Assembly (NCBI GenBank): GCA_017466805.1
Contig: JAFTTN010000029.1
Span: forward strand, 8,928 to 72,927
Direction: 5' to 3'
DNA from: Clostridia bacterium
Lineage (GTDB): Bacteria; Bacillota; Clostridia; Oscillospirales; CAG-382
DNA length: 64,000 nt
Under the pieces are notes generated by a model. That model was given only the letters and a program-made list of their open reading frames with translations. It was not told the DNA's origin and did no database searches. A program made the translations under genes and the position numbers. How positions within the stretch are numbered: position 1 is the stretch's first letter; every line of letters begins with the position of its first letter. This document shows, in pieces, positions 1 through 64,000 of the stretch.

Positions 1-48
1 ACCGACCGCGTAATTCGGTATTTCGTTTAAACCTCCATTATTTTTCTA

Positions 49-77
49 TTGATTTAACGGCGGCGGTTTGGTATAAT
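49..77 (+). promoter_or_regulatory. SigA-type promoter upstream of ptsH
   Basis: TTGATT (49-54), 17-nt spacer, TATAAT (72-77), 23 nt before the ATG at 101. Confidence 0.5.
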
Positions 78-100
78 ATTTCTATCCTGGGGGTAATTAT

Positions 101-364
101 ATGACTACGAAGAATATAGAAATCCAAAATACAGTAGGTCTTCACGCAAGACCTGCAACATATTTTATTCAAAAGGCCAACTCCTATCGCAGCTCGATAT
201 GGGTCGAAAACAGCGACCGCAGAGCAAACGCGAAAAGCTTGTTGGGCGTTCTTTCGCTTGGCATTTCCAAGGGTGATATAATTACCATACTTGCCGACGG
301 TGTAGATGAAGAAGCTGCTGTTGACGGTCTTGTTACGCTTATTCTCGGCGGCTTTAACGAATAA
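101..364 (+). CDS. ptsH: Phosphocarrier protein HPr
   Basis: 87 aa. His15 site GLHARPA and Ser46 region KSLLGVLSLG are typical of HPr. Confidence 0.9.
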   Translation: MTTKNIEIQNTVGLHARPATYFIQKANSYRSSIWVENSDRRANAKSLLGVLSLGISKGDIITILADGVDEEAAVDGLVTLILGGFNE

Positions 365-380
365 TTGAACAAAACAAATC

Positions 381-410
381 GCCTTGAGCTAATATCTCAG
401 GGCATTTTTT
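381..410 (+). terminator. Intrinsic terminator after ptsH
   Basis: Stem GCCTTGAG/CTCAGGGC with a 7-nt loop, followed by a T-run (405-410). Confidence 0.6.
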
Positions 411-423
411 GTAGGTGTATGTA

Positions 424-2286
424 ATGACGCGTGCTGAGCTTTACGAAAAAGCAAGACTTTTGCCCGCCACCCCGGGCGTGTATATTATGCGCAATAAATC
501 GGGCAGAATAATCTACGTCGGCAAATCAAAAGCGCTCAAAAACCGCGTTTCGAGCTATTTTTCCCCCTATTCCGACCACCACGGCAAAACCAAAAGAATG
601 GTCGAATCGGTAAACGATTTCGAGGTATATTATACCCTTACCGAGCTTGAAGCGCTTATTCAGGAAAACCAATTTATAAAGCAGTTCCAGCCCCGCTACA
701 ATATTAAATTAAAGGACGGCGGCGGATACCCGTATATAAAGCTTACCAATTCGGCTTACCCCGAATTTTCGATAGTTTATAAGCGCACCGCGGGTAACGA
801 TAAATATTTCGGGCCCTATTCTTCGCACCACGTTGCGCGCAATATTCTCGAAACCGTAAAAAAGGCGTTTTCGCTCCCCTCGTGCAACAAAGAATTTCCA
901 AAGGATATCGGAAAGGGAAGACCCTGCCTTAATTACCATATCGGGCGTTGCTGTGCGCCCTGCGTAAAGGGCAACGTTTCGGCAGACGACTATAAAGAGC
1001 TTGTAAACCGCGCCTCCGCACTTTTGAAGGGCGACGGCAAAAAGCTTATCGCACAGCTCGAGCAGGGTATGGAAATCGCTTCCGAGGGCTTGAATTTCGA
1101 GCTTGCCGCAAAGCTGCGCGATTGTATTTATGCGGTGAAAAAGCTGAACGATAAACAGCAAATTGTTTGCTCGCCCAGCGTAGAGGCAGATATTATCGGT
1201 ATTTATGCCGACGATTTGGGCAGCGCGCTTTCTTTGCTTTTTGTTAGAAACGGCGCGATAGTAGACCGCGAAAACTTCTTTTTCGGTGCGGACGAAATTA
1301 TAAACAGCCCGAACCTCGTTTCGTTTTTCCAAAGGTATTATGAATTAAGGGGCTATATACCCAAAAAGATATATATCGATTATCGGCTTGATGAAGCCGA
1401 CGACGAGCTTTTTACCGATTGGCTTTGCGCAAAGGCGGGATTTAAGGTCAGCGTTATCTGTCCCGAACGCGGCGATATGCGCGCCCTTGCCGTGCGTGCA
1501 AGCGAAAACGCAAAGCAGCTTATATTGCATAAGCGCAAAAGCGAGGACAGAAAAAAGGATTTTCTTATTTCGCTTTCGCAGCTTTTGGGGCTCGAGGTAC
1601 TGCCGGACAGAATCGAATCCTACGACGTTTCGCATTCTGCGGGGGAATATACGAGCTGCGGTATGATAGTTTTGGAGCACGGAAGCTTTGCAAAGCGCAA
1701 ATACCGCGGATTTAATATAAAAACCGTTGACGACGGCAACGATTTGGCGGCGTTAGAGGAATGCATACGCCGAAGATTTGCCCACGATAGCGACGAGGAG
1801 GGGTGGGAATACCCCGATTTGATGCTTATCGACGGCGGCGAAAATCAGGTTAGACGCGTAAAAAGCGTTCTTTCGGAAAAATCGCTGAATATCGCCTTTT
1901 TCGGTATGATAAAGGACGAACACCACAAAACCCGTACGCTAACCGACGGCGAAAACGAAATTTCGCTTATAACCCGTCAGGATGCGTTCGTGTTTATCTA
2001 TAAAATTCAGGAAGAGGTACACCGCTATTCGCTTTCGCTTATGGATGCGAAGCGCCGCAATGCAGTAAAGAAAAGCTCGCTCACCGAAATAAAGGGAGTG
2101 GGTGCAAAGCGCGCAAACGACCTTATGCTTCACTTCGGCACTCTTGCAGCGCTTAAAAGTGCAACAAGAGAACAGCTTTTGGAGGTAAAGGGTATAACCG
2201 AGCAGATTGCGGATGCGGTTTTGGAATACTTCGGAAAGGAAAAAGATGAGAATAATAACCGGAACAGCGAGAGGGACGAAGCTTAA
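424..2286 (+). CDS. uvrC: Excinuclease ABC subunit C
   Basis: N-terminal GIY-YIG motif (GVYIMRNKSGRIIYVGKSKALKNRVSSYF), about 620 aa, C-terminal HhH region. ATG at 424 preferred over GTG at 415 because AGGTG lies 7 nt upstream. Confidence 0.9.
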   Translation: MTRAELYEKARLLPATPGVYIMRNKSGRIIYVGKSKALKNRVSSYFSPYSDHHGKTKRMVESVNDFEVYYTLTELEALIQENQFIKQFQPRYNIKLKDGGGYPYIKLTNSAYPEFSIVYKRTAGNDKYFGPYSSHHVARNILETVKKAFSLPSCNKEFPKDIGKGRPCLNYHIGRCCAPCVKGNVSADDYKELVNRASALLKGDGKKLIAQLEQGMEIASEGLNFELAAKLRDCIYAVKKLNDKQQIVCSPSVEADIIGIYADDLGSALSLLFVRNGAIVDRENFFFGADEIINSPNLVSFFQRYYELRGYIPKKIYIDYRLDEADDELFTDWLCAKAGFKVSVICPERGDMRALAVRASENAKQLILHKRKSEDRKKDFLISLSQLLGLEVLPDRIESYDVSHSAGEYTSCGMIVLEHGSFAKRKYRGFNIKTVDDGNDLAALEECIRRRFAHDSDEEGWEYPDLMLIDGGENQVRRVKSVLSEKSLNIAFFGMIKDEHHKTRTLTDGENEISLITRQDAFVFIYKIQEEVHRYSLSLMDAKRRNAVKKSSLTEIKGVGAKRANDLMLHFGTLAALKSATREQLLEVKGITEQIADAVLEYFGKEKDENNNRNSERDEA

Positions 2287-2791
2287 AACGCTCGAGGGAA
2301 GAGATACCCGCCCCACCACCGAAATCTGCAAGGAGGGCGTTTTCTCGGCTATCCAGTTCGAGCTTCACGACAGATACGTGCTCGATTTGTTCGGCGGCAG
2401 CGGACAAATGGCGCTCGAAGCGCTTTCACGCGGGGCAGAAAAGGCGGTTATCGTCGATTCCTCGCGCGCGGCGTGCGAAATTATCAAGGAAAACGCGCAA
2501 AAAACCAAGCTTATGAAGCAGTGCCGCGTTGTTACTGCCGATTGGAAGGAATATATCAGAGGTGCATCGGGCAAGGAAAAATTCAACCTTGTTTTTCTCG
2601 ATCCGCCTTATCAGGAAGGGATACTCGATGAAATTCTGCACAGACTCAGCTATTCCGAGCTTTTGGCAGACGATGCGATAATCGTTTGCGAATCGGATAA
2701 GGACGGTATCCCCAACCCGATAGAAAGCTGCACGGTAAAGCAATACCGCTACGGTAAAACCTTCGTGACGATGATTCGTAAGGAGATATAA
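2246..2791 (+). CDS. rsmD: 16S rRNA (guanine966-N2)-methyltransferase RsmD
   Basis: MRIITGTARG...LDLFGGSGQMALEALSRGA...FLDPPY motifs. AAGGA RBS upstream of the ATG at 2246. Overlaps the uvrC tail by 41 nt. Confidence 0.85.
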   Translation: MRIITGTARGTKLKTLEGRDTRPTTEICKEGVFSAIQFELHDRYVLDLFGGSGQMALEALSRGAEKAVIVDSSRAACEIIKENAQKTKLMKQCRVVTADWKEYIRGASGKEKFNLVFLDPPYQEGILDEILHRLSYSELLADDAIIVCESDKDGIPNPIESCTVKQYRYGKTFVTMIRKEI

Positions 2792-3268
2792 ATGAGAACT
2801 GCAATCGTTTCGGGCACCTTCGATCCGATCACAGTCGGTCATCTCGACGTGATCCTGCGCGCCTCGCGTCTTTTCGACCGCGTTGTCGTTGCGGTATCGC
2901 AAAACAGCGAAAAGAAATGCCTGCTTCCCGATGAAATACGTGTAAACGCGGTGAAAGCGGCGATAAAGGGAATAGAAAATGCCGAAATCGAGCTTTGCGG
3001 CGGCTTGCTTGCCGAGTTTTGTTGCAGGTACGAAAGCCCTGTTATCGTGCGCGGTGCGCGCTCGGGCAGCGAATTCGATTACGAGCGCAGTCTGTATATT
3101 ATAAATAAAGGACTCGGCGCACCCGAAACGGTGGTTCTTCCCGCCGAAAGCGGAATGGATCATATAAGCTCTACCTACGTTCGCGAGCTTTTGAAGTACG
3201 GCAAGCCGATCGACGAGGTTGTGCCCGCAGGCGCAATCGAAATAATCGAGGAATATCTTGCGAAATGA
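2792..3268 (+). CDS. coaD: Phosphopantetheine adenylyltransferase
   Basis: 158 aa. GTFDPITVGHLDVI nucleotidyltransferase motif. Start abuts the rsmD stop. Confidence 0.9.
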   Translation: MRTAIVSGTFDPITVGHLDVILRASRLFDRVVVAVSQNSEKKCLLPDEIRVNAVKAAIKGIENAEIELCGGLLAEFCCRYESPVIVRGARSGSEFDYERSLYIINKGLGAPETVVLPAESGMDHISSTYVRELLKYGKPIDEVVPAGAIEIIEEYLAK

Positions 3269-4560
3269 AAAGCATAAGGATTAAAAGCACCGATATCCGT
3301 TTCCAACGCGAGCCTTTGCTTGCGCCTTTCGGCTTCAAGGGCAAATATTTAACAGAGCTTTGGCAAACGGTCGTAAAAATCGAAAGCGATAATTTTGCGT
3401 CTACCGCCCCCTGCACCATTTCGGTGCTTTGGTCGGACGCAAGCGTTTTTGCCGAGCATTCGCCCGATGAATCGAGCGCGCTTATGCGTGACGTTACCGC
3501 GCGTGCGCTTGAAATGATAAAAGGCGAAAGCTTCGTTTACCCCAACGAGCTTATAAACGGAATTTTTCCCGAGCTGAAGAAATACGCCGATAGGGTGTGC
3601 AACCGCACCGTTGCCGAAACCTTCGTGTTAAATTCGCTCGTCGGTGTCGATTATGCGCTTTGGTCGCTTTTTGCAAAAGAAAATAATATAACCGATTTTT
3701 CCGAAATAGTTCCGATGCACGCAAGACCTGCGCTTTCGCACCGCCATACGCGGCTTGCTCATATTCCGCTTGTAAGCTATGCCGTAACGGCAGACGGCTT
3801 AAAGAGCCTGCTCGATTCGGGCACCGGACTTCTTAAAATTAAAATCGGCAAGGCCTGCGGCGAAAATTTACCGCGTGAAGAGGATATGCGCAGTATGCTC
3901 GAATGGGATAAGGCAAGGCTTTCCGAAATTCACGAAATCGCAAGGAATTATCAAACTCCGCTTTCGAAAAGCCGAAATATACGCTATTATCTCGATGCAA
4001 ACGGCAGATACGATAATATATCGCGGCTCGAAGCATTGCTCGACCACGCAGATAAGATAGGCGCGCTTCAAAGCATTGAGCTTATCGAAGAACCCTTTGC
4101 ACCCGAAAACGAGGTTTACGTCGGCAGGCTTCCCGTTACCTTGAATGCCGACGAATCGGCGCATTCGCTTGCCGACGTCGAAAAACGGTTGCAGCTTGGC
4201 TATAAAGCGGTTGCGCTTAAGCCGATTGCAAAAACGATGTCGGTTTCCTTCGATATGGCTTCGGCGGTATACAATGCGGGCGCAACCTGCCTTTGTGCAG
4301 ACCTAACAGTCGTCCCTTTGCTTGCCGAATGGAATAAGCAGTTTGCGGCGCGTATAGGTGCGCTGGGCGGTATGAGCTGCGGCTGTATCGAAATAAACGG
4401 CAACCAGAACTATAAAAATTGGGATAAGCTTTGCAAAATGCTGCCCAAGGGGCTGGAATATGCCCCCGAGCAAAACGGAAGCTTTGAAATAAACGAGGAT
4501 TTTTATAAAAACGGCGCAAGGCTGTTTGATAAAAACGAATATATTAATTTGTTTAAATAA
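3265..4560 (+). CDS. Enolase-superfamily (mandelate racemase/muconate lactonizing enzyme-like) protein
   Basis: KIKIGK, YLDANGRY, IEEPF and LNADES match the KxK and the three metal-ligand motifs of the MR/MLE family. Substrate unknown. Confidence 0.65.
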   Translation: MKSIRIKSTDIRFQREPLLAPFGFKGKYLTELWQTVVKIESDNFASTAPCTISVLWSDASVFAEHSPDESSALMRDVTARALEMIKGESFVYPNELINGIFPELKKYADRVCNRTVAETFVLNSLVGVDYALWSLFAKENNITDFSEIVPMHARPALSHRHTRLAHIPLVSYAVTADGLKSLLDSGTGLLKIKIGKACGENLPREEDMRSMLEWDKARLSEIHEIARNYQTPLSKSRNIRYYLDANGRYDNISRLEALLDHADKIGALQSIELIEEPFAPENEVYVGRLPVTLNADESAHSLADVEKRLQLGYKAVALKPIAKTMSVSFDMASAVYNAGATCLCADLTVVPLLAEWNKQFAARIGALGGMSCGCIEINGNQNYKNWDKLCKMLPKGLEYAPEQNGSFEINEDFYKNGARLFDKNEYINLFK

Positions 4561-4575
4561 AGAAAGGCTACGGCT

Positions 4576-5562
4576 ATGAAAATCGCACTTCTTTTAAATC
4601 CCGGCACAAGAAATATGGTGTTTAACGAAAAATGCCTAAAAAGACTCGAAAACAGCGGTGAGGTCGTTATAAACGAGGGCGGCACCGATTTCGATTCTGT
4701 TGCAAAAGTTATCGAGGGCGCAGACGTTGTTGTGACGTCTTGGGGCAATAATCCCATCGACGAAAAGCATTTGGCGCTCTGCCCGAATTTAAAGCTTCTT
4801 ATCCACGCGGCAGGCTCGGTAAAGCCGGTCGTTTCGGATGAGCTTTGGAAAAAGGGTGTCCGCGTTACCGCAAGCGCAAACGTTTTAAGCATGGGCGTTT
4901 CCGAAACCGCGCTCGGATTTACTATTGCGGCTTCAAAGAACTTTTTTGCGCATAACGAAAATATACACAACGGCGGCTGGGCGGAAGGCAAGGAAAACAT
5001 CCGCGAGCTTTACGATTTAACAATCGGCGTAATCGGCGGCGGCTGGGCGGGCAGACATTATATCGAGCTTATGCAGGCGTTCGACGTCGATATTCTTCTC
5101 TACGACCCGTTTATGAGCGAGGAACGTGCAAACGCTATGGGCGCACGCAAGGCAGACCTTGAAACCGTTTTGAAGGAAAGCGATATTATTTCCATCCACG
5201 CGCCCCAAATTCCCGAAACCTACCATATGTTCAATGCAGATACGCTTAAGCTTATGAAGAAGGACGCAGTCCTTATCAATACCGCTCGCGGCACGATTAT
5301 CGATGAAGCAGCGCTTTACGAGCATATGAAGGCAGGCAACCTAAAATACGCTTGTCTTGACGTTACCGACCCCGAGCCTCCCGCAGAGGATAACCCCTTG
5401 CGTACGCTCAAAAATTGCATTATGACTCCCCACCTTGCAGGCCTTGCGAACAACGGTCTGAAAAAGATCGGTCAGCACGTTTGCGAGGAGCTGGAGCTGT
5501 TTATTGCCGAAGGCAAGCTTGAAACCGAGGTTACCGAGGAAATGCTTGCTCGAATGGCGTAG
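4576..5562 (+). CDS. D-isomer-specific 2-hydroxyacid dehydrogenase family protein
   Basis: NAD-binding GVIGGGWAGRH and the catalytic region INTARG...TPHLAG. Confidence 0.8.
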   Translation: MKIALLLNPGTRNMVFNEKCLKRLENSGEVVINEGGTDFDSVAKVIEGADVVVTSWGNNPIDEKHLALCPNLKLLIHAAGSVKPVVSDELWKKGVRVTASANVLSMGVSETALGFTIAASKNFFAHNENIHNGGWAEGKENIRELYDLTIGVIGGGWAGRHYIELMQAFDVDILLYDPFMSEERANAMGARKADLETVLKESDIISIHAPQIPETYHMFNADTLKLMKKDAVLINTARGTIIDEAALYEHMKAGNLKYACLDVTDPEPPAEDNPLRTLKNCIMTPHLAGLANNGLKKIGQHVCEELELFIAEGKLETEVTEEMLARMA

Positions 5563-5591
5563 TTGACAATAGCGCGTTTATATGGTAAAAT
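5563..5591 (+). promoter_or_regulatory. SigA-type promoter upstream of the surface protein gene
   Basis: TTGACA (5563-5568), 17-nt spacer, TAAAAT (5586-5591). Confidence 0.5.
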
Positions 5592-5621
5592 AAATCAAAT
5601 ATTTTATTTGGAGGCTATGTT

Positions 5622-6419
5622 ATGAAAAAGACACTCGCACTTATCTTTGCATTGATTCTTTGCGTTAGCTTTTCCTTTACCGCTTTCGCGGCAGATTACA
5701 CAGTAGGTGCCGACGGCAACGCCGTTTACGAAAGCGCAGTCGGCTACGTTTTCGATATCGAAGACGTTAACGGCACCATCAACGGCGAGGACGCTACTAT
5801 TCTTACCTCTGCAGACGGTCTTGCAAACTGCGGCAGCTGGGCTATCTGGCTCGTGGCTGAAAAGGTAGAAGGCTCTTCTGCTTACAAGGCTGTTACCAAC
5901 GGTGCGGCTATGGGCGGTACTTCTCCTTCCGTAACTCTTGAAGAAGGTCAGATTATTATCGTAGTTCACTCCTCTTCCTCTAACCCCAACGATGCCGCAA
6001 CCTATCCCAACTGGGAAGATAAGGTTGCCTGCATGGCTATTAAGGTTGGCGATTATCTTAAGTTCGACGGCATTAACCTCGCTGCAGGTACCTGCGAAAA
6101 CGGTACTATGACGGTTATCACCGAAGACGAGCTTGCAGACCTTCCCGCAGAGGAAGAAAGCTCGGAAGCACCTGTTGAAAGCTCGGAAGCACCCGCAGAA
6201 AGCTCCGAGGAAGCACCCGCAGAAAGCTCCGAAGCGGCAAACGAAGCCGTTTCCGACGCTACCCCCAACGAAGCTTCCACCGAGGATTCCGACGTTAAAT
6301 CCTCCGAAATGGAAATTGATAGCGACGACGGACTCGGCGTTTGGCTTTGGGTTATTATCGGCGTTGCAGTAATCGCGGTTGTTGCAGTAATCGCAATTCT
6401 TGCTAAAAAGAAGAAATAA
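5622..6419 (+). CDS. Secreted, C-terminally membrane-anchored acidic protein
   Basis: Signal peptide MKKTLALIFALILCVSFSFTAFA, ESSEAP repeat linker, C-terminal DGLG plus hydrophobic helix plus KKKK. Confidence 0.75.
   Translation: MKKTLALIFALILCVSFSFTAFAADYTVGADGNAVYESAVGYVFDIEDVNGTINGEDATILTSADGLANCGSWAIWLVAEKVEGSSAYKAVTNGAAMGGTSPSVTLEEGQIIIVVHSSSSNPNDAATYPNWEDKVACMAIKVGDYLKFDGINLAAGTCENGTMTVITEDELADLPAEEESSEAPVESSEAPAESSEEAPAESSEAANEAVSDATPNEASTEDSDVKSSEMEIDSDDGLGVWLWVIIGVAVIAVVAVIAILAKKKK
6156..6236 (+). repeat. Imperfect 21/24-bp in-frame tandem repeat (ESSEAP units)
   Basis: GAAAGCTCGGAAGCACC... repeated about 4 times inside the CDS. Confidence 0.8.
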
Positions 6420-6430
6420 GTTAAAAGTTA

Positions 6431-6464
6431 AAAAAAGCGTGCTTAAATAAAGCACGCTTTTTTT
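6431..6464. terminator. Bidirectional intrinsic terminator
   Basis: A-run, stem AGCGTGCT/AGCACGCT, T-run, between convergent genes. Confidence 0.75.
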
Positions 6465-6481
6465 GTGTTTGCCAACCTATT

Positions 6482-6676
6482 TTACAGCTCTGCAATGATG
6501 GCGAGGATTATTTCCGCAAGCGATATTTCACTATCTTTGGGAAATCGCGACCAAAAATCCTTTGCTGTTTGTTGTTTGCTATCGGTCGCAAGCGCTATCG
6601 CCTTTTCAATCTCTTTTTGTACCTCTTGTTCTGTTACTCCGTGATGGCTTGAAATGTTTTTGATTAAATCGGTCAT
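6482..6676 (-). CDS. Small Spo0A C-terminal-domain-like protein (64 aa)
   Basis: By-eye alignment to the Spo0A encoded in this same window. HHGVTEQEVQKEIEKAIALA matches [20 protein letters not shown], and PKDSEISLAEIILAIIAEL matches [16 protein letters not shown]. Confidence 0.5.
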   Translation of the reverse strand: MTDLIKNISSHHGVTEQEVQKEIEKAIALATDSKQQTAKDFWSRFPKDSEISLAEIILAIIAEL

Positions 6677-6814
6677 CGTTTTCCTCTTTTCTGCAACTGT
6701 TGGTGATTAAAAATAACTCTTGGTTGTTTTTTATCACAGATGCGTTGTCGAAAAAAAGCAAACTCGGTCGATAAAATAAAAAAGTTCGCCCTTTTGGACG
6801 AACTTTTGATAAAT

Positions 6815-7150
6815 TTAGGGTTTTATCTGCTTTGAGTGACGGACAAGAGTATCGATAACGTCATAAATCCTTGCTTGATCTTCCTGCGAAAGCTTTGAAA
6901 GCTTTTCGTTCAAAAGCGAGTTCTTTACTGTATACCCGACAGATATGACGTCCGAAAGCAGCATATCGGCAGAAACCTGCAGGGTGTTGGCTATGAGGAT
7001 AAACGTTTCAAGCGACGGTATTTTTTCTCCGCGCTCGAGCATACCGATGTAATTATTGCTTAAATTTGTTTTTTCGGCAAGATCTTCTTGGCGAAGCTTT
7101 TTGGCTAAACGGTATTTTCTGATGTTTTTTCCGATAGAATCGAAATTCAT
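6815..7150 (-). CDS. XRE-family helix-turn-helix transcriptional regulator
   Basis: IRKYRLAKKLRQEDLAEKTNLSNNYIGMLERGEKIPSLETFILIANTLQV is a canonical HTH_3/Cro-C1 motif. Confidence 0.85.
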   Translation of the reverse strand: MNFDSIGKNIRKYRLAKKLRQEDLAEKTNLSNNYIGMLERGEKIPSLETFILIANTLQVSADMLLSDVISVGYTVKNSLLNEKLSKLSQEDQARIYDVIDTLVRHSKQIKP

Positions 7151-7162
7151 AGCAACCTCAAT

Positions 7163-7219
7163 AAGTGTGTAATCATTACTAATAGTATAGATTATAAAAC
7201 TCGATTTATAAACACACTT
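7163..7219. promoter_or_regulatory. Inverted repeat flanking the XRE gene promoter region (candidate operator)
   Basis: AAGTGTGT (7163-7170) and ACACACTT (7212-7219) bracket an AT-rich segment containing a TATAAT on the minus strand. Confidence 0.35.
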
Positions 7220-7268
7220 GAAGTTGTTTGGAATAACCTACGGTTGTTGCGAAAACAGGTCTGCTTTT

Positions 7269-7712
7269 TTAATATCTGCAAATAATAATTTTGATTTTTT
7301 CTTTTAAAATCGTTTCTGCTTTGGCAATTATTTTGTCGGTCGGTTCTTTTTTGGGGTTGGTTAGCGTTATTTCGTTTTTTGCAAACCCGCAAGGGAAATC
7401 GTATTTCAAATCGTTTAGCGAGCATTCTCGGTTACAGCAGGGAAGTGTGCGGGAAAGCTCCGAAAAACCGTTTTCGAATGCTTCGTTCATCGCGTTTCCC
7501 CACCAATCGAACGATAGCTCTGCATCGCACAGCGGGCAGGAAATCGAAGCGAGATTTTCGCCGCAATCGATAAACGCAGTTTTTCCGTGGTCGGTAAAGG
7601 TTATATCCTCGGGCTTGGTCTTGCGCTTTAAATATGCGATTGCTTTATCTGCGTTGGCAGAAATATCGCCGTTCGGGCTTTCGGGTATTATTTTGTAAAT
7701 ACAATCAGACAT
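7269..7712 (-). CDS. Hypothetical Cys-rich cytoplasmic protein (147 aa)
   Basis: CPLC...CCNREC pattern with no signal peptide. GGGAGA RBS lies inside the end of the upstream gene, and the start is 1 nt after that gene's stop. Confidence 0.6.
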   Translation of the reverse strand: MSDCIYKIIPESPNGDISANADKAIAYLKRKTKPEDITFTDHGKTAFIDCGENLASISCPLCDAELSFDWWGNAMNEAFENGFSELSRTLPCCNRECSLNDLKYDFPCGFAKNEITLTNPKKEPTDKIIAKAETILKEKIKIIICRY

Positions 7713-7713
7713 T

Positions 7714-9531
7714 TTATTCTCCCAAATAATCGTAAAGAATTTTCACAACGTCGGTGCGGCTTGCATTTCCGCTCGGCGCTTCGTCGATAAGACCTTCGGA
7801 AATAGCCCAATTTATGCTTTGGCTGTAGCTTCCGCTTATTTCGGGCGAGCCTTCGAATTTCCAAATATATTCAATCAGCTCTTCCTTGGTTAGCGCCTCG
7901 GTCATATCGGTGCTGCTTTCGGCAACGTTGTTTTTAACAGCCCAGGCAAGCGCGTTTTCATAAAAAGCGGATTCGCCCTTGTTGGTAAGCTTTAGCTCAC
8001 CGGGGTAGCCGAGCGCGCGGTATAGGAAGGTTATCATCTGCCCGTGTGTCGAGCCGTCGTCCACACCGAAAAGGTTGTTGCCGATGCCGGTGGTAAGCCC
8101 GACGTTTACCGCCCAATAAACCGCGTCGTAATAATCGGCGCTTGCGTCGGTTACGTCGTCAAAACGGCATTCGACGTTCATATTTTCGACGTTGCAGCGT
8201 ATAGAATGGTGGGTGAACGAAATCTTGTTGTAGCTCGTACTGCCATAGGGCACGGTGCAGTTTTTAAAGGTTACGTCAACGGCGAGCTCGCCGCCGAAAT
8301 CGATATAGTTGTTCTTCGCGGTACAGCCGTCTACCACAAGGCTTTCCATACTTTTTGCGGTGTAGTATTTTCCGCCGCAGAATCTGCCCTGATGCTCGAA
8401 AAATACGCCGAATTTTTTGTTGCCCTCGGCATAGCAGTTTTTAATAATCAGGGTTTCGTTTTCGGAATATCCGGTGCCGATACCGAAGCCCGAAGCACCG
8501 ACCGATGCGGTCGTTGCAAGCTTTCCGCAATTATAAGCTTTGCAATCGATAATCGTGCAGTTTATCGGGCAGTCCATACCAAATCCGGTGCCGTCGGTGT
8601 TTTTTACTATAACGTTGCGCCAATCGCAATCCTTGTAAAGATTAATCATAAATCCCTTGCCTGCAGAGGTATATCTGTCTGCGTTGGCGAGTGCGCCGTC
8701 GATAATGAAATCGTAAAAATCGGCGTTAACAAGATATTGCGGGTTGGTGAATCCGCTGTCGGCGTATTCGTTGAAATAAAACATATCCAAACCGCCGCTC
8801 GACCTGCCTACAGGCTGCAGCACGGTTTCCTTGCCCGCGCCGATAATCGTAACGTTGTCCTTGGGCATACAAACGAATTCCTCGTTGCCGCGCTTGTTGC
8901 TCCCCTGCGAAGAGAAGTAATAAGTGCCCGCGGGGATATAAAGCGTTCCGCCGCCGTTTGCGCTTGCTTCGTCAACCGCCTTTTGCAACGCGGCGGTGTT
9001 TGCCGCCATAATCGTTGTGCTTTGCGAGCCTGCGGTAAGCTGTACCGTAATCTGCTCGTTCGGGTCAACCGGCTCGGAGGGGGAAGAGGTATCGCTTTCC
9101 TCGGGCAGCGACGAATCCTCTTCGGGCAAAGACGAATCCTCCTCGGGCAGCGACGAATCCTCCTCGGGTAACGACGAATCCTCCTCGGGCAACGACGATT
9201 CGATTTCGGGTGCCGAGGATACGCTTTCCTCGGGTAAGGTCTGAATATCGCCTTCTATTTTAAAGGTTTCGAAATAATGTCTGCGAATCAGAATGTAATC
9301 GTAGGTGTCTACCGCTTGGTCGCGGTTAACGTCTGCGCGCAGATATTCGTTACCCACAAGCGTGCGGGTTTCGAAATGGTGACGCTTTACAAGAATGTAA
9401 TCGTATTCGTCGATAGAAAAATCGCCGTTGACGTCGCCGAGCTTTGTCGATTCCAAAGTCGTTTCGGCAATCGCAAGCGTTACCGGAATTATAAATAAAA
9501 CCGCCAGAATCAATACGAAAAGTCTTTTCAT
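7714..9531 (-). CDS. Secreted dockerin-containing right-handed beta-helix protein with SLH-like C-terminal repeats
   Basis: Signal peptide. Duplicated dockerin calcium-binding segments (DVNGDFSIDEYDYILVKR and DVNRDQAVDTYDYILIRR). EEDSSLP linker. Gly/Asn/Cys-rich beta-helix-like core. Three C-terminal W/Y..A...G repeats resembling SLH. Confidence 0.7.
   Translation of the reverse strand: MKRLFVLILAVLFIIPVTLAIAETTLESTKLGDVNGDFSIDEYDYILVKRHHFETRTLVGNEYLRADVNRDQAVDTYDYILIRRHYFETFKIEGDIQTLPEESVSSAPEIESSLPEEDSSLPEEDSSLPEEDSSLPEEDSSLPEESDTSSPSEPVDPNEQITVQLTAGSQSTTIMAANTAALQKAVDEASANGGGTLYIPAGTYYFSSQGSNKRGNEEFVCMPKDNVTIIGAGKETVLQPVGRSSGGLDMFYFNEYADSGFTNPQYLVNADFYDFIIDGALANADRYTSAGKGFMINLYKDCDWRNVIVKNTDGTGFGMDCPINCTIIDCKAYNCGKLATTASVGASGFGIGTGYSENETLIIKNCYAEGNKKFGVFFEHQGRFCGGKYYTAKSMESLVVDGCTAKNNYIDFGGELAVDVTFKNCTVPYGSTSYNKISFTHHSIRCNVENMNVECRFDDVTDASADYYDAVYWAVNVGLTTGIGNNLFGVDDGSTHGQMITFLYRALGYPGELKLTNKGESAFYENALAWAVKNNVAESSTDMTEALTKEELIEYIWKFEGSPEISGSYSQSINWAISEGLIDEAPSGNASRTDVVKILYDYLGE
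9101..9205. repeat. 21-bp in-frame tandem repeat x5 (EEDSSLP linker)
   Basis: TCGGGCAGCGACGAATCCTCC units at 9101, 9122, 9143, 9164 and 9185. Confidence 0.85.
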
Positions 9532-9536
9532 ATAAG

Positions 9537-10115
9537 TTATCCTTTCATCATTTCCGAAAAATCGTTTATATAATCAACGCTGTTTTCTTTTATAATTTCT
9601 GCATTTTCGGCGTTTGCTTGGTCGTATACGCCGACAACGTCAAACCCGTCTGCGCTTGCGGCAAGGACCGCGTGCCTGTGGTCCTCGAAAACAATGCATT
9701 CGCGCTTTTCAAAGCCCAACCGCTCCGCCGCCGCGCCGTAAATCCTCGGCGATTGCCGCTTGCTCGTGCCGACGTCCTCGCAATCGATATAAAAATCTAT
9801 AAGGCTCGAAAGCTCGGGATATCGTTCGAAAAACCCCTTCGACATCCATTTCGGCGTGTCGGTTGCAATGCACACCGGAATCGAGCTTTTGCGAAGCAGA
9901 CGCAAAAATTCAAAAGCGTGCTCCTTCGGCTTTATAACCGTGTTGTATTTTTCGGACATAAATTCGCCGAACGAGGAATATTCGGTAAGGTCCTCGCCTA
10001 TCGAGTTCGTCCAATACTGCATCGAATCGATAAGCGTTCCGTCCATATCGAAAATAATTGCGCGCTTGCCGATCAAATATTGCTTTTGCGAATTCAACAG
10101 CTCGTAAAGAGTCAC
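9537..10115 (-). CDS. HAD-family hydrolase
   Basis: Motif I IIFDMDGTLIDS. 192 aa. Confidence 0.8.
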   Translation of the reverse strand: MTLYELLNSQKQYLIGKRAIIFDMDGTLIDSMQYWTNSIGEDLTEYSSFGEFMSEKYNTVIKPKEHAFEFLRLLRKSSIPVCIATDTPKWMSKGFFERYPELSSLIDFYIDCEDVGTSKRQSPRIYGAAAERLGFEKRECIVFEDHRHAVLAASADGFDVVGVYDQANAENAEIIKENSVDYINDFSEMMKG

Positions 10116-10229
10116 GTTTTTTACCTCGAAACGATATTATAATACTGTATAACGGTTATATAATAGCATATATGTGCAAAATATTCAATAAGAGCCTGCA
10201 AAAATAGTATTAAAAAAGCGAAATAACGC

Positions 10230-10258
10230 TTGAAAAGCGCGCTTTGCGGTGATATAAT
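10230..10258 (+). promoter_or_regulatory. SigA-type promoter upstream of asnS
   Basis: TTGAAA (10230-10235), 17-nt spacer, TATAAT (10253-10258). Confidence 0.55.
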
Positions 10259-10292
10259 AATGAGAACTAAAATTTTGGAGGTTTATAAGCTC

Positions 10293-11699
10293 ATGGCTAT
10301 AAAAGAAAATCTAACACGTGTTTGCGATATATATTCCGATTCGCAGGCATACGGCGGCAAGACCGTGCGTCTCGGCGGCTGGATAAAGACCATTCGCTCC
10401 TCCAATGCATTTGGATTTATCGAGCTTAACGACGGTACCTGCTTCAAAAACATACAAATAGTTTTCGAAAGCGAAATTATTGATAATTACAAGGATATCG
10501 CAAAGCTCAATATCCCCGCTTCGATAATCGCCGAAGGCGTTATCGAGCTTACCCCCAACGCAAAGCAGCCCTTCGAGCTTAAGGCAAAAAGTATAGAAAT
10601 CACCGGCGAATCCACGCCCGATTATCCTATTCAGCCCAAGCGCCATTCCTTTGAATTTCTCCGTTCGGTTTCCCACCTCCGTCCGCGTGCAAACACCTTC
10701 AACGCTGTGTTCCGCGTTCGCTCGGTTGCCGCGCAGGGAATCCACCGCTTCTTTGCGGATAAGGGCTTCGTATACGTAAACACTCCCATTATTACTGCAA
10801 GCGATTGCGAGGGCGCGGGCGAAATGTTCCGCGTTACCACGCTCGATATGGATAATCCTCCCCGTGACGATAAGGGTAATATCGATTACTCGAAGGACTT
10901 CTTCGGTAAATCGGCAAACCTCACCGTTTCCGGTCAGCTCGAAGCAGAATGCTTTGCGCTTGCATACGGCAACGTTTATACCTTCGGCCCGACCTTCCGT
11001 GCCGAAAACTCCAATACCCCCCGCCACGCCGCAGAATTCTGGATGATCGAGCCCGAAATCGCTTTCGCCGATCTTGACGACTATATGACTCTCGCCGAGG
11101 AAATGACGAAGTACGTTATTAAATACGTTCTCGACAGATGCCCCGCCGAAATGGAATTCTTTAACAAATTTATCGATAAAGGCCTGCTCGACCGCTTGAA
11201 CGCGCTCGTCACCAGCGATTTCGTGCGTGTTAGCTATACCGAAGCGGTAGAGCTTTCGAAAAACAGCGGCAAGCAGTTCGATTACCCTGTTGAATGGGGC
11301 TGCGATCTTCAGACCGAGCACGAGCGCTATCTTACCGAAACGGTATTCGGCAAGCCTGTTTTCGTTACCGATTACCCGAAGGAAATCAAAGCCTTCTATA
11401 TGCGCCTGAACGACGACGGCAAAACCGTTGCGGCGGCAGATATGCTCGTTCCCGGCGTTGGTGAGCTTATCGGCGGCTCGCAAAGAGAAGAACGTCTTGA
11501 CGTTTTGGAAGCGCGCCTTGCAGAGCTCGGACTCAACAAAGAAGACTATTGGTGGTATCTCGACCTTCGCCGTTACGGCGGCGTTAAGCACGCGGGCTAC
11601 GGCCTGGGCTTCGAGCGTCTTATTATGTATATCACGGGTATTACCAATATCCGCGACGTTGAGCCCTTCCACAGAACCACCGGCAGCGCGGAATTTTAA
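10293..11699 (+). CDS. asnS: Asparagine--tRNA ligase
   Basis: Class IIb aaRS with an N-terminal OB fold ([26 protein letters not shown]) and [29 protein letters not shown] 11 nt before the ATG at 10293. Confidence 0.9.
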
Positions 11700-11700
11700 G

Positions 11701-11905
11701 TCGCTAGCGCTCTCAATCGAAAACAGGTTTTCGATTGTTCTTTTGCGAGCGTCGTGCGCTCGCGCAGCATTTGTGCGCGCCTTCGGCTTGTCCAAATGCT
11801 CGACGCTCTAAGGTATATTTTCCAAGGCGCATGTCCTTGGAAAACATGGAATTTTATTGTATTTTATATTTAGCATTGAAAAGCTTTGAAGGGTTTGGAA
11901 ATCGG
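11701..11905 (+). repeat. Intergenic repeat family, copy A (homologous to 62390-62620)
   Basis: Begins right after the asnS stop. Shares ordered blocks with the region after obg: TCGCT.GC.CTCTC, TTG.GAGCGTCG, GCTCGAC.CTC, a hairpin with loop CGCATGT, TTTTATT, and TTGAAAAG plus the TTTGAAGGGTTTGG motif. Confidence 0.6.
11714..11744 (+). terminator. Intrinsic terminator after asnS
   Basis: Stem CAATCGAAAA/TTTTCGATTG, loop CAGG, then TTCTTTT. Confidence 0.7.
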
Positions 11906-11935
11906 CTTTGCCGTTTTCCGAATTAGGTGACACCA

Positions 11936-13177
11936 ATGAACAAACAAGAACTTCAAAAAAAATACGACGAATACAAGGCAATGGGTTTAAAGCTCGATAT
12001 GTCGCGCGGGAAGCCCTCGCCCGAGCAGGTTTCCACTATGGAACGCCTTCTCACCGCCGTTAAAACCAACGAGGAATGCTTTTCCGAAACAGGAAGCGAC
12101 TGCCGCAACTACGGCGGCTTGGACGGTATTAACGAAATGAAGCGCCTGCTTGGCGAAATGCTCGGCGTAACCTCCGATCATATCATCGTCGGCGGCAACT
12201 CCAGCCTTAACCTAATGTACGATACCGTCGCACGCTCGATGCTTCACCCCGTCGAAGACGGCTGCAAGCCTTGGTCGAAATACGATCAAATCACCTTCCT
12301 TTGCCCCGTGCCCGGCTATGACAGACATTTCGCTATATGCGAATTCTTCGGTATAAAAATGGTAAATATACCTCTTACCGAGGAAGGTCCCGATATGGAT
12401 TTGGTGGAATCGCTTGTTGCCAACGACGAAACGGTAAAGGGTATGTGGTGCGTTCCCAAATACTCCAACCCCTCGGGCTTTACCTATTCGAAGGAAACGG
12501 TTCGCCGTATCGCTTCGCTTCGTCCCGCGGCAAAGGACTTCCGCGTTTTCTGGGATAACGCATACGTTCTTCACGACCTTACCGATACTCCCGACGAGCT
12601 TCCCGAAATCTTTTCCGAAGCCGAAAAGTACGGTAACGAGGATATGTTCTTCGAATTTGCGTCCACCTCGAAGATAACCTTCCCCGGCTCGGGTGTTTCC
12701 TGCATCGCGGCGAGCCCCAGAAACATCAAGCGTATTCTTAATGCGCTCAAGATTCAAACCATCGGTCACGATAAGCTTAACCAGCTCCGTCATTCGCGCG
12801 TGTTCAAGTGCTACGACGATATCGTTGCGCAGATGAAGGTACATATGAACATTATCCGCCCGAAGTTCCAAATCATCTACGAAGCGTTCGAAAACGGCTT
12901 CGAGGGCTACGATAACGTTACCTGGACCATTCCCAACGGCGGCTATTTCTTCTGCCTTTCGCTCCCCAACGGTACCGCAAAGCGCACTGTTGAGCTTTGC
13001 AAGGAGGCAGGCCTTGTCGTTACCCCCGCGGGCGCGATGTTCCCCTACGGCATCGACCCCGATGACAGCAAGCTTCGTATTGCACCCACCTTCCCCTCGT
13101 GCGATGAGCTCGCCGTTGCCGCAGACCTTTTAACCGTTTGCGCACGCTTGGCTATTGCCGAAAAATACGGTGAATAA
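11936..13177 (+). CDS. Class I/II PLP-dependent aminotransferase
   Basis: About 413 aa. Aminotransferase fold motifs including a candidate PLP lysine in STSKITFPGSG. Confidence 0.75.
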   Translation: MNKQELQKKYDEYKAMGLKLDMSRGKPSPEQVSTMERLLTAVKTNEECFSETGSDCRNYGGLDGINEMKRLLGEMLGVTSDHIIVGGNSSLNLMYDTVARSMLHPVEDGCKPWSKYDQITFLCPVPGYDRHFAICEFFGIKMVNIPLTEEGPDMDLVESLVANDETVKGMWCVPKYSNPSGFTYSKETVRRIASLRPAAKDFRVFWDNAYVLHDLTDTPDELPEIFSEAEKYGNEDMFFEFASTSKITFPGSGVSCIAASPRNIKRILNALKIQTIGHDKLNQLRHSRVFKCYDDIVAQMKVHMNIIRPKFQIIYEAFENGFEGYDNVTWTIPNGGYFFCLSLPNGTAKRTVELCKEAGLVVTPAGAMFPYGIDPDDSKLRIAPTFPSCDELAVAADLLTVCARLAIAEKYGE

Positions 13178-13202
13178 ATAAAAGCTCAATAAATCTAACC
13201 CA

Positions 13203-13232
13203 AAAAGGAGAAACTTTCGCTTCTCCTTTTTT
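13203..13232 (+). terminator. Intrinsic terminator after the aminotransferase gene
   Basis: Stem AAGGAGAA/TTCTCCTT followed by a T-run. Confidence 0.7.
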
Positions 13233-13515
13233 GTATGTTTTTTGCTTTTTTGAAAAAAATTAAAAAATTTTCAAAAAATTTATAGACGTTTTGCGCCTTG
13301 CGGGAGATATTCCCTATATTGCTATAGCGCCATTGGAAGAATATCTTAAAGAAAACGAGCTTGCGGTTTGCTATACTTGGTTGAGAGATGACTGCATTTC
13401 GAATGAGGAATGCGGGTATGATTATTATAATTTCGGTCCCTGATAACCGTTGATTACAATATACGGCAATAAACGTTTGATAATTCGTGATGCCTAATAA
13501 AAAAACCACTCGCTT

Positions 13516-13792
13516 GGGCGATGCGCCACAGTGAGAAAACGGTTTTGCGCTACCGTTTTGCCCTGTAACTTAGTCAAAAACCCTTGAAATACGTTAGTAT
13601 TCCTTCGTTTTTCGCCGTCGTTACAGAACAAATCGCACACGCGCAAAACTGCTACGCACCTTAAAATCAGATAGTTTTGTCGCAAGACAAAGAAGAAATC
13701 CGCGATAATACGAGCGTATATCGCGGATTTTTGATGCAGTATTGTGCAAAAATGACGATTTTAAGGCGATTTATCACTATGGTGCATCGCCC
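13516..13792. mobile_element. 277-bp non-coding element with 25-bp terminal inverted repeats (MITE-like), inserted in a terminator hairpin
   Basis: Left end is GGGCGATGCGCCACAGTGAGAAAAC. The reverse complement of the right end is GGGCGATGCACCATAGTGATAAATC, a 21/25 match. TT on both flanks. Outer arms CCACTCGCTT / AAGCGAGTGG form the host hairpin. No ORF inside. Confidence 0.55.
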
Positions 13793-13823
13793 TTATGCAA
13801 GCGAGTGGATTTTTGTTATTTAA

Positions 13824-16571
13824 TTATTTTTTCTTTTTTGTAAAGAATACAGCCGCGCCGACTGCGATAAGTGCGATAACCGCGGAAATTGCTATAACGA
13901 GTGCGTCGCCCTTGCCGAGTCCGTCCTCGGTCTTCGTCGTTTCGTCAACCGCGTTTCCAACGGTAATATTTATCGGCTGTGTGTAGATAACGTATTCGCT
14001 CTTTGCGGTGGTCTTTGCTCTGTAACCGAATATTACGGTTGCATTGCCTTCCTTTTTGCCGTTAATAACGCCGTTTTCGATGCTTATGCAATCGTCGCCC
14101 GAAAGCACCTTTACAATAAGCTTATCGCCGGTGATGACCGATTCCTGACCGCCGTAGGTTACGAATTTTACACCTGCATCGGCATTGTCGCCGAGAATTA
14201 CCGATATATCCGAGGCGGTAAGATATTTTGGCATTTTGGTCACCCATTGCATATCGTCGGTGGTAACGCCGTCACAGCCCGAAAGGAACGCGCCGTTGTT
14301 GCTCGAAGCAACGTAGGTCCAGGGCCAAACGGTAATACCTCTGTCGGCAACCGCTTGGGTATAATAGGGCGATATAACGCCTTGCGAGGGGTTGATGCTG
14401 CTCTTGTGGTTTTGTGCCGCAACGAGCGAGGGGTAAAGCGCTTCGAGCGCGTCCTCTACAGTCGAGGAATTTCCCGCAGGGGAGAGAAGGTATCCCGTTG
14501 CCATACCGGGAATATATTTCTGGGTATGGTTAAGGAAGTTGTTGCTGAAGGATATAACGTCTACCTTGTCCTCCATACCGTATTCGGTAATAAGGTCGCA
14601 GGTTGTTTTAATGTTGTTTACGTTGCTGCCCTTGAATTCAACGAAAATTTTGCAATCCTTGTCCTTGAATTCCTCGAACACCTCGCGCAGAGTGGGAACC
14701 TTTTCGTCGGAAATGCTTCCGTTCAGCGCTTTTAGGTTGTATTGCTTGATTTCGTCAAGCGTCATTTGGTTAACCGTAAGCTTGCCGGTATAGTTGGTGG
14801 TGCGGTTAAGCGTGCTGTCGTGCATTATAACGATTTCGCCGTCTTTTGTTATTTCAACGTCGACCTCGAACACGTCCGCGCCGTTTTCGTAAGCCTTAAT
14901 AAAGCCGCTAAGGCTGTTTTCGGGCGCTTGGCTGGGGTTGCCGCGGTGACCTATCATAATCGGGGTGCGGGTCATCGTGTCCTTTTCGAGATTGGAATTA
15001 ATAACCGAGGTAAGCTTGCTTGCGCTCTTGCTTATAATACCGTTCGCTCCCGAGGTTACCGCCTTTAGCGCTTCGATAGTATACGCCGCGCTTTCGGGCT
15101 CGGCTTCTACCTCTACCCAAACCGCAACCGCGAGCTCTTGCAGCTCGTCGACTATTTCGTAGCTTGCCTTGCTGCTCTTGATAACGCAGAAGGTTGCGGG
15201 GGCGTTGCGTATTTCACGCCTTAATATATCCGCCTTGTCGGAATTGAATTCGCCCTCGGGAATATCGATAATAAGTCCCGTGCGGACGATCGGCTTGTTG
15301 GTGCGAATGTTTTTAAGCAGCTCTGCATTTGCAGATATAGCGTTGGCGTCCTTCAAGCCGGTGCTGTTCATCGCGCTGTTTAGCTTTTTAACGTCCTCCT
15401 GCGATTCGAGCAGAACTGTGGGGAGCACCTGCGCTTCAACGCACCTTTCCGCAACTGCCTTCAAATCCTCGAATTCGCTCGCCTTGATTAAAACCGAGCC
15501 CGAGCCCTCTGCCGTGATTAAATCGAGCGCCTTTGCCGAATCGATTATTTCAACGTTGGCGATGGGGTTAATAAGGTTGTTTTCCTCGTGTGCGTTGTTT
15601 ATAAGGTTAAGCGTTTTCTTCGGTCTTTCGGGAACCGATTGCTGTACCGCAATCTTAATGCTCTTTACGGCAACTTTGCCGAGGTTCATCGTTATACCGA
15701 CACCGCCCTTTTCGTATTCGGGGGTTTTTATACCGATAACCGCTTTGGTAACAAACAGCTCCTCGACACCGTTTATATTATATTGAATATTGTTTTCAAA
15801 CGCCTTTATATTTATCGTGTTGAATTGAGCTTTGAGCGATTTTACTTCGCCGCTTGCCGTGCTTGCCACGTTCCAATTGTTTTTGTCGGTGCGCTCGGCA
15901 AATTCAATACCGTTCGAAGCTGTCGTATCCTCGCGCACGCACATATGGTAATAGGGGTAGTGGCTCTTGTTTTCGTTCTGAATACGGTATACGAGCCCGA
16001 ACCAGCGCGAAGTGTTTGCGGTTTCAAGCATTTTTATATCGGCAGATATCGAATAATCGCCGAAATCGCCAAGCCATTCGGGAAGTATAAGGCGTACGTA
16101 ATCGTTGTTAAGCGCGCCCATTACCAAGCAACCGTCGGCAAAGCTGTAAAGCTCATCCGCCGCGTTGGTCGCATAGCCGTCGTTCTTTAGCTCCTCTATG
16201 CTTGTGTATTTCGAAAAATCCGCTTCGAAAATAATATGCTCGGCTTCGTTCTTTTCCTTTGCAACCAAATATACCGTTGCTTCCTTGTCGCCGCTTTTTG
16301 CGGTGTAAACGCAAACACCCTTTTCGGTCGGTCGGGCGTTGCTTACCGCTTTGCCGCTTGCGTCGTACCATTCGACGCTTTCCGCACTTCCGTCGGATTC
16401 AAGCTGCACCGTATAATCGGCAAAATCTATGCTGTCGCCGACGTCTGCGGTAATAACCGGGTTGGTGTAGGTAATAACCCTCTTTTCGTCCTCGGCGTTA
16501 ACCGCAAAAAAGGACGAAAGCAGAGTTGCCGTTAATAAAGAAGCCAATAAGACAGCTAAAAATCTTTTCAT
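13824..16571 (-). CDS. Secreted, membrane-anchored glycerophosphodiester phosphodiesterase domain protein (915 aa)
   Basis: Signal peptide. GDPD motif IMIGHRGNPSQAPENSLSGF...FEVDVEITKDGEIVIMHDSTLNRTTN. C-terminal DGLG plus TM helix plus KKKK. Confidence 0.8.
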   Translation of the reverse strand: MKRFLAVLLASLLTATLLSSFFAVNAEDEKRVITYTNPVITADVGDSIDFADYTVQLESDGSAESVEWYDASGKAVSNARPTEKGVCVYTAKSGDKEATVYLVAKEKNEAEHIIFEADFSKYTSIEELKNDGYATNAADELYSFADGCLVMGALNNDYVRLILPEWLGDFGDYSISADIKMLETANTSRWFGLVYRIQNENKSHYPYYHMCVREDTTASNGIEFAERTDKNNWNVASTASGEVKSLKAQFNTINIKAFENNIQYNINGVEELFVTKAVIGIKTPEYEKGGVGITMNLGKVAVKSIKIAVQQSVPERPKKTLNLINNAHEENNLINPIANVEIIDSAKALDLITAEGSGSVLIKASEFEDLKAVAERCVEAQVLPTVLLESQEDVKKLNSAMNSTGLKDANAISANAELLKNIRTNKPIVRTGLIIDIPEGEFNSDKADILRREIRNAPATFCVIKSSKASYEIVDELQELAVAVWVEVEAEPESAAYTIEALKAVTSGANGIISKSASKLTSVINSNLEKDTMTRTPIMIGHRGNPSQAPENSLSGFIKAYENGADVFEVDVEITKDGEIVIMHDSTLNRTTNYTGKLTVNQMTLDEIKQYNLKALNGSISDEKVPTLREVFEEFKDKDCKIFVEFKGSNVNNIKTTCDLITEYGMEDKVDVISFSNNFLNHTQKYIPGMATGYLLSPAGNSSTVEDALEALYPSLVAAQNHKSSINPSQGVISPYYTQAVADRGITVWPWTYVASSNNGAFLSGCDGVTTDDMQWVTKMPKYLTASDISVILGDNADAGVKFVTYGGQESVITGDKLIVKVLSGDDCISIENGVINGKKEGNATVIFGYRAKTTAKSEYVIYTQPINITVGNAVDETTKTEDGLGKGDALVIAISAVIALIAVGAAVFFTKKKK

Positions 16572-16580
16572 TTCTGCACC

Positions 16581-16763
16581 TCAGTTTTGTTTTTGAACCG
16601 TTTTGTATTCGTCGTAAAAACGGTAGTATTTGCATCTGCCGTTCCCGTGGGAGATAAAATCAACCATATCGTCCTCGTCGAGCAGAGCATCGCAAATAAG
16701 GTCGCCGGTTTCCTCGTCTATGCGGGCGAATTCGCAGGTTTCACAAATAGCGTCAATATTCAT
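16581..16763 (-). CDS. Small Cys-rich acidic hypothetical protein
   Basis: MNIDAICETCEF...LICDALLDEDDM...GRCKYYRF. The start choice is uncertain because an upstream GTG at 16793 is also possible. Confidence 0.5.
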   Translation of the reverse strand: MNIDAICETCEFARIDEETGDLICDALLDEDDMVDFISHGNGRCKYYRFYDEYKTVQKQN

Positions 16764-17058
16764 AATCAACACAGCTTCTGCTTTCGCGTACACCCTTCAA
16801 AAATTCGCCTACAGCCTTGTGCAAGGGGTGAACGATATATTCGTTGAGCGCTTCAAAGCTTTCGAATTCCGAAATAAGTATAAGGTCGTAATTGCTTTGG
16901 TCCGCCTTTGCGGAATTAAGGTGCACCTCCGAGCTTAAAAGCATGGGCACCTTGCCCTGCAAATCGCAAAGCATCTGTGCCGCGATACAGGCGTTTTCCT
17001 GCCTCGTTCTGCCTTCGGCTTCGGGCAGGAATTTAAAAGAAACGATATGCTTTACCAT
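16753..17058 (-). CDS. Dabb (stress-responsive alpha/beta barrel) family protein
   Basis: MVKHIVSFKF...ISEFESFEALNEYIVHPLH is typical of the Dabb domain. Confidence 0.8.
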   Translation of the reverse strand: MVKHIVSFKFLPEAEGRTRQENACIAAQMLCDLQGKVPMLLSSEVHLNSAKADQSNYDLILISEFESFEALNEYIVHPLHKAVGEFLKGVRESRSCVDYEY

Positions 17059-17624
17059 TATTCAAACTTCTCCTTTAACGCCTTGTCGATATCTGCGTTG
17101 CCGCCCTTTACCACTGCATACCATATATATCCGTCCTTTTCGGTGAATATCGCCGTTTTCAAGGGCTCGGTGTCCATCGAGGGATAAGCCTTTGCGTTCT
17201 GAATTTTCAAATCTATTCTTGCTTTAAGGAACAGCATAAATTCTTCGGTGTTTGCGCCGTCCTTCATTTTAAAAATGCCGAATTCGCTTGGCTTGATCGG
17301 CTTGGATTCATCGATATATACGGCATAGCCCTCTACCTCGTCGAAGTTGGGCATCGCCGCCGCATCGCCGTAATATGAGCGTATAAGGTCTTCATCTAAA
17401 TATTCGCCCGCGGTGGTGGATTTCGAGCTGTAGCTCTTTCCGCCGGAAAGCGAATATTTTGCAATTATCGCGCTTGCTTCGGCATCCAAATCGAGCGATA
17501 CCGGCTGTTTTTCGTCGGATACGCTTTGGCTCGTGCCGCTTTCGCTTGCTTGTTCATCGCCGCCGCAGGCGCAAAGCGAAAGAGCGAGTATTAACGATAA
17601 GACTGCAATAAGAAATTTTTCCAT
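17058..17624 (-). CDS. Lipoprotein (DUF4358-like)
   Basis: Lipobox LALSLCACGG and an acidic linker. The family name is recalled by eye. Confidence 0.6.
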   Translation of the reverse strand: MEKFLIAVLSLILALSLCACGGDEQASESGTSQSVSDEKQPVSLDLDAEASAIIAKYSLSGGKSYSSKSTTAGEYLDEDLIRSYYGDAAAMPNFDEVEGYAVYIDESKPIKPSEFGIFKMKDGANTEEFMLFLKARIDLKIQNAKAYPSMDTEPLKTAIFTEKDGYIWYAVVKGGNADIDKALKEKFE

Positions 17625-17831
17625 AGTGGATATCCTTTCATATTAATATATCATTACGCAAATATAATACCCGATTTTTAACCGTATGTCAATGACTCTT
17701 TGCAATAAAGAAATTAATTTACGACTTTTAAAAAATCTATAATATTTACCGATTATAATGCAAAAAACACTTTTCTTTTTATTTGTTGTATGATATAATC
17801 TTAACTAATTGGAATAATAAGAGGCAAACAT

Positions 17832-19217
17832 ATGGTATTTTCATCGCTGATATTTATATTCGCGTATCTTGCGGTAACACTCGCCGTGTATTACGTCGCC
17901 CCGCTTAAATGGCGCAATCTCGTGCTGTTTGTCGTTTCGCTGGCGTTTTACGGCTGGGGCGAGCCGAAATATATATCGTTAATGGTGGTTTCGATATTGA
18001 TCGCCTATATTTTCGGCTTCTTTATCGAAAAATACCGCGAAAAGAACAAAAGGCTTGCAAAGCTGTTCCTTGCGCTGTCGCTTGTCGGCAACCTTTCGTT
18101 CTTGCTTTTCTTTAAATACTATAATTTCTTTGCCGAAAACATCGGCTTTGCGCAAATCGAAGGGCTTACCTTGCCGGTGGGTATTTCCTTTTATACCTTC
18201 CAAATAATGTCCTATTCCATCGACCTTTATCGCGGCGAGGTTCCGTTGGCGAAAAGGTTCGTGCCCTTCGGTACATACGTTACTTTGTTCCCCCAGCTTA
18301 TTGCAGGACCTATCGTTCGCTATAAGGACGTTTGCGACCAGCTCGAATCCCGCAAGGAAACGGTTTCGAAGTTTGCTTTCGGCGTAAGCCGTTTTGTAAC
18401 CGGTCTTGCGAAAAAGCTTATTTTGGGCGATTCTGCCGCCGCAATAGCCGAAGCGTTCGAGCGCTCTGCCGAATTCGAGCCGACCGTTATCGGAACCTGG
18501 CTTATAATGATATGCTATACCTTCCATATCTATTTCGATTTTTCGGGCTATTCGGATATGGCAATAGGCTTGGGCAGAATGTTCGGCTTTGAATTCGTCG
18601 AAAATTTCAATTACCCCTATATTGCAAAAAGCATAACGGATTTCTGGCGCAGATGGCATATTACGCTTTCCACCTGGTTCAAGGAATACGTCTATATCCC
18701 GCTCGGCGGTAACCGTGTCGGCAAAATCCGCGGGTTTATAAATCTTGCAACAGTTTGGTTTTTAACAGGCTTTTGGCACGGCGCCGATTGGAACTATATC
18801 CTATGGGGCGTATATTTCTGGGTATTTCTTGTTATCGAAAAGGCGTTCCTCGGCAAGCTGTTAAAAAAGCTTCCGCCGCTTGCGCATATATATTCGCTTT
18901 TTATCGTCGGCTTCGGTTGGATGATATTCTTCCACAGCGACCTTGCGGCTATCGCACAGTCGGCAAAGCAGCTTTTCGGTATCGGCACCGCACTTTTGTC
19001 CGAAGGCACGCTCTATACGGTATTAAGGCTTTTGCCGTTTATCGTAATAAGCGCGCTTGCCTGCACGCCGCTGCCGAAAACCGCGTTCGAAAGGCTGCTT
19101 GCGCGCTTCCCGAAATTAAACGCCTTTAAGCCATTGCTGCTATGTTTGCTGTTTTTGGTGTGCGTGGCGTATATGGTGGATAATACCTTCTCGCCGTTTT
19201 TGTACTATATCTTTTAA
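17832..19217 (+). CDS. MBOAT-family membrane O-acyltransferase (AlgI/DltB-like)
   Basis: 461 aa, polytopic. Conserved WRRWHITLSTWFKEYVYIPLGG with the catalytic His. Confidence 0.85.
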   Translation: MVFSSLIFIFAYLAVTLAVYYVAPLKWRNLVLFVVSLAFYGWGEPKYISLMVVSILIAYIFGFFIEKYREKNKRLAKLFLALSLVGNLSFLLFFKYYNFFAENIGFAQIEGLTLPVGISFYTFQIMSYSIDLYRGEVPLAKRFVPFGTYVTLFPQLIAGPIVRYKDVCDQLESRKETVSKFAFGVSRFVTGLAKKLILGDSAAAIAEAFERSAEFEPTVIGTWLIMICYTFHIYFDFSGYSDMAIGLGRMFGFEFVENFNYPYIAKSITDFWRRWHITLSTWFKEYVYIPLGGNRVGKIRGFINLATVWFLTGFWHGADWNYILWGVYFWVFLVIEKAFLGKLLKKLPPLAHIYSLFIVGFGWMIFFHSDLAAIAQSAKQLFGIGTALLSEGTLYTVLRLLPFIVISALACTPLPKTAFERLLARFPKLNAFKPLLLCLLFLVCVAYMVDNTFSPFLYYIF

Positions 19218-19233
19218 AAGGAGGTAACGGAAA

Positions 19234-20385
19234 TTGTATAAACGCTCCGAGCTTGTAACAGTCGTGCTTTTTTGCCTTACGGTAGCAATACTTGCTGTTT
19301 CCTTCTGGATAATACCCGATAAAAGCTTTTCCGAGCAGGAAAACCGCTCGCTCGAGCAGATGCCCAAGCTCGATAGCGAATCGTTTTTCTCGGGCGGGTT
19401 TTCGAAAGCTATAAACGTTTATTACGCCGATCAGTTTCCCCTGCGCGATATTTTCGTAACGCTTAAAAGCGGAAGCGAGCTTGCCTTTTTAAAGGGCGAA
19501 AACAACGGCGTGCTGTATAGCCGAAATCAGCTTGCGGTAAAGGATTTCAACGCGTATCAATCGCGCATACACATCACCGAAAATACCGACCGCATTTATC
19601 TCGATTCGCTGCAGGCACAGCTTAAATCGGTGGATAAGCTTGGCGAAACGCTCGAAGTTCCGCTCGTTACCGTGCTTCCGCCGAGAACCGTGGATATTGC
19701 CGATTCGGTCTTTTCCTATAACCGCCCCGACGGCGATAAGCCGTTCGAGCTGATGAATACGCTCGGCGGTGAATCGGGCTATATCGATACGCTTTCGCTG
19801 CTTCGCCCCAAATACGAATCGGGCGAATACGTCTATTATCGTACCGACCACCATTGGACGACGGGCGGCGCTTACTATACCTATTGTGAAATAATGAAAA
19901 GGTTGGGAAGGGAAGACAAAATTATCCCGCGCGAGCGCTTTGAAATCGAATCGGTTGCGGGCTTTTCGGGCACTACCGCCGCAAGAGCGAATTTTCCGAT
20001 ATACCAAAAGGATGTTTTGGAAATATGGCATCTGCCCGACGATGACGAATACGAAATTATAGCGGACGGCGGTGAGCTAAACGGCTTCTATAACCGCGAA
20101 TATCTCGAAAAGAGCGATAAATATTCGGTGTTCCTCGACGGCACCCACGATATAACCACGATTAAAAAGCCGGGTGAGCAGCGCGATACTTTGCTCGTTG
20201 CCAAGGATTCGTTTGCAAACTGCCTTATTCCGTTCCTCGCGCGCGAGTTCGATATTGTGGCGGTCAATCTTGCAACCAACACCTTTATTTCGGCATACGC
20301 CGAAAGCTACGGCGCCGATGCCGTGCTTATAGTTTTCAATACCGAAAACATAATCTCCACAGGCCATTTGGGTAATTTGAAATAA
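19234..20385 (+). CDS. DHHW-motif protein (AlgJ/AlgX-like O-acyltransferase partner)
   Basis: N-terminal TM helix and YYRTDHHWT motif. Immediately downstream of the MBOAT gene. Confidence 0.75.
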   Translation: MYKRSELVTVVLFCLTVAILAVSFWIIPDKSFSEQENRSLEQMPKLDSESFFSGGFSKAINVYYADQFPLRDIFVTLKSGSELAFLKGENNGVLYSRNQLAVKDFNAYQSRIHITENTDRIYLDSLQAQLKSVDKLGETLEVPLVTVLPPRTVDIADSVFSYNRPDGDKPFELMNTLGGESGYIDTLSLLRPKYESGEYVYYRTDHHWTTGGAYYTYCEIMKRLGREDKIIPRERFEIESVAGFSGTTAARANFPIYQKDVLEIWHLPDDDEYEIIADGGELNGFYNREYLEKSDKYSVFLDGTHDITTIKKPGEQRDTLLVAKDSFANCLIPFLAREFDIVAVNLATNTFISAYAESYGADAVLIVFNTENIISTGHLGNLK

Positions 20386-20400
20386 AATTCGGAGGATATT

Positions 20401-21807
20401 ATGAAAAAAGTACTTATTATTCTTACCGCGCTTCTTATGCTTTCCTCGGTCTTTTTCGCAGCCTGCGAAAACGATGGAGATAAGGATATTACCGTTGCCG
20501 AAAGCTCTGTGAATACCTACGTGAGCGATACAGAGGGCAACGACGCTTCCGACGGCAAGCAGGAAAGCAAGGACGAAAGCAAAGCCGAGGGCAATGACGA
20601 AAGCAAAGCCGAAGGCGGAAACGACGAAAGCTCCAAGGCACCCGAAAAGGAAACCGCCAAGCTTCCCACCGAATATAAAGACGGCGGAATGAATATCGAA
20701 GCGGCAAGCTTTTCCGAAAAGCCCTATTTCGTAATCGTCGGCAAATGTGCCGAGGGCGCAACCGTTACGGGTGAAGCAAACGGCGAAACCGTTAGCTCGA
20801 AGTCCTATAAGGGCTGGTATTCGGTACGTCTTAAATGCAGCGGAAAAACCGCCGACGTAAAGCTTACCCAAACCGTCGACGGCAAGCAGGTCGGCGAAGC
20901 GCTTGAATACCGTATTAAGCCCGTCACCCCGAGCGCAGATATGTGGCCGGTGGTTGCAGGCGGCGATTTCCAATTCTTCTTCCAAAAAATGCTTCCCGAT
21001 TTCAAGGGCGAAAACCTTCCCAAAAAGCTGCACCTCGATAACCTCGAAATTCGTATAAAGAACCGACTCAAAGCAATGCGTGAGGTCAACCCCGATTCAG
21101 AAATAGTTTATCTTCTCGTCCCCTCGGCGATGAGCGTTTATCCCGAGCTCGTGCCCTCGCAGTACAAGCAGGCAAGCGGCGACACCAAATACGACCTTAT
21201 CGTTAAACAGCTCGAAGCCGGCGGCGCAACCGTTATCGATTTAAAGGGCGCGTTTGCAAAGCATAAAAACGATGAGCTTCCGCTTTACTATAAGCTCGAC
21301 AGCCATTGGTCCGATTACGGCGCGTTTGTGGCGTATACCGAGCTCTTTAACCATATTTCGAAGAGCTTCCCCGAAGCAGCACCCCGCGGATTCGACGAAT
21401 TTAATTGGAACGAAAAATACCGCGCAAGCGGCGATATGACCTATTATCTCCAGATGTCGCAGACCAAAATACAGGAATATACCTACTACCGCACGTTTAA
21501 GGACAGCGTGCCTTCCTCTATTACGGGCGTTCCTCGCTATGTGTCGGAAAACAAGCTTACCTATCACGATGCAATGACCTATGAAAATAACGTCGGCACC
21601 GGCAATTCGAAGCTTCCCAAATGCTTGGTAATGCGCGATTCCTATTCTACGCAGATGTACGATATACTTGCAGAGCGTACCAGCAGCACACACTATCTCG
21701 GTATGTGGAATTATACCTGGGATAAAGCCTATATTCAGCGCGAAGCACCCGATTACGTTATTTATATCGTTGCCGAATGGAACCTCGACGCCGTTCTTAA
21801 CGGTTAA
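20401..21807 (+). CDS. Lipoprotein with AlgX/AlgJ-like SGNH domain
   Basis: Lipobox FFAACEND, acidic repeat linker, YYKLDSHWSDYGAF motif. Confidence 0.7.
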   Translation: MKKVLIILTALLMLSSVFFAACENDGDKDITVAESSVNTYVSDTEGNDASDGKQESKDESKAEGNDESKAEGGNDESSKAPEKETAKLPTEYKDGGMNIEAASFSEKPYFVIVGKCAEGATVTGEANGETVSSKSYKGWYSVRLKCSGKTADVKLTQTVDGKQVGEALEYRIKPVTPSADMWPVVAGGDFQFFFQKMLPDFKGENLPKKLHLDNLEIRIKNRLKAMREVNPDSEIVYLLVPSAMSVYPELVPSQYKQASGDTKYDLIVKQLEAGGATVIDLKGAFAKHKNDELPLYYKLDSHWSDYGAFVAYTELFNHISKSFPEAAPRGFDEFNWNEKYRASGDMTYYLQMSQTKIQEYTYYRTFKDSVPSSITGVPRYVSENKLTYHDAMTYENNVGTGNSKLPKCLVMRDSYSTQMYDILAERTSSTHYLGMWNYTWDKAYIQREAPDYVIYIVAEWNLDAVLNG

Positions 21808-21817
21808 TTGAATAAAA

Positions 21818-21858
21818 CACCCCGAAACCGCATACAATGCTTTCGGGGTGATTTTTTT
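21818..21858 (+). terminator. Intrinsic terminator after the MBOAT operon
   Basis: Stem CACCCCGAAA/TTTCGGGGTG, 13-nt loop, T-run. Overlaps the annotated tspO start. Confidence 0.7.
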
Positions 21859-22327
21859 GAAAATTCAATGGAAAAAGCTGTTGCCCGCAATAGCACTGCC
21901 GCTTGCGGTGGGCGGGCTTTCGGCGTTAATTACAAGCGATGCTATGGAAAGCTTCGGCAATCTGCGCCAGCCGCCGCTTTCTCCGCCGGCGTGGCTGTTC
22001 CCGGTTGTCTGGAGCCTGCTCTATATATTAATGGGTATCGCCTCCTACCGAATATGGATAGCCGTAACCACGCACGAAAAGCGCAGGGAAGCGTTGATTT
22101 TTTACGCGGCACAGCTTGTGTTCAATTTCTTTTGGTCGATAATCTTTTTCAATCTCGGCGAATACCTTTTTGCGTTCGTGTGGCTTGTTGCGCTGTGGCT
22201 GCTTATTTGGCTTACCAAGCAACGCTTTGCAAAAATCGATTCGGTTGCGGCATATCTGCTCGTTCCCTATCTTTTGTGGGTTGCCTTTGCGGGCTATTTG
22301 AACTTGGGAATATTTATACTGAATTAA
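21848..22327 (+). CDS. tspO: TspO/MBR (tryptophan-rich sensory protein) family membrane protein
   Basis: QPPLSPPAWLFPVVWSLLYILMGIASYRIW is characteristic. The GTG start sits inside the terminator stem, and the in-frame TTG at 21857 is an alternative. Confidence 0.8.
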   Translation: MIFLKIQWKKLLPAIALPLAVGGLSALITSDAMESFGNLRQPPLSPPAWLFPVVWSLLYILMGIASYRIWIAVTTHEKRREALIFYAAQLVFNFFWSIIFFNLGEYLFAFVWLVALWLLIWLTKQRFAKIDSVAAYLLVPYLLWVAFAGYLNLGIFILN

Positions 22328-22340
22328 TAAAAAAAGAACC

Positions 22341-22376
22341 GCTTTGGGCGATTTATCACTATGGTGCATCGCCCTT
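22341..22376. repeat. Short palindromic element nested in a terminator (copy 2 of 3)
   Basis: GCTTTGGGCGATTTATCACTATGGTGCATCGCCCTT. Inner stem GGGCGAT/ATCGCCC. Outer arms AGAACCGC/GCGGCTCT with flanking A- and T-runs. Confidence 0.7.
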
Positions 22377-22393
22377 CGCGGCTCTTTTTGCGT

Positions 22394-23044
22394 CTATATT
22401 CCTTTTTTGTGAAGCGCAAACGAATATATTATCGGTGCGAATACCGAAAACAGAATTATAGGTAAAACGGCAAAGACTGCAATTTTCGTCGGAAGAAATC
22501 CGCAAGCGATAAGCAATATGCCGCATATAAACCAAATTATGCCGGCAAAACGGTGGGTTCTGCTCCAGTTTTCCTCGCTTTCAAGCGTCCATTTAAGCCT
22601 TACGCCTATCGTGCTGTTTTGCTTGCATTTCGGCATATAGTTGCCGAGTATCAGAACGACCGCGCCTATCGTTGAGAAAACGATATTGGTTACCATTATT
22701 TCGATACCGAGCGACGTGCAATAGGTCGCCGCGGCGATTGTGCAGGAAAGAATAGGAACTATCCAAATAACAATAGACTCTATTTTCGGATTTTGACTTT
22801 TGTTCCTTTTATCCATAGACGTGACGATAAGGCATATCCATAAAAGTGCCAGAAATATCAAAGGCATTCCGAACACAGTGAACCCCTTGCTCGAATAATC
22901 GTCTGCCTCGCCGTTAAAGCCCCAATGCGTCGGCATAAGCTCGGGAAGTCGCTCCCAAATAACCGCCCCTATAATCATCGGCGCGAGCGTTAGCAGGGAA
23001 GCGATAACAATGCTGATTTTGTTTCTTTTAATCATTTTTGTCAC
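22394..23044 (-). CDS. SdpI-family membrane immunity/signal-transduction protein
   Basis: 216 aa, polytopic, DUF1648-plus-SdpI-like architecture. Overlaps the upstream ArsR/SdpR gene. Confidence 0.65.
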   Translation of the reverse strand: MTKMIKRNKISIVIASLLTLAPMIIGAVIWERLPELMPTHWGFNGEADDYSSKGFTVFGMPLIFLALLWICLIVTSMDKRNKSQNPKIESIVIWIVPILSCTIAAATYCTSLGIEIMVTNIVFSTIGAVVLILGNYMPKCKQNSTIGVRLKWTLESEENWSRTHRFAGIIWFICGILLIACGFLPTKIAVFAVLPIILFSVFAPIIYSFALHKKGI

Positions 23045-23300
23045 CTCGAATATCGGTAATCCAAAGCATAATTTCCTCTAAAACGGTTGCGTTCAGCTCG
23101 TATATAATATATTTCCCGTCGCGCTTGTCGCGTATAAGGTCGGCTTCCTTTAAAACCGAAAGATGACGCGATATTGCGGCAAAGGAAATATCGAACCCTT
23201 CGGCAATGTCGCCCGCCTGCATACTGCCGCCCTTTAGCATATTAAGTATTTCGCGCCGTGTCGGGTCGGCAAGTGCCTTTAAGGTTGTTTGCAGCGACAT
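23028..23300 (-). CDS. ArsR/SdpR-family transcriptional repressor
   Basis: LKALADPTRREILNMLKGGSMQAGDIAEGFDISFAAISRHLSVLKEADLI winged HTH. GGAG RBS 8 nt before the ATG at 23300. Confidence 0.8.
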   Translation of the reverse strand: MSLQTTLKALADPTRREILNMLKGGSMQAGDIAEGFDISFAAISRHLSVLKEADLIRDKRDGKYIIYELNATVLEEIMLWITDIRGDKND

Positions 23301-23367
23301 TCGGAGGGCTCCTTTCATTTAACATTTGTGTTAAATGTATTGTAGCATATATAATCGTAATTGTCAA

Positions 23368-23400
23368 TAAAAAAACCTCCTCGGTGCAAAACCGAGGAGG
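23368..23400 (-). terminator. Intrinsic terminator after the 95-aa membrane protein gene
   Basis: Minus strand: stem CCTCCTCGG/CCGAGGAGG followed by a T-run. Confidence 0.7.
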
Positions 23401-23412
23401 CTTTTCGTTTTT

Positions 23413-23700
23413 TTATTTCTTTATAATCTTGTAGATGCCTGCGGTAACAACTGCATAGAAGCAATATCTTGCAAGAGCCGCAATGCCGTTTGCAATGCCC
23501 GAAATGAACGAGCCGAGGCTGCCGTAATAGCCGATGGAATTAACGATGCCTAAAATGAAGTTATAGAGAAGGCTGGTTGCGCCGATGCCGACGAAAACGA
23601 GGATAAGTATAGGAAGGATTTTTATAACGATGTTCACGATAGAGTCGAGTGCGTTGCCTTCCTTTTTGGGTGCGGGCTGGTTCTGAGGATTCTGGTTCAT
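23413..23700 (-). CDS. Small membrane protein (95 aa), hypothetical
   Basis: Polar N-terminus followed by two or three hydrophobic helices. Confidence 0.55.
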   Translation of the reverse strand: MNQNPQNQPAPKKEGNALDSIVNIVIKILPILILVFVGIGATSLLYNFILGIVNSIGYYGSLGSFISGIANGIAALARYCFYAVVTAGIYKIIKK

Positions 23701-23991
23701 AGCTGTTCTCCTTTTTGCTTATTTGTTTATTTAATAATATACTTCTTTTAACCGCTTGTCAAGTATATTTGAACGAAAAATGACCGAGAAATGTATTTTT
23801 GTTCACAAAATGTTAATAAATTTTGTGCGAAATGCCAAACGAAACAAAAAAAGTGGCATTTTACACAAATTTCCGCTTTTTTCTTTGTTGTATTTTTGGA
23901 AAAACTCTTGCATTTATGTGAAATTTGATATAAAATTATCGTGTATAAAATTGTTTTTAAACATAGCCACAATAATAAAAGGAGATGCAAA

Positions 23992-25077
23992 ATGAGCAAC
24001 AAGTTGTTCCAGGGTTTGATTTATCAGATGCGAGAGGCGGTAGACCGCGAAATCGGTATTATCGACGATAAGGGTGTCGTTATTGCCTGCAGCCAGCTTT
24101 CGAAGATCGGCAGCGTTCACAAGGACATTCTCGATGAACTCTCCTACAGCTACGAAACTCTCGTTATCGGCGACTACACCTACCGTCCCATCGGTTCTCA
24201 CGCAAGAATAGAATATATCGTCTTCGTCGAAGGGGGCGATGAATCCGCAAAGAGCATTTCTGCGCTTCTTTCGGTTTCCTTCTCCAATATCAAAACTCTT
24301 TACGATGAAAAGTACGATAAAACCAACTTTATCAAAAACATCATTCTCGATAACATTCTCCCCGGTGATATTTACATAAAATCGAAGGAGCTTCGCTTCG
24401 ACAGCGAGGTTAACCGTGTGGTTATCCTTATCCGCTTTATGAACACCGGCGAAATTATTCCCTACGACGTTATACAAAATATGTTCCCCGATAAAGCGCA
24501 CGATTACGTTATCAACGTCGGCGAATCGGATATAGTGCTTGTAAAAGAGCTTAAATCGGCTACCGACCCGAGAGCGCTCGAGCTTATTGCAAAGAGCATC
24601 GTGGATACCGTTCAGACCGAATTTTATTTGAAGGTGCATATCGGTATCGGCTCTATCGTTACCAACGTAAAAGAGCTTGCCCGCTCTTATAAGGACGCAC
24701 AGGTTGCGCTCGAGGTAGGCAAGGTGTTCGATACCGAAAAGAACGTTATTAACTATGAAAGCCTCGGCATCGGCAGACTTATCTATCAGCTTCCCACCAC
24801 GCTTTGCGAAATGTTCCTTCAGGAAGTGTTCAAGCGCGGCTCGCTCGAAAGCTTGGACAGAGAAACGCTTCAGACCATTCACGCCTTCTTCGATAATAAC
24901 CTGAACGTTTCCGAAACCTCCAGAAAGCTGTTCGTACACCGTAATACGCTCGTGTACCGTCTTGAAAAAATCAAAAAGCTCACAGGACTTGACCTTCGTG
25001 AATTCGAGCACGCAATCACCTTTAAGGTTGCGCTTATGGTTAAAAAATATCTTATAAGCAAGCCCTCTATTTATTAA
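23992..25077 (+). CDS. PucR/CdaR-family transcriptional regulator
   Basis: C-terminal HTH ETSRKLFVHRNTLVYRLEKIKKLTGLDLREFEHA. AGGAG RBS before the ATG at 23992. Confidence 0.75.
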   Translation: MSNKLFQGLIYQMREAVDREIGIIDDKGVVIACSQLSKIGSVHKDILDELSYSYETLVIGDYTYRPIGSHARIEYIVFVEGGDESAKSISALLSVSFSNIKTLYDEKYDKTNFIKNIILDNILPGDIYIKSKELRFDSEVNRVVILIRFMNTGEIIPYDVIQNMFPDKAHDYVINVGESDIVLVKELKSATDPRALELIAKSIVDTVQTEFYLKVHIGIGSIVTNVKELARSYKDAQVALEVGKVFDTEKNVINYESLGIGRLIYQLPTTLCEMFLQEVFKRGSLESLDRETLQTIHAFFDNNLNVSETSRKLFVHRNTLVYRLEKIKKLTGLDLREFEHAITFKVALMVKKYLISKPSIY

Positions 25078-25092
25078 TTCGGTGTTTAAATA

Positions 25093-25773
25093 ATGATAAA
25101 ATTTGAAAACGTTTCAATGGAATACAGCAACGGTAACGCCGCCTTGAGCGACGTTTCGCTGCAAATCGACGACGGCGAATTCGTTTTCCTCGTCGGTCAT
25201 TCGGGCGCGGGTAAAACCACGCTCACAAAGCTGCTTATATGCGAAGAACGCATTTCCTCGGGTAAGCTCGAGGTAAACGGCTTCCATCTCGAAAAAATTC
25301 GTTCGGGCAAAATCCCCAAGCTTCGTCGCACAATGGGCGTGGTTTTCCAGGATTTCAAGCTGTTCGATAAAATGACTGTTTACGAAAACGTCGCCTTTGC
25401 AATGCGCGTTGTCGGCGCAAAGCCCTCGCTTATAAAAAAGCGCGTCCCCTTCTTTTTGGACGTTGTGGGCTTGGGCCATAAAAGCGATTCCTTCCCGGAT
25501 CAGCTTTCGGGCGGCGAAAAGCAGCGCGTTGCCTTTGCGCGCGCACTCGTAAACAACCCCGATACGATTATCGCGGACGAGCCAACGGGCAACGTCGATA
25601 CCGACCTTACCGAAGGAATTATGGAGCTTTTGGTAAAGATAAATAAGCTTGGCAAAACCGTTATCGTCGTCACTCACGATATGAATATTATTCAGCAGTA
25701 CAAAAAAAGAGTAATTCGGATCGAAAACGGCGCTGTCGTGTCCGATAAGATCGGAGGCGATTTCGAGGAATGA
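25093..25773 (+). CDS. ftsE: Cell-division ABC ATPase FtsE
   Basis: Walker A GHSGAGKTT, signature LSGGEKQR, Walker B IIADEPTG. Followed by ftsX. Confidence 0.9.
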   Translation: MIKFENVSMEYSNGNAALSDVSLQIDDGEFVFLVGHSGAGKTTLTKLLICEERISSGKLEVNGFHLEKIRSGKIPKLRRTMGVVFQDFKLFDKMTVYENVAFAMRVVGAKPSLIKKRVPFFLDVVGLGHKSDSFPDQLSGGEKQRVAFARALVNNPDTIIADEPTGNVDTDLTEGIMELLVKINKLGKTVIVVTHDMNIIQQYKKRVIRIENGAVVSDKIGGDFEE

Positions 25774-26843
25774 AATTAAGCGTTATATTTTATAATATCG
25801 GTCAGGGCGTAAAGGGCATTTTCCGTAACAGCGTTATGACCACCGCTTCGCTTTTGGTTCTTATCGCGTGTATGATACTCGTCGGCACGTTTTATCTTAC
25901 TATCGATACTATCGACCGCAACTTCAACGCTATCGATAACTTGAACGTTATCGAGATTATGATGGACAAGGATTACAGCGAATCCGAAATAATCGAAATC
26001 GGCGAAAAGCTTGCGGTTATATGCGATGAATCGCCGATAGTGGAATGGAATAAATCGGAATGGACGCAAAGCGAAGAAGCTCCCGTTCCGAAGCACGAAA
26101 ACTTTAAATACATCTCGCCCGATGAGCATTACGAAATTTTCAAGGAAATGTATAAGGGCGAAGCTTGGATAGATGCGTTCGAAAACGGCCACGATGGCGA
26201 GCACGACGAGGGCGAGCATCTCGGTATAACCAGCTCGATCGAGGACAACCCGCTTCGCGGCAGCTACCGTATCACCTTTATCAACCTTTCGGATTTCGAC
26301 GCCGTCACAAGAGTTAAGAACCAAATCGACTCTATCACGCTTACCGACGCCAACGGCAACGAATACGACGCGGTTAAAACCGAGGATATAAAGGACCATA
26401 TCGAGCTTTACGGTAACGTAATGAGCATTAAAAACACTCTTTACGTCGCAGGGCTTTGGTTAATGGCAATCTTCCTTCTTATATCGCTGTTCGTAATTAT
26501 GAACACGATTAAGCTCGGCGTATTCGCTCGCAGAAACGAAATTAAATTTATGCGTCTGTGCGGTGCGACGAAATCGTTTATCCGTATGCCGTTCCTTGTA
26601 GAAGGCGTTATAATCGGCGTTCTTTCGGCGGCAATTTCGTTCGGTATAGAATATTATTTATACGATTATCTGCTAAAGGATATTATTTCGTCTGCGACCG
26701 GCACTTCCGGCGCAAGCGGAATAATCTCGGCACCCTTCTGGGATGAATACGCTCTTATCGTAGCGGTAGGCTTCCTTGCAATCGGTCTTTTTGCGGGTAT
26801 CGTTTCGTCCAGCATTTCGCTTAAAAAATATCTAAAAGCGTAA
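25770..26843 (+). CDS. ftsX: Cell-division permease FtsX (enlarged extracellular loop)
   Basis: TM1, a roughly 180-aa loop, then three C-terminal TM helices. 4-nt overlap with ftsE. Confidence 0.85.
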   Translation: MKLSVIFYNIGQGVKGIFRNSVMTTASLLVLIACMILVGTFYLTIDTIDRNFNAIDNLNVIEIMMDKDYSESEIIEIGEKLAVICDESPIVEWNKSEWTQSEEAPVPKHENFKYISPDEHYEIFKEMYKGEAWIDAFENGHDGEHDEGEHLGITSSIEDNPLRGSYRITFINLSDFDAVTRVKNQIDSITLTDANGNEYDAVKTEDIKDHIELYGNVMSIKNTLYVAGLWLMAIFLLISLFVIMNTIKLGVFARRNEIKFMRLCGATKSFIRMPFLVEGVIIGVLSAAISFGIEYYLYDYLLKDIISSATGTSGASGIISAPFWDEYALIVAVGFLAIGLFAGIVSSSISLKKYLKA

Positions 26844-26866
26844 TGCACTTAAGGAGCAAAAATTCA

Positions 26867-28165
26867 ATGTCAAAAATAATAAAAAGAGCGCTCCTGCTTC
26901 TTCTTTCGATGATGATGGTGTTCGCTGCAACCGCATTTTCGGTTCCGTACGAGGAAACTGCGGAGGCAAGAACGATATTCGATATCGAAAAGGAATTGAG
27001 CGAGTATAAAAAAGAGCTTTCTCGGCTGCAAAGCGAGCTTGCTCAGATTTCGAAAAATATTGCATCTATCGAAAACCAATCGGGCCAGACCGCAGAGCTG
27101 CTTACACAGTATTGGGCGGAAATCGAAGCGCTCGAGGTTGAAATAACCATTAATAACGCAATAATGGAATCCTACGATGCAAAGCGCGCCGAGGTAATAA
27201 CCGAAATGGCTATTATTCAGGAGGATTACGATTACCGCGTTTCGATGTATAAAAAGCTTATGCAATTTATATACGAAAACAGCAACGTAAATTCCTTCGA
27301 GCTTCTGTTTTCTGCGGAAAGTATTTCGGATTATCTTACCAAGCGCGACCATTTCAACGATATAATGAATGCCGCAAACGAGCTTATCAAGGAAATCGAG
27401 GTATCTATCTCCGACCTTGAAGCGCTCGATGCCGAGCTTTCCGAAACCCAATCCAAATACGATACCTATCTTACCGACCTCAACCGCTCCAAGCTTGAAA
27501 GAGAACAGAAAATAACCGAGTTCGAAACAATAGCAAAGGAATTGAACCTTAATTCCGAGGAGCTTTCGGCGCAGGTTACCGAAAAGAACGCCGAAATCAA
27601 AAACATAAAAACAAAAATTGCCGCGCTCGAGGAAGAACGCAAGAAGATGTATAACGATACTTCGGTGTTCTGCTGGCCGGTACAAACCTCTTCTTACCGT
27701 GTAACCAGCCAATACGGCTGGCGTAACGACCCGTTCGGTAAGCCAACAACCGAATTCCACAAGGGTATCGATATAGCCTGCTCGAGAGGTACGCCTATTC
27801 TTGCGGTGCGCGACGGTGTTGTTACCAAAGCGACCTCTTACGGCGGCTACGGTGAATGCGTTATCGTGTACCACGGCAACGGCATTTCCTCGCTTTACGC
27901 GCATATAGATAACAGCGGCAAAAACGGCGATCTTCCTTATAAGAGTATAGTCAACGGCAAGCCGACCTATTGCGTAAAGGAAGGCGACAGCGTTAAAAAA
28001 GGTCAGGTTCTGGCATACGTCGGAACAACGGGCAGATCGACCGGCTATCACCTGCATTTCGGTGTTATAAATACCAACGAAAGCCACCCGCAAGGCGGCC
28101 AGTATGCAGACCCGAACAAATACCTGCCCAACGGTTATTACGAAAAAAAGACCTATAATAATTAA
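26867..28165 (+). CDS. Coiled-coil M23 peptidase (EnvC/PcsB-like FtsEX partner)
   Basis: Signal or anchor sequence, long heptad-rich region, C-terminal HKGIDIA...GYHLHFG M23 motifs. AAGGAG RBS before the ATG at 26867. Confidence 0.8.
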   Translation: MSKIIKRALLLLLSMMMVFAATAFSVPYEETAEARTIFDIEKELSEYKKELSRLQSELAQISKNIASIENQSGQTAELLTQYWAEIEALEVEITINNAIMESYDAKRAEVITEMAIIQEDYDYRVSMYKKLMQFIYENSNVNSFELLFSAESISDYLTKRDHFNDIMNAANELIKEIEVSISDLEALDAELSETQSKYDTYLTDLNRSKLEREQKITEFETIAKELNLNSEELSAQVTEKNAEIKNIKTKIAALEEERKKMYNDTSVFCWPVQTSSYRVTSQYGWRNDPFGKPTTEFHKGIDIACSRGTPILAVRDGVVTKATSYGGYGECVIVYHGNGISSLYAHIDNSGKNGDLPYKSIVNGKPTYCVKEGDSVKKGQVLAYVGTTGRSTGYHLHFGVINTNESHPQGGQYADPNKYLPNGYYEKKTYNN

Positions 28166-28177
28166 AGAAGGATATTA

Positions 28178-29428
28178 ATGTTCAAAAAAAGAATAACCCC
28201 GTTTGCCTGTATCGTTATCACTCTGCTTGCCTGCGTTGCAACCTTCGTTGCGGTGTATTCCGCATCGGAAATCAAGCACAAGCAGGAAATCAACGATATA
28301 CGGCTCGAAGCTGCCGAATACGGCGCGTACGAGGATTTTTTCGAGCTTGTCGGCGATAATACCGATAAGCACACGAAGCTTGCGCAGATGATTGCGATGA
28401 TCGAAGGCTATTACATCCACGATTACGACGAAAATCTGGTTTGGGAAAATCTTTACAAATCGCTTGTCGAAAGCATTGCGGACGATTACGGACAATATCT
28501 TACTGCAGAGGAATACGAAGCGTTGATCGATTCTGCCGACGGTGATTTTGTCGGAATCGGCGTTCACGCCACCTTCGACGTAGATACCGAGGGTGTTTAT
28601 ATCTTCGGCGTTATTCCAAATTCACCTGCCGAGCTTGCGGGCTTGCAAAAGGGTGATATAATCGTTTCCGCCGAGGGAATAGAATCCTCCGAGGAAAGCT
28701 ATTACAAGCTTTTGGATTCGGTACGCGGCGAAGCGGGAACCGAGGTAAGCCTTACCGTTTTGCGCGGCGAGGAAAAAATCGATTTCAAAATCAAGCGTCA
28801 AGCCGTATCGGCGGAAAACGTGTTTTACGAAAAGCTCGAAAATAATATAGGCTATATCCGCATACTTTCGTTTGCCGACGAAAGCGTTTCGGAGGAGTTC
28901 ACAAAAAAGCTTGCGCTTGCACAGAGCGAGGGCTGCAAAAAATTTATTTTCGACGTGCGCAACAATACCGGCGGATATCTTAACGAGATATGCGACGTGC
29001 TCGACCTTCTTCTTCCCGAAGGACCGATAATAAATATCGTCGATAAAAACGGCACTACCAAAACCCAAAATTCCGATGCGAATTGCATACAAGCCGAAAT
29101 GACTGTGCTTTGCAACGGAAACACCGCTTCGGCGGCAGAGCTGTTTACCGCAGCACTGCGCGATTACGAGCTTGCCGAAATTATCGGCACAACCACCTTC
29201 GGCAAGGGTACTATGCAAACGACGAGATATCTTGTTGACGGCAGTACGTTAAAGCTTTCCAGCGCGTTCTATAATCCCCCTTCGAATATCAGCTACGATA
29301 AAATCGGCATTAAGCCCGATTACGAAATAAAGCTTTCGGAGGAATGGGAAAACCGATTCTTTAAAATGCCGAATGAAGAGGATACACAGCTTCAAAAGGC
29401 AATCGAGCTGCTTAATGCGACAAAATAA
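28178..29428 (+). CDS. S41 C-terminal processing peptidase with PDZ domain
   Basis: PDZ GLQKGDIIVSAEG. S41 motifs FDVRNNTGGY and NGNTASAAE. Confidence 0.85.
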   Translation: MFKKRITPFACIVITLLACVATFVAVYSASEIKHKQEINDIRLEAAEYGAYEDFFELVGDNTDKHTKLAQMIAMIEGYYIHDYDENLVWENLYKSLVESIADDYGQYLTAEEYEALIDSADGDFVGIGVHATFDVDTEGVYIFGVIPNSPAELAGLQKGDIIVSAEGIESSEESYYKLLDSVRGEAGTEVSLTVLRGEEKIDFKIKRQAVSAENVFYEKLENNIGYIRILSFADESVSEEFTKKLALAQSEGCKKFIFDVRNNTGGYLNEICDVLDLLLPEGPIINIVDKNGTTKTQNSDANCIQAEMTVLCNGNTASAAELFTAALRDYELAEIIGTTTFGKGTMQTTRYLVDGSTLKLSSAFYNPPSNISYDKIGIKPDYEIKLSEEWENRFFKMPNEEDTQLQKAIELLNATK

Positions 29429-29482
29429 GCGGCAAAATTCAAGTATAATAATTTCAGATATACAAAGAGGAGAAACACACCA

Positions 29483-29956
29483 ATGGCTAAACAGATAATC
29501 GTATCCCACGAGGGACTTAAAAAGCTTCAGCAGGAGCTCGAGCATCTTAAAACCGTAAAGCGTAAGGAGGTTGCGCAGGCTATCCAAAAGGCAAGAGCAT
29601 ACGGCGACCTTTCGGAAAACAGTGAATACGATGAAGCTAAAAACGAGCAGGCGGAAATCGAAGGTAAGATAGCAAACCTCGAAGCAACGCTCGAAAACGC
29701 TATCGTTCTCGACGATGCAGAGCTCGGTACCGATAAAGTAAACGTAGGTAACAAGGTTACGGTTCACAATATCGATGCCGACGAGGAAGCGGAATACAAA
29801 ATCGTTTCCACCGCAGAAGCAGACCCCATTATGGGACTTATCAGCGACGATAGCCCCCTCGGCAAAGCGCTTATCGGTCAGCGCAAGGGCGACAGCGTAA
29901 ACGTAGAAACCCCTATGGGTATCGTAAAGTATACCATTACCGAAATTTCCAAGTAA
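29483..29956 (+). CDS. greA: Transcription elongation factor GreA
   Basis: 157 aa. GDLSENSEYDEAKNEQ motif. Confidence 0.9.
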   Translation: MAKQIIVSHEGLKKLQQELEHLKTVKRKEVAQAIQKARAYGDLSENSEYDEAKNEQAEIEGKIANLEATLENAIVLDDAELGTDKVNVGNKVTVHNIDADEEAEYKIVSTAEADPIMGLISDDSPLGKALIGQRKGDSVNVETPMGIVKYTITEISK

Positions 29957-29974
29957 TATAAAGGCAGTATAATT

Positions 29975-31471
29975 ATGAGCGAAGAAATCAAGAACAATGC
30001 CCAACAGGAAACGGTTAACCTCGGCGACCTTTTAGCAGTGCGCCGCCAAAAGCTTGCCGACCTTCAGGCAGAGGGCAAGGACCCGTTCGTTATAACCAAG
30101 TACGACGTTACACACCACAGCGCAGATATAAAAGAAAATTACGTCGAAAACCAAGAGGTAAGCATCGCCGGCAGACTTATGTCCAAGCGTGTTATGGGTA
30201 AAGCCTCTTTCTGCAATGTTCAGGATTTAAAGGGTACTATTCAGTGCTACGTCGCGCGCGATAATATCGGCGTCGAGGAATATCAAGGCTTTAAGAAGTT
30301 CGATATCGGCGATATAGTCGGTGTAAAGGGCAGCGTTTTCACCACCAAAACCGGTGAGATCTCTATCCACGTTACCGAAATCACCCTTCTTTCGAAGAGC
30401 TTGCAGATTCTTCCCGAAAAGTATCACGGTCTTACCAATACCGATACGAGATACCGTCAAAGATACGTCGACCTTATTATGAATGCCGACGTAAAGGATA
30501 CCTTTATCAAGCGCTCCAAAATAATCAGCTCTATCCGTCGCTTTCTCGATGCGCAGGGCTTTTTAGAGGTGGAAACACCTATGCTCGTTTCGAACGCGGG
30601 CGGCGCTGCGGCAAGACCCTTCGAAACCCACTTCAATGCACTTGACGAGGATTTCAAGCTTCGTATCTCGCTCGAGCTTTACTTAAAGCGTCTTATCGTC
30701 GGCGGTATGGAACGCGTTTACGAAATCGGCAGAGTTTTCCGTAACGAAGGCTTGGATACCCGCCATAACCCCGAATTTACGCTTATGGAGCTTTATCAGG
30801 CATATACCGATTACCACGGTATGATGGACCTTACCGAAAATATGTACCGTCACGTTGCAAACGAGGTGCTCGGCACCACCACTATCGTTTACAACGGTGT
30901 GGAAATGGACCTCGGTAAGCCCTTTGAGCGTATCACGATGGTAGATGCGGTTAAAAAATATTCGGGCGTGGATTTCAACGAAATCAAAACGCTCGAAGAA
31001 GCACGCGCAATCGCAAAGGAAAAGGGTGTGGAATACGAGGACCGTCACAAGAAGGGTGATATCCTTAACCTCTTCTTCGAGGAATTTGTGGAAGAGCACC
31101 TTATTCAGCCCACCTTCGTAATGGATCACCCGGTAGAAATCTCGCCGCTTACCAAGCGTAAGCCCGAAAACCCCGAATACGTAGAACGCTTCGAATTCTT
31201 TATGAACGGCTGGGAAATGGCAAACGCATACTCCGAGCTTAACGACCCGATCGATCAGCGCGAACGCTTCAAGGATCAGGAAGCACAGCTTGCCGCAGGC
31301 GATGCCGAAGCAAACACCACCGACGAGGACTTCCTCAACGCACTCGAAATCGGTATGCCCCCCACAGGCGGTATCGGCTACGGTATCGATAGAATGTGTA
31401 TGCTTCTTACCGATTCGCAGGCTATCCGCGACGTTTTGCTTTTCCCCACGATGAAGAGTTTGGATAAGTAA
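29975..31471 (+). CDS. lysS: Lysine--tRNA ligase (class II)
   Basis: 498 aa. [20 protein letters not shown] and [15 protein letters not shown] motifs. The last 5 codons differ from the displaced copy at 32510-32524. Confidence 0.9.
31400..31456 (+). repeat. 57-bp direct repeat, copy 1 (inside the lysS 3' end)
   Basis: ATGCTTCTTACCGATTCGCAGGCTATCCGCGACGTTTTGCTTTTCCCCACGATGAAG, identical to 32453-32509. Confidence 0.95.
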
Positions 31472-31563
31472 AATACAATAACGGCCCGATTCTATTGCAA
31501 TCGGGCTTCGTTGCTTTTACAAACGTAAATACAGTTGCATACAGATGTTAATGTGAGGTAAAC

Positions 31564-32433
31564 GTGCTAAATAGAATATATTCGGAAAGCTGGAACGTTG
31601 CATTCAGAAATACTCCCACAGGCGATATATTAAATAACAAAAGCGAGCCTTTCACAATTATAAAGAACAATTTCAGATATTGGGCGGCAGATCCGTTCGT
31701 TCTTGAAATCAAAGATAAGGTGTACGTATTTGCCGAGTTGTTCGATTACATATTGCGCCGCGGTATCCTGGGATATTGCACTATCTCGGATAACAAAGCA
31801 AGTAAATGGACTCCGATTATCAAAGAGCCCTATCATCTGTCCTTTCCGTGTGTTTTTATGCAAGACGGCGTTGTTTATTTAATGCCGGAATCTAATGCGG
31901 GTGAGGTTTTGACGCTGTATAAGTGTGAAGAATTTCCTTGCACTTGGAAAAGAATCAAAACATTGCGGTCGAACGTAAAATTTGCCGATACTACTCCTAT
32001 GCCGTTTCCGTGGCAACGCTATGCCGTTACGCACAGCATAAACGACGTAAACGATCCGAAATTGTTGCTGATCGATACGTTCGGGGAGGAAGCAGATAGG
32101 TGCGTTCCGCACGAGAATACGTTGCGCTCGCGTCCCGCCGGTCACTTTTTGAGCTATAAAGAAAAAATGCTTCGCCCTGCGCAGTATTCAGAGGATAACG
32201 ATAAAGGATACGGCAAAAGTCTGGTGTTTTACGAATGCAAATTCGACGGTTCGGAATACTCCGAAATAGAGTTTGCAGAGATTAAGCCGGAAGAACAGTG
32301 TTATAATAAAAGAATATATTTGAATGGTATGCATACGTATAATTCAAGCGAACACTACGAGGTAATAGACCTAAAAACCCGTAGATTTAATCCGTTGGAT
32401 TTTATAATGCGATTGCTCGGAAAAGTATTTTGA
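31564..32433 (+). CDS. Hypothetical protein in the lysS-associated insert (possible GH43-like/GINT1-like beta-propeller family)
   Basis: 289 aa with a GTG start. WAADPF...HLSFPCVF..DGVVYLMPES resembles the bacterial 'glucosamine inositolphosphorylceramide transferase family' by recollection only. Confidence 0.55.
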   Translation: MLNRIYSESWNVAFRNTPTGDILNNKSEPFTIIKNNFRYWAADPFVLEIKDKVYVFAELFDYILRRGILGYCTISDNKASKWTPIIKEPYHLSFPCVFMQDGVVYLMPESNAGEVLTLYKCEEFPCTWKRIKTLRSNVKFADTTPMPFPWQRYAVTHSINDVNDPKLLLIDTFGEEADRCVPHENTLRSRPAGHFLSYKEKMLRPAQYSEDNDKGYGKSLVFYECKFDGSEYSEIEFAEIKPEEQCYNKRIYLNGMHTYNSSEHYEVIDLKTRRFNPLDFIMRLLGKVF

Positions 32434-32452
32434 CCGATTGCCCGCGATTGCC

Positions 32453-32509
32453 ATGCTTCTTACCGATTCGCAGGCTATCCGCGACGTTTTGCTTTTCCCC
32501 ACGATGAAG
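32453..32509 (+). repeat. 57-bp direct repeat, copy 2
   Basis: Perfect copy of 31400-31456. Confidence 0.95.
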
Positions 32510-32524
32510 CCTCTTTCGGAGTAA
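32453..32524 (+). pseudogene. Displaced lysS 3' fragment (...[23 protein letters not shown])
   Basis: In-frame continuation of the repeat to a TAA at 32522-32524, followed by a strong terminator. Confidence 0.8.
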
Positions 32525-32529
32525 TATTA

Positions 32530-32568
32530 AGCCGAAAACGCTTATTTCAAGGCGTTTTCGGCTTTTTG
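32530..32568 (+). terminator. Intrinsic terminator (probable original lysS terminator)
   Basis: Stem AGCCGAAAACGC/GCGTTTTCGGCT followed by a T-run. Confidence 0.8.
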
Positions 32569-32730
32569 TTTGTTCAAAATATTGCTTGAAAAAGTGTTTT
32601 GCGACAGATTTACGACAAGCATATTTGCAAATGACCTTTGTGCTCTACGAAAAAGCAGTGTCGTAAATAAACAGCGTTTTATTATAAGGCTTTAACCATA
32701 GTTTGTTAGAGCCTTATTTTTGCAAAAATG

Positions 32731-32759
32731 TTGACATTTAGTGTGAATGGTGATAAAAT
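32731..32759 (+). promoter_or_regulatory. SigA-type promoter upstream of the TetR/ABC operon
   Basis: TTGACA (32731-32736), 17-nt spacer, TAAAAT (32754-32759). Confidence 0.55.
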
Positions 32760-32801
32760 AACATACGATATATAACAAAAGCTATATTATAGAGGTGCAT
32801 C

Positions 32802-33362
32802 ATGCCGCCTAAGGTTAAAGTGACAAAAGAAGAGATTATAAGTGCTGCCGTTAATATTGTGCGAAGCAGTGGAGCGCAAGCGATCAATGCAAGAACAATC
32901 GCTTCTGTTTTGAACTGTTCTACGCAACCGGTGTTTTCGAATTTTGCTACGATGGACGAGCTGCGTTTTGCTGTTGTAGAAAGAGCGGATATGCTGTGTC
33001 AAGAGTATATGCAGCGAGAAGTTGATAGCGGGAGGTTTCCTGCTTACAAGGCAAACGGTATGGCATACATACGGTTTGCCAAAGAAGAAAAAGAACTGTT
33101 CAAGCTTCTTTATATGCGTGATCGTTCGAGCGAATTAATTCCCGAAACAACAGAGCAAACCGACAAAATGGAGTCGATGGTCCATAATAATACGGGACTT
33201 AACGGGGCAGATGCAAAGCTATTCCACCTCGAGATGTGGGCGTATGTTCATGGAATTGCCACGATGTTTGCAACAGGATTTTTAGATCTTGATTGGGGGC
33301 TTGTAAGCCGTATGCTCACGGATTCTTATCAGGGACTTCGGAAACAATATGGTATGGAGTGA
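32802..33362 (+). CDS. TetR/AcrR-family transcriptional regulator
   Basis: N-terminal HTH region EEIISAAVNIVRSSGAQAINARTIASVLNCSTQPVFSNF. Confidence 0.8.
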   Translation: MPPKVKVTKEEIISAAVNIVRSSGAQAINARTIASVLNCSTQPVFSNFATMDELRFAVVERADMLCQEYMQREVDSGRFPAYKANGMAYIRFAKEEKELFKLLYMRDRSSELIPETTEQTDKMESMVHNNTGLNGADAKLFHLEMWAYVHGIATMFATGFLDLDWGLVSRMLTDSYQGLRKQYGME

Positions 33363-33368
33363 TAACGA

Positions 33369-34097
33369 ATGGACGCTATTAGAATCGAAAATTTAACAAA
33401 AAAATATAAAGATGTCGTTGCGGTAGATTCTCTTGATCTTTCCGTTCACAAGGGCGAATTGCTTTCTTTGCTCGGTGTAAACGGAGCGGGAAAAACAACT
33501 ACAATAAAAATGTTGTCCTGCCTTACACAACCCACAAGCGGAGATGCCTTTATTAACGGAAAAAGCATTTGCAAAGATACTGCCGCGGTGAAATCGATCA
33601 TAGCTGTTTCTCCGCAGGAAACTGCGATTGCGTCGGGTCTTTCGGTACGTGAAAACCTTGAACTGATGTGTGGTGTTTACGGCTTTACAAAGGACAAGGA
33701 AAAAGCGAAAATCGCAGAACTGACCGAACTGCTCGGATTGAAAACCGTTATCAAGAAAAAAGCAGGCAAACTGTCGGGAGGCTGGCAACGTAGACTGAGC
33801 ATTGCCATGGCGCTTATCAGCGAACCGAAGATATTGTTTCTTGACGAACCAACGCTTGGTCTTGACGTACTTGCCCGAAGCGACTTGTGGGATATGATAC
33901 GTTCGCTTAAAGGGAAGGTTACCATTATTCTGACAACGCATTATATGGAAGAAGCAGAAGCTTTGTCCGACCGTATCGCTATTATGAAAGACGGTAAGCT
34001 CCTTATATGCGATGCCGCTGACAAGATTAAGGAAACAGCGGGAACGGATAATTTAGAGCAGGCATTCATTCGTATCGTTAAGGGGGTGGCAAAATGA
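33369..34097 (+). CDS. ABC transporter ATP-binding protein
   Basis: Walker A GVNGAGKTT, signature LSGGWQRR, Walker B LFLDEPT. Confidence 0.9.
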   Translation: MDAIRIENLTKKYKDVVAVDSLDLSVHKGELLSLLGVNGAGKTTTIKMLSCLTQPTSGDAFINGKSICKDTAAVKSIIAVSPQETAIASGLSVRENLELMCGVYGFTKDKEKAKIAELTELLGLKTVIKKKAGKLSGGWQRRLSIAMALISEPKILFLDEPTLGLDVLARSDLWDMIRSLKGKVTIILTTHYMEEAEALSDRIAIMKDGKLLICDAADKIKETAGTDNLEQAFIRIVKGVAK

Positions 34098-34825
34098 GAA
34101 TGCTCACTTTTGCAAACAGAAATACAAAAGAAATATTGCGCGATCCGTTGACACTTATCTTTGGACTCGGCTTTCCCCTTGTTTTAATTTTGCTGTTAAG
34201 TGCCATACAAGCTAATATCCCCGTAGAACTCTTTGAGGTACAGCATTTAACTCCGGGTGTAACGGTTTTCGGTTTGGCTTTTATGACGCTGTTTTCGGCA
34301 ACCATTATCGCAAAAGACAGAGGCAGTTCGCTGTTGCAGCGTTTGTATACAACGCCATTGACCCCTTTGGATTTCATACTTGGTTACACGTTGCCTATCA
34401 TTCCGATTTCTGTCGCTCAATGCGTTATCTGCTATATTGCGGCAATCGTTCTCGGGCTGGATATTACAATTAATATTTTGTATGCTGTGGTATGTATCAT
34501 TCCTGTTTCTATCCTCTACATTGCTATTGGACTTCTTTGCGGAAGTGTACTGAACTATAAGCAGGTGGGGGGCATCTGCGGCGCGTTGCTAACAAACCTT
34601 TCGGCGTGGTTGTCGGGTGTTTGGTTTGATCTTGAACTTGTAGGAGGTGCTTTTAAGAAGATTGCATATGCACTTCCGTTTGTTCATGCGGTAGAGATGG
34701 AACGCGCTATGCTTGCAGGCGATTTTTCGGGGATTTTTCCGCATCTTTGGTGGGTGCTTGGATATGCTGCCGTTCTGTTTGTATTAGCGGTGTTAATGTT
34801 CCTGCGACAGATGAAAAAACAGTAA
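34094..34825 (+). CDS. ABC-2-type transporter permease
   Basis: 243 aa, about six TM helices, 4-nt overlap with the ATPase gene. Confidence 0.8.
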   Translation: MRMLTFANRNTKEILRDPLTLIFGLGFPLVLILLLSAIQANIPVELFEVQHLTPGVTVFGLAFMTLFSATIIAKDRGSSLLQRLYTTPLTPLDFILGYTLPIIPISVAQCVICYIAAIVLGLDITINILYAVVCIIPVSILYIAIGLLCGSVLNYKQVGGICGALLTNLSAWLSGVWFDLELVGGAFKKIAYALPFVHAVEMERAMLAGDFSGIFPHLWWVLGYAAVLFVLAVLMFLRQMKKQ

Positions 34826-35069
34826 TTATCTAAATTAGAGGATACGTATTTCCTTGTTCGACAACCGAAAAAAATAAATAAGCATTCAAGCCGAGAAACC
34901 GAAATTCGTTTCAAGGCTTGGGTGCTTTTTTGTTATTGTGAGGACCTTTTGTTATAGTTTTTGAAACAAGAACGCGTTTTCTTGGGAAACGTGTTGTGTA
35001 TATTCAACAAAAACGCTTTCCTAATCTACAGCTCTTTATACAAAATTTCAGCAAATTTGCCTTTTTGGC

Positions 35070-35098
35070 TTGCAATCCTATTTAGAGAGTGATATAAT
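35070..35098 (+). promoter_or_regulatory. SigA-type promoter upstream of the repeat-protein gene
   Basis: TTGCAA (35070-35075), 17-nt spacer, TATAAT (35093-35098). Confidence 0.55.
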
Positions 35099-35144
35099 CA
35101 AACACATAAGTGTTCTTTGCAACTATAAGTTAGGAGAAATTCAA

Positions 35145-38100
35145 ATGAAAAGCTTTAAAAAAGTGTTATCGTTGCTGTTAACTGCAATGCTGTTGTTCGG
35201 CGTTTTGCCGATGGGCAGTGTAATGGCTGACGATACTTCCGCAGTCCTTACCTATGCAAACGGTTGGGACTGGAGCGATAGCCTTTGCTATCAAAACCAT
35301 ATCTTCGTGTATGCATCAAGCTCATCGAGCGCAACCCCCGCAACCATTCACGGTCAGGGCGTTGGCTTTTTACAGTGGCAAAACGGTATCGTTTTTGAAT
35401 ACAACGAAGAAAACGGCACCTGGAAGGTTGTCGTAGCCGACTTTGAAGCAGACGGCGTAAACGAAGCCGAATCGGCAAAGCTCGGCAGCAACAGATTTGC
35501 GGTTATTTTCCACGACGAAGCAGTCGTAGGACAAAAGGATAGCTACAATTATCTTATAAACAATGCGGTATTGGATGCCGAATTCGTTTTGAACGGCAGT
35601 ATTTCGGGCCTTCAGTCCGCATCCGGTAAAATTTCCGGTTATTCGCTTACCTTGGCTGTGACCGAGGAAGAAGAAACCCCCGCAATTCCCGAGCCCGAAA
35701 CTATAACCGTTTCGGGTAAGCTTACCTATGCAAACGGCTGGAATTGGAGTGATAGCCTTTGCTATCAGAAGCAGATATTCGTATACGCTTCGACCTCGTC
35801 GTCTGCAACCCCCGCAACGATTCACGGTCAGGGCGTAGGCTTTTTGCAGTGGCAAAACGGTATCGTTCTTGAATACAACGAGACGAACGACACCTGGAAG
35901 GTTATCGTTTCCGACTTCGAGGCGGACGGCGTAAACGAAGCCGAATCGGCAAAGCTCGGCAACAACAGATTTGCGGTTATCTTCCATAACGAAGCGGTAG
36001 TGGGACAGGAAGAAAGCTTTAATTTCTTCGCTAACTACGCAAAGTTAGATACCGAGCTCGTTCTTAATTGCGATATTTCCGACCTTCAGTCTGCATCGGG
36101 CGCAATTTCCGGAGTAACCCTTTCCTATACCTACGTAGTAGAGCCCGAGGTATCCGAGCCCGAGGTATCCGAACCCGAGGTATCCGAGCCCGAAGTGTCC
36201 GAGCCCGAGGTGCCCGAGCCCGAAGTGTCCGAGCCCGAAGTGTCCGAGCCCGAAGTGTCCGAGCCCGAAGTATCCGAGCCCGAAACTTCCGAGCCCGAAA
36301 CTTCTGAACCCGAACCCGAGCCCGAACCCGAACCCGAGCCCGAACCCGAACCCGAGCCCGAACCCGAGCCCGAACCCGAGCCCGAGCCCGAACCCGAGCC
36401 CGAACCCGAAGTTGAAACCGTGACCGTTTACGGCAACCTTACCTATGCGAACGGCTGGAATTGGAGTGATAGCCTTTGCTATCAGAAGCAGATATTCGTA
36501 TACGCTTCGACCTCGTCTTCCGCAACCCCCGCAACGATTCACGGTCAGGGCGTAGGCTTTTTGCAGTGGCAGAACGGTATCGTTTTCGAATACAACGAAG
36601 AAAACGGCACCTGGAAGGTTATAGTTGCCGATTTTGAAGCAGACGGCGTAAACGAAGCCGAATCGACAAAGCTCGGCAGCAACAGATTTGCAGTAATATT
36701 CCACGATGAAGCGGTAGTAGGTCAGGAAGAAAGCTTTAATTTCTTTAAGACCTATGCGGCAGTAGACGCCGAATTCGCTCTTAACTGCGGTGTTTCTACA
36801 CTTCAATCCGCTTCCGGCGCTATATCCGACGTAACGCTTTCCTATACCTACGTTGTGGAAAAGACTCCCTCCGAGCCCGAGCAGGAGCCCGAAGAGGAAC
36901 CGGTTACCCCCTCCGAGCCCGAGCAGGATATACCCACCACATCTACCGAATACAGCGTTCTTACCTTTGTAAACGGCTATGCTTGGAGCGACAGCAAGCC
37001 TTTGGAAAACAATATTTTCCTTTATGCTTCCACCAATGCTTCGGCAACCGTTGCAAGCATAAACGGTCAAACCTTCCTCGGAAGCCTTAACGGTATTATT
37101 CTTGAATATAACGAGTCAAAGGGCACCTGGACGGTCGTATTGACCGACTACGAAATAGACGACGTAAACCTTGCCGAATCCGCAACGCTCGGCAGTAACA
37201 GAATCGCCGTTATCTTCCATAACGATGCGGCGGTCGGCTTGGCAGACAGCTATAGCTTCCTTATGAACAACGCGACTGTCGGCGCCGAATTCGTTCTCAC
37301 CGGCGAAATCACTGCACTTCAGTCGGTATCCGGTAAGATAAAGAACGTATATCTCTCGCTCGGTAAGCTAAGCTTCCCCGAAGAAGAAAAAACGCCGGTA
37401 GATACCACCGTCGGCACTATCCAATCGACAATCGGCTTGTATACCTCCCAAAGCTATCCCTCTGCATCCTCGGGTGATACCGACGGCTTGAGCGCAGTAT
37501 TGTACGCACCGCAGAACAGCACCGTGGGTATTTCCACCTATATCAATCTTGCGGCTATTAATACCTCGCTTTATACCAGCAGCGATGCACTTGCAAAGCA
37601 AAATATCGGATGCGGTATTGCAAGCGATAAGAATATCGATAACGCATACCTCTACCTCTGCCTGAACTCGACCAACTGGAGCGGCGACTTCGGCTTGATC
37701 AAGCGCTTGGGCGACGAGGATTGGGAAATCGTTACCTCCGAATACAAAAACAGCGCTTGGCGCTGGAACGCGTATGCATATTCGAGCGACGTTACCGTAA
37801 CCTATAACCCCGATTATGTCTATACAAAGTGGAACGTAATGGACGGCTTGAACGTTTATTACATCAAAAACAGCTATAGCGTTAAGGATTTGCAGTTGAA
37901 CCTCGTTTATAACAACGGCACCCTTACCTATTCGCTCTGCATCGGCGGTGTTACCATCTTCTCGGTATCCGATACCGGCAGCATCAGCAACGGCAAATAC
38001 GGCAGAGCCGCTTCGATCACCAACTCGAGCACTACCTCTTACGGCTCCTCCAACTATTTGTATCAGCTTTCCGGAACGCTCAACGGACGCACTCCCGCGG

Positions 38101-38315
38101 CTCTTACCAACGTTCAGTTCTACGATTCCTACTATTACACCACGAGCGGCTACGATAAGCTCACGTTAAGCACCGGCAGCTTGTGGCTCTATCCTTGTGC
38201 ATCTTCGTCGGCGGGCTATTTGGTTAATACCGAAGGCGACCCGATAGTAACCTGCGAGGAGGTCACGTTGACCAGCGGCGTAGTAATGGATATTATCGAT
38301 ATTCAAAACTATTAA
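35145..38315 (+). CDS. Large secreted repeat protein (1057 aa), function unknown
   Basis: TAGGAGA RBS plus the ATG at 35145. Signal peptide [28 protein letters not shown]. Four copies of a roughly 140-aa module ([14 protein letters not shown]...[19 protein letters not shown]). EPEVS/EP linker. Roughly 330-aa unique C-terminal domain. Confidence 0.8.
35247..36850 (+). repeat. Three near-identical roughly 410-bp coding modules (starts 35247, 35721 and 36438), plus a divergent fourth near 36960-37370
   Basis: Long identical runs between modules 2 and 3, for example CTGGAATTGGAGTGATAGCCTTTGCTATCAGAAGCAGATATTCGTATACGCTTCGACCTCGTC. Confidence 0.85.
36141..36410 (+). repeat. In-frame microsatellite-like tract: 15-bp (EPEVS) units, then 6-bp (EP) units
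   Basis: GAGCCCGAGGTATCC-type units about 10 times, then GAACCCGAGCCC about 19 dipeptide repeats. Confidence 0.9.
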
Positions 38316-38325
38316 AACAATCAAA

Positions 38326-38356
38326 ACGACTCGAAGAGATTCGAGTCGTTTTTTTG
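38326..38356 (+). terminator. Intrinsic terminator after the repeat-protein gene
   Basis: Stem ACGACTCGAA/TTCGAGTCGT, loop GAGA, T-run. Confidence 0.8.
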
Positions 38357-38444
38357 CAAAAAAACAAAAAAGAAAGAAAAACATACGCAAAGTCCTTTTA
38401 ATCGGACATCAGCTATGCTATAATACAGGAAAGGAGCGAAAAAT

Positions 38445-39344
38445 ATGTATTTAGATAGCTTTGTGTTGCCGATAGATAAAGAAGAACTGCTGTTACAAAG
38501 ACGCGCCGAGAAAAACGGCGGACATTTGGGATATATCGATAATTCCTATCCCTGCGGACTTTTTGCAAATAAAGAGCTGTACGAGATAGGCTTTAAACGG
38601 ATAACGATCTTTTATGGCGGGAACGGCTCGGGAAAAAGCACGCTTTTGAATCTGATTGCCGAAAAGCTCGAGCTCAACCGCATATCTCCGTTCAATTCAA
38701 GCGAAATGTTTGCGTCTTATGCCGAAAGCTGTGAATATACGCTCGGCTATGACGACGAAGGCTTTCGACACCGCATACCGAACGGAAGCAGAATTATTAC
38801 AAGCGACGATATTTTCGATTATATGCTTACGGTGCGCACAAACAACGCTGAAATAAGCGAGGGCAAGGAAGCTGCAAAGGCCGAATGGGCAGAGCTGAAA
38901 TACGGCGACACCGTTAAATTCGAGGGGATACAGGATCACGAGGCATTAAGGCTTCAGATTCTCGCACGGAAAAAAACCGTTTCTCGCAGGCAGTTTATAC
39001 GCAAAACCGTGGGCAGCGAAGCAAAGCTGAACAGTAATGGCGAAACCGCACTTCAGTATTTCGGGCAAAAGCTAAAGAACGATACGCTTTATTGCCTTGA
39101 TGAGCCTGAAAACAGTATGTCGCCGAAAATGCAGCTGGAGCTTGTGAAGATGCTCGAGGAAATGGCACGCTATTGCGGCTGTCAGTTTATTATTGCAACC
39201 CATTCACCATTTCTTTTGGCGCTCGACGGCGCAAGGATATACGACCTTGATTCCCGCCCGGCAGAAATAAAAGAATGGTGGGAGCTCGAAAACACCAAGC
39301 TATATTTCGAATTTTTCGAAAAGCACCGCCGACTTTTCAAATAA
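38445..39344 (+). CDS. Stand-alone AAA/ABC-like ATPase (299 aa)
   Basis: Walker A GGNGSGKST, Walker B LYCLDEPENSMSP, H-loop IIATHSP. No adjacent partner gene on the same strand. Confidence 0.75.
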   Translation: MYLDSFVLPIDKEELLLQRRAEKNGGHLGYIDNSYPCGLFANKELYEIGFKRITIFYGGNGSGKSTLLNLIAEKLELNRISPFNSSEMFASYAESCEYTLGYDDEGFRHRIPNGSRIITSDDIFDYMLTVRTNNAEISEGKEAAKAEWAELKYGDTVKFEGIQDHEALRLQILARKKTVSRRQFIRKTVGSEAKLNSNGETALQYFGQKLKNDTLYCLDEPENSMSPKMQLELVKMLEEMARYCGCQFIIATHSPFLLALDGARIYDLDSRPAEIKEWWELENTKLYFEFFEKHRRLFK

Positions 39345-39377
39345 ACAATTCAACATACCACGAAAAAAGGAGTTCAC

Positions 39378-39413
39378 GCTTTGGGCATTTTATCACTATG
39401 GTGCATCGCCCTT
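39378..39413. repeat. Short palindromic element nested in a terminator (copy 3 of 3)
   Basis: GCTTTGGGCATTTTATCACTATGGTGCATCGCCCTT inside a perfect outer stem GGAGTTCAC/GTGAACTCC with A- and T-runs. Confidence 0.7.
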
Positions 39414-39429
39414 GTGAACTCCTTTTTAT

Positions 39430-39855
39430 CTATCGGCACAGAAAAAACGCAATAACCGGACCTAAAAATATTGCTATATAAATCAGACTTATCCACGGCT
39501 GGTAATCAACGTAAAACTCCTTGAAGGTCAGGCTCCAAGGGTGCTTGATAAGTACCCAGCCGAACACATCGAACACAATACAGATCCCCGCCCAAAGCAA
39601 ACCCGTAACGATCGCTTCTTTTAAAGTGGGGGCAGGCAAGCCGTTCATATACAGATAGCCGAAAAGCGTGAATAAAACGATATTATACAGCGGGTGCCAG
39701 GGCTTTGTCTTTTCGTAGCCCTCGCCCATACCTTCGCTGTCCATAGGCTTCATTTTTAAAACGTATATATTAAAAACCGTGTGTAGAATGCCCACAAGAG
39801 TTACTGCTATATAGCATATCCAAAACCACAGCATCGACGTTCCGATATTTTCCAT
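39430..39855 (-). CDS. Small integral membrane protein (141 aa), hypothetical
   Basis: GGAGG RBS before the ATG at 39855. Four predicted hydrophobic helices. Confidence 0.6.
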   Translation of the reverse strand: MENIGTSMLWFWICYIAVTLVGILHTVFNIYVLKMKPMDSEGMGEGYEKTKPWHPLYNIVLFTLFGYLYMNGLPAPTLKEAIVTGLLWAGICIVFDVFGWVLIKHPWSLTFKEFYVDYQPWISLIYIAIFLGPVIAFFLCR

Positions 39856-39932
39856 TTTTGCCTCCGTGTACTTTTTGGATATTATAGCACGCAATCCCTG
39901 TTTTTTCAACACCTTTGCCTTTAGGCTTTTTA

Positions 39933-39961
39933 TTGAAATTTCGTATAATATATGATATAAT
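39933..39961 (+). promoter_or_regulatory. SigA-type promoter upstream of the yhhQ-like gene
   Basis: TTGAAA (39933-39938), 17-nt spacer, TATAAT (39956-39961). Confidence 0.5.
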
Positions 39962-39993
39962 ATCAAAAATCAAAGAAAATTCGGTTGTTGGTT

Positions 39994-40737
39994 ATGATAA
40001 AAAATTGGCTTAAAAAGGAAATAAAGCAAAGCTCGATATTGCTTCGAAGCATTCCCGCAACGGTAATGACGCTGTTCGTGGTAAGCGTGGTATGTATGAA
40101 CCTGCTTGCAAACAAAACCCTGCTTCAGCTCGAATGGATAGCTATCGACGGCGGAATACTTATATCCTGGCTTTCTTTTATGTGTATGGATATAGTAACC
40201 AAGCATTTCGGGCCGGGCGCATCGAACAGAATATCGGTGCTTGCCGCAATAATCAATCTGCTTACCTGCTTAATATTTTTCGTCGCAAGCATAATACCCT
40301 CGAACGCGGGCGATTACAGCGTGTTCGACGGCATTTTCGGAGGAACCTGGTTTATTCTGCTCGGCAGTACGGTGGCGTTCCTTTCGTCCGCGGTTATAAA
40401 TAATATGCTTAATTTCGTTATAGGCAAGGCGTTTAAAAAGAATCCCGACGGAAAAGCGGCGTACGCTATGCGCACCTACGTTTCTACCTTTATCGGTCAG
40501 TTTTTTGATAACTTTATCTTTTCGGTAATCGTTTTCGTGGGCTTTGCGCCGATATTTTGGGACGGCTTTCATTGGACTTTGCTTCAGTGCGCAATGTGCG
40601 CGCTTACCGGAGCAATCGCCGAGCTGATAATGGAAATAGTGTTTTCGCCGATCGGCTACCGAATAGTAACCTATTGGAAGGGTAATTCGGTCGGCAGCGA
40701 ATATCTTGATTATATCGAAAGCGAGAATAAAAAATGA
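39994..40737 (+). CDS. yhhQ: Queuosine-precursor transporter (YhhQ/VUT family)
   Basis: Polytopic. N-terminal and overall pattern is typical of DUF165/YhhQ (IPATVMTLFVVSVVCMNLLANK...ISWLSFMCMDIVTK). The start could be TTG at 39985. Confidence 0.7.
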   Translation: MIKNWLKKEIKQSSILLRSIPATVMTLFVVSVVCMNLLANKTLLQLEWIAIDGGILISWLSFMCMDIVTKHFGPGASNRISVLAAIINLLTCLIFFVASIIPSNAGDYSVFDGIFGGTWFILLGSTVAFLSSAVINNMLNFVIGKAFKKNPDGKAAYAMRTYVSTFIGQFFDNFIFSVIVFVGFAPIFWDGFHWTLLQCAMCALTGAIAELIMEIVFSPIGYRIVTYWKGNSVGSEYLDYIESENKK

Positions 40738-41384
40738 GAATTTTGGTAACCGGCTCGTCGCAGGGGATAGGTAAAGCGATCGCAATGCTGTTTTTGCAAA
40801 AGGGGCATACCGTTTTCGGCATAGACAGGCAAAAACCGTCTATCGCTCACCCCGAATACATTCACTGCGAGCTGGATATAAGAGATTATTCCAATCTGCC
40901 CGATATTTCGGATATCGATATACTTATCAATAATGCAGGCACGCAAAACGAAGCCGATATTGACATAAACCTAAAAGCGCTTATATATATCACCGAAAAA
41001 TACGGCGTGCGCGAGGGTATTAAATCGATATTGAATATCGGCTCGGCAAGCGCGCACACCGGTTCGGAATTTCCCGAATACTGCGCAAGCAAGGGCGGCG
41101 TGGTTGCTTATACGAAAAATACCGCACTTCGCGTTGCCGCATACGGCGCAACCTGCAACAGCCTCGATCCCGGCGGAGTTCTTACACCGCTTAACGAATG
41201 CGTTATAAACGATAAAACGCTGTGGGAGCAAATAATGAACGAAACTCCGCTTAAACGGTGGGCAACACCCGAGGAAATTGCCGAATGGGCGTACTTTTTA
41301 ACCGTAAAAAACGGCTTTTGTACCGGACAAAGTATTGTTGTCGACGGCGGCGAATCGATAAAGCATAATTTTATTTGGAAATAG
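40734..41384 (+). CDS. Short-chain dehydrogenase/reductase (SDR)
   Basis: TGSSQGIGKAIA cofactor motif and YCASKGG catalytic motif. Confidence 0.85.
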   Translation: MRILVTGSSQGIGKAIAMLFLQKGHTVFGIDRQKPSIAHPEYIHCELDIRDYSNLPDISDIDILINNAGTQNEADIDINLKALIYITEKYGVREGIKSILNIGSASAHTGSEFPEYCASKGGVVAYTKNTALRVAAYGATCNSLDPGGVLTPLNECVINDKTLWEQIMNETPLKRWATPEEIAEWAYFLTVKNGFCTGQSIVVDGGESIKHNFIWK

Positions 41385-41393
41385 GAGAGGGCT

Positions 41394-42161
41394 ATGTACG
41401 ATTTTTTGCATTGGCTGCTTTCGGATAAAAAGGACGGAGTGCTTTTTACCTGCTTCGGCGTGTGGCATTGGTGCTATATAATCGCCGCGTTGCTTTTGGG
41501 TTTTTTTGCATTGCGCTATCTTAAAAACAAAAACGAAGCCTGCCGCCAAAAAACGATAACCTTTTTTATCGACCTCGTTTTCTGCTTTTATATTTCCGAT
41601 TATTTTTTAAGACCGCTTGCTTTTGGCGAAATAGATATCGAAAATCTGCCGTTCCATTTGTGCACCTCAACCTGCGTTGCCTGCTTTATTAGCAGACACA
41701 ACAAAAGGCTTTACGAATACCGCGCTCATTTCGCTTTGCTCGGCTTTGTTTCGAATTTCGTGTATCTTATCTATCCTGCGGGAATAATGTGGTATCGGGT
41801 GCATCCGTTTTGCTACCGCGCATTAAGCACGCTCGTTTTTCATAGCATTATGGCGGTCTACGGCTTGCTCGTGCTTGCCTACGAAAATAACGGCTTTACA
41901 AAAAAGCTTGTCCGCCGAGATTTTTTCACAACGCTTTGCGCAATACTTTGGGCGTTGCTCGGCAGCTATTGCTTCAACGGGATAAACGGCAACTATAATT
42001 ACCGCTATAATTGGTTTTTCGTCGTGCGCGATCCCTTCTATATTCTTCCGCTCGAAATTTCGCGCTTCGTTATGCCCGTGCTTAACCTTGTCTTGTTCTT
42101 CTCGGTACAGCTTTTGGTTCGCTTCATTGCGTTCAAGCTAAAAAATAAAATTGCTAAATAA
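41394..42161 (+). CDS. Integral membrane protein (TIGR02206/YwaF-like)
   Basis: Seven or more hydrophobic helices and the LPFHLC motif. The family name is from recollection. Confidence 0.55.
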   Translation: MYDFLHWLLSDKKDGVLFTCFGVWHWCYIIAALLLGFFALRYLKNKNEACRQKTITFFIDLVFCFYISDYFLRPLAFGEIDIENLPFHLCTSTCVACFISRHNKRLYEYRAHFALLGFVSNFVYLIYPAGIMWYRVHPFCYRALSTLVFHSIMAVYGLLVLAYENNGFTKKLVRRDFFTTLCAILWALLGSYCFNGINGNYNYRYNWFFVVRDPFYILPLEISRFVMPVLNLVLFFSVQLLVRFIAFKLKNKIAK

Positions 42162-42196
42162 CAAAAAAGCACTTACTGCGGCGTATTGCCTATCAT

Positions 42197-42231
42197 AAAA
42201 AGTACCGCGCGCCAAAACGGCGCGCGGTACT
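42197..42231 (-). terminator. Intrinsic terminator after the M20 peptidase gene
   Basis: 13-bp GC-rich stem AGTACCGCGCGCC/GGCGCGCGGTACT, with a T-run on the minus strand. Confidence 0.8.
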
Positions 42232-42247
42232 GCTTTGTATAGTCGTT

Positions 42248-43390
42248 TTATTCAAGCTCTAATATTGCCGCGGTTAAAAGCTTTGCTCGGGAATTAAGCG
42301 AGGAAATATTCGCGTATTCCTGCGTTGTGTGGCAAAAATCTCCCGTTGCACCCACAGCGCAAATGCTTGGTACTCCCGCAAGCTGTGTATACGCCGAATC
42401 GCTTCCGCCACCGCTTTCAACAGCCGTCAGCTTGCCAAATCCGTATTTTTGCGAAACGGTGTTGAGGTGGTCAAAAAGTCTTTCGGTGTCTGCGTTTCTT
42501 ATCATCGGCAGGCGCTTGCTTATAAAGCAAAGCTCGGTTTCGGTACCGTCGACAAAGCACTTTGCCGCAATTTCCTTTAGCTTTTCCTCCGCCTGCTTCA
42601 TAGCAATATTATCGCGCATTCTAACGTCAACCGTGAATTCACAGCTATCGGGAACAATATTTGCAAGCCTGCCGCCCTTTATAATTCCGCAGTTATAGGT
42701 AGTGCCGTTTTGCTCGCTTAATTTCTCCAAGGCGATTATTTTGTGCGCCGCTTCCTTTATTGCGCTTGCACCGTTGAAATAGTCGATACCCGAATGCGCC
42801 GAAATGCCGCGTATATCAAAGCGGTAACGCAAAATACCCTTGCGCGAAACGACAACCTCGCCCTCGCGCGCGACCTCGCAGTTAAACGCCGCCTTAAATC
42901 CGCAGGTTGCCGCTTTTATAACCTCCATTTCCCGATCTCCGCCCAAACGGTTGCTTATCTCCTCGTCGGTGGTCAACAGCAAACGGCAGTTCCTTTCGTA
43001 CCCCGCTTTAATCAGCGCGGTCATTGCAAGCAGTGATATCGCAATACCGCCCTTGCAATCTATTACGCCCGGGCCGATAAGCCTTTCGCCCTCGATTCTT
43101 GTCGGCGGATAGCCGAAAGCGCCGCTTTGGTGTACCGTGTCGGTGTGCGCAAGAAAGCAAACCCCGTTTTCCGCCGTGTGCTTCGTATCGATAATTAGAA
43201 AATCACCGCAGCGTTCAAAGCAAACGCGCTCGGAAAAAATGCCTATTTCGTCGGCAAAGCTTTGTATTTTGTCGGTTATCGCGTCCATAGCGGGCTTGTT
43301 TTCGGCGGTGCCCTCCATATTGCAGATATCCTGCCAGAATTCAAAAAATCTTTCTTGGTTGTTGTCTATATATTCAAAAACCGTTTTCAT
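42248..43390 (-). CDS. M20-family metallopeptidase (ArgE/DapE/CPG2-like)
   Basis: 380 aa. FLAHTDTVH, GPGVIDCKGG and TDEEIS metal-ligand motifs. Confidence 0.8.
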   Translation of the reverse strand: MKTVFEYIDNNQERFFEFWQDICNMEGTAENKPAMDAITDKIQSFADEIGIFSERVCFERCGDFLIIDTKHTAENGVCFLAHTDTVHQSGAFGYPPTRIEGERLIGPGVIDCKGGIAISLLAMTALIKAGYERNCRLLLTTDEEISNRLGGDREMEVIKAATCGFKAAFNCEVAREGEVVVSRKGILRYRFDIRGISAHSGIDYFNGASAIKEAAHKIIALEKLSEQNGTTYNCGIIKGGRLANIVPDSCEFTVDVRMRDNIAMKQAEEKLKEIAAKCFVDGTETELCFISKRLPMIRNADTERLFDHLNTVSQKYGFGKLTAVESGGGSDSAYTQLAGVPSICAVGATGDFCHTTQEYANISSLNSRAKLLTAAILELE

Positions 43391-43400
43391 AATTGCCTCT

Positions 43401-43436
43401 TAAACCAAAAGGAATCGGGGTTAACCGATTCCTTTG
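43401..43436 (-). terminator. Intrinsic terminator/attenuator immediately upstream of the M20 gene
   Basis: Minus strand: AAAGGAATCGG-TTAACC-CCGATTCCTTT followed by TGGTTT, ending about 10 nt before the RBS. Confidence 0.65.
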
Positions 43437-43682
43437 ATACCGTTTAGCCCCCGCGCGAGCCGTGCCCCCGTGAGAATGAAACCCTGCTTTGTGCAGGTGG
43501 GTGTCCTCTCCGATGCTTTAGTGCTTCCAACGTCCGTATACAATCGCATAAAAGGGAAGGTATACGGGAGGCCTGCTTCACCACAGCGGAATATGAACTC
43601 CCTTTCTTTCTTGTGGGTTTTTACACAGAGAACAGGATAGCATTAAGCTATCGCTATGCACGGACTCCGCAGGAAGAAAGTA
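43437..43682 (-). promoter_or_regulatory. Structured 5' leader RNA of unresolved class (candidate riboswitch or attenuator)
   Basis: No ORF. Hairpins GATAGC/GCTATC, CCGTATAC/GTATACGG (8 bp) and CCTGC/GCAGG. Long-range CCGTGC...GCACGG closing helix. Alternative partners for AAAGGGAG. Confidence 0.4.
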
Positions 43683-43976
43683 TTATTCTTCTTCAACAGT
43701 TCCGTCGAGATCGATTTCGCTGAAAAATGTATCCTCGAACGCGTCAGCAACGCGGTCGAATTCATCGTCGTCATCGATAGTAACGAGCAGCTCGTCGCCG
43801 TTTTCGTCAACCTCGACCTTAAGAATAACGTATTCGTCCTCGTCACCTTCGAGCGGGATCAGCGCGAGATAGGTGTTGTCGTCAAGCGTAAGCTCGCCGA
43901 AAAGCTCAAATTGGCTTTCGTTGCCTTCCTCGTCCGTTAGGGTGAAGATGTTTTCGTTTTCCATATTATCTGCCAT
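43683..43976 (-). CDS. DUF1292-family acidic protein
   Basis: 97 aa. FTLTDEEGNE..FE......D..Y.AL.P pattern typical of the Firmicutes DUF1292 family. Confidence 0.8.
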   Translation of the reverse strand: MADNMENENIFTLTDEEGNESQFELFGELTLDDNTYLALIPLEGDEDEYVILKVEVDENGDELLVTIDDDDEFDRVADAFEDTFFSEIDLDGTVEEE

Positions 43977-44148
43977 AATTTACCTCCGTAGGATAATATT
44001 TATCACAGCTATATTTTACAACCATACGCCCCGAAAGTCAATAGTATTTCAAAACTTTACGTTTCATTCGTTCGACACGATTCGTAATTGACTTATCAAG
44101 GGTTTTGTTATATAATAGCTTTATTAAAGTAAAAAAGCGAGGCTGCAT

Positions 44149-44886
44149 ATGGCTTTTATACCGCGTATATATATCGGAAGCGATAAAATTCAAGATAACA
44201 GAGCCTTTATCGACGGGAGCGATGCCAACCATATCCTGCGCGTTTTGCGCAAGGGTATCGGCGACGAGCTTCACGTTTGCGATATGCACGGCAATTCGTT
44301 TATTGCCACTATTGATGAAATCACGCGGGAAGGTCTTTTTGCAACCCTCGGCGAGCCCGAAAAGCAGGATAACGAAATGCCCTTTAAGGTTTCGGTATAT
44401 CAATGCTTTCCAAAGGGCGATAAGCTCGATACCGTCGTGCAGAAGGCTGTCGAGCTCGGCGCGCACGAAATTATTGCGGTGATGAGCGAGCGTTGCGTTG
44501 CCCGCCCCGATGCAAAAGCGTTTGCAAAACGGCTCGAGCGTTTGAAAAAAATCAGCGAATCTGCCGCCGCACAGTGCGGAAGAAGCTATATTCCCGAAAT
44601 CCGCGGCATAATCGGCTTTGAATCGGCGATAAGCGAAATAGCCCAAAAGGATATCGGATTTGTTTGCTACGAGGGCGATAACACCCGCCCCGTGCGCGAG
44701 CTTTTAAATAAAAAGCCCCAAACGATAGGCTTTCTTATCGGGCCCGAGGGCGGCCTTTCCGAAAAGGAAACCGCGCTCGCAAACGAAAAAAGTATTGCTC
44801 TTGCGGGCTTGGGCAAGCGTATTTTGCGCACCGAAACGGCAAGTGGCTACGTTCTTTCGGCTATAAGCGTTCTGCTTGAAATATAA
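44149..44886 (+). CDS. rsmE: 16S rRNA (uracil1498-N3)-methyltransferase RsmE
   Basis: 245 aa. HILRVLR, the SpoU-like knot region IGPEGGLSEKE, and LGKRILRTETA. Confidence 0.85.
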   Translation: MAFIPRIYIGSDKIQDNRAFIDGSDANHILRVLRKGIGDELHVCDMHGNSFIATIDEITREGLFATLGEPEKQDNEMPFKVSVYQCFPKGDKLDTVVQKAVELGAHEIIAVMSERCVARPDAKAFAKRLERLKKISESAAAQCGRSYIPEIRGIIGFESAISEIAQKDIGFVCYEGDNTRPVRELLNKKPQTIGFLIGPEGGLSEKETALANEKSIALAGLGKRILRTETASGYVLSAISVLLEI

Positions 44887-44890
44887 AATA

Positions 44891-44925
44891 AGAGCAAGGG
44901 CTTTCGCTCTTGCTCTTTTGTTGTT
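44891..44925. terminator. Terminator hairpin between convergent rsmE and the M23 gene
   Basis: Stem AGAGCAAG/CTTGCTCT followed by a T-rich tract. Confidence 0.55.
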
Positions 44926-44930
44926 TTGGC

Positions 44931-46556
44931 TTATTGCTGATAAAACCACAACGGATCTACGAATACGCCGTCGATGCTTATTGCATAGTGCAGCGCGGTC
45001 TTGCCGTTGGTAAAGCCGGTGTTGCCCGTCTTGCCGATAATTTCGCCGTCGGTAACCGTGTAGCCGACCTGAACGTTAAGGCTTTCCAAATGGTAATAAT
45101 AGCTGTAAATGCCGTATCCGTGATAGATAATTACCGTGTTGCCGGTGGGCGCAAGCACACCGCTGAACACAACCTCGCCCGCTTGTGCCGAACGTACCGA
45201 GGTGCTTTCCTCTACAACGTATACAACACCCTCGCAAACTCTCTCGCCCGAATCGCCGCTTGCGGCGGTAGTGCCCAAATTAACGGTCTGGCCGAACGTG
45301 TAAGCCGGTGCTTTGTTGCCGACAGGGTAATTCAGCTTGCCGGTGGCAAAGTTAAAATAATCGGTTTCGGGCCGTGTGGTCGTTGCGGTTGCGATAGCCT
45401 TTTTAAAGTTTTCCATTTTTTCGGGCGAAAGCATCGAGGAATATTGCTCTTCGCTTACCTCGATAGGCTTCCATTCGCCGTTTTCGCGCTCGGTAACCGT
45501 AATCGTTTCGGTCGTACTGCTTACCGCGGTGGTAATTTCAAGCGAATAATCGCCCTTTGCGTTTTTCAGTCCTATCGGGAGCAGGGCAATACCCTTGCTT
45601 TCATCGGTAAGACCGAAATCGATTCGCGGAATATCGAGAATAGTATTAAGCCCAAACGTTTCGCTTGCGTTCAAATGCGTTGCCGAAACGACAATAACGT
45701 CGCCAACGGTGTATTCGTTTTTGGGAATTTCGATAACCGCGGGAACGTCGTAGATAATATTAAATTTGTACTTCGCTTCGCCCGATGCCTGCGCGCCGTT
45801 CATACCGCTCCACTTCACCGTAAAGGCAACCGCAAGCTTGGTATCGAACGAAAGGTCGAGCTGCGAAATATCGTTTATCGTATATTCGCTTCCGTTGTCG
45901 GCGATATACGAAATATCTGTCATCTGGTAGGGGCGTACCTCGTTGTCGGGCGTGAATACGAGCTTGTTTTCGAGCCCTTTCAAAATAATATAGGTTTCAT
46001 CGCCGTTTGCAAGCTTTTCGGGCGAATAGGAATAAACGTTTCCGTCGGTCTTGTAGTATTCCCAAACACATTCTGTCGGGGCAACCTCATAGCTGCTTTC
46101 ACCGCTGACCACCGAAAGCGTGGGAAGAAAATAGGAGGAATACAAATAATCGAACTCGCTCATAAGCAAAAGCTGCTTTGCCGTTTCGGTTTCGGGCACG
46201 AAAAGGTCGCCGTCGGGGTCGATAAGCAGACAGCCCGAAAGGTTAAGCGAGGGGTAGAGCTTGTATTCGAGAGGAGAATCGCCGGGGTATAAAGTTATGT
46301 AAACCGGCTTTTCGCCCGAAACGTCGCGCATTGCGGTGCTTATCGGAAGTGCGTTTTTAAGCATATTTACGAAAAAGTCGATATCCTCCTGCGAATCGAA
46401 GCTTGCGGTGGCGGAATCGGGTGCGCTTAAAGTAACCTTGCTTACGCTGTCAAGCGAGGAATAGTATATAGAAAAGCAGAGAATAACGGCAAGCGGCAGA
46501 CATAAAAAAGCCACGAGAAAGCCGTTGCCTCTTTTTTTGTTTTTTCCGTTTGCCAT
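44931..46556 (-). CDS. Membrane-anchored M23-family metallopeptidase (541 aa)
   Basis: N-terminal basic segment plus TM helix. C-terminal M23 core GNTVIIYHGYGIYSYYYHLES...GKTGNTGFTNGKTALHY. Confidence 0.75.
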   Translation of the reverse strand: MANGKNKKRGNGFLVAFLCLPLAVILCFSIYYSSLDSVSKVTLSAPDSATASFDSQEDIDFFVNMLKNALPISTAMRDVSGEKPVYITLYPGDSPLEYKLYPSLNLSGCLLIDPDGDLFVPETETAKQLLLMSEFDYLYSSYFLPTLSVVSGESSYEVAPTECVWEYYKTDGNVYSYSPEKLANGDETYIILKGLENKLVFTPDNEVRPYQMTDISYIADNGSEYTINDISQLDLSFDTKLAVAFTVKWSGMNGAQASGEAKYKFNIIYDVPAVIEIPKNEYTVGDVIVVSATHLNASETFGLNTILDIPRIDFGLTDESKGIALLPIGLKNAKGDYSLEITTAVSSTTETITVTERENGEWKPIEVSEEQYSSMLSPEKMENFKKAIATATTTRPETDYFNFATGKLNYPVGNKAPAYTFGQTVNLGTTAASGDSGERVCEGVVYVVEESTSVRSAQAGEVVFSGVLAPTGNTVIIYHGYGIYSYYYHLESLNVQVGYTVTDGEIIGKTGNTGFTNGKTALHYAISIDGVFVDPLWFYQQ

Positions 46557-46682
46557 AACAGTCCTCCAAAATAATACTCCAATATATTTTATATTATCAT
46601 TTTAATTATGTCAATAGTTTTTCCCGCTTAAAAATAAGCTTTTGGGGAATAAATAACAAAAAAGCGAAAGGGAAAAACAGGT

Positions 46683-48092
46683 ATGAGCGAATACGATAGC
46701 TTTCGTGACGGCGTTTGCCTTCTGCTTGCCGATTGCGAAGATCTTATATGCCGCGAAAGCGGAACCGAAAAATCACGCTACGCGTTGATTTTTATAAAAG
46801 GAATAACCGCGCGGGATTTTATTTCCGAACGGCTGCTGCGCCCGCTTATGCGTGCCGATACGTCTGCCTTCGACGGCAATTTCGGCGCTCTGCTCGAATC
46901 GCCCTCGCTTGCCTCGCCGTTAGATACCGCATCCGCCGCAGACGGCTTGGTTAAGGGCGAGGTGTTAATAATTGCCGAAAGCGAAAAGGGCTTTTTTAAA
47001 ACGCTGGCAAATGCACAGTACACCCATGGGCGAAGCGTGCAGGAGCCCTCGAGCGACGTTACTGTACGCGGGCCGAAGACGGGCTTTGTCGAGGACGCCG
47101 AGATAAATATGGCATTGCTGCGGAAGTATATCCGTACGCCTGCTTTAAAATTCCGCCGATTTGCAGTCGGCAGTATTTCGCAAACCAAGGTGATAATGGC
47201 TTATATTTCGGGCAGGGCAGAGGATAGGCTTGTAAACGATATTGCAAAACGGCTCGGCGAGATTAACGCAACGGCGATAACCGACAGCGCGAATATTACT
47301 ATGCTGCTTTCGGGCAGTAAAGACAATTTGCTGCCCACCTCCGCAAGCACCGAAAAGGTCGATAAAGCGGCTTCGAAGCTAATGTCGGGGCGTGTTGCCG
47401 TGCTTGTCGACGGAAGCCCCTTCGTGTTAACTCTGCCATGCGTTTTTGTCGAAAGCCTTCAGGCCTCCGACGATTATCTTCATACCCCTTATTACGCAAC
47501 CTTTATAAGATGTCTGCGTCTGATTGCCTTTGCCGCCGCGATATACGCCCCCGCGGTGCTGTGTGCCGCCGTTTCGTATAACTATTCCACCATACCCAAC
47601 GAGCTTTTGGGAATAATTGCCGATTCACGCAAGGATATACCGCTTTCGTTCTTTTGGGAAATCGTTGCGGTGCTTTTTCTGTTCGAGATTCTGCGCGAGG
47701 TCGGTGTGCGAATGCCCCGCACGGTTGGCGATGCGGTGGGAATAGTCGGCTCGATAATTTTGGGCAATACCGCCGTCGAGGCGGGAATAGTGTCATCAGT
47801 CGGGGTAATAACGGTTGCCTTTTCCGCGGTCTGCGCCTTTATCACCCCTGCGTATATGTACGTTATAGTGCTTGCGCGGTTTGCAACGCTGTTTCTTGCC
47901 GAGATGTTCGGTATATACGGTATCGGGCTTTCGGTTTCGGTGCTGCTTTTTATGCTATGCGGAAAAAACAGCTTCGGCGTACCGTATATGACGCCTCTCG
48001 CACCGTTCGATAAAAGCGGAATGCAGGATTTTGTTTTTAGCTGGCCGAAGCGGGTTTTGGGCAGAAAAGAGGAGCTTGGGGGTAAAAAATGA
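46683..48092 (+). CDS. Spore germination protein, GerA (A-subunit) family
   Basis: 469 aa. Soluble N-terminal half plus a C-terminal 4-5 TM region with the GerAA-type pattern (LPCVFVESLQASDDY, YYATFIR). Confidence 0.75.
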   Translation: MSEYDSFRDGVCLLLADCEDLICRESGTEKSRYALIFIKGITARDFISERLLRPLMRADTSAFDGNFGALLESPSLASPLDTASAADGLVKGEVLIIAESEKGFFKTLANAQYTHGRSVQEPSSDVTVRGPKTGFVEDAEINMALLRKYIRTPALKFRRFAVGSISQTKVIMAYISGRAEDRLVNDIAKRLGEINATAITDSANITMLLSGSKDNLLPTSASTEKVDKAASKLMSGRVAVLVDGSPFVLTLPCVFVESLQASDDYLHTPYYATFIRCLRLIAFAAAIYAPAVLCAAVSYNYSTIPNELLGIIADSRKDIPLSFFWEIVAVLFLFEILREVGVRMPRTVGDAVGIVGSIILGNTAVEAGIVSSVGVITVAFSAVCAFITPAYMYVIVLARFATLFLAEMFGIYGIGLSVSVLLFMLCGKNSFGVPYMTPLAPFDKSGMQDFVFSWPKRVLGRKEELGGKK

Positions 48093-48730
48093 TATTTATT
48101 TGCGCGCTTTTGCCGATCTGCAATCTTGCGGCAGTATTGGCATACGGCGGTAGCTGCGCGGCTTTGTCGGTAATATTAAGCTTTTTGCTTTTGCCGCTGC
48201 TCGCGCGGTTAAAAAGCGGCTCGGCTTTGCTTTTGCCGCTTTTGGCGTTTTCGGTTGCGTTGCGGCTTTGCGCCGTGTTTGCCGAATCGCTTTCGGCGCT
48301 CGGGTGGGTGCGCTCGTTGGCTGTGGTGCTTGCCTGCGTTGCGGCAGCCGCCTTCGCGGCGTATAACGGCGACAGCGTTTTCCATACACCCACGCCGATA
48401 TTTTTTATAACCGCGTTGCTCGCTTTGTATATATCCATCGTGGCGGCAGACAGCACCGAGTTTTACAGCCTGTCGCGTCCGTCTGCGGTCGAAACAGCTT
48501 CGTCAATCGTTTGTCCGCTGTCCTCTTGCATAGCATTTTCGGGTTTAACGCAATATCCGCCGCAAAAGCGAATTAAGGGAGGGCTCTGCGGAGTGTTGGT
48601 CTGCGCGGTGTTTTTGCTTTTTAAAAGCGCAAGCGCAGAGCTCGGCTTTATATCGGTGCCGCTTGCAATATCGGCCTCTGCGCAGGAAATAAAGGCGATT
48701 GTCGGTATTATTGTCAAAGCAAGAGAATAG
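48089..48730 (+). CDS. Ala/Leu-rich polytopic membrane protein (213 aa), translationally coupled to the gerA-like gene
   Basis: ATGA overlap with the upstream stop. About six hydrophobic segments. Too short for a canonical GerAB. Confidence 0.5.
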   Translation: MIFICALLPICNLAAVLAYGGSCAALSVILSFLLLPLLARLKSGSALLLPLLAFSVALRLCAVFAESLSALGWVRSLAVVLACVAAAAFAAYNGDSVFHTPTPIFFITALLALYISIVAADSTEFYSLSRPSAVETASSIVCPLSSCIAFSGLTQYPPQKRIKGGLCGVLVCAVFLLFKSASAELGFISVPLAISASAQEIKAIVGIIVKARE

Positions 48731-48750
48731 AATATTCTCGGTGATGATAA

Positions 48751-49347
48751 ATGCTGTTTGTAAAAAAAGAAAGGCTTATTCTCGGCGAAGCCTGCATAAA
48801 GGAGGAGCTTTCGGACAGCGAAGGCGTAATTCTTTTAAAAATCAACCTTAAATGTCCCGAAATCAATGCAAAAAAGCGCGAGCCGCTATCGGTTTTCGCA
48901 AAGAACTTTTATTCCGATTTAATAAATTCCTTTGCCGAATATGCCAAAACCGAGCTTTTAAAAGCGGCAAAGGAAAAATATTCGGAATCCACCGAAGGCT
49001 TTTTGCCGTTTGCCGCGGTTATGAATTACCGCGTTACACGGTTTGACGAGCGTTTTCTTTCGGTGGTTATCGATATTTCGGTTTCCGACGGTGCGGGCAA
49101 TATATCGCACGAGCGAAAAACGCAGGTTTGGGAACGAAGCTTCGGAACGAAGTGCAGGCATACCTGCCTTATAAACGATATGGTGCTCGACGAATATCTG
49201 CTGCAGTCGTTTTCGAAAAAGGAAATAAAGCGTATCGACCGCGAGCTTTTTGCACTTACCGATAACGGCTTCGAGCTGTATATTAGGCGTGGAAGCGAAT
49301 ATACCTCCGTTTGCGTTCCTTATGAAAAAATCGAAGCGAAATTTTAG
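48751..49347 (+). CDS. Hypothetical protein (198 aa)
   Basis: No lipobox and no recognisable motif. Third gene in the gerA-like cluster. Confidence 0.5.
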   Translation: MLFVKKERLILGEACIKEELSDSEGVILLKINLKCPEINAKKREPLSVFAKNFYSDLINSFAEYAKTELLKAAKEKYSESTEGFLPFAAVMNYRVTRFDERFLSVVIDISVSDGAGNISHERKTQVWERSFGTKCRHTCLINDMVLDEYLLQSFSKKEIKRIDRELFALTDNGFELYIRRGSEYTSVCVPYEKIEAKF

Positions 49348-49417
49348 ATTTGTATTTACTTTTTTTGACATTCTGTTATAATACTTGTATAAACCTTTAT
49401 TATAGGAGAAAAGTGTT

Positions 49418-50473
49418 ATGAAACAGATTCGTATTGCTATACTCGGGCAAGGCAGAAGCGGCAGAGATATCCACGGCTTGCATTTAAAAAAGGATACCGA
49501 GCGCTTTAAGGTCGTTGCCGTTGTCGACCAAATGGAAATACGCCGTAACCGCGCCGCAACCGAATACGGCTGTGACGTTTACGCCGATTACAAGGAAATT
49601 TTTAACCGTGACGATATCGACCTCGTCGTTAATTCGCTCCCCAGCAATTTGCATTTCTCCGTAACCAAGGATCTTTTGGAGCACGGATTCAACGTTCTTT
49701 GCGAAAAGCCTTTCGTGCCCACCGTCGAGGAATACGATATTCTCGTTTCTATCGCCGAGGAAAAGGGCTTGCATCTTCTTGTGTTCCAGCAAAGCCGCTT
49801 TGCCAACTATTTCTTAAAGGTAAAAGAGGTTATCGCTTCGGGCAAGCTCGGCAGAATCGTTCACGTCGGTATTCAGTTCAACGGCTTTGCAAGACGTTGG
49901 GACTGGCAGTGCTGTCTTGATTTAAACGGCGGCAACCTTGCAAACACCGGCCCTCACCCGCTCGACCAAGCGCTTAATATTCTCGATTATTACGACGGAA
50001 TGCCCCAAGTATTCTGTCATATGGACCGCTGTAACACCTTCGGCGATGCAGAGGATTATTGCAAGCTTATTCTTAAAGCGCCCGACAGACCGATTATCGA
50101 CCTCGATATTTCCTCCTGCGACGCATACCCCGCATATACCTATAAGGTCGAGGGTACCCGCGGTACCTTGAAGGGCAATATGGCTCATATCGATTGGAAG
50201 TATTTCAAAGAAGAGGAAGCACCCGAGCAGCACCTTATCCGCGAATCGCTCACTATGGGCGAGGAAAAGCTTCCCGCATATTGCAGCGAAACGCTCAAAT
50301 GGTACGAGGAAGCTTGGGACGGCGATCCCCAAGCCCCCTTTATCGCGGCTGTTCAAACCTATTACGACCAAATCTATGCGCTCTTCACCGAAGGCAGAGA
50401 GCACGATATTAAGCTTTATCAGGTCCGCCAACAGCTCGCAATTATCCGCGAAGCACACAGACAGAATTTCTAA
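49418..50473 (+). CDS. Gfo/Idh/MocA-family oxidoreductase
   Basis: N-terminal Rossmann motif IRIAILGQGRSG and the EKP motif LCEKPF. Confidence 0.85.
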   Translation: MKQIRIAILGQGRSGRDIHGLHLKKDTERFKVVAVVDQMEIRRNRAATEYGCDVYADYKEIFNRDDIDLVVNSLPSNLHFSVTKDLLEHGFNVLCEKPFVPTVEEYDILVSIAEEKGLHLLVFQQSRFANYFLKVKEVIASGKLGRIVHVGIQFNGFARRWDWQCCLDLNGGNLANTGPHPLDQALNILDYYDGMPQVFCHMDRCNTFGDAEDYCKLILKAPDRPIIDLDISSCDAYPAYTYKVEGTRGTLKGNMAHIDWKYFKEEEAPEQHLIRESLTMGEEKLPAYCSETLKWYEEAWDGDPQAPFIAAVQTYYDQIYALFTEGREHDIKLYQVRQQLAIIREAHRQNF

Positions 50474-50515
50474 ACCGTATATTAAAAGAGGTTGCAAACG
50501 CAACCTCTTTTTCGT

Positions 50516-52159
50516 TCACTCGAGTGTTTCTACTTCTTCCTGAAATACATTGTATTCAAAGCTTGTTACAAAGGAATCGCCGCCCGTAAGCTCTCTTAAT
50601 TCCTCGCGGTCGATAAGCGTTGCGCTTCCGTCTTCGGAGATAAGGAAATAGGTGTTGTCGTTACAGTACCAGTTTCTGTCGTCTATGATTTTCCAGCCGA
50701 TACGGGCAACCGAATATATTTTTCCGCCGTATTTAATATATTTGCCGGCAATCATAGCCTTGCTTACAGTAAGCTTGTCGGTAATATCGGTGTGCATCGG
50801 CGAAAGTGAATCGATATCCGTATTTTCGAAGAAATCGGCAATATTCGGGAGCTTTTTAATCTCTTCCTCGGTAAAGGCTTCGCTGTAATACGTCACGTCG
50901 CCGTCCTTTTCGGATATGCGTATCATTTCGTTCGTTGCAAATCCGTAAATATAGCGTTCAAAGAATATTGCCGAGCCGTTTTGAACGTATGCCTCCTGTG
51001 AATAGATCCCGTTTTCAAACGGCTTGCAGTGTGCCAAAACCTCCTTTGCCTCGTCGTATGCGAATATTTCGGAATACAAAACACGGTCAAGCGGCGTGTG
51101 ATACATATCGCTCAAGTAATTCAGAACGTTTTTCTTTGCCTGCTCCAACGTGTCACCGCTCATAACAAGGAAATTGTCGCGGTCGTCAAAAAATTCGATC
51201 AGATATTTTTCTTCGTAAAAGTAATTTTTCCAGCCATTTTCACGCCACAGTGAAATATCCAACACCCCGTCGGTAAACGGAACAAAGCAGAACTCGTGGT
51301 AACCGGGAACGGTTTCAAACATCATCGAAAATGCTTCCGCGCGTTTTTGCGTTTCGTTTGCAAGAACGTAATTTTCAAACCCCTTTTGCTTGAACGCAAA
51401 AAGTATTTCATCGTAATTCAAAAGCGCGTTTACGTCTAAATAGCTCGGAACGGTAAGAAATATTTCGTTCGGTAGATTTTGTCCGTAAACCGATTCGGTT
51501 ATCTCCATTACTATAACACGGTATCTTAGCTCTGCCGTACTCGCACCCAATCGTGCGTAGGTATCTGGTAATATCTGCTGTACCTTGCCGACTGCCGTCA
51601 TGCCCATACCGAACAGTACGTAAGGCGGTGCTTGTTCTTCCGTCAGTCCCGAACCGCCCTGTGTTGCGCCCGCAAGAACCGGATTAAGCCATAACGGCTC
51701 GTTGCTCATCGTGTGGTTTAATTCGGAAGGCGGTATCGGCACAGAGGTTTCGCCGCCAGAAACGTCCCCGTGTGAACTTTCGTCGGGCAGTGAGCTCTCG
51801 ACGCTTTGCGAGGTGTTACCGCCCTGCGATGTAGTATTAGACGTCTCGCTTTGCTCGGGATCGGAAACGGCTTCCGATATAACGTTCGAGCTTTCATTCG
51901 GCATTCGGCTGCTCGGGTTATCGCCTTCGAAGCTCTCGAACACACTCGTTATATTGCTGTAATGCGGAATATCGGTATTGCCGCCGAAGCTTAATACCGC
52001 GATCAGCGAGCCGATGATTATGCAGAAGCACGCCGCGATTGCAACCGTTTTCAAAATACGCCGATTCTTCTTTTGCGGAAGATGCATTTTTTCTATTTTT
52101 TCGTATCTGTCGAGCAGCTCATCGTCTATCTGCCCGACTGCATTCAAGAATTTTTTCAT
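50516..52159 (-). CDS. Single-pass membrane protein with a large extracytoplasmic domain (putative anti-sigma factor)
   Basis: Short cytoplasmic N-terminus, TM helix VAIAACFCIIIGSLIAVLSF, and a 4-nt overlap with the upstream ECF sigma gene. Confidence 0.6.
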   Translation of the reverse strand: MKKFLNAVGQIDDELLDRYEKIEKMHLPQKKNRRILKTVAIAACFCIIIGSLIAVLSFGGNTDIPHYSNITSVFESFEGDNPSSRMPNESSNVISEAVSDPEQSETSNTTSQGGNTSQSVESSLPDESSHGDVSGGETSVPIPPSELNHTMSNEPLWLNPVLAGATQGGSGLTEEQAPPYVLFGMGMTAVGKVQQILPDTYARLGASTAELRYRVIVMEITESVYGQNLPNEIFLTVPSYLDVNALLNYDEILFAFKQKGFENYVLANETQKRAEAFSMMFETVPGYHEFCFVPFTDGVLDISLWRENGWKNYFYEEKYLIEFFDDRDNFLVMSGDTLEQAKKNVLNYLSDMYHTPLDRVLYSEIFAYDEAKEVLAHCKPFENGIYSQEAYVQNGSAIFFERYIYGFATNEMIRISEKDGDVTYYSEAFTEEEIKKLPNIADFFENTDIDSLSPMHTDITDKLTVSKAMIAGKYIKYGGKIYSVARIGWKIIDDRNWYCNDNTYFLISEDGSATLIDREELRELTGGDSFVTSFEYNVFQEEVETLE

Positions 52160-52740
52160 ATATAAATACCCTCGCTTTCAAATCTTTTTCGCAGTTCGCT
52201 TTTAATTGCTTTAATACGCTTGTGTACCGTTGCTTCGCTGCATCCGAGCCTTTCGGCAATGCTCGATATAGGCATAGCGAAAAAGTAACGGCTTACGAAA
52301 ATATATAAATTTTTATCGGAGGTGCTTTTTAAATATGCGTTTATTACCTTGCTTATTTCCTTTGCTTCAAGCTCGGCTTCGGGCGTGCTCGAATCGGGAA
52401 TGAAATCCCGAATCTCGTCGAAGGAAAGCAGCGAGCCGTGCGGAATACGCTTTTTGCGGTTTTCGTTTTCGTATTTGTCAAAGGCAAGGTTGCGCGTTAT
52501 TTTGGCCAAAAACGCGCGGAAAAGCTTCGGACGGTTGGGCGGAATTGTATTCCATACTCTTAAATAGGTATCGTTCACACACTCCTCGCTGTCCTGCTCG
52601 CTATGCAAAACGTTATATGCGATTTTTAAAAGATAGCTTTTGTATTTGCGCTCGGTTTCGGTTATTGCCTTTTCGTCGCGGTCAAAATATAATGCTATTA
52701 TTTCTTCGTCGGAAAGTAAAACGCCGTTATTCCGTTCCAT
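52156..52740 (-). CDS. ECF-type RNA polymerase sigma-70 factor
   Basis: Region 2 (YKSYLLKIAYNVLHSEQDSEECVNDTYLRVW) and region 4 HTH (MPISSIAERLGCSEATVHKRI). AAGGAGG RBS before the ATG at 52740. Confidence 0.85.
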   Translation of the reverse strand: MERNNGVLLSDEEIIALYFDRDEKAITETERKYKSYLLKIAYNVLHSEQDSEECVNDTYLRVWNTIPPNRPKLFRAFLAKITRNLAFDKYENENRKKRIPHGSLLSFDEIRDFIPDSSTPEAELEAKEISKVINAYLKSTSDKNLYIFVSRYFFAMPISSIAERLGCSEATVHKRIKAIKSELRKRFESEGIYI

Positions 52741-52902
52741 ACGAACCTCCTTGTGAATGGCCATTCACCTATATAGACGGCAAAAACACAAAAAACTGTA
52801 ATCTGTTTTAATTTTAGCACAAATTATTTCTTTTTTAAACAGTCGTGCCGTTTTTGCATAAAATAATAAGGTATTGCCAAAGAATAATTACGGGGTGTTT
52901 AT

Positions 52903-53937
52903 ATGGAATTTTTTGCAGGTGCAAACACGGTTAACGGGTTTAAATCGCTTTTCGAGGAATGCTTTGCCGGAATTTCGCGGTTGTATATATTAAAAGGCTC
53001 GAGCGGGTGCGGAAAATCAACGCTTATGCGCCGTATAGCAGGGCGCGCGCAGAGAGAGGGAATTGATTTCGATATAATCCGTTGCTCTGCCGACCCCGAA
53101 AGCCTCGACGGCGTTATTCTGCCATCGCTTTCGGTTGCCGTTGCCGACGGCACAAGCCCGCATTTGCTCGACGTGAAGTATCCCTGCGTGCGTGAAAGCA
53201 TTATAAATTTGGGACAGTTCTGGGACGAAGCAAAAATTATTCCGCACCGAGAAAAAATAATATCGCTTACCGATAAAAAAAGCGAACGCTATAAATCGGC
53301 GTACGCCGCGCTTGCGGCATACGGCAGAGTTTTGGAAATGATAAGGCTTACCGTAAACGAATCGATTTTAAACGAAAAGCTCGATGAATTCGCGCTTTCG
53401 TTTACCGATAAGCTATCCTCGTCGGGTGAAAAAAACAAGCGTCTGCTTTGCTCGGCGTTCACAAGCGAGGGCGTGAAAACGCTCGAAAGCTTTGGGAAAA
53501 TACAAACTCTGTACCATATAAACGGCATCGCCGCACAGCAGGCGTTAAACGCACTGCACCGCACGGCAAACGAGCGCGGTATCCACCACACCGCAATCTG
53601 CTCGCCTTTGGATATTTCACAGCCGGAGTCGCTTTACTTCGAGCAATCGAGCGTGCTCGTTACCGTTGCCGAAAATCCGCCCTGCGCCTCGTTCGGCACC
53701 GAAAAAACCACGTCGTCGGCTCGGTTTATCGATAAAGGTATAATATCCGATTCGCGCGCAAGGCTAAAAACGCTTAACCGCTTGGCAAACGAGCTTTTGG
53801 ACGATGCAAAGAGCGAGCTTGCGCTTGCAAGAGCAACGCATTACCGTATCGAAGAGCTGTATATTCCCGCGATGAATTTCGAATTGCTCGATGAATTTAC
53901 CGCAAAGCTGATTAATTCGATCTTTGCGAATAAATAA
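52903..53937 (+). CDS. P-loop NTPase of unknown function (344 aa)
   Basis: Walker A GSSGCGKST near residue 32. Otherwise unassigned. Confidence 0.6.
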   Translation: MEFFAGANTVNGFKSLFEECFAGISRLYILKGSSGCGKSTLMRRIAGRAQREGIDFDIIRCSADPESLDGVILPSLSVAVADGTSPHLLDVKYPCVRESIINLGQFWDEAKIIPHREKIISLTDKKSERYKSAYAALAAYGRVLEMIRLTVNESILNEKLDEFALSFTDKLSSSGEKNKRLLCSAFTSEGVKTLESFGKIQTLYHINGIAAQQALNALHRTANERGIHHTAICSPLDISQPESLYFEQSSVLVTVAENPPCASFGTEKTTSSARFIDKGIISDSRARLKTLNRLANELLDDAKSELALARATHYRIEELYIPAMNFELLDEFTAKLINSIFANK

Positions 53938-53982
53938 ATACAAAACGCCATATATATCAATATGAAAGGACGGTTGATATAT

Positions 53983-54414
53983 ATGGAGCACAGCAGAAGA
54001 AGAGCAATGCAGGGTGATATAAACGTGGCGGCTGTAGGTTTAATAGGCGGCGGTATAGGCGCAGGCGTAACCGTATTGTTGCTGCTTTTGCTTCCGCTTT
54101 TGCTTTTAACTCTCGATGATCCAACCCCTGCTTTAACCCCAAGCGTTTGCCTTTGCGTATTCATCGGCGGCGGTGTATGCGGCGGCGTTTCGGCGTTCAA
54201 GTGTAAGCACGCACCGCTTGTTGCGGCGCTTATCGGTGCGGCTGTGGTTCTTGTGCCGGTGTTGCTTTTGTCGATAATAATCGGGGGAAGCTTTTTGGCG
54301 GCATTGCTCGTTTCGGCGGTGCTTCTTGCCTCCTCGCTGCTTTGTGCCTTTTTGCTTTGCCGTTTCAAAAACGACAAAAGGCGTAATATGAAAAAAGCTC
54401 TAAAACGGCGCTGA
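53983..54414 (+). CDS. Small Gly/Leu-rich membrane protein (TIGR04086/YrzE-like)
   Basis: Four hydrophobic segments. The start is ambiguous, with 53962 also possible. Confidence 0.5.
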   Translation: MEHSRRRAMQGDINVAAVGLIGGGIGAGVTVLLLLLLPLLLLTLDDPTPALTPSVCLCVFIGGGVCGGVSAFKCKHAPLVAALIGAAVVLVPVLLLSIIIGGSFLAALLVSAVLLASSLLCAFLLCRFKNDKRRNMKKALKRR

Positions 54415-54529
54415 TGCAAGCCGTTGTAAGCTATTTTGCACCCGATTCTCTATGCGTTAAAATAATTAACTTGATTTTTTCTTCGTTTCGTGGTATCATA
54501 TTAAAAATAAAGGTAAAGGGGTGTGCGTG

Positions 54530-54889
54530 ATGAGACTTCAGGAATCGGGCGAAATGTATCTCGAAACTGTTTTCGTGCTTTCGAAACAGCTTCCGACAGT
54601 TCGCGCTATCGATATATGTGAATACCGCGGTGTTTCGAAGCCGTCGGTTTCCCGTGCTGTCGGCATACTCAAAAACGGCGGATATCTTATCTGCGATGAA
54701 AACGGCAGTCTTACTCTTACCGAGCTTGGCTTGGAGGTTGCCGAAAAAATTTACGAACGCCATACCGTGCTTACCGAATACCTCGTTTCGCTCGGCGTAA
54801 AAGCCGATATTGCGGCGGAGGACGCCTGCAAGATAGAGCACGTTATTAGCGAAGCCACCTTTGAAGCGATAAAAAAACACATTAAATAA
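54530..54889 (+). CDS. DtxR/MntR-family metal-dependent transcriptional regulator
   Basis: ESGEMYLETVFVL...ICEYRGVSKPSVSRAVGILKNGGYL winged HTH plus dimerisation helix ERHTVLTEYL. Confidence 0.8.
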   Translation: MRLQESGEMYLETVFVLSKQLPTVRAIDICEYRGVSKPSVSRAVGILKNGGYLICDENGSLTLTELGLEVAEKIYERHTVLTEYLVSLGVKADIAAEDACKIEHVISEATFEAIKKHIK

Positions 54890-54901
54890 ATTTTGTAAAT
54901 T

Positions 54902-54939
54902 AATGCACCGGGCTTTTAAAAGCTTCGGTGCATTTTTTT
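54902..54939 (+). terminator. Intrinsic terminator after the DtxR-family gene
   Basis: Stem AATGCACCG/CGGTGCATT followed by a T-run. Confidence 0.7.
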
Positions 54940-55016
54940 ACCTCGCATATAAAACGCCGATTTACATAAATTAAACTCGATGCGAAATCAAAATCGAAGG
55001 ATAGGAAGCATTTATA

Positions 55017-56081
55017 ATGAACAAAAATAAAACAAAAAGCGTGTCTTCGGTATTCCTTGCGCTCCTGCTGGTGCTTTCGCTGTCGGGCGGGCTGAACGCC
55101 GCCGCGGCAACCGATAATATCGGCGAGCTTATTCCGGGCGGAATGGCTTTCGGCGTAAAGTTTTTTACCGACGGTGCGGTGGTGCTGGGCACGACGGGGG
55201 TCGAAACGGCTTCGGGCGTGGTGTCGCCTGCCAAGGATGCGGGGCTTAAATCGGGCGATATAATCGTCCGTGCGGGCGGGAAGGAGTTTGAAACGGCAAA
55301 CGAGCTGATTTCGCTTATTTCGGGCAGCGGCGGCAAGCCGATAAGCATAGCTTACCTGCGCGACGGCAAGGAGGATACGGTTACCGTTACGCCCGCGCGC
55401 GATACCGCAAACGGAAGCTACCGTATAGGCGTGCTTGTGCGCGATTCCACAGCGGGCATCGGCACGGTAACCTTTATCGACCCCGAAACGCTCGATTTCG
55501 GCGGCTTGGGCCACGGCATATACGATAACGAAACCGGTACTCTTTTGCCGCTTTCACGCGGGGCGGTGGTAGAGGTGGAAATAACCGACGTCGTTAAAAG
55601 CGAACGCAATTCCCCCGGCGAGCTGCGCGGAAAATTCGGCCGTGTGCTTGTCGGCGAGCTTTGGGATAATACCGAGCAGGGCGTTTTCGGCAGGCTTTCG
55701 GAAATCCCCGATACCGCTTACGAGCCTTTGCCGGTTGCGGCGCGCGGCGAGCTTGCCGAGGGGGAAGCAACCATATTAACCACGCTCGCAGACGGTAATA
55801 TAGGTGAATACCGTATCGAAATCGAGCATATATATTCCGCATCGGGCACTACGAAGAACTTTTTAATAAAGGTGACCGACGAACGCCTTATCGACCAAGC
55901 AGGCGGTATAGTACAGGGTATGTCGGGCTCTCCGATAATACAAAACGGCAAGCTTGTCGGCGCGGTAACCCACGTGCTTATCGACGATCCGCTTCACGGC
56001 TACGGTATATGTATCGAAAATATGCTCGGCTCTGCCTTTGACGTAAGCGCAAGGGACGAAGCCACACTGTTCGCGGCGTAA
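55017..56081 (+). CDS. spoIVB: Stage IV sporulation protein B (S55 signalling peptidase)
   Basis: Signal anchor, PDZ GLKSGDIIVRAGG, catalytic region GIVQGMSGSPIIQNGKLVGAVTHV. Adjacent to spo0A, as in Bacillus. Confidence 0.85.
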   Translation: MNKNKTKSVSSVFLALLLVLSLSGGLNAAAATDNIGELIPGGMAFGVKFFTDGAVVLGTTGVETASGVVSPAKDAGLKSGDIIVRAGGKEFETANELISLISGSGGKPISIAYLRDGKEDTVTVTPARDTANGSYRIGVLVRDSTAGIGTVTFIDPETLDFGGLGHGIYDNETGTLLPLSRGAVVEVEITDVVKSERNSPGELRGKFGRVLVGELWDNTEQGVFGRLSEIPDTAYEPLPVAARGELAEGEATILTTLADGNIGEYRIEIEHIYSASGTTKNFLIKVTDERLIDQAGGIVQGMSGSPIIQNGKLVGAVTHVLIDDPLHGYGICIENMLGSAFDVSARDEATLFAA

Positions 56082-56085
56082 CAAA

Positions 56086-56120
56086 AAAACGGTATTGCCA
56101 TTTTGGCAGTACCGTTTTTT
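56086..56120 (+). terminator. Intrinsic terminator after spoIVB
   Basis: Stem AACGGTATTGCCA/TGGCAGTACCGTT followed by a T-run. Confidence 0.75.
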
Positions 56121-56209
56121 CGTTTGTCGCCATATAGATTCAAAGGACCTTTAATCTAAAAAACGACAAAGCACGCCAACTAAAAACAAGATAGTACAAA
56201 AGCCAATAA

Positions 56210-56259
56210 TGTCGAAAAAACGACAAATTTCGACAAAATAAAAATAAAATGCCGTCGAA
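56210..56259. promoter_or_regulatory. Cluster of Spo0A-box-like motifs upstream of spo0A
   Basis: TGTCGAA (56210-56216), inverted TTCGACA (56229-56235), CGTCGAA (56253-56259), and nearby half-matches (ACGACA). Confidence 0.5.
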
Positions 56260-56420
56260 AACGCGGGAAAACAAAAGAAAATTACGTCTAAAAAGTCAAA
56301 AATAGTCGTACGAAAAATGAACGGAACGCCGTTTTTTTAGCGCAAATCTATTGCTTATCGCTCGATTTCTGTGTTAAAATATCTACACAGAAAAATAAAT
56401 ACACAAGGAGTTTGATAATT

Positions 56421-57197
56421 ATGGAAAAACCGAGAGTGCTGGTGGCAGATTCAAACAGCGAATTCAGAAATCAATGCGTGCAATTTCTTAAACGAAACGA
56501 TATAGAGGTTGTTGCCGAGGCGGCAGACGGTCAGGAAGCTTTCGCAAAAATGGTCCGCACGAAGCCGAACGTTGTTATTTCCGACCTTTATTTAAGCAAG
56601 ACCGACGGCGTAGGGCTTATAAGAAGCGCGAAAAAGCAGATGCCCGACGATTTTCCCGCATTTATAATGCTTGCTTCCTTTAACAGCCAAAATCTTTTCG
56701 AGGAATGCTGCGAGGCGGGAGCGGCTTACTGTATGCTTAAGCCGGTCGATTTGGCTGCTCTTGCCGACCGTGCAAAGCGCCTTGCCGATAAAAACCGCCG
56801 CCGCGGCACAGCAAAGGTCCCCACGCGTGACGAAACCGATTTAGAGGCGCAGGTGACGAAAATCATACATCAAATCGGCGTACCCGCACATATAAAGGGA
56901 TATCAATACCTTCGCACCGCGATAATTATGGCAATAAAGGATACCGAGGTTATAAACTCGGTCACCAAGATATTATATCCTACCGTCGCAAAGCTTTACG
57001 GCACCACAAGCTCACGCGTGGAGCGTGCCATACGCCACGCAATCGAGGTCGCTTGGGATAGGGGAGATCTCGACGTTTTGAATTCCTTTTTCGGCTATAC
57101 CGTTCAAAATTCGCGCGGGAAGCCTACGAATTCGGAATTTATCGCAATGATTGCCGATAACCTCCGCCTTAAAAACAAATCGTTTGCTACAGTATAA
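56421..57197 (+). CDS. spo0A: Sporulation master regulator Spo0A
   Basis: Receiver domain (VLVADSN...VISDLYL). Spo0A_C signature [19 protein letters not shown]...[27 protein letters not shown]. Confidence 0.95.
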
Positions 57198-57198
57198 A

Positions 57199-57241
57199 GA
57201 AAAGCCGTTGCAGTCCAAATCGACTGTAACGGCTTTTGACT
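57199..57241. terminator. Bidirectional terminator between spo0A and the helicase gene
   Basis: Stem AAAGCCGTTGCAGTC/GACTGTAACGGCTTT. Confidence 0.7.
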
Positions 57242-57242
57242 T

Positions 57243-59864
57243 TTATTCGTAGTGCGAAACCTTGTATTTCTTGTTCACTAACCTTTGGTTTAGCGTTATA
57301 TAGGAGTGCTTGCGGCATTTAAGAATAAATTTTCTGCCGTCTTCACGGTGGGTGTATATCGGCTCGAATTTGCTTGTGGATTTCAAATGCTTGGCAAGTA
57401 TTTCGACGTATTCCTTCTTTTTGCCGATAACCGAAGGGCAGGCAAACGAAAGCGCGAAATTGTAGGATTTGAATGGGGTTTTTGCAATAAGAATATAACG
57501 CGGGTTTTGAATCGGAGAAAGCATTTCGGTCATCGCGGTGTTAAAAATATTCTGATCGTGTATCGATGCGTTGCGTAGCTGTATCGAAATAAACTCCTGC
57601 TTGTCGTCGCCGAATGCTTCCACCTTCGCATCGGGCGATATTATATCGCAATCACGCAGAGTTTTGTATACCGCTTTTCCAAGCACTTTAAATGATTTTG
57701 CGGGGCTTAAATGCCGCAAAAGCTTGCCCGAAGCGTTAATAATATATATCAAAACGATAAACGCGCAAGCGTTTTTTATAAAGCTCAAAACCGTGCTCGA
57801 TTGTATTAAAGCCGTGGCGCCCGCACGCAAAATAAGCGTTTCGGCAATAACGAGAAGTAAAAGATAAAGCATATTCGAAAAGGTGAATATCGGAACCTTT
57901 TTCTCTCTCGGCGCTTCGGTTTCGACCGCAACACCGAATTTGCCTGCCTTTACCTCGCCCTTCCATTTGCTTGCAACCGATTCGCGCTTTGCCGAAAGCG
58001 AAATCATTTCCGCGTTGATTCTTGCAATACCCTTTTCGTCATAGGGCGGCTTTATACTCGTAATGCGTTCAATGCCGCTTTCGATAACTCCGCTTTCATA
58101 ATTGGGTCCCATAAACGAATCGAACCTGCGCTTAAGTATTTCGAAATCGCAGGAAATCAGCTTGTTTTTGCTTTGGCTAAGCCTTGCTTCTATTTTTTCG
58201 GTTGCCTTTTCTTTAAAAATATGCTCGGGCTCGACGGTTATTAAATGCCAAATGTTCGAGGATTTTTCGGGGTCGTTTTTATCGATTCTTATCGCTCTGC
58301 CGCGCATTTGGTTCGAAAGCACGAAGCTGCCAACGAAGCTTGCGAGTATAAGCGAGTTTATGCAGGGCGCGTCCCAGCCCTCGCCGAGCAGCGATTTCGT
58401 GCCGACGAGTATTTGTATTTCGCCCTCGGTAAACAGCTTGCCTACACAGTCGACCGCGCGGTGCGTCGCCCCCGCAATATCCACAGTGCAGTAATCGGTG
58501 CCGGGTATTTCGTGCTTGGTGTGGCGTATATCGCCCAAATCGGTTTCGGCGGGAAGTATAACCAAGGTGCCGGAAAGTACGCCTATCTTAACACCGAGAT
58601 TTTCGCGGCGGAGCGTTTCGAAAATGCTTACTATATTAACCGAGCCGAATTCGGTTGCCGAGGTTATCGCGGCAAGCTCTTCTTTTTTTATGTAATCGGT
58701 AAGCACCAGCATACGCAGTCTTGCGCCCATATTGGCAACCTCGCTTTGCGCAATAGCCTTTATGCTTTCGAGCTTTCCTACCGAGGATATAAGGGCACGC
58801 TTGAGCTTTTCGTTTAAAACCAGCGAAACCCTTCGCTTTTCATAAAGCGAGTGACTTTTTAAAATATCGGTAACGCTTTCCTTTTGCTTTTCGGTAAGCC
58901 ATTCGGAATTGATTAAAAATTGCAACGCCGTTTCGCCGTATTGCATATCGAACCTCGGCAGCTCTCTTTTCGCGGTCAGCTCGGTTATCAGCTTTTGGCT
59001 TATACGTTGCCCGCAACGCTGTAAAAGCACGAGCACCGCAATATATTCCTTTGCTGCCGAAAAGGCTTCGGAATAATCGCGTATCGCGTTGAATTTTCCC
59101 GCAACCTCCTGCCAAAAATCAAGCGCGGCAATTTCCTCAACAGCGCATTTTGCGTGCTCCTTGTATTCCTTTAGCCTTTGGGCTTCCTCTTTGGTGGGGT
59201 AGTTGAAATATATATAGTCCTGATGCGGACAAAGCGTGTTTTGCCCAACGAGCTCGGGAACGAAAATTTCCTCGTCGATTTCGCCGCAAACGCTAATATA
59301 TCTGTCCCATTCGTTTCCGTCGGAATCATAAGGCGGGGTGGCGGTCAGCGAAACTATTTTAATATCGCAATCAAGCGTAGAAATGAATTTTTCAAGCGCC
59401 CTTTGCCATTCGTTTTTCAAATGGTGGGCTTCGTCAAGGCAAACGGTTTTTATACCGTTTTCGCGCATTGCGGCAAAAATATCTATATCCGAGCAGTCGG
59501 TGTCGTCCTCTGCCGTTTCCGAAACCTTTTCTATCGCGGTGTACAGCGCTTGGTAGGTTATCGAGTTAAAGAGCTTTACCTTATGTATATCGTTCGAAAA
59601 GACCGAATCGAAGTCGGATTCGTCTTCCAAAAACATTCCTTTAAGTCTTTCGCCCCATTGCTGACGTATTGCCGTTGTGGGCGAAAGAATAATTGCTGGG
59701 GAATTCAAGCGGCGCAAAAGCTCGAGTCCGAGCACGGTTTTTCCGCTGCCGGGCGCGGCAACGATATTTATCTTGCCGTCCTTTAAATATTTGTGCGAGT
59801 TGTCGAGTATTCTTTGCTGGTAGCTGCGGAAGGTCCCCTTGAATTTGATTGCGTTCATATCCAT
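57243..59864 (-). CDS. SF2 (DEAH) helicase with a membrane-spanning C-terminal extension (873 aa)
   Basis: Motif I AAPGSGKT, motif II LDEAHH, motif III LTATP, motif VI QMRGRAIR. Two hydrophobic helices near residues 650-710 (IFTFSNMLYLLLLVIAETLIL, LSFIKNACAFIVLIYIINA), then about 170 aa unassigned. Confidence 0.8.
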   Translation of the reverse strand: MDMNAIKFKGTFRSYQQRILDNSHKYLKDGKINIVAAPGSGKTVLGLELLRRLNSPAIILSPTTAIRQQWGERLKGMFLEDESDFDSVFSNDIHKVKLFNSITYQALYTAIEKVSETAEDDTDCSDIDIFAAMRENGIKTVCLDEAHHLKNEWQRALEKFISTLDCDIKIVSLTATPPYDSDGNEWDRYISVCGEIDEEIFVPELVGQNTLCPHQDYIYFNYPTKEEAQRLKEYKEHAKCAVEEIAALDFWQEVAGKFNAIRDYSEAFSAAKEYIAVLVLLQRCGQRISQKLITELTAKRELPRFDMQYGETALQFLINSEWLTEKQKESVTDILKSHSLYEKRRVSLVLNEKLKRALISSVGKLESIKAIAQSEVANMGARLRMLVLTDYIKKEELAAITSATEFGSVNIVSIFETLRRENLGVKIGVLSGTLVILPAETDLGDIRHTKHEIPGTDYCTVDIAGATHRAVDCVGKLFTEGEIQILVGTKSLLGEGWDAPCINSLILASFVGSFVLSNQMRGRAIRIDKNDPEKSSNIWHLITVEPEHIFKEKATEKIEARLSQSKNKLISCDFEILKRRFDSFMGPNYESGVIESGIERITSIKPPYDEKGIARINAEMISLSAKRESVASKWKGEVKAGKFGVAVETEAPREKKVPIFTFSNMLYLLLLVIAETLILRAGATALIQSSTVLSFIKNACAFIVLIYIINASGKLLRHLSPAKSFKVLGKAVYKTLRDCDIISPDAKVEAFGDDKQEFISIQLRNASIHDQNIFNTAMTEMLSPIQNPRYILIAKTPFKSYNFALSFACPSVIGKKKEYVEILAKHLKSTSKFEPIYTHREDGRKFILKCRKHSYITLNQRLVNKKYKVSHYE

Positions 59865-59994
59865 AAGCTTTTCACCCGTAAAACAAAAATTTTCTTTACC
59901 GTTTTATTATACACAATACAATATATAATTTCAACCGCAAAAAGCCGATAAAATAGCGAAAAACCTATTGACAAAAAAGGATTCTTGTGTTAAA

Positions 59995-60085
59995 CTACCA
60001 CTTGCCGCATGTATGGGGTCTTTTAAGTTGCGTAAATGCACACCCTCTAAGCAGCGAGTCTTATGAAAGGAATTGGTGCTTACAA
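59995..60085 (+). promoter_or_regulatory. 5' leader of the rplU operon (possible L21 leader)
   Basis: About 90 nt untranslated between a TTGACA-containing promoter (59969-59974) and rplU. The position matches the Firmicutes L21-leader, but the structure was not verified. Confidence 0.35.
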
Positions 60086-60394
60086 ATGTTTGCAATCGTG
60101 GAAACAGGCGGAAAGCAGTACAAGGTTAGCGAAGGCGATATCATCTTTGTTGAAAAGCTCGGTATCGAAGAAGGCGCTACCTACACCTTCGAAAAGGTTC
60201 TTGCTATCGCCGATGATAACGGTTTCGTTGCAGGTACTCCTACCGTTGAAGCAACCGTTACCGCAAGCGTCGTTAAGAACGGCAAGGGCAAGAAGATTCA
60301 CGTTATGAAGTACAAGCCCAAGAAGGATTCCAAGAAGCACATCGGCCACAGACAGCCCTATACCAAGCTTCAGATCCTCAGCATCTCGAAATAA
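60086..60394 (+). CDS. rplU: 50S ribosomal protein L21
   Basis: [18 protein letters not shown]... canonical N-terminus. 102 aa. Confidence 0.95.
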
Positions 60395-60397
60395 GAG

Positions 60398-60712
60398 ATG
60401 ATTACCGCTTCGTTTATTAAATCGAACGGAAAATTTTGTAATTTCCGCATTCACGGTCATTCCGGCTATGCAGAAGAGGGAAGCGATATCGTTTGTGCCG
60501 CTGTCAGTGCGATGGCGATGCTAACGGTAAACAATATTACCGAATCTTTCGGTGTTCCCGCAAAGGTCGTTACCGACGAAGAAGGTCCGGTTATCGATTT
60601 TAAGCTTGTCGATATCGATGAACGTGCTTGCGCATTGATCGCGGGGCTATGGCGCGAATTAGCCGCCCTTGCGAACGATTACCCGAAAAATATTCGTGTA
60701 ACCGTGAAATAA
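60398..60712 (+). CDS. prp: Ribosomal-processing cysteine protease Prp
   Basis: 104 aa between rplU and rpmA. GHSGYAEEGSDIVCAAVS motif. Confidence 0.85.
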   Translation: MITASFIKSNGKFCNFRIHGHSGYAEEGSDIVCAAVSAMAMLTVNNITESFGVPAKVVTDEEGPVIDFKLVDIDERACALIAGLWRELAALANDYPKNIRVTVK

Positions 60713-60736
60713 TTTTATCGAAAGGAGCTCCAAACC

Positions 60737-61024
60737 ATGCTCAGATTGTCTATTCAGTTCTTTGCACATAAAAAAGGTGTCGGTTCTACCAAGAACGGTC
60801 GTGACAGTGAGTCCAAGCGTCTCGGCGTTAAAAGACAGGACGGTCAGTTCGTTACTGCCGGCAATATCCTTCTCCGTCAGAGAGGCACCAAGATCCATCC
60901 CGGCAACAACGTCGGCCGTGGCTCCGATGACACCCTTTTCGCCCTCATCGACGGTAAGGTTAAATTCGAACCGATGGCAGGCGGAAGAAAGAAAGTCAGC
61001 GTATACGCTGTAAACGCAGATTAG
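60737..61024 (+). CDS. rpmA: 50S ribosomal protein L27 (with N-terminal propeptide)
   Basis: MLRLSIQFF|[23 protein letters not shown]: a Firmicutes-type extension ahead of the conserved AHKK. Confidence 0.95.
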
Positions 61025-61038
61025 TTATTGCATCGAAA

Positions 61039-61080
61039 AGAGCAGTCGGGGTTTTTATCCTGACTACTCTTTTTCTTTTT
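61039..61080 (+). terminator. Intrinsic terminator after rpmA
   Basis: Stem AGAGCAGTC/GACTACTCT (one mismatch) followed by TTTTTCTTTTT. Confidence 0.6.
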
Positions 61081-61126
61081 TCTTTCGAAAACAATTAACG
61101 AAAAATCTCATAAGGAGGTTTTTGAT

Positions 61127-62389
61127 ATGTTTATAGATAAAGTTACAATTTATATCAAAGCGGGCGACGGCGGAAACGGCTGTGTTTCCTTCCGCCGCGA
61201 AAAATACGTTGCCAAGGGCGGTCCCGACGGCGGCGACGGCGGCAAGGGCGGAAATATCGTTTTTGTCGTTGACGAGGGCGAAAACACCCTGCTTAACTTT
61301 AAATACCGCCGTAAATTCATCGCCGCAAACGGCGGCGACGGTATGGCAAAAAGATTCTATGGAAAATCTGCCGAGGATCTTTTAATTCCCGTACCCCGCG
61401 GAACGATACTGCGCGACCCCGAAAGCGGACTCGTTATACACGATATGTCCGACGGCGAGCCCTATATCGCCGCAAAGGGCGGCAAGGGCGGCTGGGGCAA
61501 CACCCATTTCGCAACCCCCACACGCCAAGTCCCCCGTTTTGCAAAAAGCGGTATGAAGGGCGCCGAGCGCAATATCACGCTCGAGCTGAAAATGCTTGCG
61601 GACGTCGGCTTGGTCGGCTTCCCGAACGTTGGTAAATCCACACTGCTTTCCGAGGTCACCTCTGCAAGACCGAAGATTGCAAACTACCATTTCACAACGC
61701 TTTCGCCCAATCTGGGTGTCGTTTCGGTATACGATAAAAGCTTCGTAATGGCAGATATCCCCGGTCTTATCGAGGGCGCTTCCGACGGCTTGGGCTTGGG
61801 ACACGACTTTTTGCGTCATATCGACCGTTGCCGTCTTATTCTTCATATTTTCGATATTTCCGCAAGCGAGCGCGAAAATCCGCTCGAGGATATTTATAAA
61901 ATAAACGCAGAGCTCGAAAAATACAGCCCCGAGCTTGCAACCCGTCCGCAAATACTCGTTGCAAACAAAATCGACCTCGGCTATTCCGAGGAGCATTTGG
62001 AGGAAATAAAGAAATATGCCGCGGAAAACGAATGCGAGCTGTTTCTTATCTCGGGCGGTCTTTGTGAGGGCGTGCCCGAGCTGATGAAGGCTGTCGCGAG
62101 AAAGCTTTCCGAGCTTCCTCCCATAACCTACTACGAGCAGGAATACGTCGAGCTGCCCAAGGAAACCGATATGTCGGTTCAGGTCGAGGTGGTCGACGGT
62201 ATCTACGTCGTTACGGGCGAATGGCTCATCCGCCTTTGCAACGATATAAACTTCGAGGATTACGAATCGCTTCAGTTCTTCCAACGCGTCCTGCGCGATA
62301 AGGGCGTTATCCAAGCACTCGAGGACGCGGGCATTCAAGAAGGCGATACGGTAAGCATCTACGACGTAGAATTCGACTTTATGTATTAG
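61127..62389 (+). CDS. obg: GTPase Obg/CgtA
   Basis: Obg fold GDGGNGCVSFRREKYVAKGGPDGGDGGKGG, G1 GFPNVGKST, C-terminal OCT domain. Confidence 0.95.
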   Translation: MFIDKVTIYIKAGDGGNGCVSFRREKYVAKGGPDGGDGGKGGNIVFVVDEGENTLLNFKYRRKFIAANGGDGMAKRFYGKSAEDLLIPVPRGTILRDPESGLVIHDMSDGEPYIAAKGGKGGWGNTHFATPTRQVPRFAKSGMKGAERNITLELKMLADVGLVGFPNVGKSTLLSEVTSARPKIANYHFTTLSPNLGVVSVYDKSFVMADIPGLIEGASDGLGLGHDFLRHIDRCRLILHIFDISASERENPLEDIYKINAELEKYSPELATRPQILVANKIDLGYSEEHLEEIKKYAAENECELFLISGGLCEGVPELMKAVARKLSELPPITYYEQEYVELPKETDMSVQVEVVDGIYVVTGEWLIRLCNDINFEDYESLQFFQRVLRDKGVIQALEDAGIQEGDTVSIYDVEFDFMY

Positions 62390-62695
62390 TCGCTTCGCTC
62401 TCGACGCGAAATGCAAGCATTTCGGTCGAAAAACCCGGGGTTTGTGAGCGTCGGTCATTCGCATCTCGCGCCTCGCGCTATGCGCTCGACACTCGCGACG
62501 CTCAGAAGTATAAAAATCCACGCGCATGTCGCGGATTTTTATAATGTTTTATTTTAAATGGGGAACTTTTGAAAAAGTTCCCCAAACCCTTCAAAACTTT
62601 TTGATTTTTAAATATGTTTAAAGGATTTTGAAGATTTTCAAGAAACTTTTGCAAAAGTTTCTTGAACGGAGTTTGAGGCAGAGCCTCAACGAAAA
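62390..62695 (+). repeat. Intergenic repeat family, copy B, plus palindrome-rich extension
   Basis: Begins right after the obg stop. Block order matches 11701-11905. Also holds a 24-nt near-palindrome (62559-62582), a 28-nt perfect palindrome (62637-62664) and a hairpin TTGAGGC/GCCTCAA (62672-62688). Confidence 0.6.
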
Positions 62696-62698
62696 CCG

Positions 62699-63637
62699 TC
62701 AGTCTATATCCACAAAAACACTTTCGATAACCTTTTCACAGCCGTTTGGCGAATATTGCCATCGGTCGATGTGGTCTATATCGGGGTAATCGTAATCGGG
62801 AATAGAGCTTTCGCGGTCGGAGCAATCGATTATCGCAAGCTTAACCTTCATTCTGTCGGGAATAATGTTTTTTATAAACACAGCCGCGCTTTGCCCTACC
62901 TGAACGTCGGGGCGTATTTCCGCAAGCCCCGCAAGGTTCGGTGCAAGCTCGATAAATACGCCGTAATCCTCTATCGAGCGTACGATTCCCGCGGCGGTCT
63001 GCCCGGACGTAAATTTGGCTGCGTTTTCCTCCCAGGTGCCCAAAAGCTCGCGGTGGGTAAGCGTGATTCTGCCAAACTCGTCCGCCGTGCTTTTTACCAC
63101 CGCCTTTATAACCTGCCCGTTGCGAAAACGGTCGCGCGGGTGCGATATGCGCGAAACCGACATACAGTCGATAGGTAAGAGCGAAATAATTCCGCAGCCG
63201 ATATCGCAAAATGCGCCGAACGGGTCAAGTCGGGTTATTTTCGCCTCTATAACGTCGCCGGTGCTTAAACGGCTTATATAATCGCGCATACAGTCGCGCT
63301 GTGCGTCCCTGCGCGAGCATATAATATACGGCTCGCCGTCGCTTTTGCGGTCGATTCCGATAATTTTAAAGCATATCGGCTTGCCCACGCGTGATATTAT
63401 TGCAATATCCTTTTCGGGCAGACCGTTTGCGGTGTAAACGCATTCGTTTTTAGGAATAATACCGTCGAAATCGCCTATCTTTATATGTAAATGCCTGTCG
63501 TGGTCGCAAAGGTAGCTTACCCCTTCGATTATCGCGCCCGAATCCATTGCGGCTTCCAAACCTTCCAAGCTTTGCAAATAACGGCGGTTTTTATCGCTCT
63601 TTAATCTTTTGCCCTCGTAGCTGTATTCAGGGTTCAT
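62699..63637 (-). CDS. S1 RNA-binding-domain protein (312 aa)
   Basis: Repeated OB/S1-like segments (GDVIEAKITRLDPFGAFCDIG, GQTAAGIVRSIEDYGVFIELA). Confidence 0.65.
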   Translation of the reverse strand: MNPEYSYEGKRLKSDKNRRYLQSLEGLEAAMDSGAIIEGVSYLCDHDRHLHIKIGDFDGIIPKNECVYTANGLPEKDIAIISRVGKPICFKIIGIDRKSDGEPYIICSRRDAQRDCMRDYISRLSTGDVIEAKITRLDPFGAFCDIGCGIISLLPIDCMSVSRISHPRDRFRNGQVIKAVVKSTADEFGRITLTHRELLGTWEENAAKFTSGQTAAGIVRSIEDYGVFIELAPNLAGLAEIRPDVQVGQSAAVFIKNIIPDRMKVKLAIIDCSDRESSIPDYDYPDIDHIDRWQYSPNGCEKVIESVFVDID

Positions 63638-63698
63638 AAAATATTCGCTCCTTAAACTTTAATTCCTTGTTTGATTATATAAAACAGGAGGTCAAACT

Positions 63699-64000
63699 AT
63701 GCTTGATAAACTCGCACAAATCGAAAAAAGATATCTCGAAATCGAATCCGCGCTCTCCTCGCCCGAGGTAATGAACGATATGGAGGGCTACAAAAAGTAT
63801 ATGAAGGAGTATAAAAACCTCCTTCCCGTCGTCGAAAAATACCGCGAATATAAAAACGCAGAGCGCGATATTGCCGATGCCGAGGAAATCCTTTCTATCG
63901 AGGACGATCCCGAGCTCCGCGCGCTTGCCGAGGAACAAAAGAACGAAGCCCACGCAAAGCTCGAGCCGCTAATGGACGAGCTTCGCATATTGCTTCTTCC
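63699..64000 (+). CDS. prfA: Peptide chain release factor 1 (5' part, runs off the window)
   Basis: AGGAGG RBS. MLDKLAQIEKRYLEIESALSSPEVMNDMEGYKKYMKEY... is a typical RF1 N-terminus. Not in the ORF track because no stop lies in the window. Confidence 0.85.
   Translation, partial: MLDKLAQIEKRYLEIESALSSPEVMNDMEGYKKYMKEYKNLLPVVEKYREYKNAERDIADAEEILSIEDDPELRALAEEQKNEAHAKLEPLMDELRILLL

Follow-up and report, generated by a model that had tools for sequence, protein, structure and literature searches.

The locus examined here raises the question of how the 3' end of an essential gene came to be present twice, with a single-gene block between the copies. Within the 64-kb stretch of DNA that was analysed (hereafter the window), lysS (29975–31471, + strand; lysine--tRNA ligase by NCBI name) is intact and encodes a 498 aa protein with Pfam tRNA-synt_2 and tRNA_anti-codon (OB-fold) domains and the C-terminus ...TMKSLDK*. 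A 57-mer near its end (copy 1, 31400–31456, + strand) recurs downstream as a non-coding lysS 3' fragment (copy 2, 32453–32509, + strand) with 0 mismatches between the copies. The 57-mer search returned exactly these two occurrences and no third copy in the window even at ≤3 mismatches, where shuffles expect 0. Between the copies lie 996 bp with a single ORF (31564–32433, 289 aa), as a first-pass annotation of this DNA had reported. The same annotation described the insert as lower in GC, and this is correct in direction (41.6% in the insert, 49.0% in lysS, 47.0% in the whole window), with a smaller contrast than its hand counts suggested. It had also seen no integrase, transposase or inverted repeat. 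We agree: a Pfam scan of the 43 main window ORFs yielded 0 integrases, transposases, serine recombinases or DDE domains, and no meaningful terminal inverted repeat of the 996-bp block was found. The window also contains no tRNA genes and no Rfam matches.

The 57-bp repeat is genuine and not an assembly artefact, because seven or more independent assemblies, made from different samples, share the arrangement. These include L001, L002, L096, L100, L101 and L102, some of them being k=141 MEGAHIT contigs with k-mers that span the full repeat, and strain variants of the arrangement carry separate SNPs within copy 2 and close to it. A search with a 30-mer taken from the repeat gave 0 matches among JGI metagenome contigs and 0 among viral contigs, collections from which the species is absent.

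The first-pass annotation took copy 2, together with the tail PLSE* and the hairpin at 32530–32568, as the original lysS end, and SLDK* as a replacement C-terminus supplied by the insert. Both tails exist as it described them: SLDK* (31457–31471) follows copy 1, and the lysS frame beyond copy 2 reads PLSE* with a stop at 32522–32524, ahead of a strong terminator. The assignment of original and replacement must instead be reversed. S[LIV]DK is the LysS C-terminus in all close relatives and in all five conspecific LysS proteins, as after copy 1, and exact LysS proteins ending in PLSE (two alleles, the hypothetical 'empty-site' proteins) are absent from ~15 billion proteins. The native-type tail is moreover followed by a terminator of its own that had been overlooked (tail and terminator 31457–31517, + strand), comprising a terminator-like hairpin at 31483–31507 (−15.7 kcal/mol, z = −4.1) and a T-rich run. 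Its layout, ACAATAAC plus hairpin, matches the native lysS ends of L008 and L009 and that of the second lysS copy of L099. From the C-termini of relatives and conspecifics, the absence of a PLSE protein and the shared terminator layout we conclude that the copy 1 tail is the native one. No empty site in which lysS ends ...MKPLSE and runs into the 32530–32568 terminator was found. We also considered whether copy 2 is the leftover of a longer decayed foreign lysS fragment, and rejected this since the sequence on the left side of the 57-mer resembles no lysS (score 9; null 95th percentile 10).

What follows copy 2 is the left end of a cassette of ~2.4 kb. This end (32510–32574, + strand) consists of the replacement tail PLSE* (32510–32524), a strong hairpin at 32529–32564 (−25.5 kcal/mol, z = −8.1) and a T-run; it is homologous to the corresponding end in L089 and L090–L095, and compensatory changes in the hairpin stem are seen among these loci and the window. 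Beyond it lie arm-type-like decamer repeats (32597–32668), with TTTTGCGACA and GATTTACGACA in direct orientation at 32597–32617 and ATTTACGACA inverted at 32659–32668. The complete cassette of L090 and L093 has decamer repeats of this kind (cf. TTTACGACA) at each of its ends, and they also occur in L089; they may represent integrase arm sites or operators. A sigma-70-like promoter was located by promoter scan at 32731–32759, and the cargo (32802–34825, + strand) comprises a TetR-family regulator (32802–33362), an ABC ATPase (33369–34097) and an ABC-2 permease (34094–34825), the first named by Pfam in the window and the other two by the ABC_tran and ABC2_membrane Pfam tags on identical L001 genes. 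These three genes are all that the cassette carries; there is no integrase aboard. Its right end is shortened in the window (34826–34864, + strand), where homology to complete copies ends at 34856–34864 and both the right arm repeats and the right core are missing; no third, degenerate core closing the cassette is present in the window.

Comparison with other species indicates how this cassette behaves. From ~32477–32496, a point inside copy 2, to 34856–34864 the window shares 87% nucleotide identity with L090–L095 and 89% with L089; the lysS 3' region beside the cassette is only 67% identical to L090. In L090–L095 the cassette sits between lysS-core-PLAE* and a second core, after which come PLDK* and a terminator, and no recombinase accompanies it. 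In L089 it follows xis and a 414-aa integrase with a Tn916 arm-binding domain, at the junction ...GGTC/CCCACAATGAAG (here and below a slash outside brackets marks a joint), and is thus in tandem with an ICE. As judged from these alignments, the TetR/ABC cassette has evidently spread horizontally between species, and it appears to be a CIME-like unit whose right end was lost in the window's species.

The junctions of these and related loci share a recurrent core of ~15 bp, TCCCCACNATGAAR, which lies four codons inside lysS. The core was set from the junctions of L077, L084, L089, L090–L095 and L097; it occurs three times in L097 and twice in the window, as the final 14 nt of copy 1 (31443–31456, TCCCCACGATGAAG) and at 32496–32509 in copy 2. 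All canonical junctions, meaning those that are demonstrably att, end ...TC/CCCAC, and this boundary is kept at the left end of the TetR cassette and at the right end of a fucosyltransferase unit in L097 (described below). At many lysS loci ICE genes lie directly downstream of lysS; a related locus, L088, has a split integrase, and L089 has xis with a Tn916-type int. The tandem decamers after lysS, where many contigs end, were considered as a mark of an rRNA operon, a candidate that was rejected on finding no rRNA, and ICE genes instead in long contigs. Because the cassette sits at lysS between core and arm-type repeats in other species, once beside a Tn916-type xis/int ICE, we conclude that the 3' end of lysS serves tyrosine-integrase elements as an attB hotspot. 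The attachment-site geometry that the first-pass annotation had recognised at the gene's 3' end therefore survives in part: there is indeed a duplicated lysS end at an integration hotspot, but the 57 bp are not the core, which measures ~15 bp.

Canonical integration fails to explain the 996-bp block, because on its right side the junction is shifted 45 nt leftward from the core and its ends carry no arm-type repeats. There is a core on each side of the block, and at the right junction copy 2 adds 45 nt of host-identical lysS. The joint itself is non-canonical and is formed by a segment 'C' (CCGATTGCCCGCGATTGCC; 32434–32452, + strand) that runs from the orf289 stop to copy 2 and has no similarity to lysS. 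Every conspecific assembly that spans both copies has the same C/copy-2 joint, the L100–L102 lineage showing one substitution in C, and copy 2 begins with ATG, ATT or ATA according to strain (third base G, T or A). An empty site of the block, defined as lysS-57-mer-CCTCTTTCGGAG with a precise join at the core, was found in none of the conspecific genomes, nor was an unduplicated parental conspecific or a second genomic location of the block. An ancient fixed duplication was the alternative that the first-pass annotation would have accepted had all relatives shared the arrangement, with diverged repeats and no empty site; this is partly the case, in that all conspecifics found carry the arrangement and copy 2 is diverging in them (ATG to ATT or ATA). 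A circle or tandem of the block is predicted to contain the joint ...GCGATTGCC-57-mer-AGTTTGGATAAGTAAAATACAATAACGG, whose final bases set it apart from L097-type strains, in which the sequence reads ...TAAAAGCATCTC.

The gene inside the block, orf289 (31564–32433, + strand), encodes an orphan PF24793 (GINT1_N) protein by Pfam. The HMM and structure searches that had been suggested for it give a predicted five-bladed beta-propeller of GH43/62/130-like fold (AlphaFold model with pLDDT 94; Foldseek). The usual genomic setting of its homologues (n = 377) is within EPS/capsule glycosyltransferase clusters, and 0 of 78 other metagenome loci of the family have lysS or the core nearby. Searches for viral relatives of orf289 found none, and there was no plasmid match beyond generic ABC genes. 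In L084 a homologue with 74% identity is located on the chromosomal side, beyond the attR of an element whose right arm shares ~70% identity with that of the TetR/ABC cassette; this homologue adjoins a convergent EPS cluster, and there is no core 3' of it. In the nearest sequenced species (L004–L012) orf289 is not found downstream of lysS. This absence, together with the low GC of orf289 (41.6% against 47%), fits an acquired unit as well as a native one.

Strain variation exposes a further layer at the same site. L097 and L098 contain a 324-aa GT10 fucosyltransferase unit between the copy 2 core and the PLSE tail (at the point 32509/32510 of the window), bounded by TCCCCAC[G/A]ATGAAG and comprising, besides the ORF, only ~35 nt upstream and 6 nt downstream. 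The unit is present or absent exactly at the core among conspecifics, and because it sits exactly there the copy 2 core behaves as a secondary attB-like landing site. A circle of this unit is predicted to have the junction ...TACTATCCCCAC[A/G]ATGAAGAGTTTGGATAAGTAAAAGCATCTC. Whether it was gained or lost in sister strains is undecided, because the three strain lineages are roughly equidistant by pairwise distances. The orf289 block of L097 is flanked by a 74-nt perfect repeat. A comparable arrangement exists in another species, L099, in which a fucosyltransferase unit with an SLDK* tail sits in lysS and is followed by a 36–38-nt host-identical lysS copy, the native SIDK* tail and a terminator. 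Long host-identical repeats around single glycan genes have in this way arisen twice, in the window's species and in L099, which hints at a recurrent mechanism instead of a single chance event and in this respect speaks against the explanation preferred below.

Taken with moderate confidence, our preferred explanation is that the locus is a decayed tandem array at the lysS attB hotspot, rather than a 1-kb element in a pristine gene, and that the 57-bp copy is of non-canonical origin. Read from left to right, the locus consists of lysS with SLDK* and its terminator, orf289, the non-coding 57-base lysS copy, and the left end of the TetR/ABC cassette joined to its core. The cassette and the fucosyltransferase unit would have entered or left by core-by-core recombination, with an integrase acting in trans. 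The 57-bp copy probably has a single origin that predates the divergence of the known strains, in a non-canonical event that would have stacked two alternative 'lysS-downstream' segments on each other. Three candidate events, each of which would yield the joint C/ATGCTT, are a tandem duplication of the segment from the lysS end to orf289, a homology-anchored illegitimate joining, and the single-crossover entry of a circularised native segment. Homology-facilitated illegitimate recombination is a mechanism able to make duplications; a literature search for duplications arising by this route returned nothing usable. The block would now be fixed and immobile, with copy 2 in neutral decay. The first-pass annotation had offered a remnant, or a cassette mobilised in trans, and this family of ideas is the right one. 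The 996-bp block itself is most probably a scar, left by stacking or duplication, that has become fixed.

A possible but distinctly less probable explanation, a corrected form of the first-pass model, is that the block is itself an integrase-less single-gene cassette, in which orf289 is preceded by a lysS tail and terminator and followed by a right arm derived from lysS, and whose circle integrated at the core of a genome that already contained the TetR cassette at lysS. Recombination would have been performed by an integrase in trans or by RecA within 57–74 bp of homology, and the 57-bp repeats would be attL and attR. The overall geometry, with a direct repeat on both sides and a left end that brings a replacement tail and terminator, fits such an event, as does the fucosyltransferase unit of L099, which has the same geometry and has clearly displaced the native tail and terminator. 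An SLDK tail stands to the left of both glycan genes, in two species each, and conspecifics differ by the precise presence or absence of the fucosyltransferase unit at a core. The 74-nt repeat of L097 would be expected if a circle with a contiguous copy of the lysS end had recombined, and orf289 is low in GC and lies outside its usual EPS context. Against this, the right junction is displaced by 45 nt from the TC/CCCAC boundary of all demonstrable att junctions, the block ends are without arm-type repeats, and the tail and terminator of the block look native to the clade. The block is also present in all conspecifics, with neither an empty site nor a second location, the 78 other loci of the orf289 family show no association with lysS, and the L084 homologue is not followed by a core.

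Less probable again, and unlikely in our estimation, is that the lysS 3' end acts as an integron-like platform. Single-gene units with neither arm sites nor recombinase (orf289 and the GT10 fucosyltransferase, including that of L099) would be taken up and stacked at this site, each bringing its own few-codon lysS tail and stop and leaving a long host copy of the lysS end as the next landing pad, with recombination supplied by the lysS-specific integrases of passing ICEs or by an undescribed homology-anchored mechanism. Stacks of compact one-gene units at a single recombination site do recall integron cassette arrays, but here the units are separated by copies of the 3' end of a housekeeping gene rather than by attC-like imperfect palindromes, and no IntI was found in the window. 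A very improbable reading makes the repeat a long target-site duplication, left when a transposition-like mechanism with staggered cuts 57–74 nt apart placed the orf289 segment in the lysS 3' end. The repeats are indeed perfect, host-identical and variable in length (57 or 74 nt here, 36–38 nt in L099); however, the window has neither a transposase among its scanned main ORFs nor the terminal inverted repeats of an IS or transposon, both independent cases fall at the same integrase hotspot, and each insert starts, on its left, where the integrase core meets the tail. An artefact of assembly by mis-join or collapse at a short repeat, the objection that the first-pass annotation raised against its own reading, might be suspected in a metagenome-assembled genome whose Logan unitigs break at the repeat, but it can be set aside given the agreement of the independent assemblies noted above, and a Logan unitig of 1056 nt, equal to 996 nt plus 2 × 30 nt, matches graph branching at a genuine repeat.

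Our preferred reading of a decayed tandem array has precedents in described systems. ICEs and dICEs of Streptococcus integrate in the lysS 3' end by site-specific tyrosine integrases, and their direct repeats are reported to measure 13 or 17 bp (Ambroset et al. 2016, PMC4701971). The gene and the region are the same here, the core is ~13–15 bp, a short lysS 3'-end core is present as flanking direct repeats, and related loci contain ICE genes and a Tn916-type integrase. The hosts differ, in contrast, being uncultured gut and rumen Clostridia, and the window is without integrase or conjugation genes: in its 43 scanned ORFs no integrase adjoins the att site, which is seen only in the related loci L089 and L088 (split integrase). 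The repeat, at 57 bp, is also much longer than the core, and the 996-bp block does not have its junction at the fixed core position. CIMEs, which have lost integrase and transfer genes and kept attL and attR, form tandem arrangements with ICEs or IMEs at the 3' ends of housekeeping genes (ICESt1/ICESt3; Guedon et al. 2017, PMC5704250). The cassette of L090–L095 resembles them in that each of its ends has a core and repeats and that it lacks a recombinase, and in its tandem position with an ICE in L089; both the TetR/ABC cassette and the 996-bp block are devoid of integration and transfer genes. The window departs from this model in that its cassette has lost the right att and its orf289 block has a non-canonical right junction and no arm repeats. 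The ssrA islands of Dehalococcoides form tandem arrays 3' of a single-copy essential gene with gene-end direct repeats, and some have no integration genes, these being proposed to be either fixed or mobilizable in cis (McMurdie et al. 2011, PMC3146451). Arrays downstream of a single-copy essential gene, delimited by repeats of its 3' end, are common to both, but the Dehalococcoides system uses a serine recombinase (CcrB-like DsiB), a 20-bp repeat and an RNA-gene target, whereas the target here codes for protein and each unit must therefore bring a few codons and a stop.

The locus thus belongs to a known kind of genome scar, formed here by small recombinase-less gene blocks stacked where lysS ends. 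With it, integration at the lysS 3' end, tandem accretion and CIME-like remnants, all described earlier for streptococcal ICEs, are seen in uncultured gut and rumen Clostridia as well, and a portable integrase-less TetR/ABC-exporter cassette common to several species is identified. For annotation, the lesson is that where a gene end is duplicated, the copy with the 'better' terminator need not be the original. For the organism, elements that insert here change the final few codons of an essential aminoacyl-tRNA synthetase. What sets the locus apart is that single glycan genes are surrounded by long host-identical repeats; this has happened twice, and if a recurrent mechanism does lie behind it, a targeted study would be worthwhile.

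Within lysS (29975-31471; 498 aa, with class II synthetase and OB-fold domains and the C-terminus TMKSLDK*), the 57-mer ATGCTT...ATGAAG at 31400-31456 (copy 1) recurs at 32453-32509 (copy 2). Both copies are perfect, and the window holds no further copy with ≤3 mismatches, nor does shuffled sequence, bearing out the direct repeat reported in the first-pass annotation. The frame past copy 2 gives PLSE* and runs straight into a strong hairpin (32529-32564; -25.5 kcal/mol, z = -8); a terminator-like hairpin (31483-31507) also follows lysS copy 1, a feature absent from that annotation. The 996 bp separating the copies hold a single ORF, orf289 (31564-32433; 289 aa), and have a GC content of 41.6% (window average 47.0%, lysS 49.0%). 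No main ORF of the 64-kb window has a Pfam match to a recombinase or transposase. The single-gene cargo and the lack of a recombinase near the repeats, both claimed earlier, hold; tRNA genes and Rfam matches in the window likewise number zero. The same arrangement recurs in assemblies built independently from separate samples (L001, L002, L096 and L100-L102), k-mers span the repeat in some of them (k=141 contigs), and a Logan unitig of 1056 nt comprises the 996-nt interior extended by 30 nt into the repeat on either side. This recurrence, k=141 contigs included, rules out an assembly artefact.

Copy 2 with its PLSE* tail had been taken for the original lysS end, but the reverse holds. Among 80 lysS loci fetched from other species, those most closely related (86-93% identity in LysS) end TMKS[LIV]DK*, with codons often equal to those of copy 1. 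In a collection of ~15 billion proteins, conspecific LysS ends SLDK in five of five cases and the exact LysS...PLSE sequence is absent. Copy 1 is followed by ACAATAAC and then a hairpin, a layout which matches the native terminators of relatives L008 and L009 and is shared by the displaced native end in another species, L099. Together, these tails, the absence of PLSE and the shared terminator layout strongly suggest that SLDK* and its terminator are this lineage's own lysS end.

TetR/ABC exporter genes lie to the right of copy 2; the cluster of the TetR protein spans more genomes than orf289 does. In L090-L095, all from one different species, lysS ends KPLAE* and is followed by a homologous hairpin whose stem differs through compensatory changes, by TTTACGACA decamer repeats, and by TetR, ABC ATPase and ABC-2 permease genes. 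The decamers recur after the permease, ahead of a second lysS-end core (...GTGAAATC/CCCACCATGAAG/) which leads into PLDK* and another terminator. The window from ~32477 to 34856 is 87% identical to this unit; the lysS 3' regions of the window and L090 are only 67% identical. In L089, a unit 89% identical to the window's is placed after genes for an excisionase of Tn916 type and for an integrase of 414 aa that combines Integrase_DNA, SAM-like and catalytic domains, with the junction ...GGTC/CCCACAATGAAG/CCCCTCGCAGAGTAA and three CTACGCCAA repeats adjoining int. Judged by these copies, the TetR/ABC module is very probably a portable, integrase-less cassette of ~2.4 kb targeting the lysS 3' end, of which the PL[AS]E* tail and hairpin form the left end. 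It is CIME-like by the definition in the literature, and the order seen in L089, excisionase and integrase followed by cassette, is the published accretion arrangement (PMC5704250). The window's cassette is truncated, homology ending 31-39 nt past the permease stop codon and before the right-arm repeats, and the window has no third core.

Just past the truncated cassette lies a strong hairpin (34880-34945; -25.1 kcal/mol) with 73% identity over 26 nt to the cassette's left-end hairpin. Next come a gene for a repeat protein of 1081 aa and one of AAA_21/ABC-like type (35070-39344), and synteny with L008 restarts only at a Vut_1 gene (39985-40737); the 34.9-39.9 kb region may be a further array unit with its core deleted. 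The 1081-aa protein (35070-38315) contains four internal repeats of ~240 aa (81-85% mutual nucleotide identity), with (SEPEV)n and (PE)n linkers between them, and has no convincing Pfam domain. Its length is strain-dependent, being 1062 aa in the conspecific L097.

Integration at the lysS 3' end is already known as such from streptococcal ICEs, which are reported to insert there using 13- or 17-bp direct repeats (PMC4701971). In many of our loci ICE genes (DUF6075, ParA, ParB, RepA_N and Xis-like proteins) stand immediately downstream of lysS, preceded by tandem decamers of locus-specific sequence that fit arm-type sites. All demonstrable element-side junctions (L077, L084, L089, L090, L093 and L097 copy 3) end ...TC/CCCAC, a shared boundary which sets the core at ~15 bp, TCCCCACNATGAAR. 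Two near-identical LysS proteins, P0130 and P0133, differ only in their tails (KPLD* versus KSIDK*), and lysS in the KPLD* genome adjoins an element with a split tyrosine integrase (L088 10001-20276), a pair that demonstrates the swapping of tails through insertion.

Several further observations concern this site. Downstream of lysS the KPLD genome carries small ORFs, the split integrase and Band_7, zinc-ribbon and TPR/TIR genes, and looks like a defence-type island; at L013 (7461-13458) BREX genes (BrxA and a 1194-aa protein) directly follow lysS behind tandem ATTTGACATC repeats, so the hotspot carries defence islands too. Around 40 of the lysS loci L004-L083 have tandem decamers ≤150 nt past the stop codon, varying by locus (GTACGACAA, TTGACAACAA, TTACACCAA, TTTACCAA, TTGCAACAA and others) and usually preceded by a conserved motif resembling AATCAAGGGTTTGCGG; they look like integrase arm sites that co-vary across a large element family. 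An Oscillospiraceae MAG (L077 7483-8290) has a second small integrase-less insert at lysS, of ~760 bp, with one 159-aa ORF lacking a Pfam match, CCCCACRATGAAGCCCCTKGAYTAA flanks and its own ATATAAGAA repeats near both ends. LysS is extended by ~145-160 aa past ...TMKSL in L010, L012, L016 and many Lachnospiraceae loci (for example L015, L017, L019 and L034; motif DFSKV...AVKVK...), starting where insertion swaps the tail in other species. Homologues of window 415-6419 (uvrC to 2-hydroxyacid dehydrogenase) lie inverted directly downstream of lysS in the relatives L010 (7971-13496) and L004 (4835-5335), which implies that one of the lineages was rearranged with a breakpoint at the lysS 3' end.

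Conspecific strains form three lineages, 0.6-2% apart. All conspecific assemblies that reach across both copies share one junction between copy 2 and the 19 nt to its left (32434-32452), with a single substitution in these 19 nt in the L100-L102 lineage. Copy 2 varies at its third base (32455), opening with ATG in the window, with ATT in L100-L102 and with ATA in L098, which indicates that it is mutating freely; the other 54 nt are still identical to lysS. One extra gene, for a 324-aa GT10 fucosyltransferase, is present in L097 and L098 exactly between the copy-2 core and the PLSE tail (...copy 2-AGTTTGGATAAGTAAAA-35 nt-ORF-TAA-TACTATC/CCCACAATGAAG/CCTCTTTCGGAG), and the orf289 block of these two strains is flanked by a perfect 74-nt repeat (the 57-mer, the SLDK* tail and AA). 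The window equals this arrangement minus the fucosyltransferase unit, at whose borders the 15-bp core stands with a single mismatch. Whether gained or lost, the unit marks a recent change precisely at a core in this species.

The orf289 product matches PF24793 (GINT1_N) and has 377 homologues, usually inside EPS/capsule glycosyltransferase clusters; no viral relatives were found. Its AlphaFold model (pLDDT 94) is a five-bladed beta-propeller, a predicted fold resembling GH43, GH62, GH130 and GH117 enzymes. In 78 further metagenome loci neither lysS nor the core was found near orf289-family genes. The closest homologue (L084, 74% identity) is preceded by ...GTGGAAATC/CCAACGATGAAG/AGCTTGGATAAG, comprising an element right arm ~70% identical to the cassette's, then the core, then a degenerate SLDK tail, and is followed by a convergent EPS cluster. 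This order means that in L084 an inserted element has the tail-plus-orf289 unit on its chromosomal (attR) side.

On its left, the 996-bp block begins just where the core gives way to the tail. The right end departs from canonical integration, since copy 2 reaches 45 host-identical nt left of the canonical boundary, the 19 nt before it show no lysS similarity, and the block has no arm repeats. L099 offers a parallel, in which lysS, core, SLDK* and a fucosyltransferase precede a 36-38-nt perfect copy of its own lysS end, with the native SIDK* tail and terminator behind it. Together with the case here (57 nt in the window, 74 nt in L097 and L098), this shows that repeats which are long, identical to the host sequence and variable in length have arisen around single glycan genes at least twice. 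For the window we favour, at an even chance, a non-canonical event that would have stacked two alternative lysS-downstream segments, because of the native-type tail and terminator, the fixation of the block in this species, the decay of copy 2, and the lack of any empty site or second location for the block. Candidate routes to such stacking are tandem duplication, homology-anchored illegitimate joining and single-crossover entry of a circularised native segment. That these blocks instead act as cassettes, their circles carrying a contiguous lysS-end copy, is the less probable alternative.

The earlier reading is therefore retained in so far as it saw a remnant without a recombinase, an att-type scar in the 3' end of a gene, with its polarity reversed and the meaning it gave to the repeat abandoned. 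Tandem accretion with CIME-like remnants at lysS 3' ends is a known kind of structure, of which this locus is a new example from uncultured Clostridia; its one odd feature, long repeats that match the host exactly and surround single genes, may merit follow-up.
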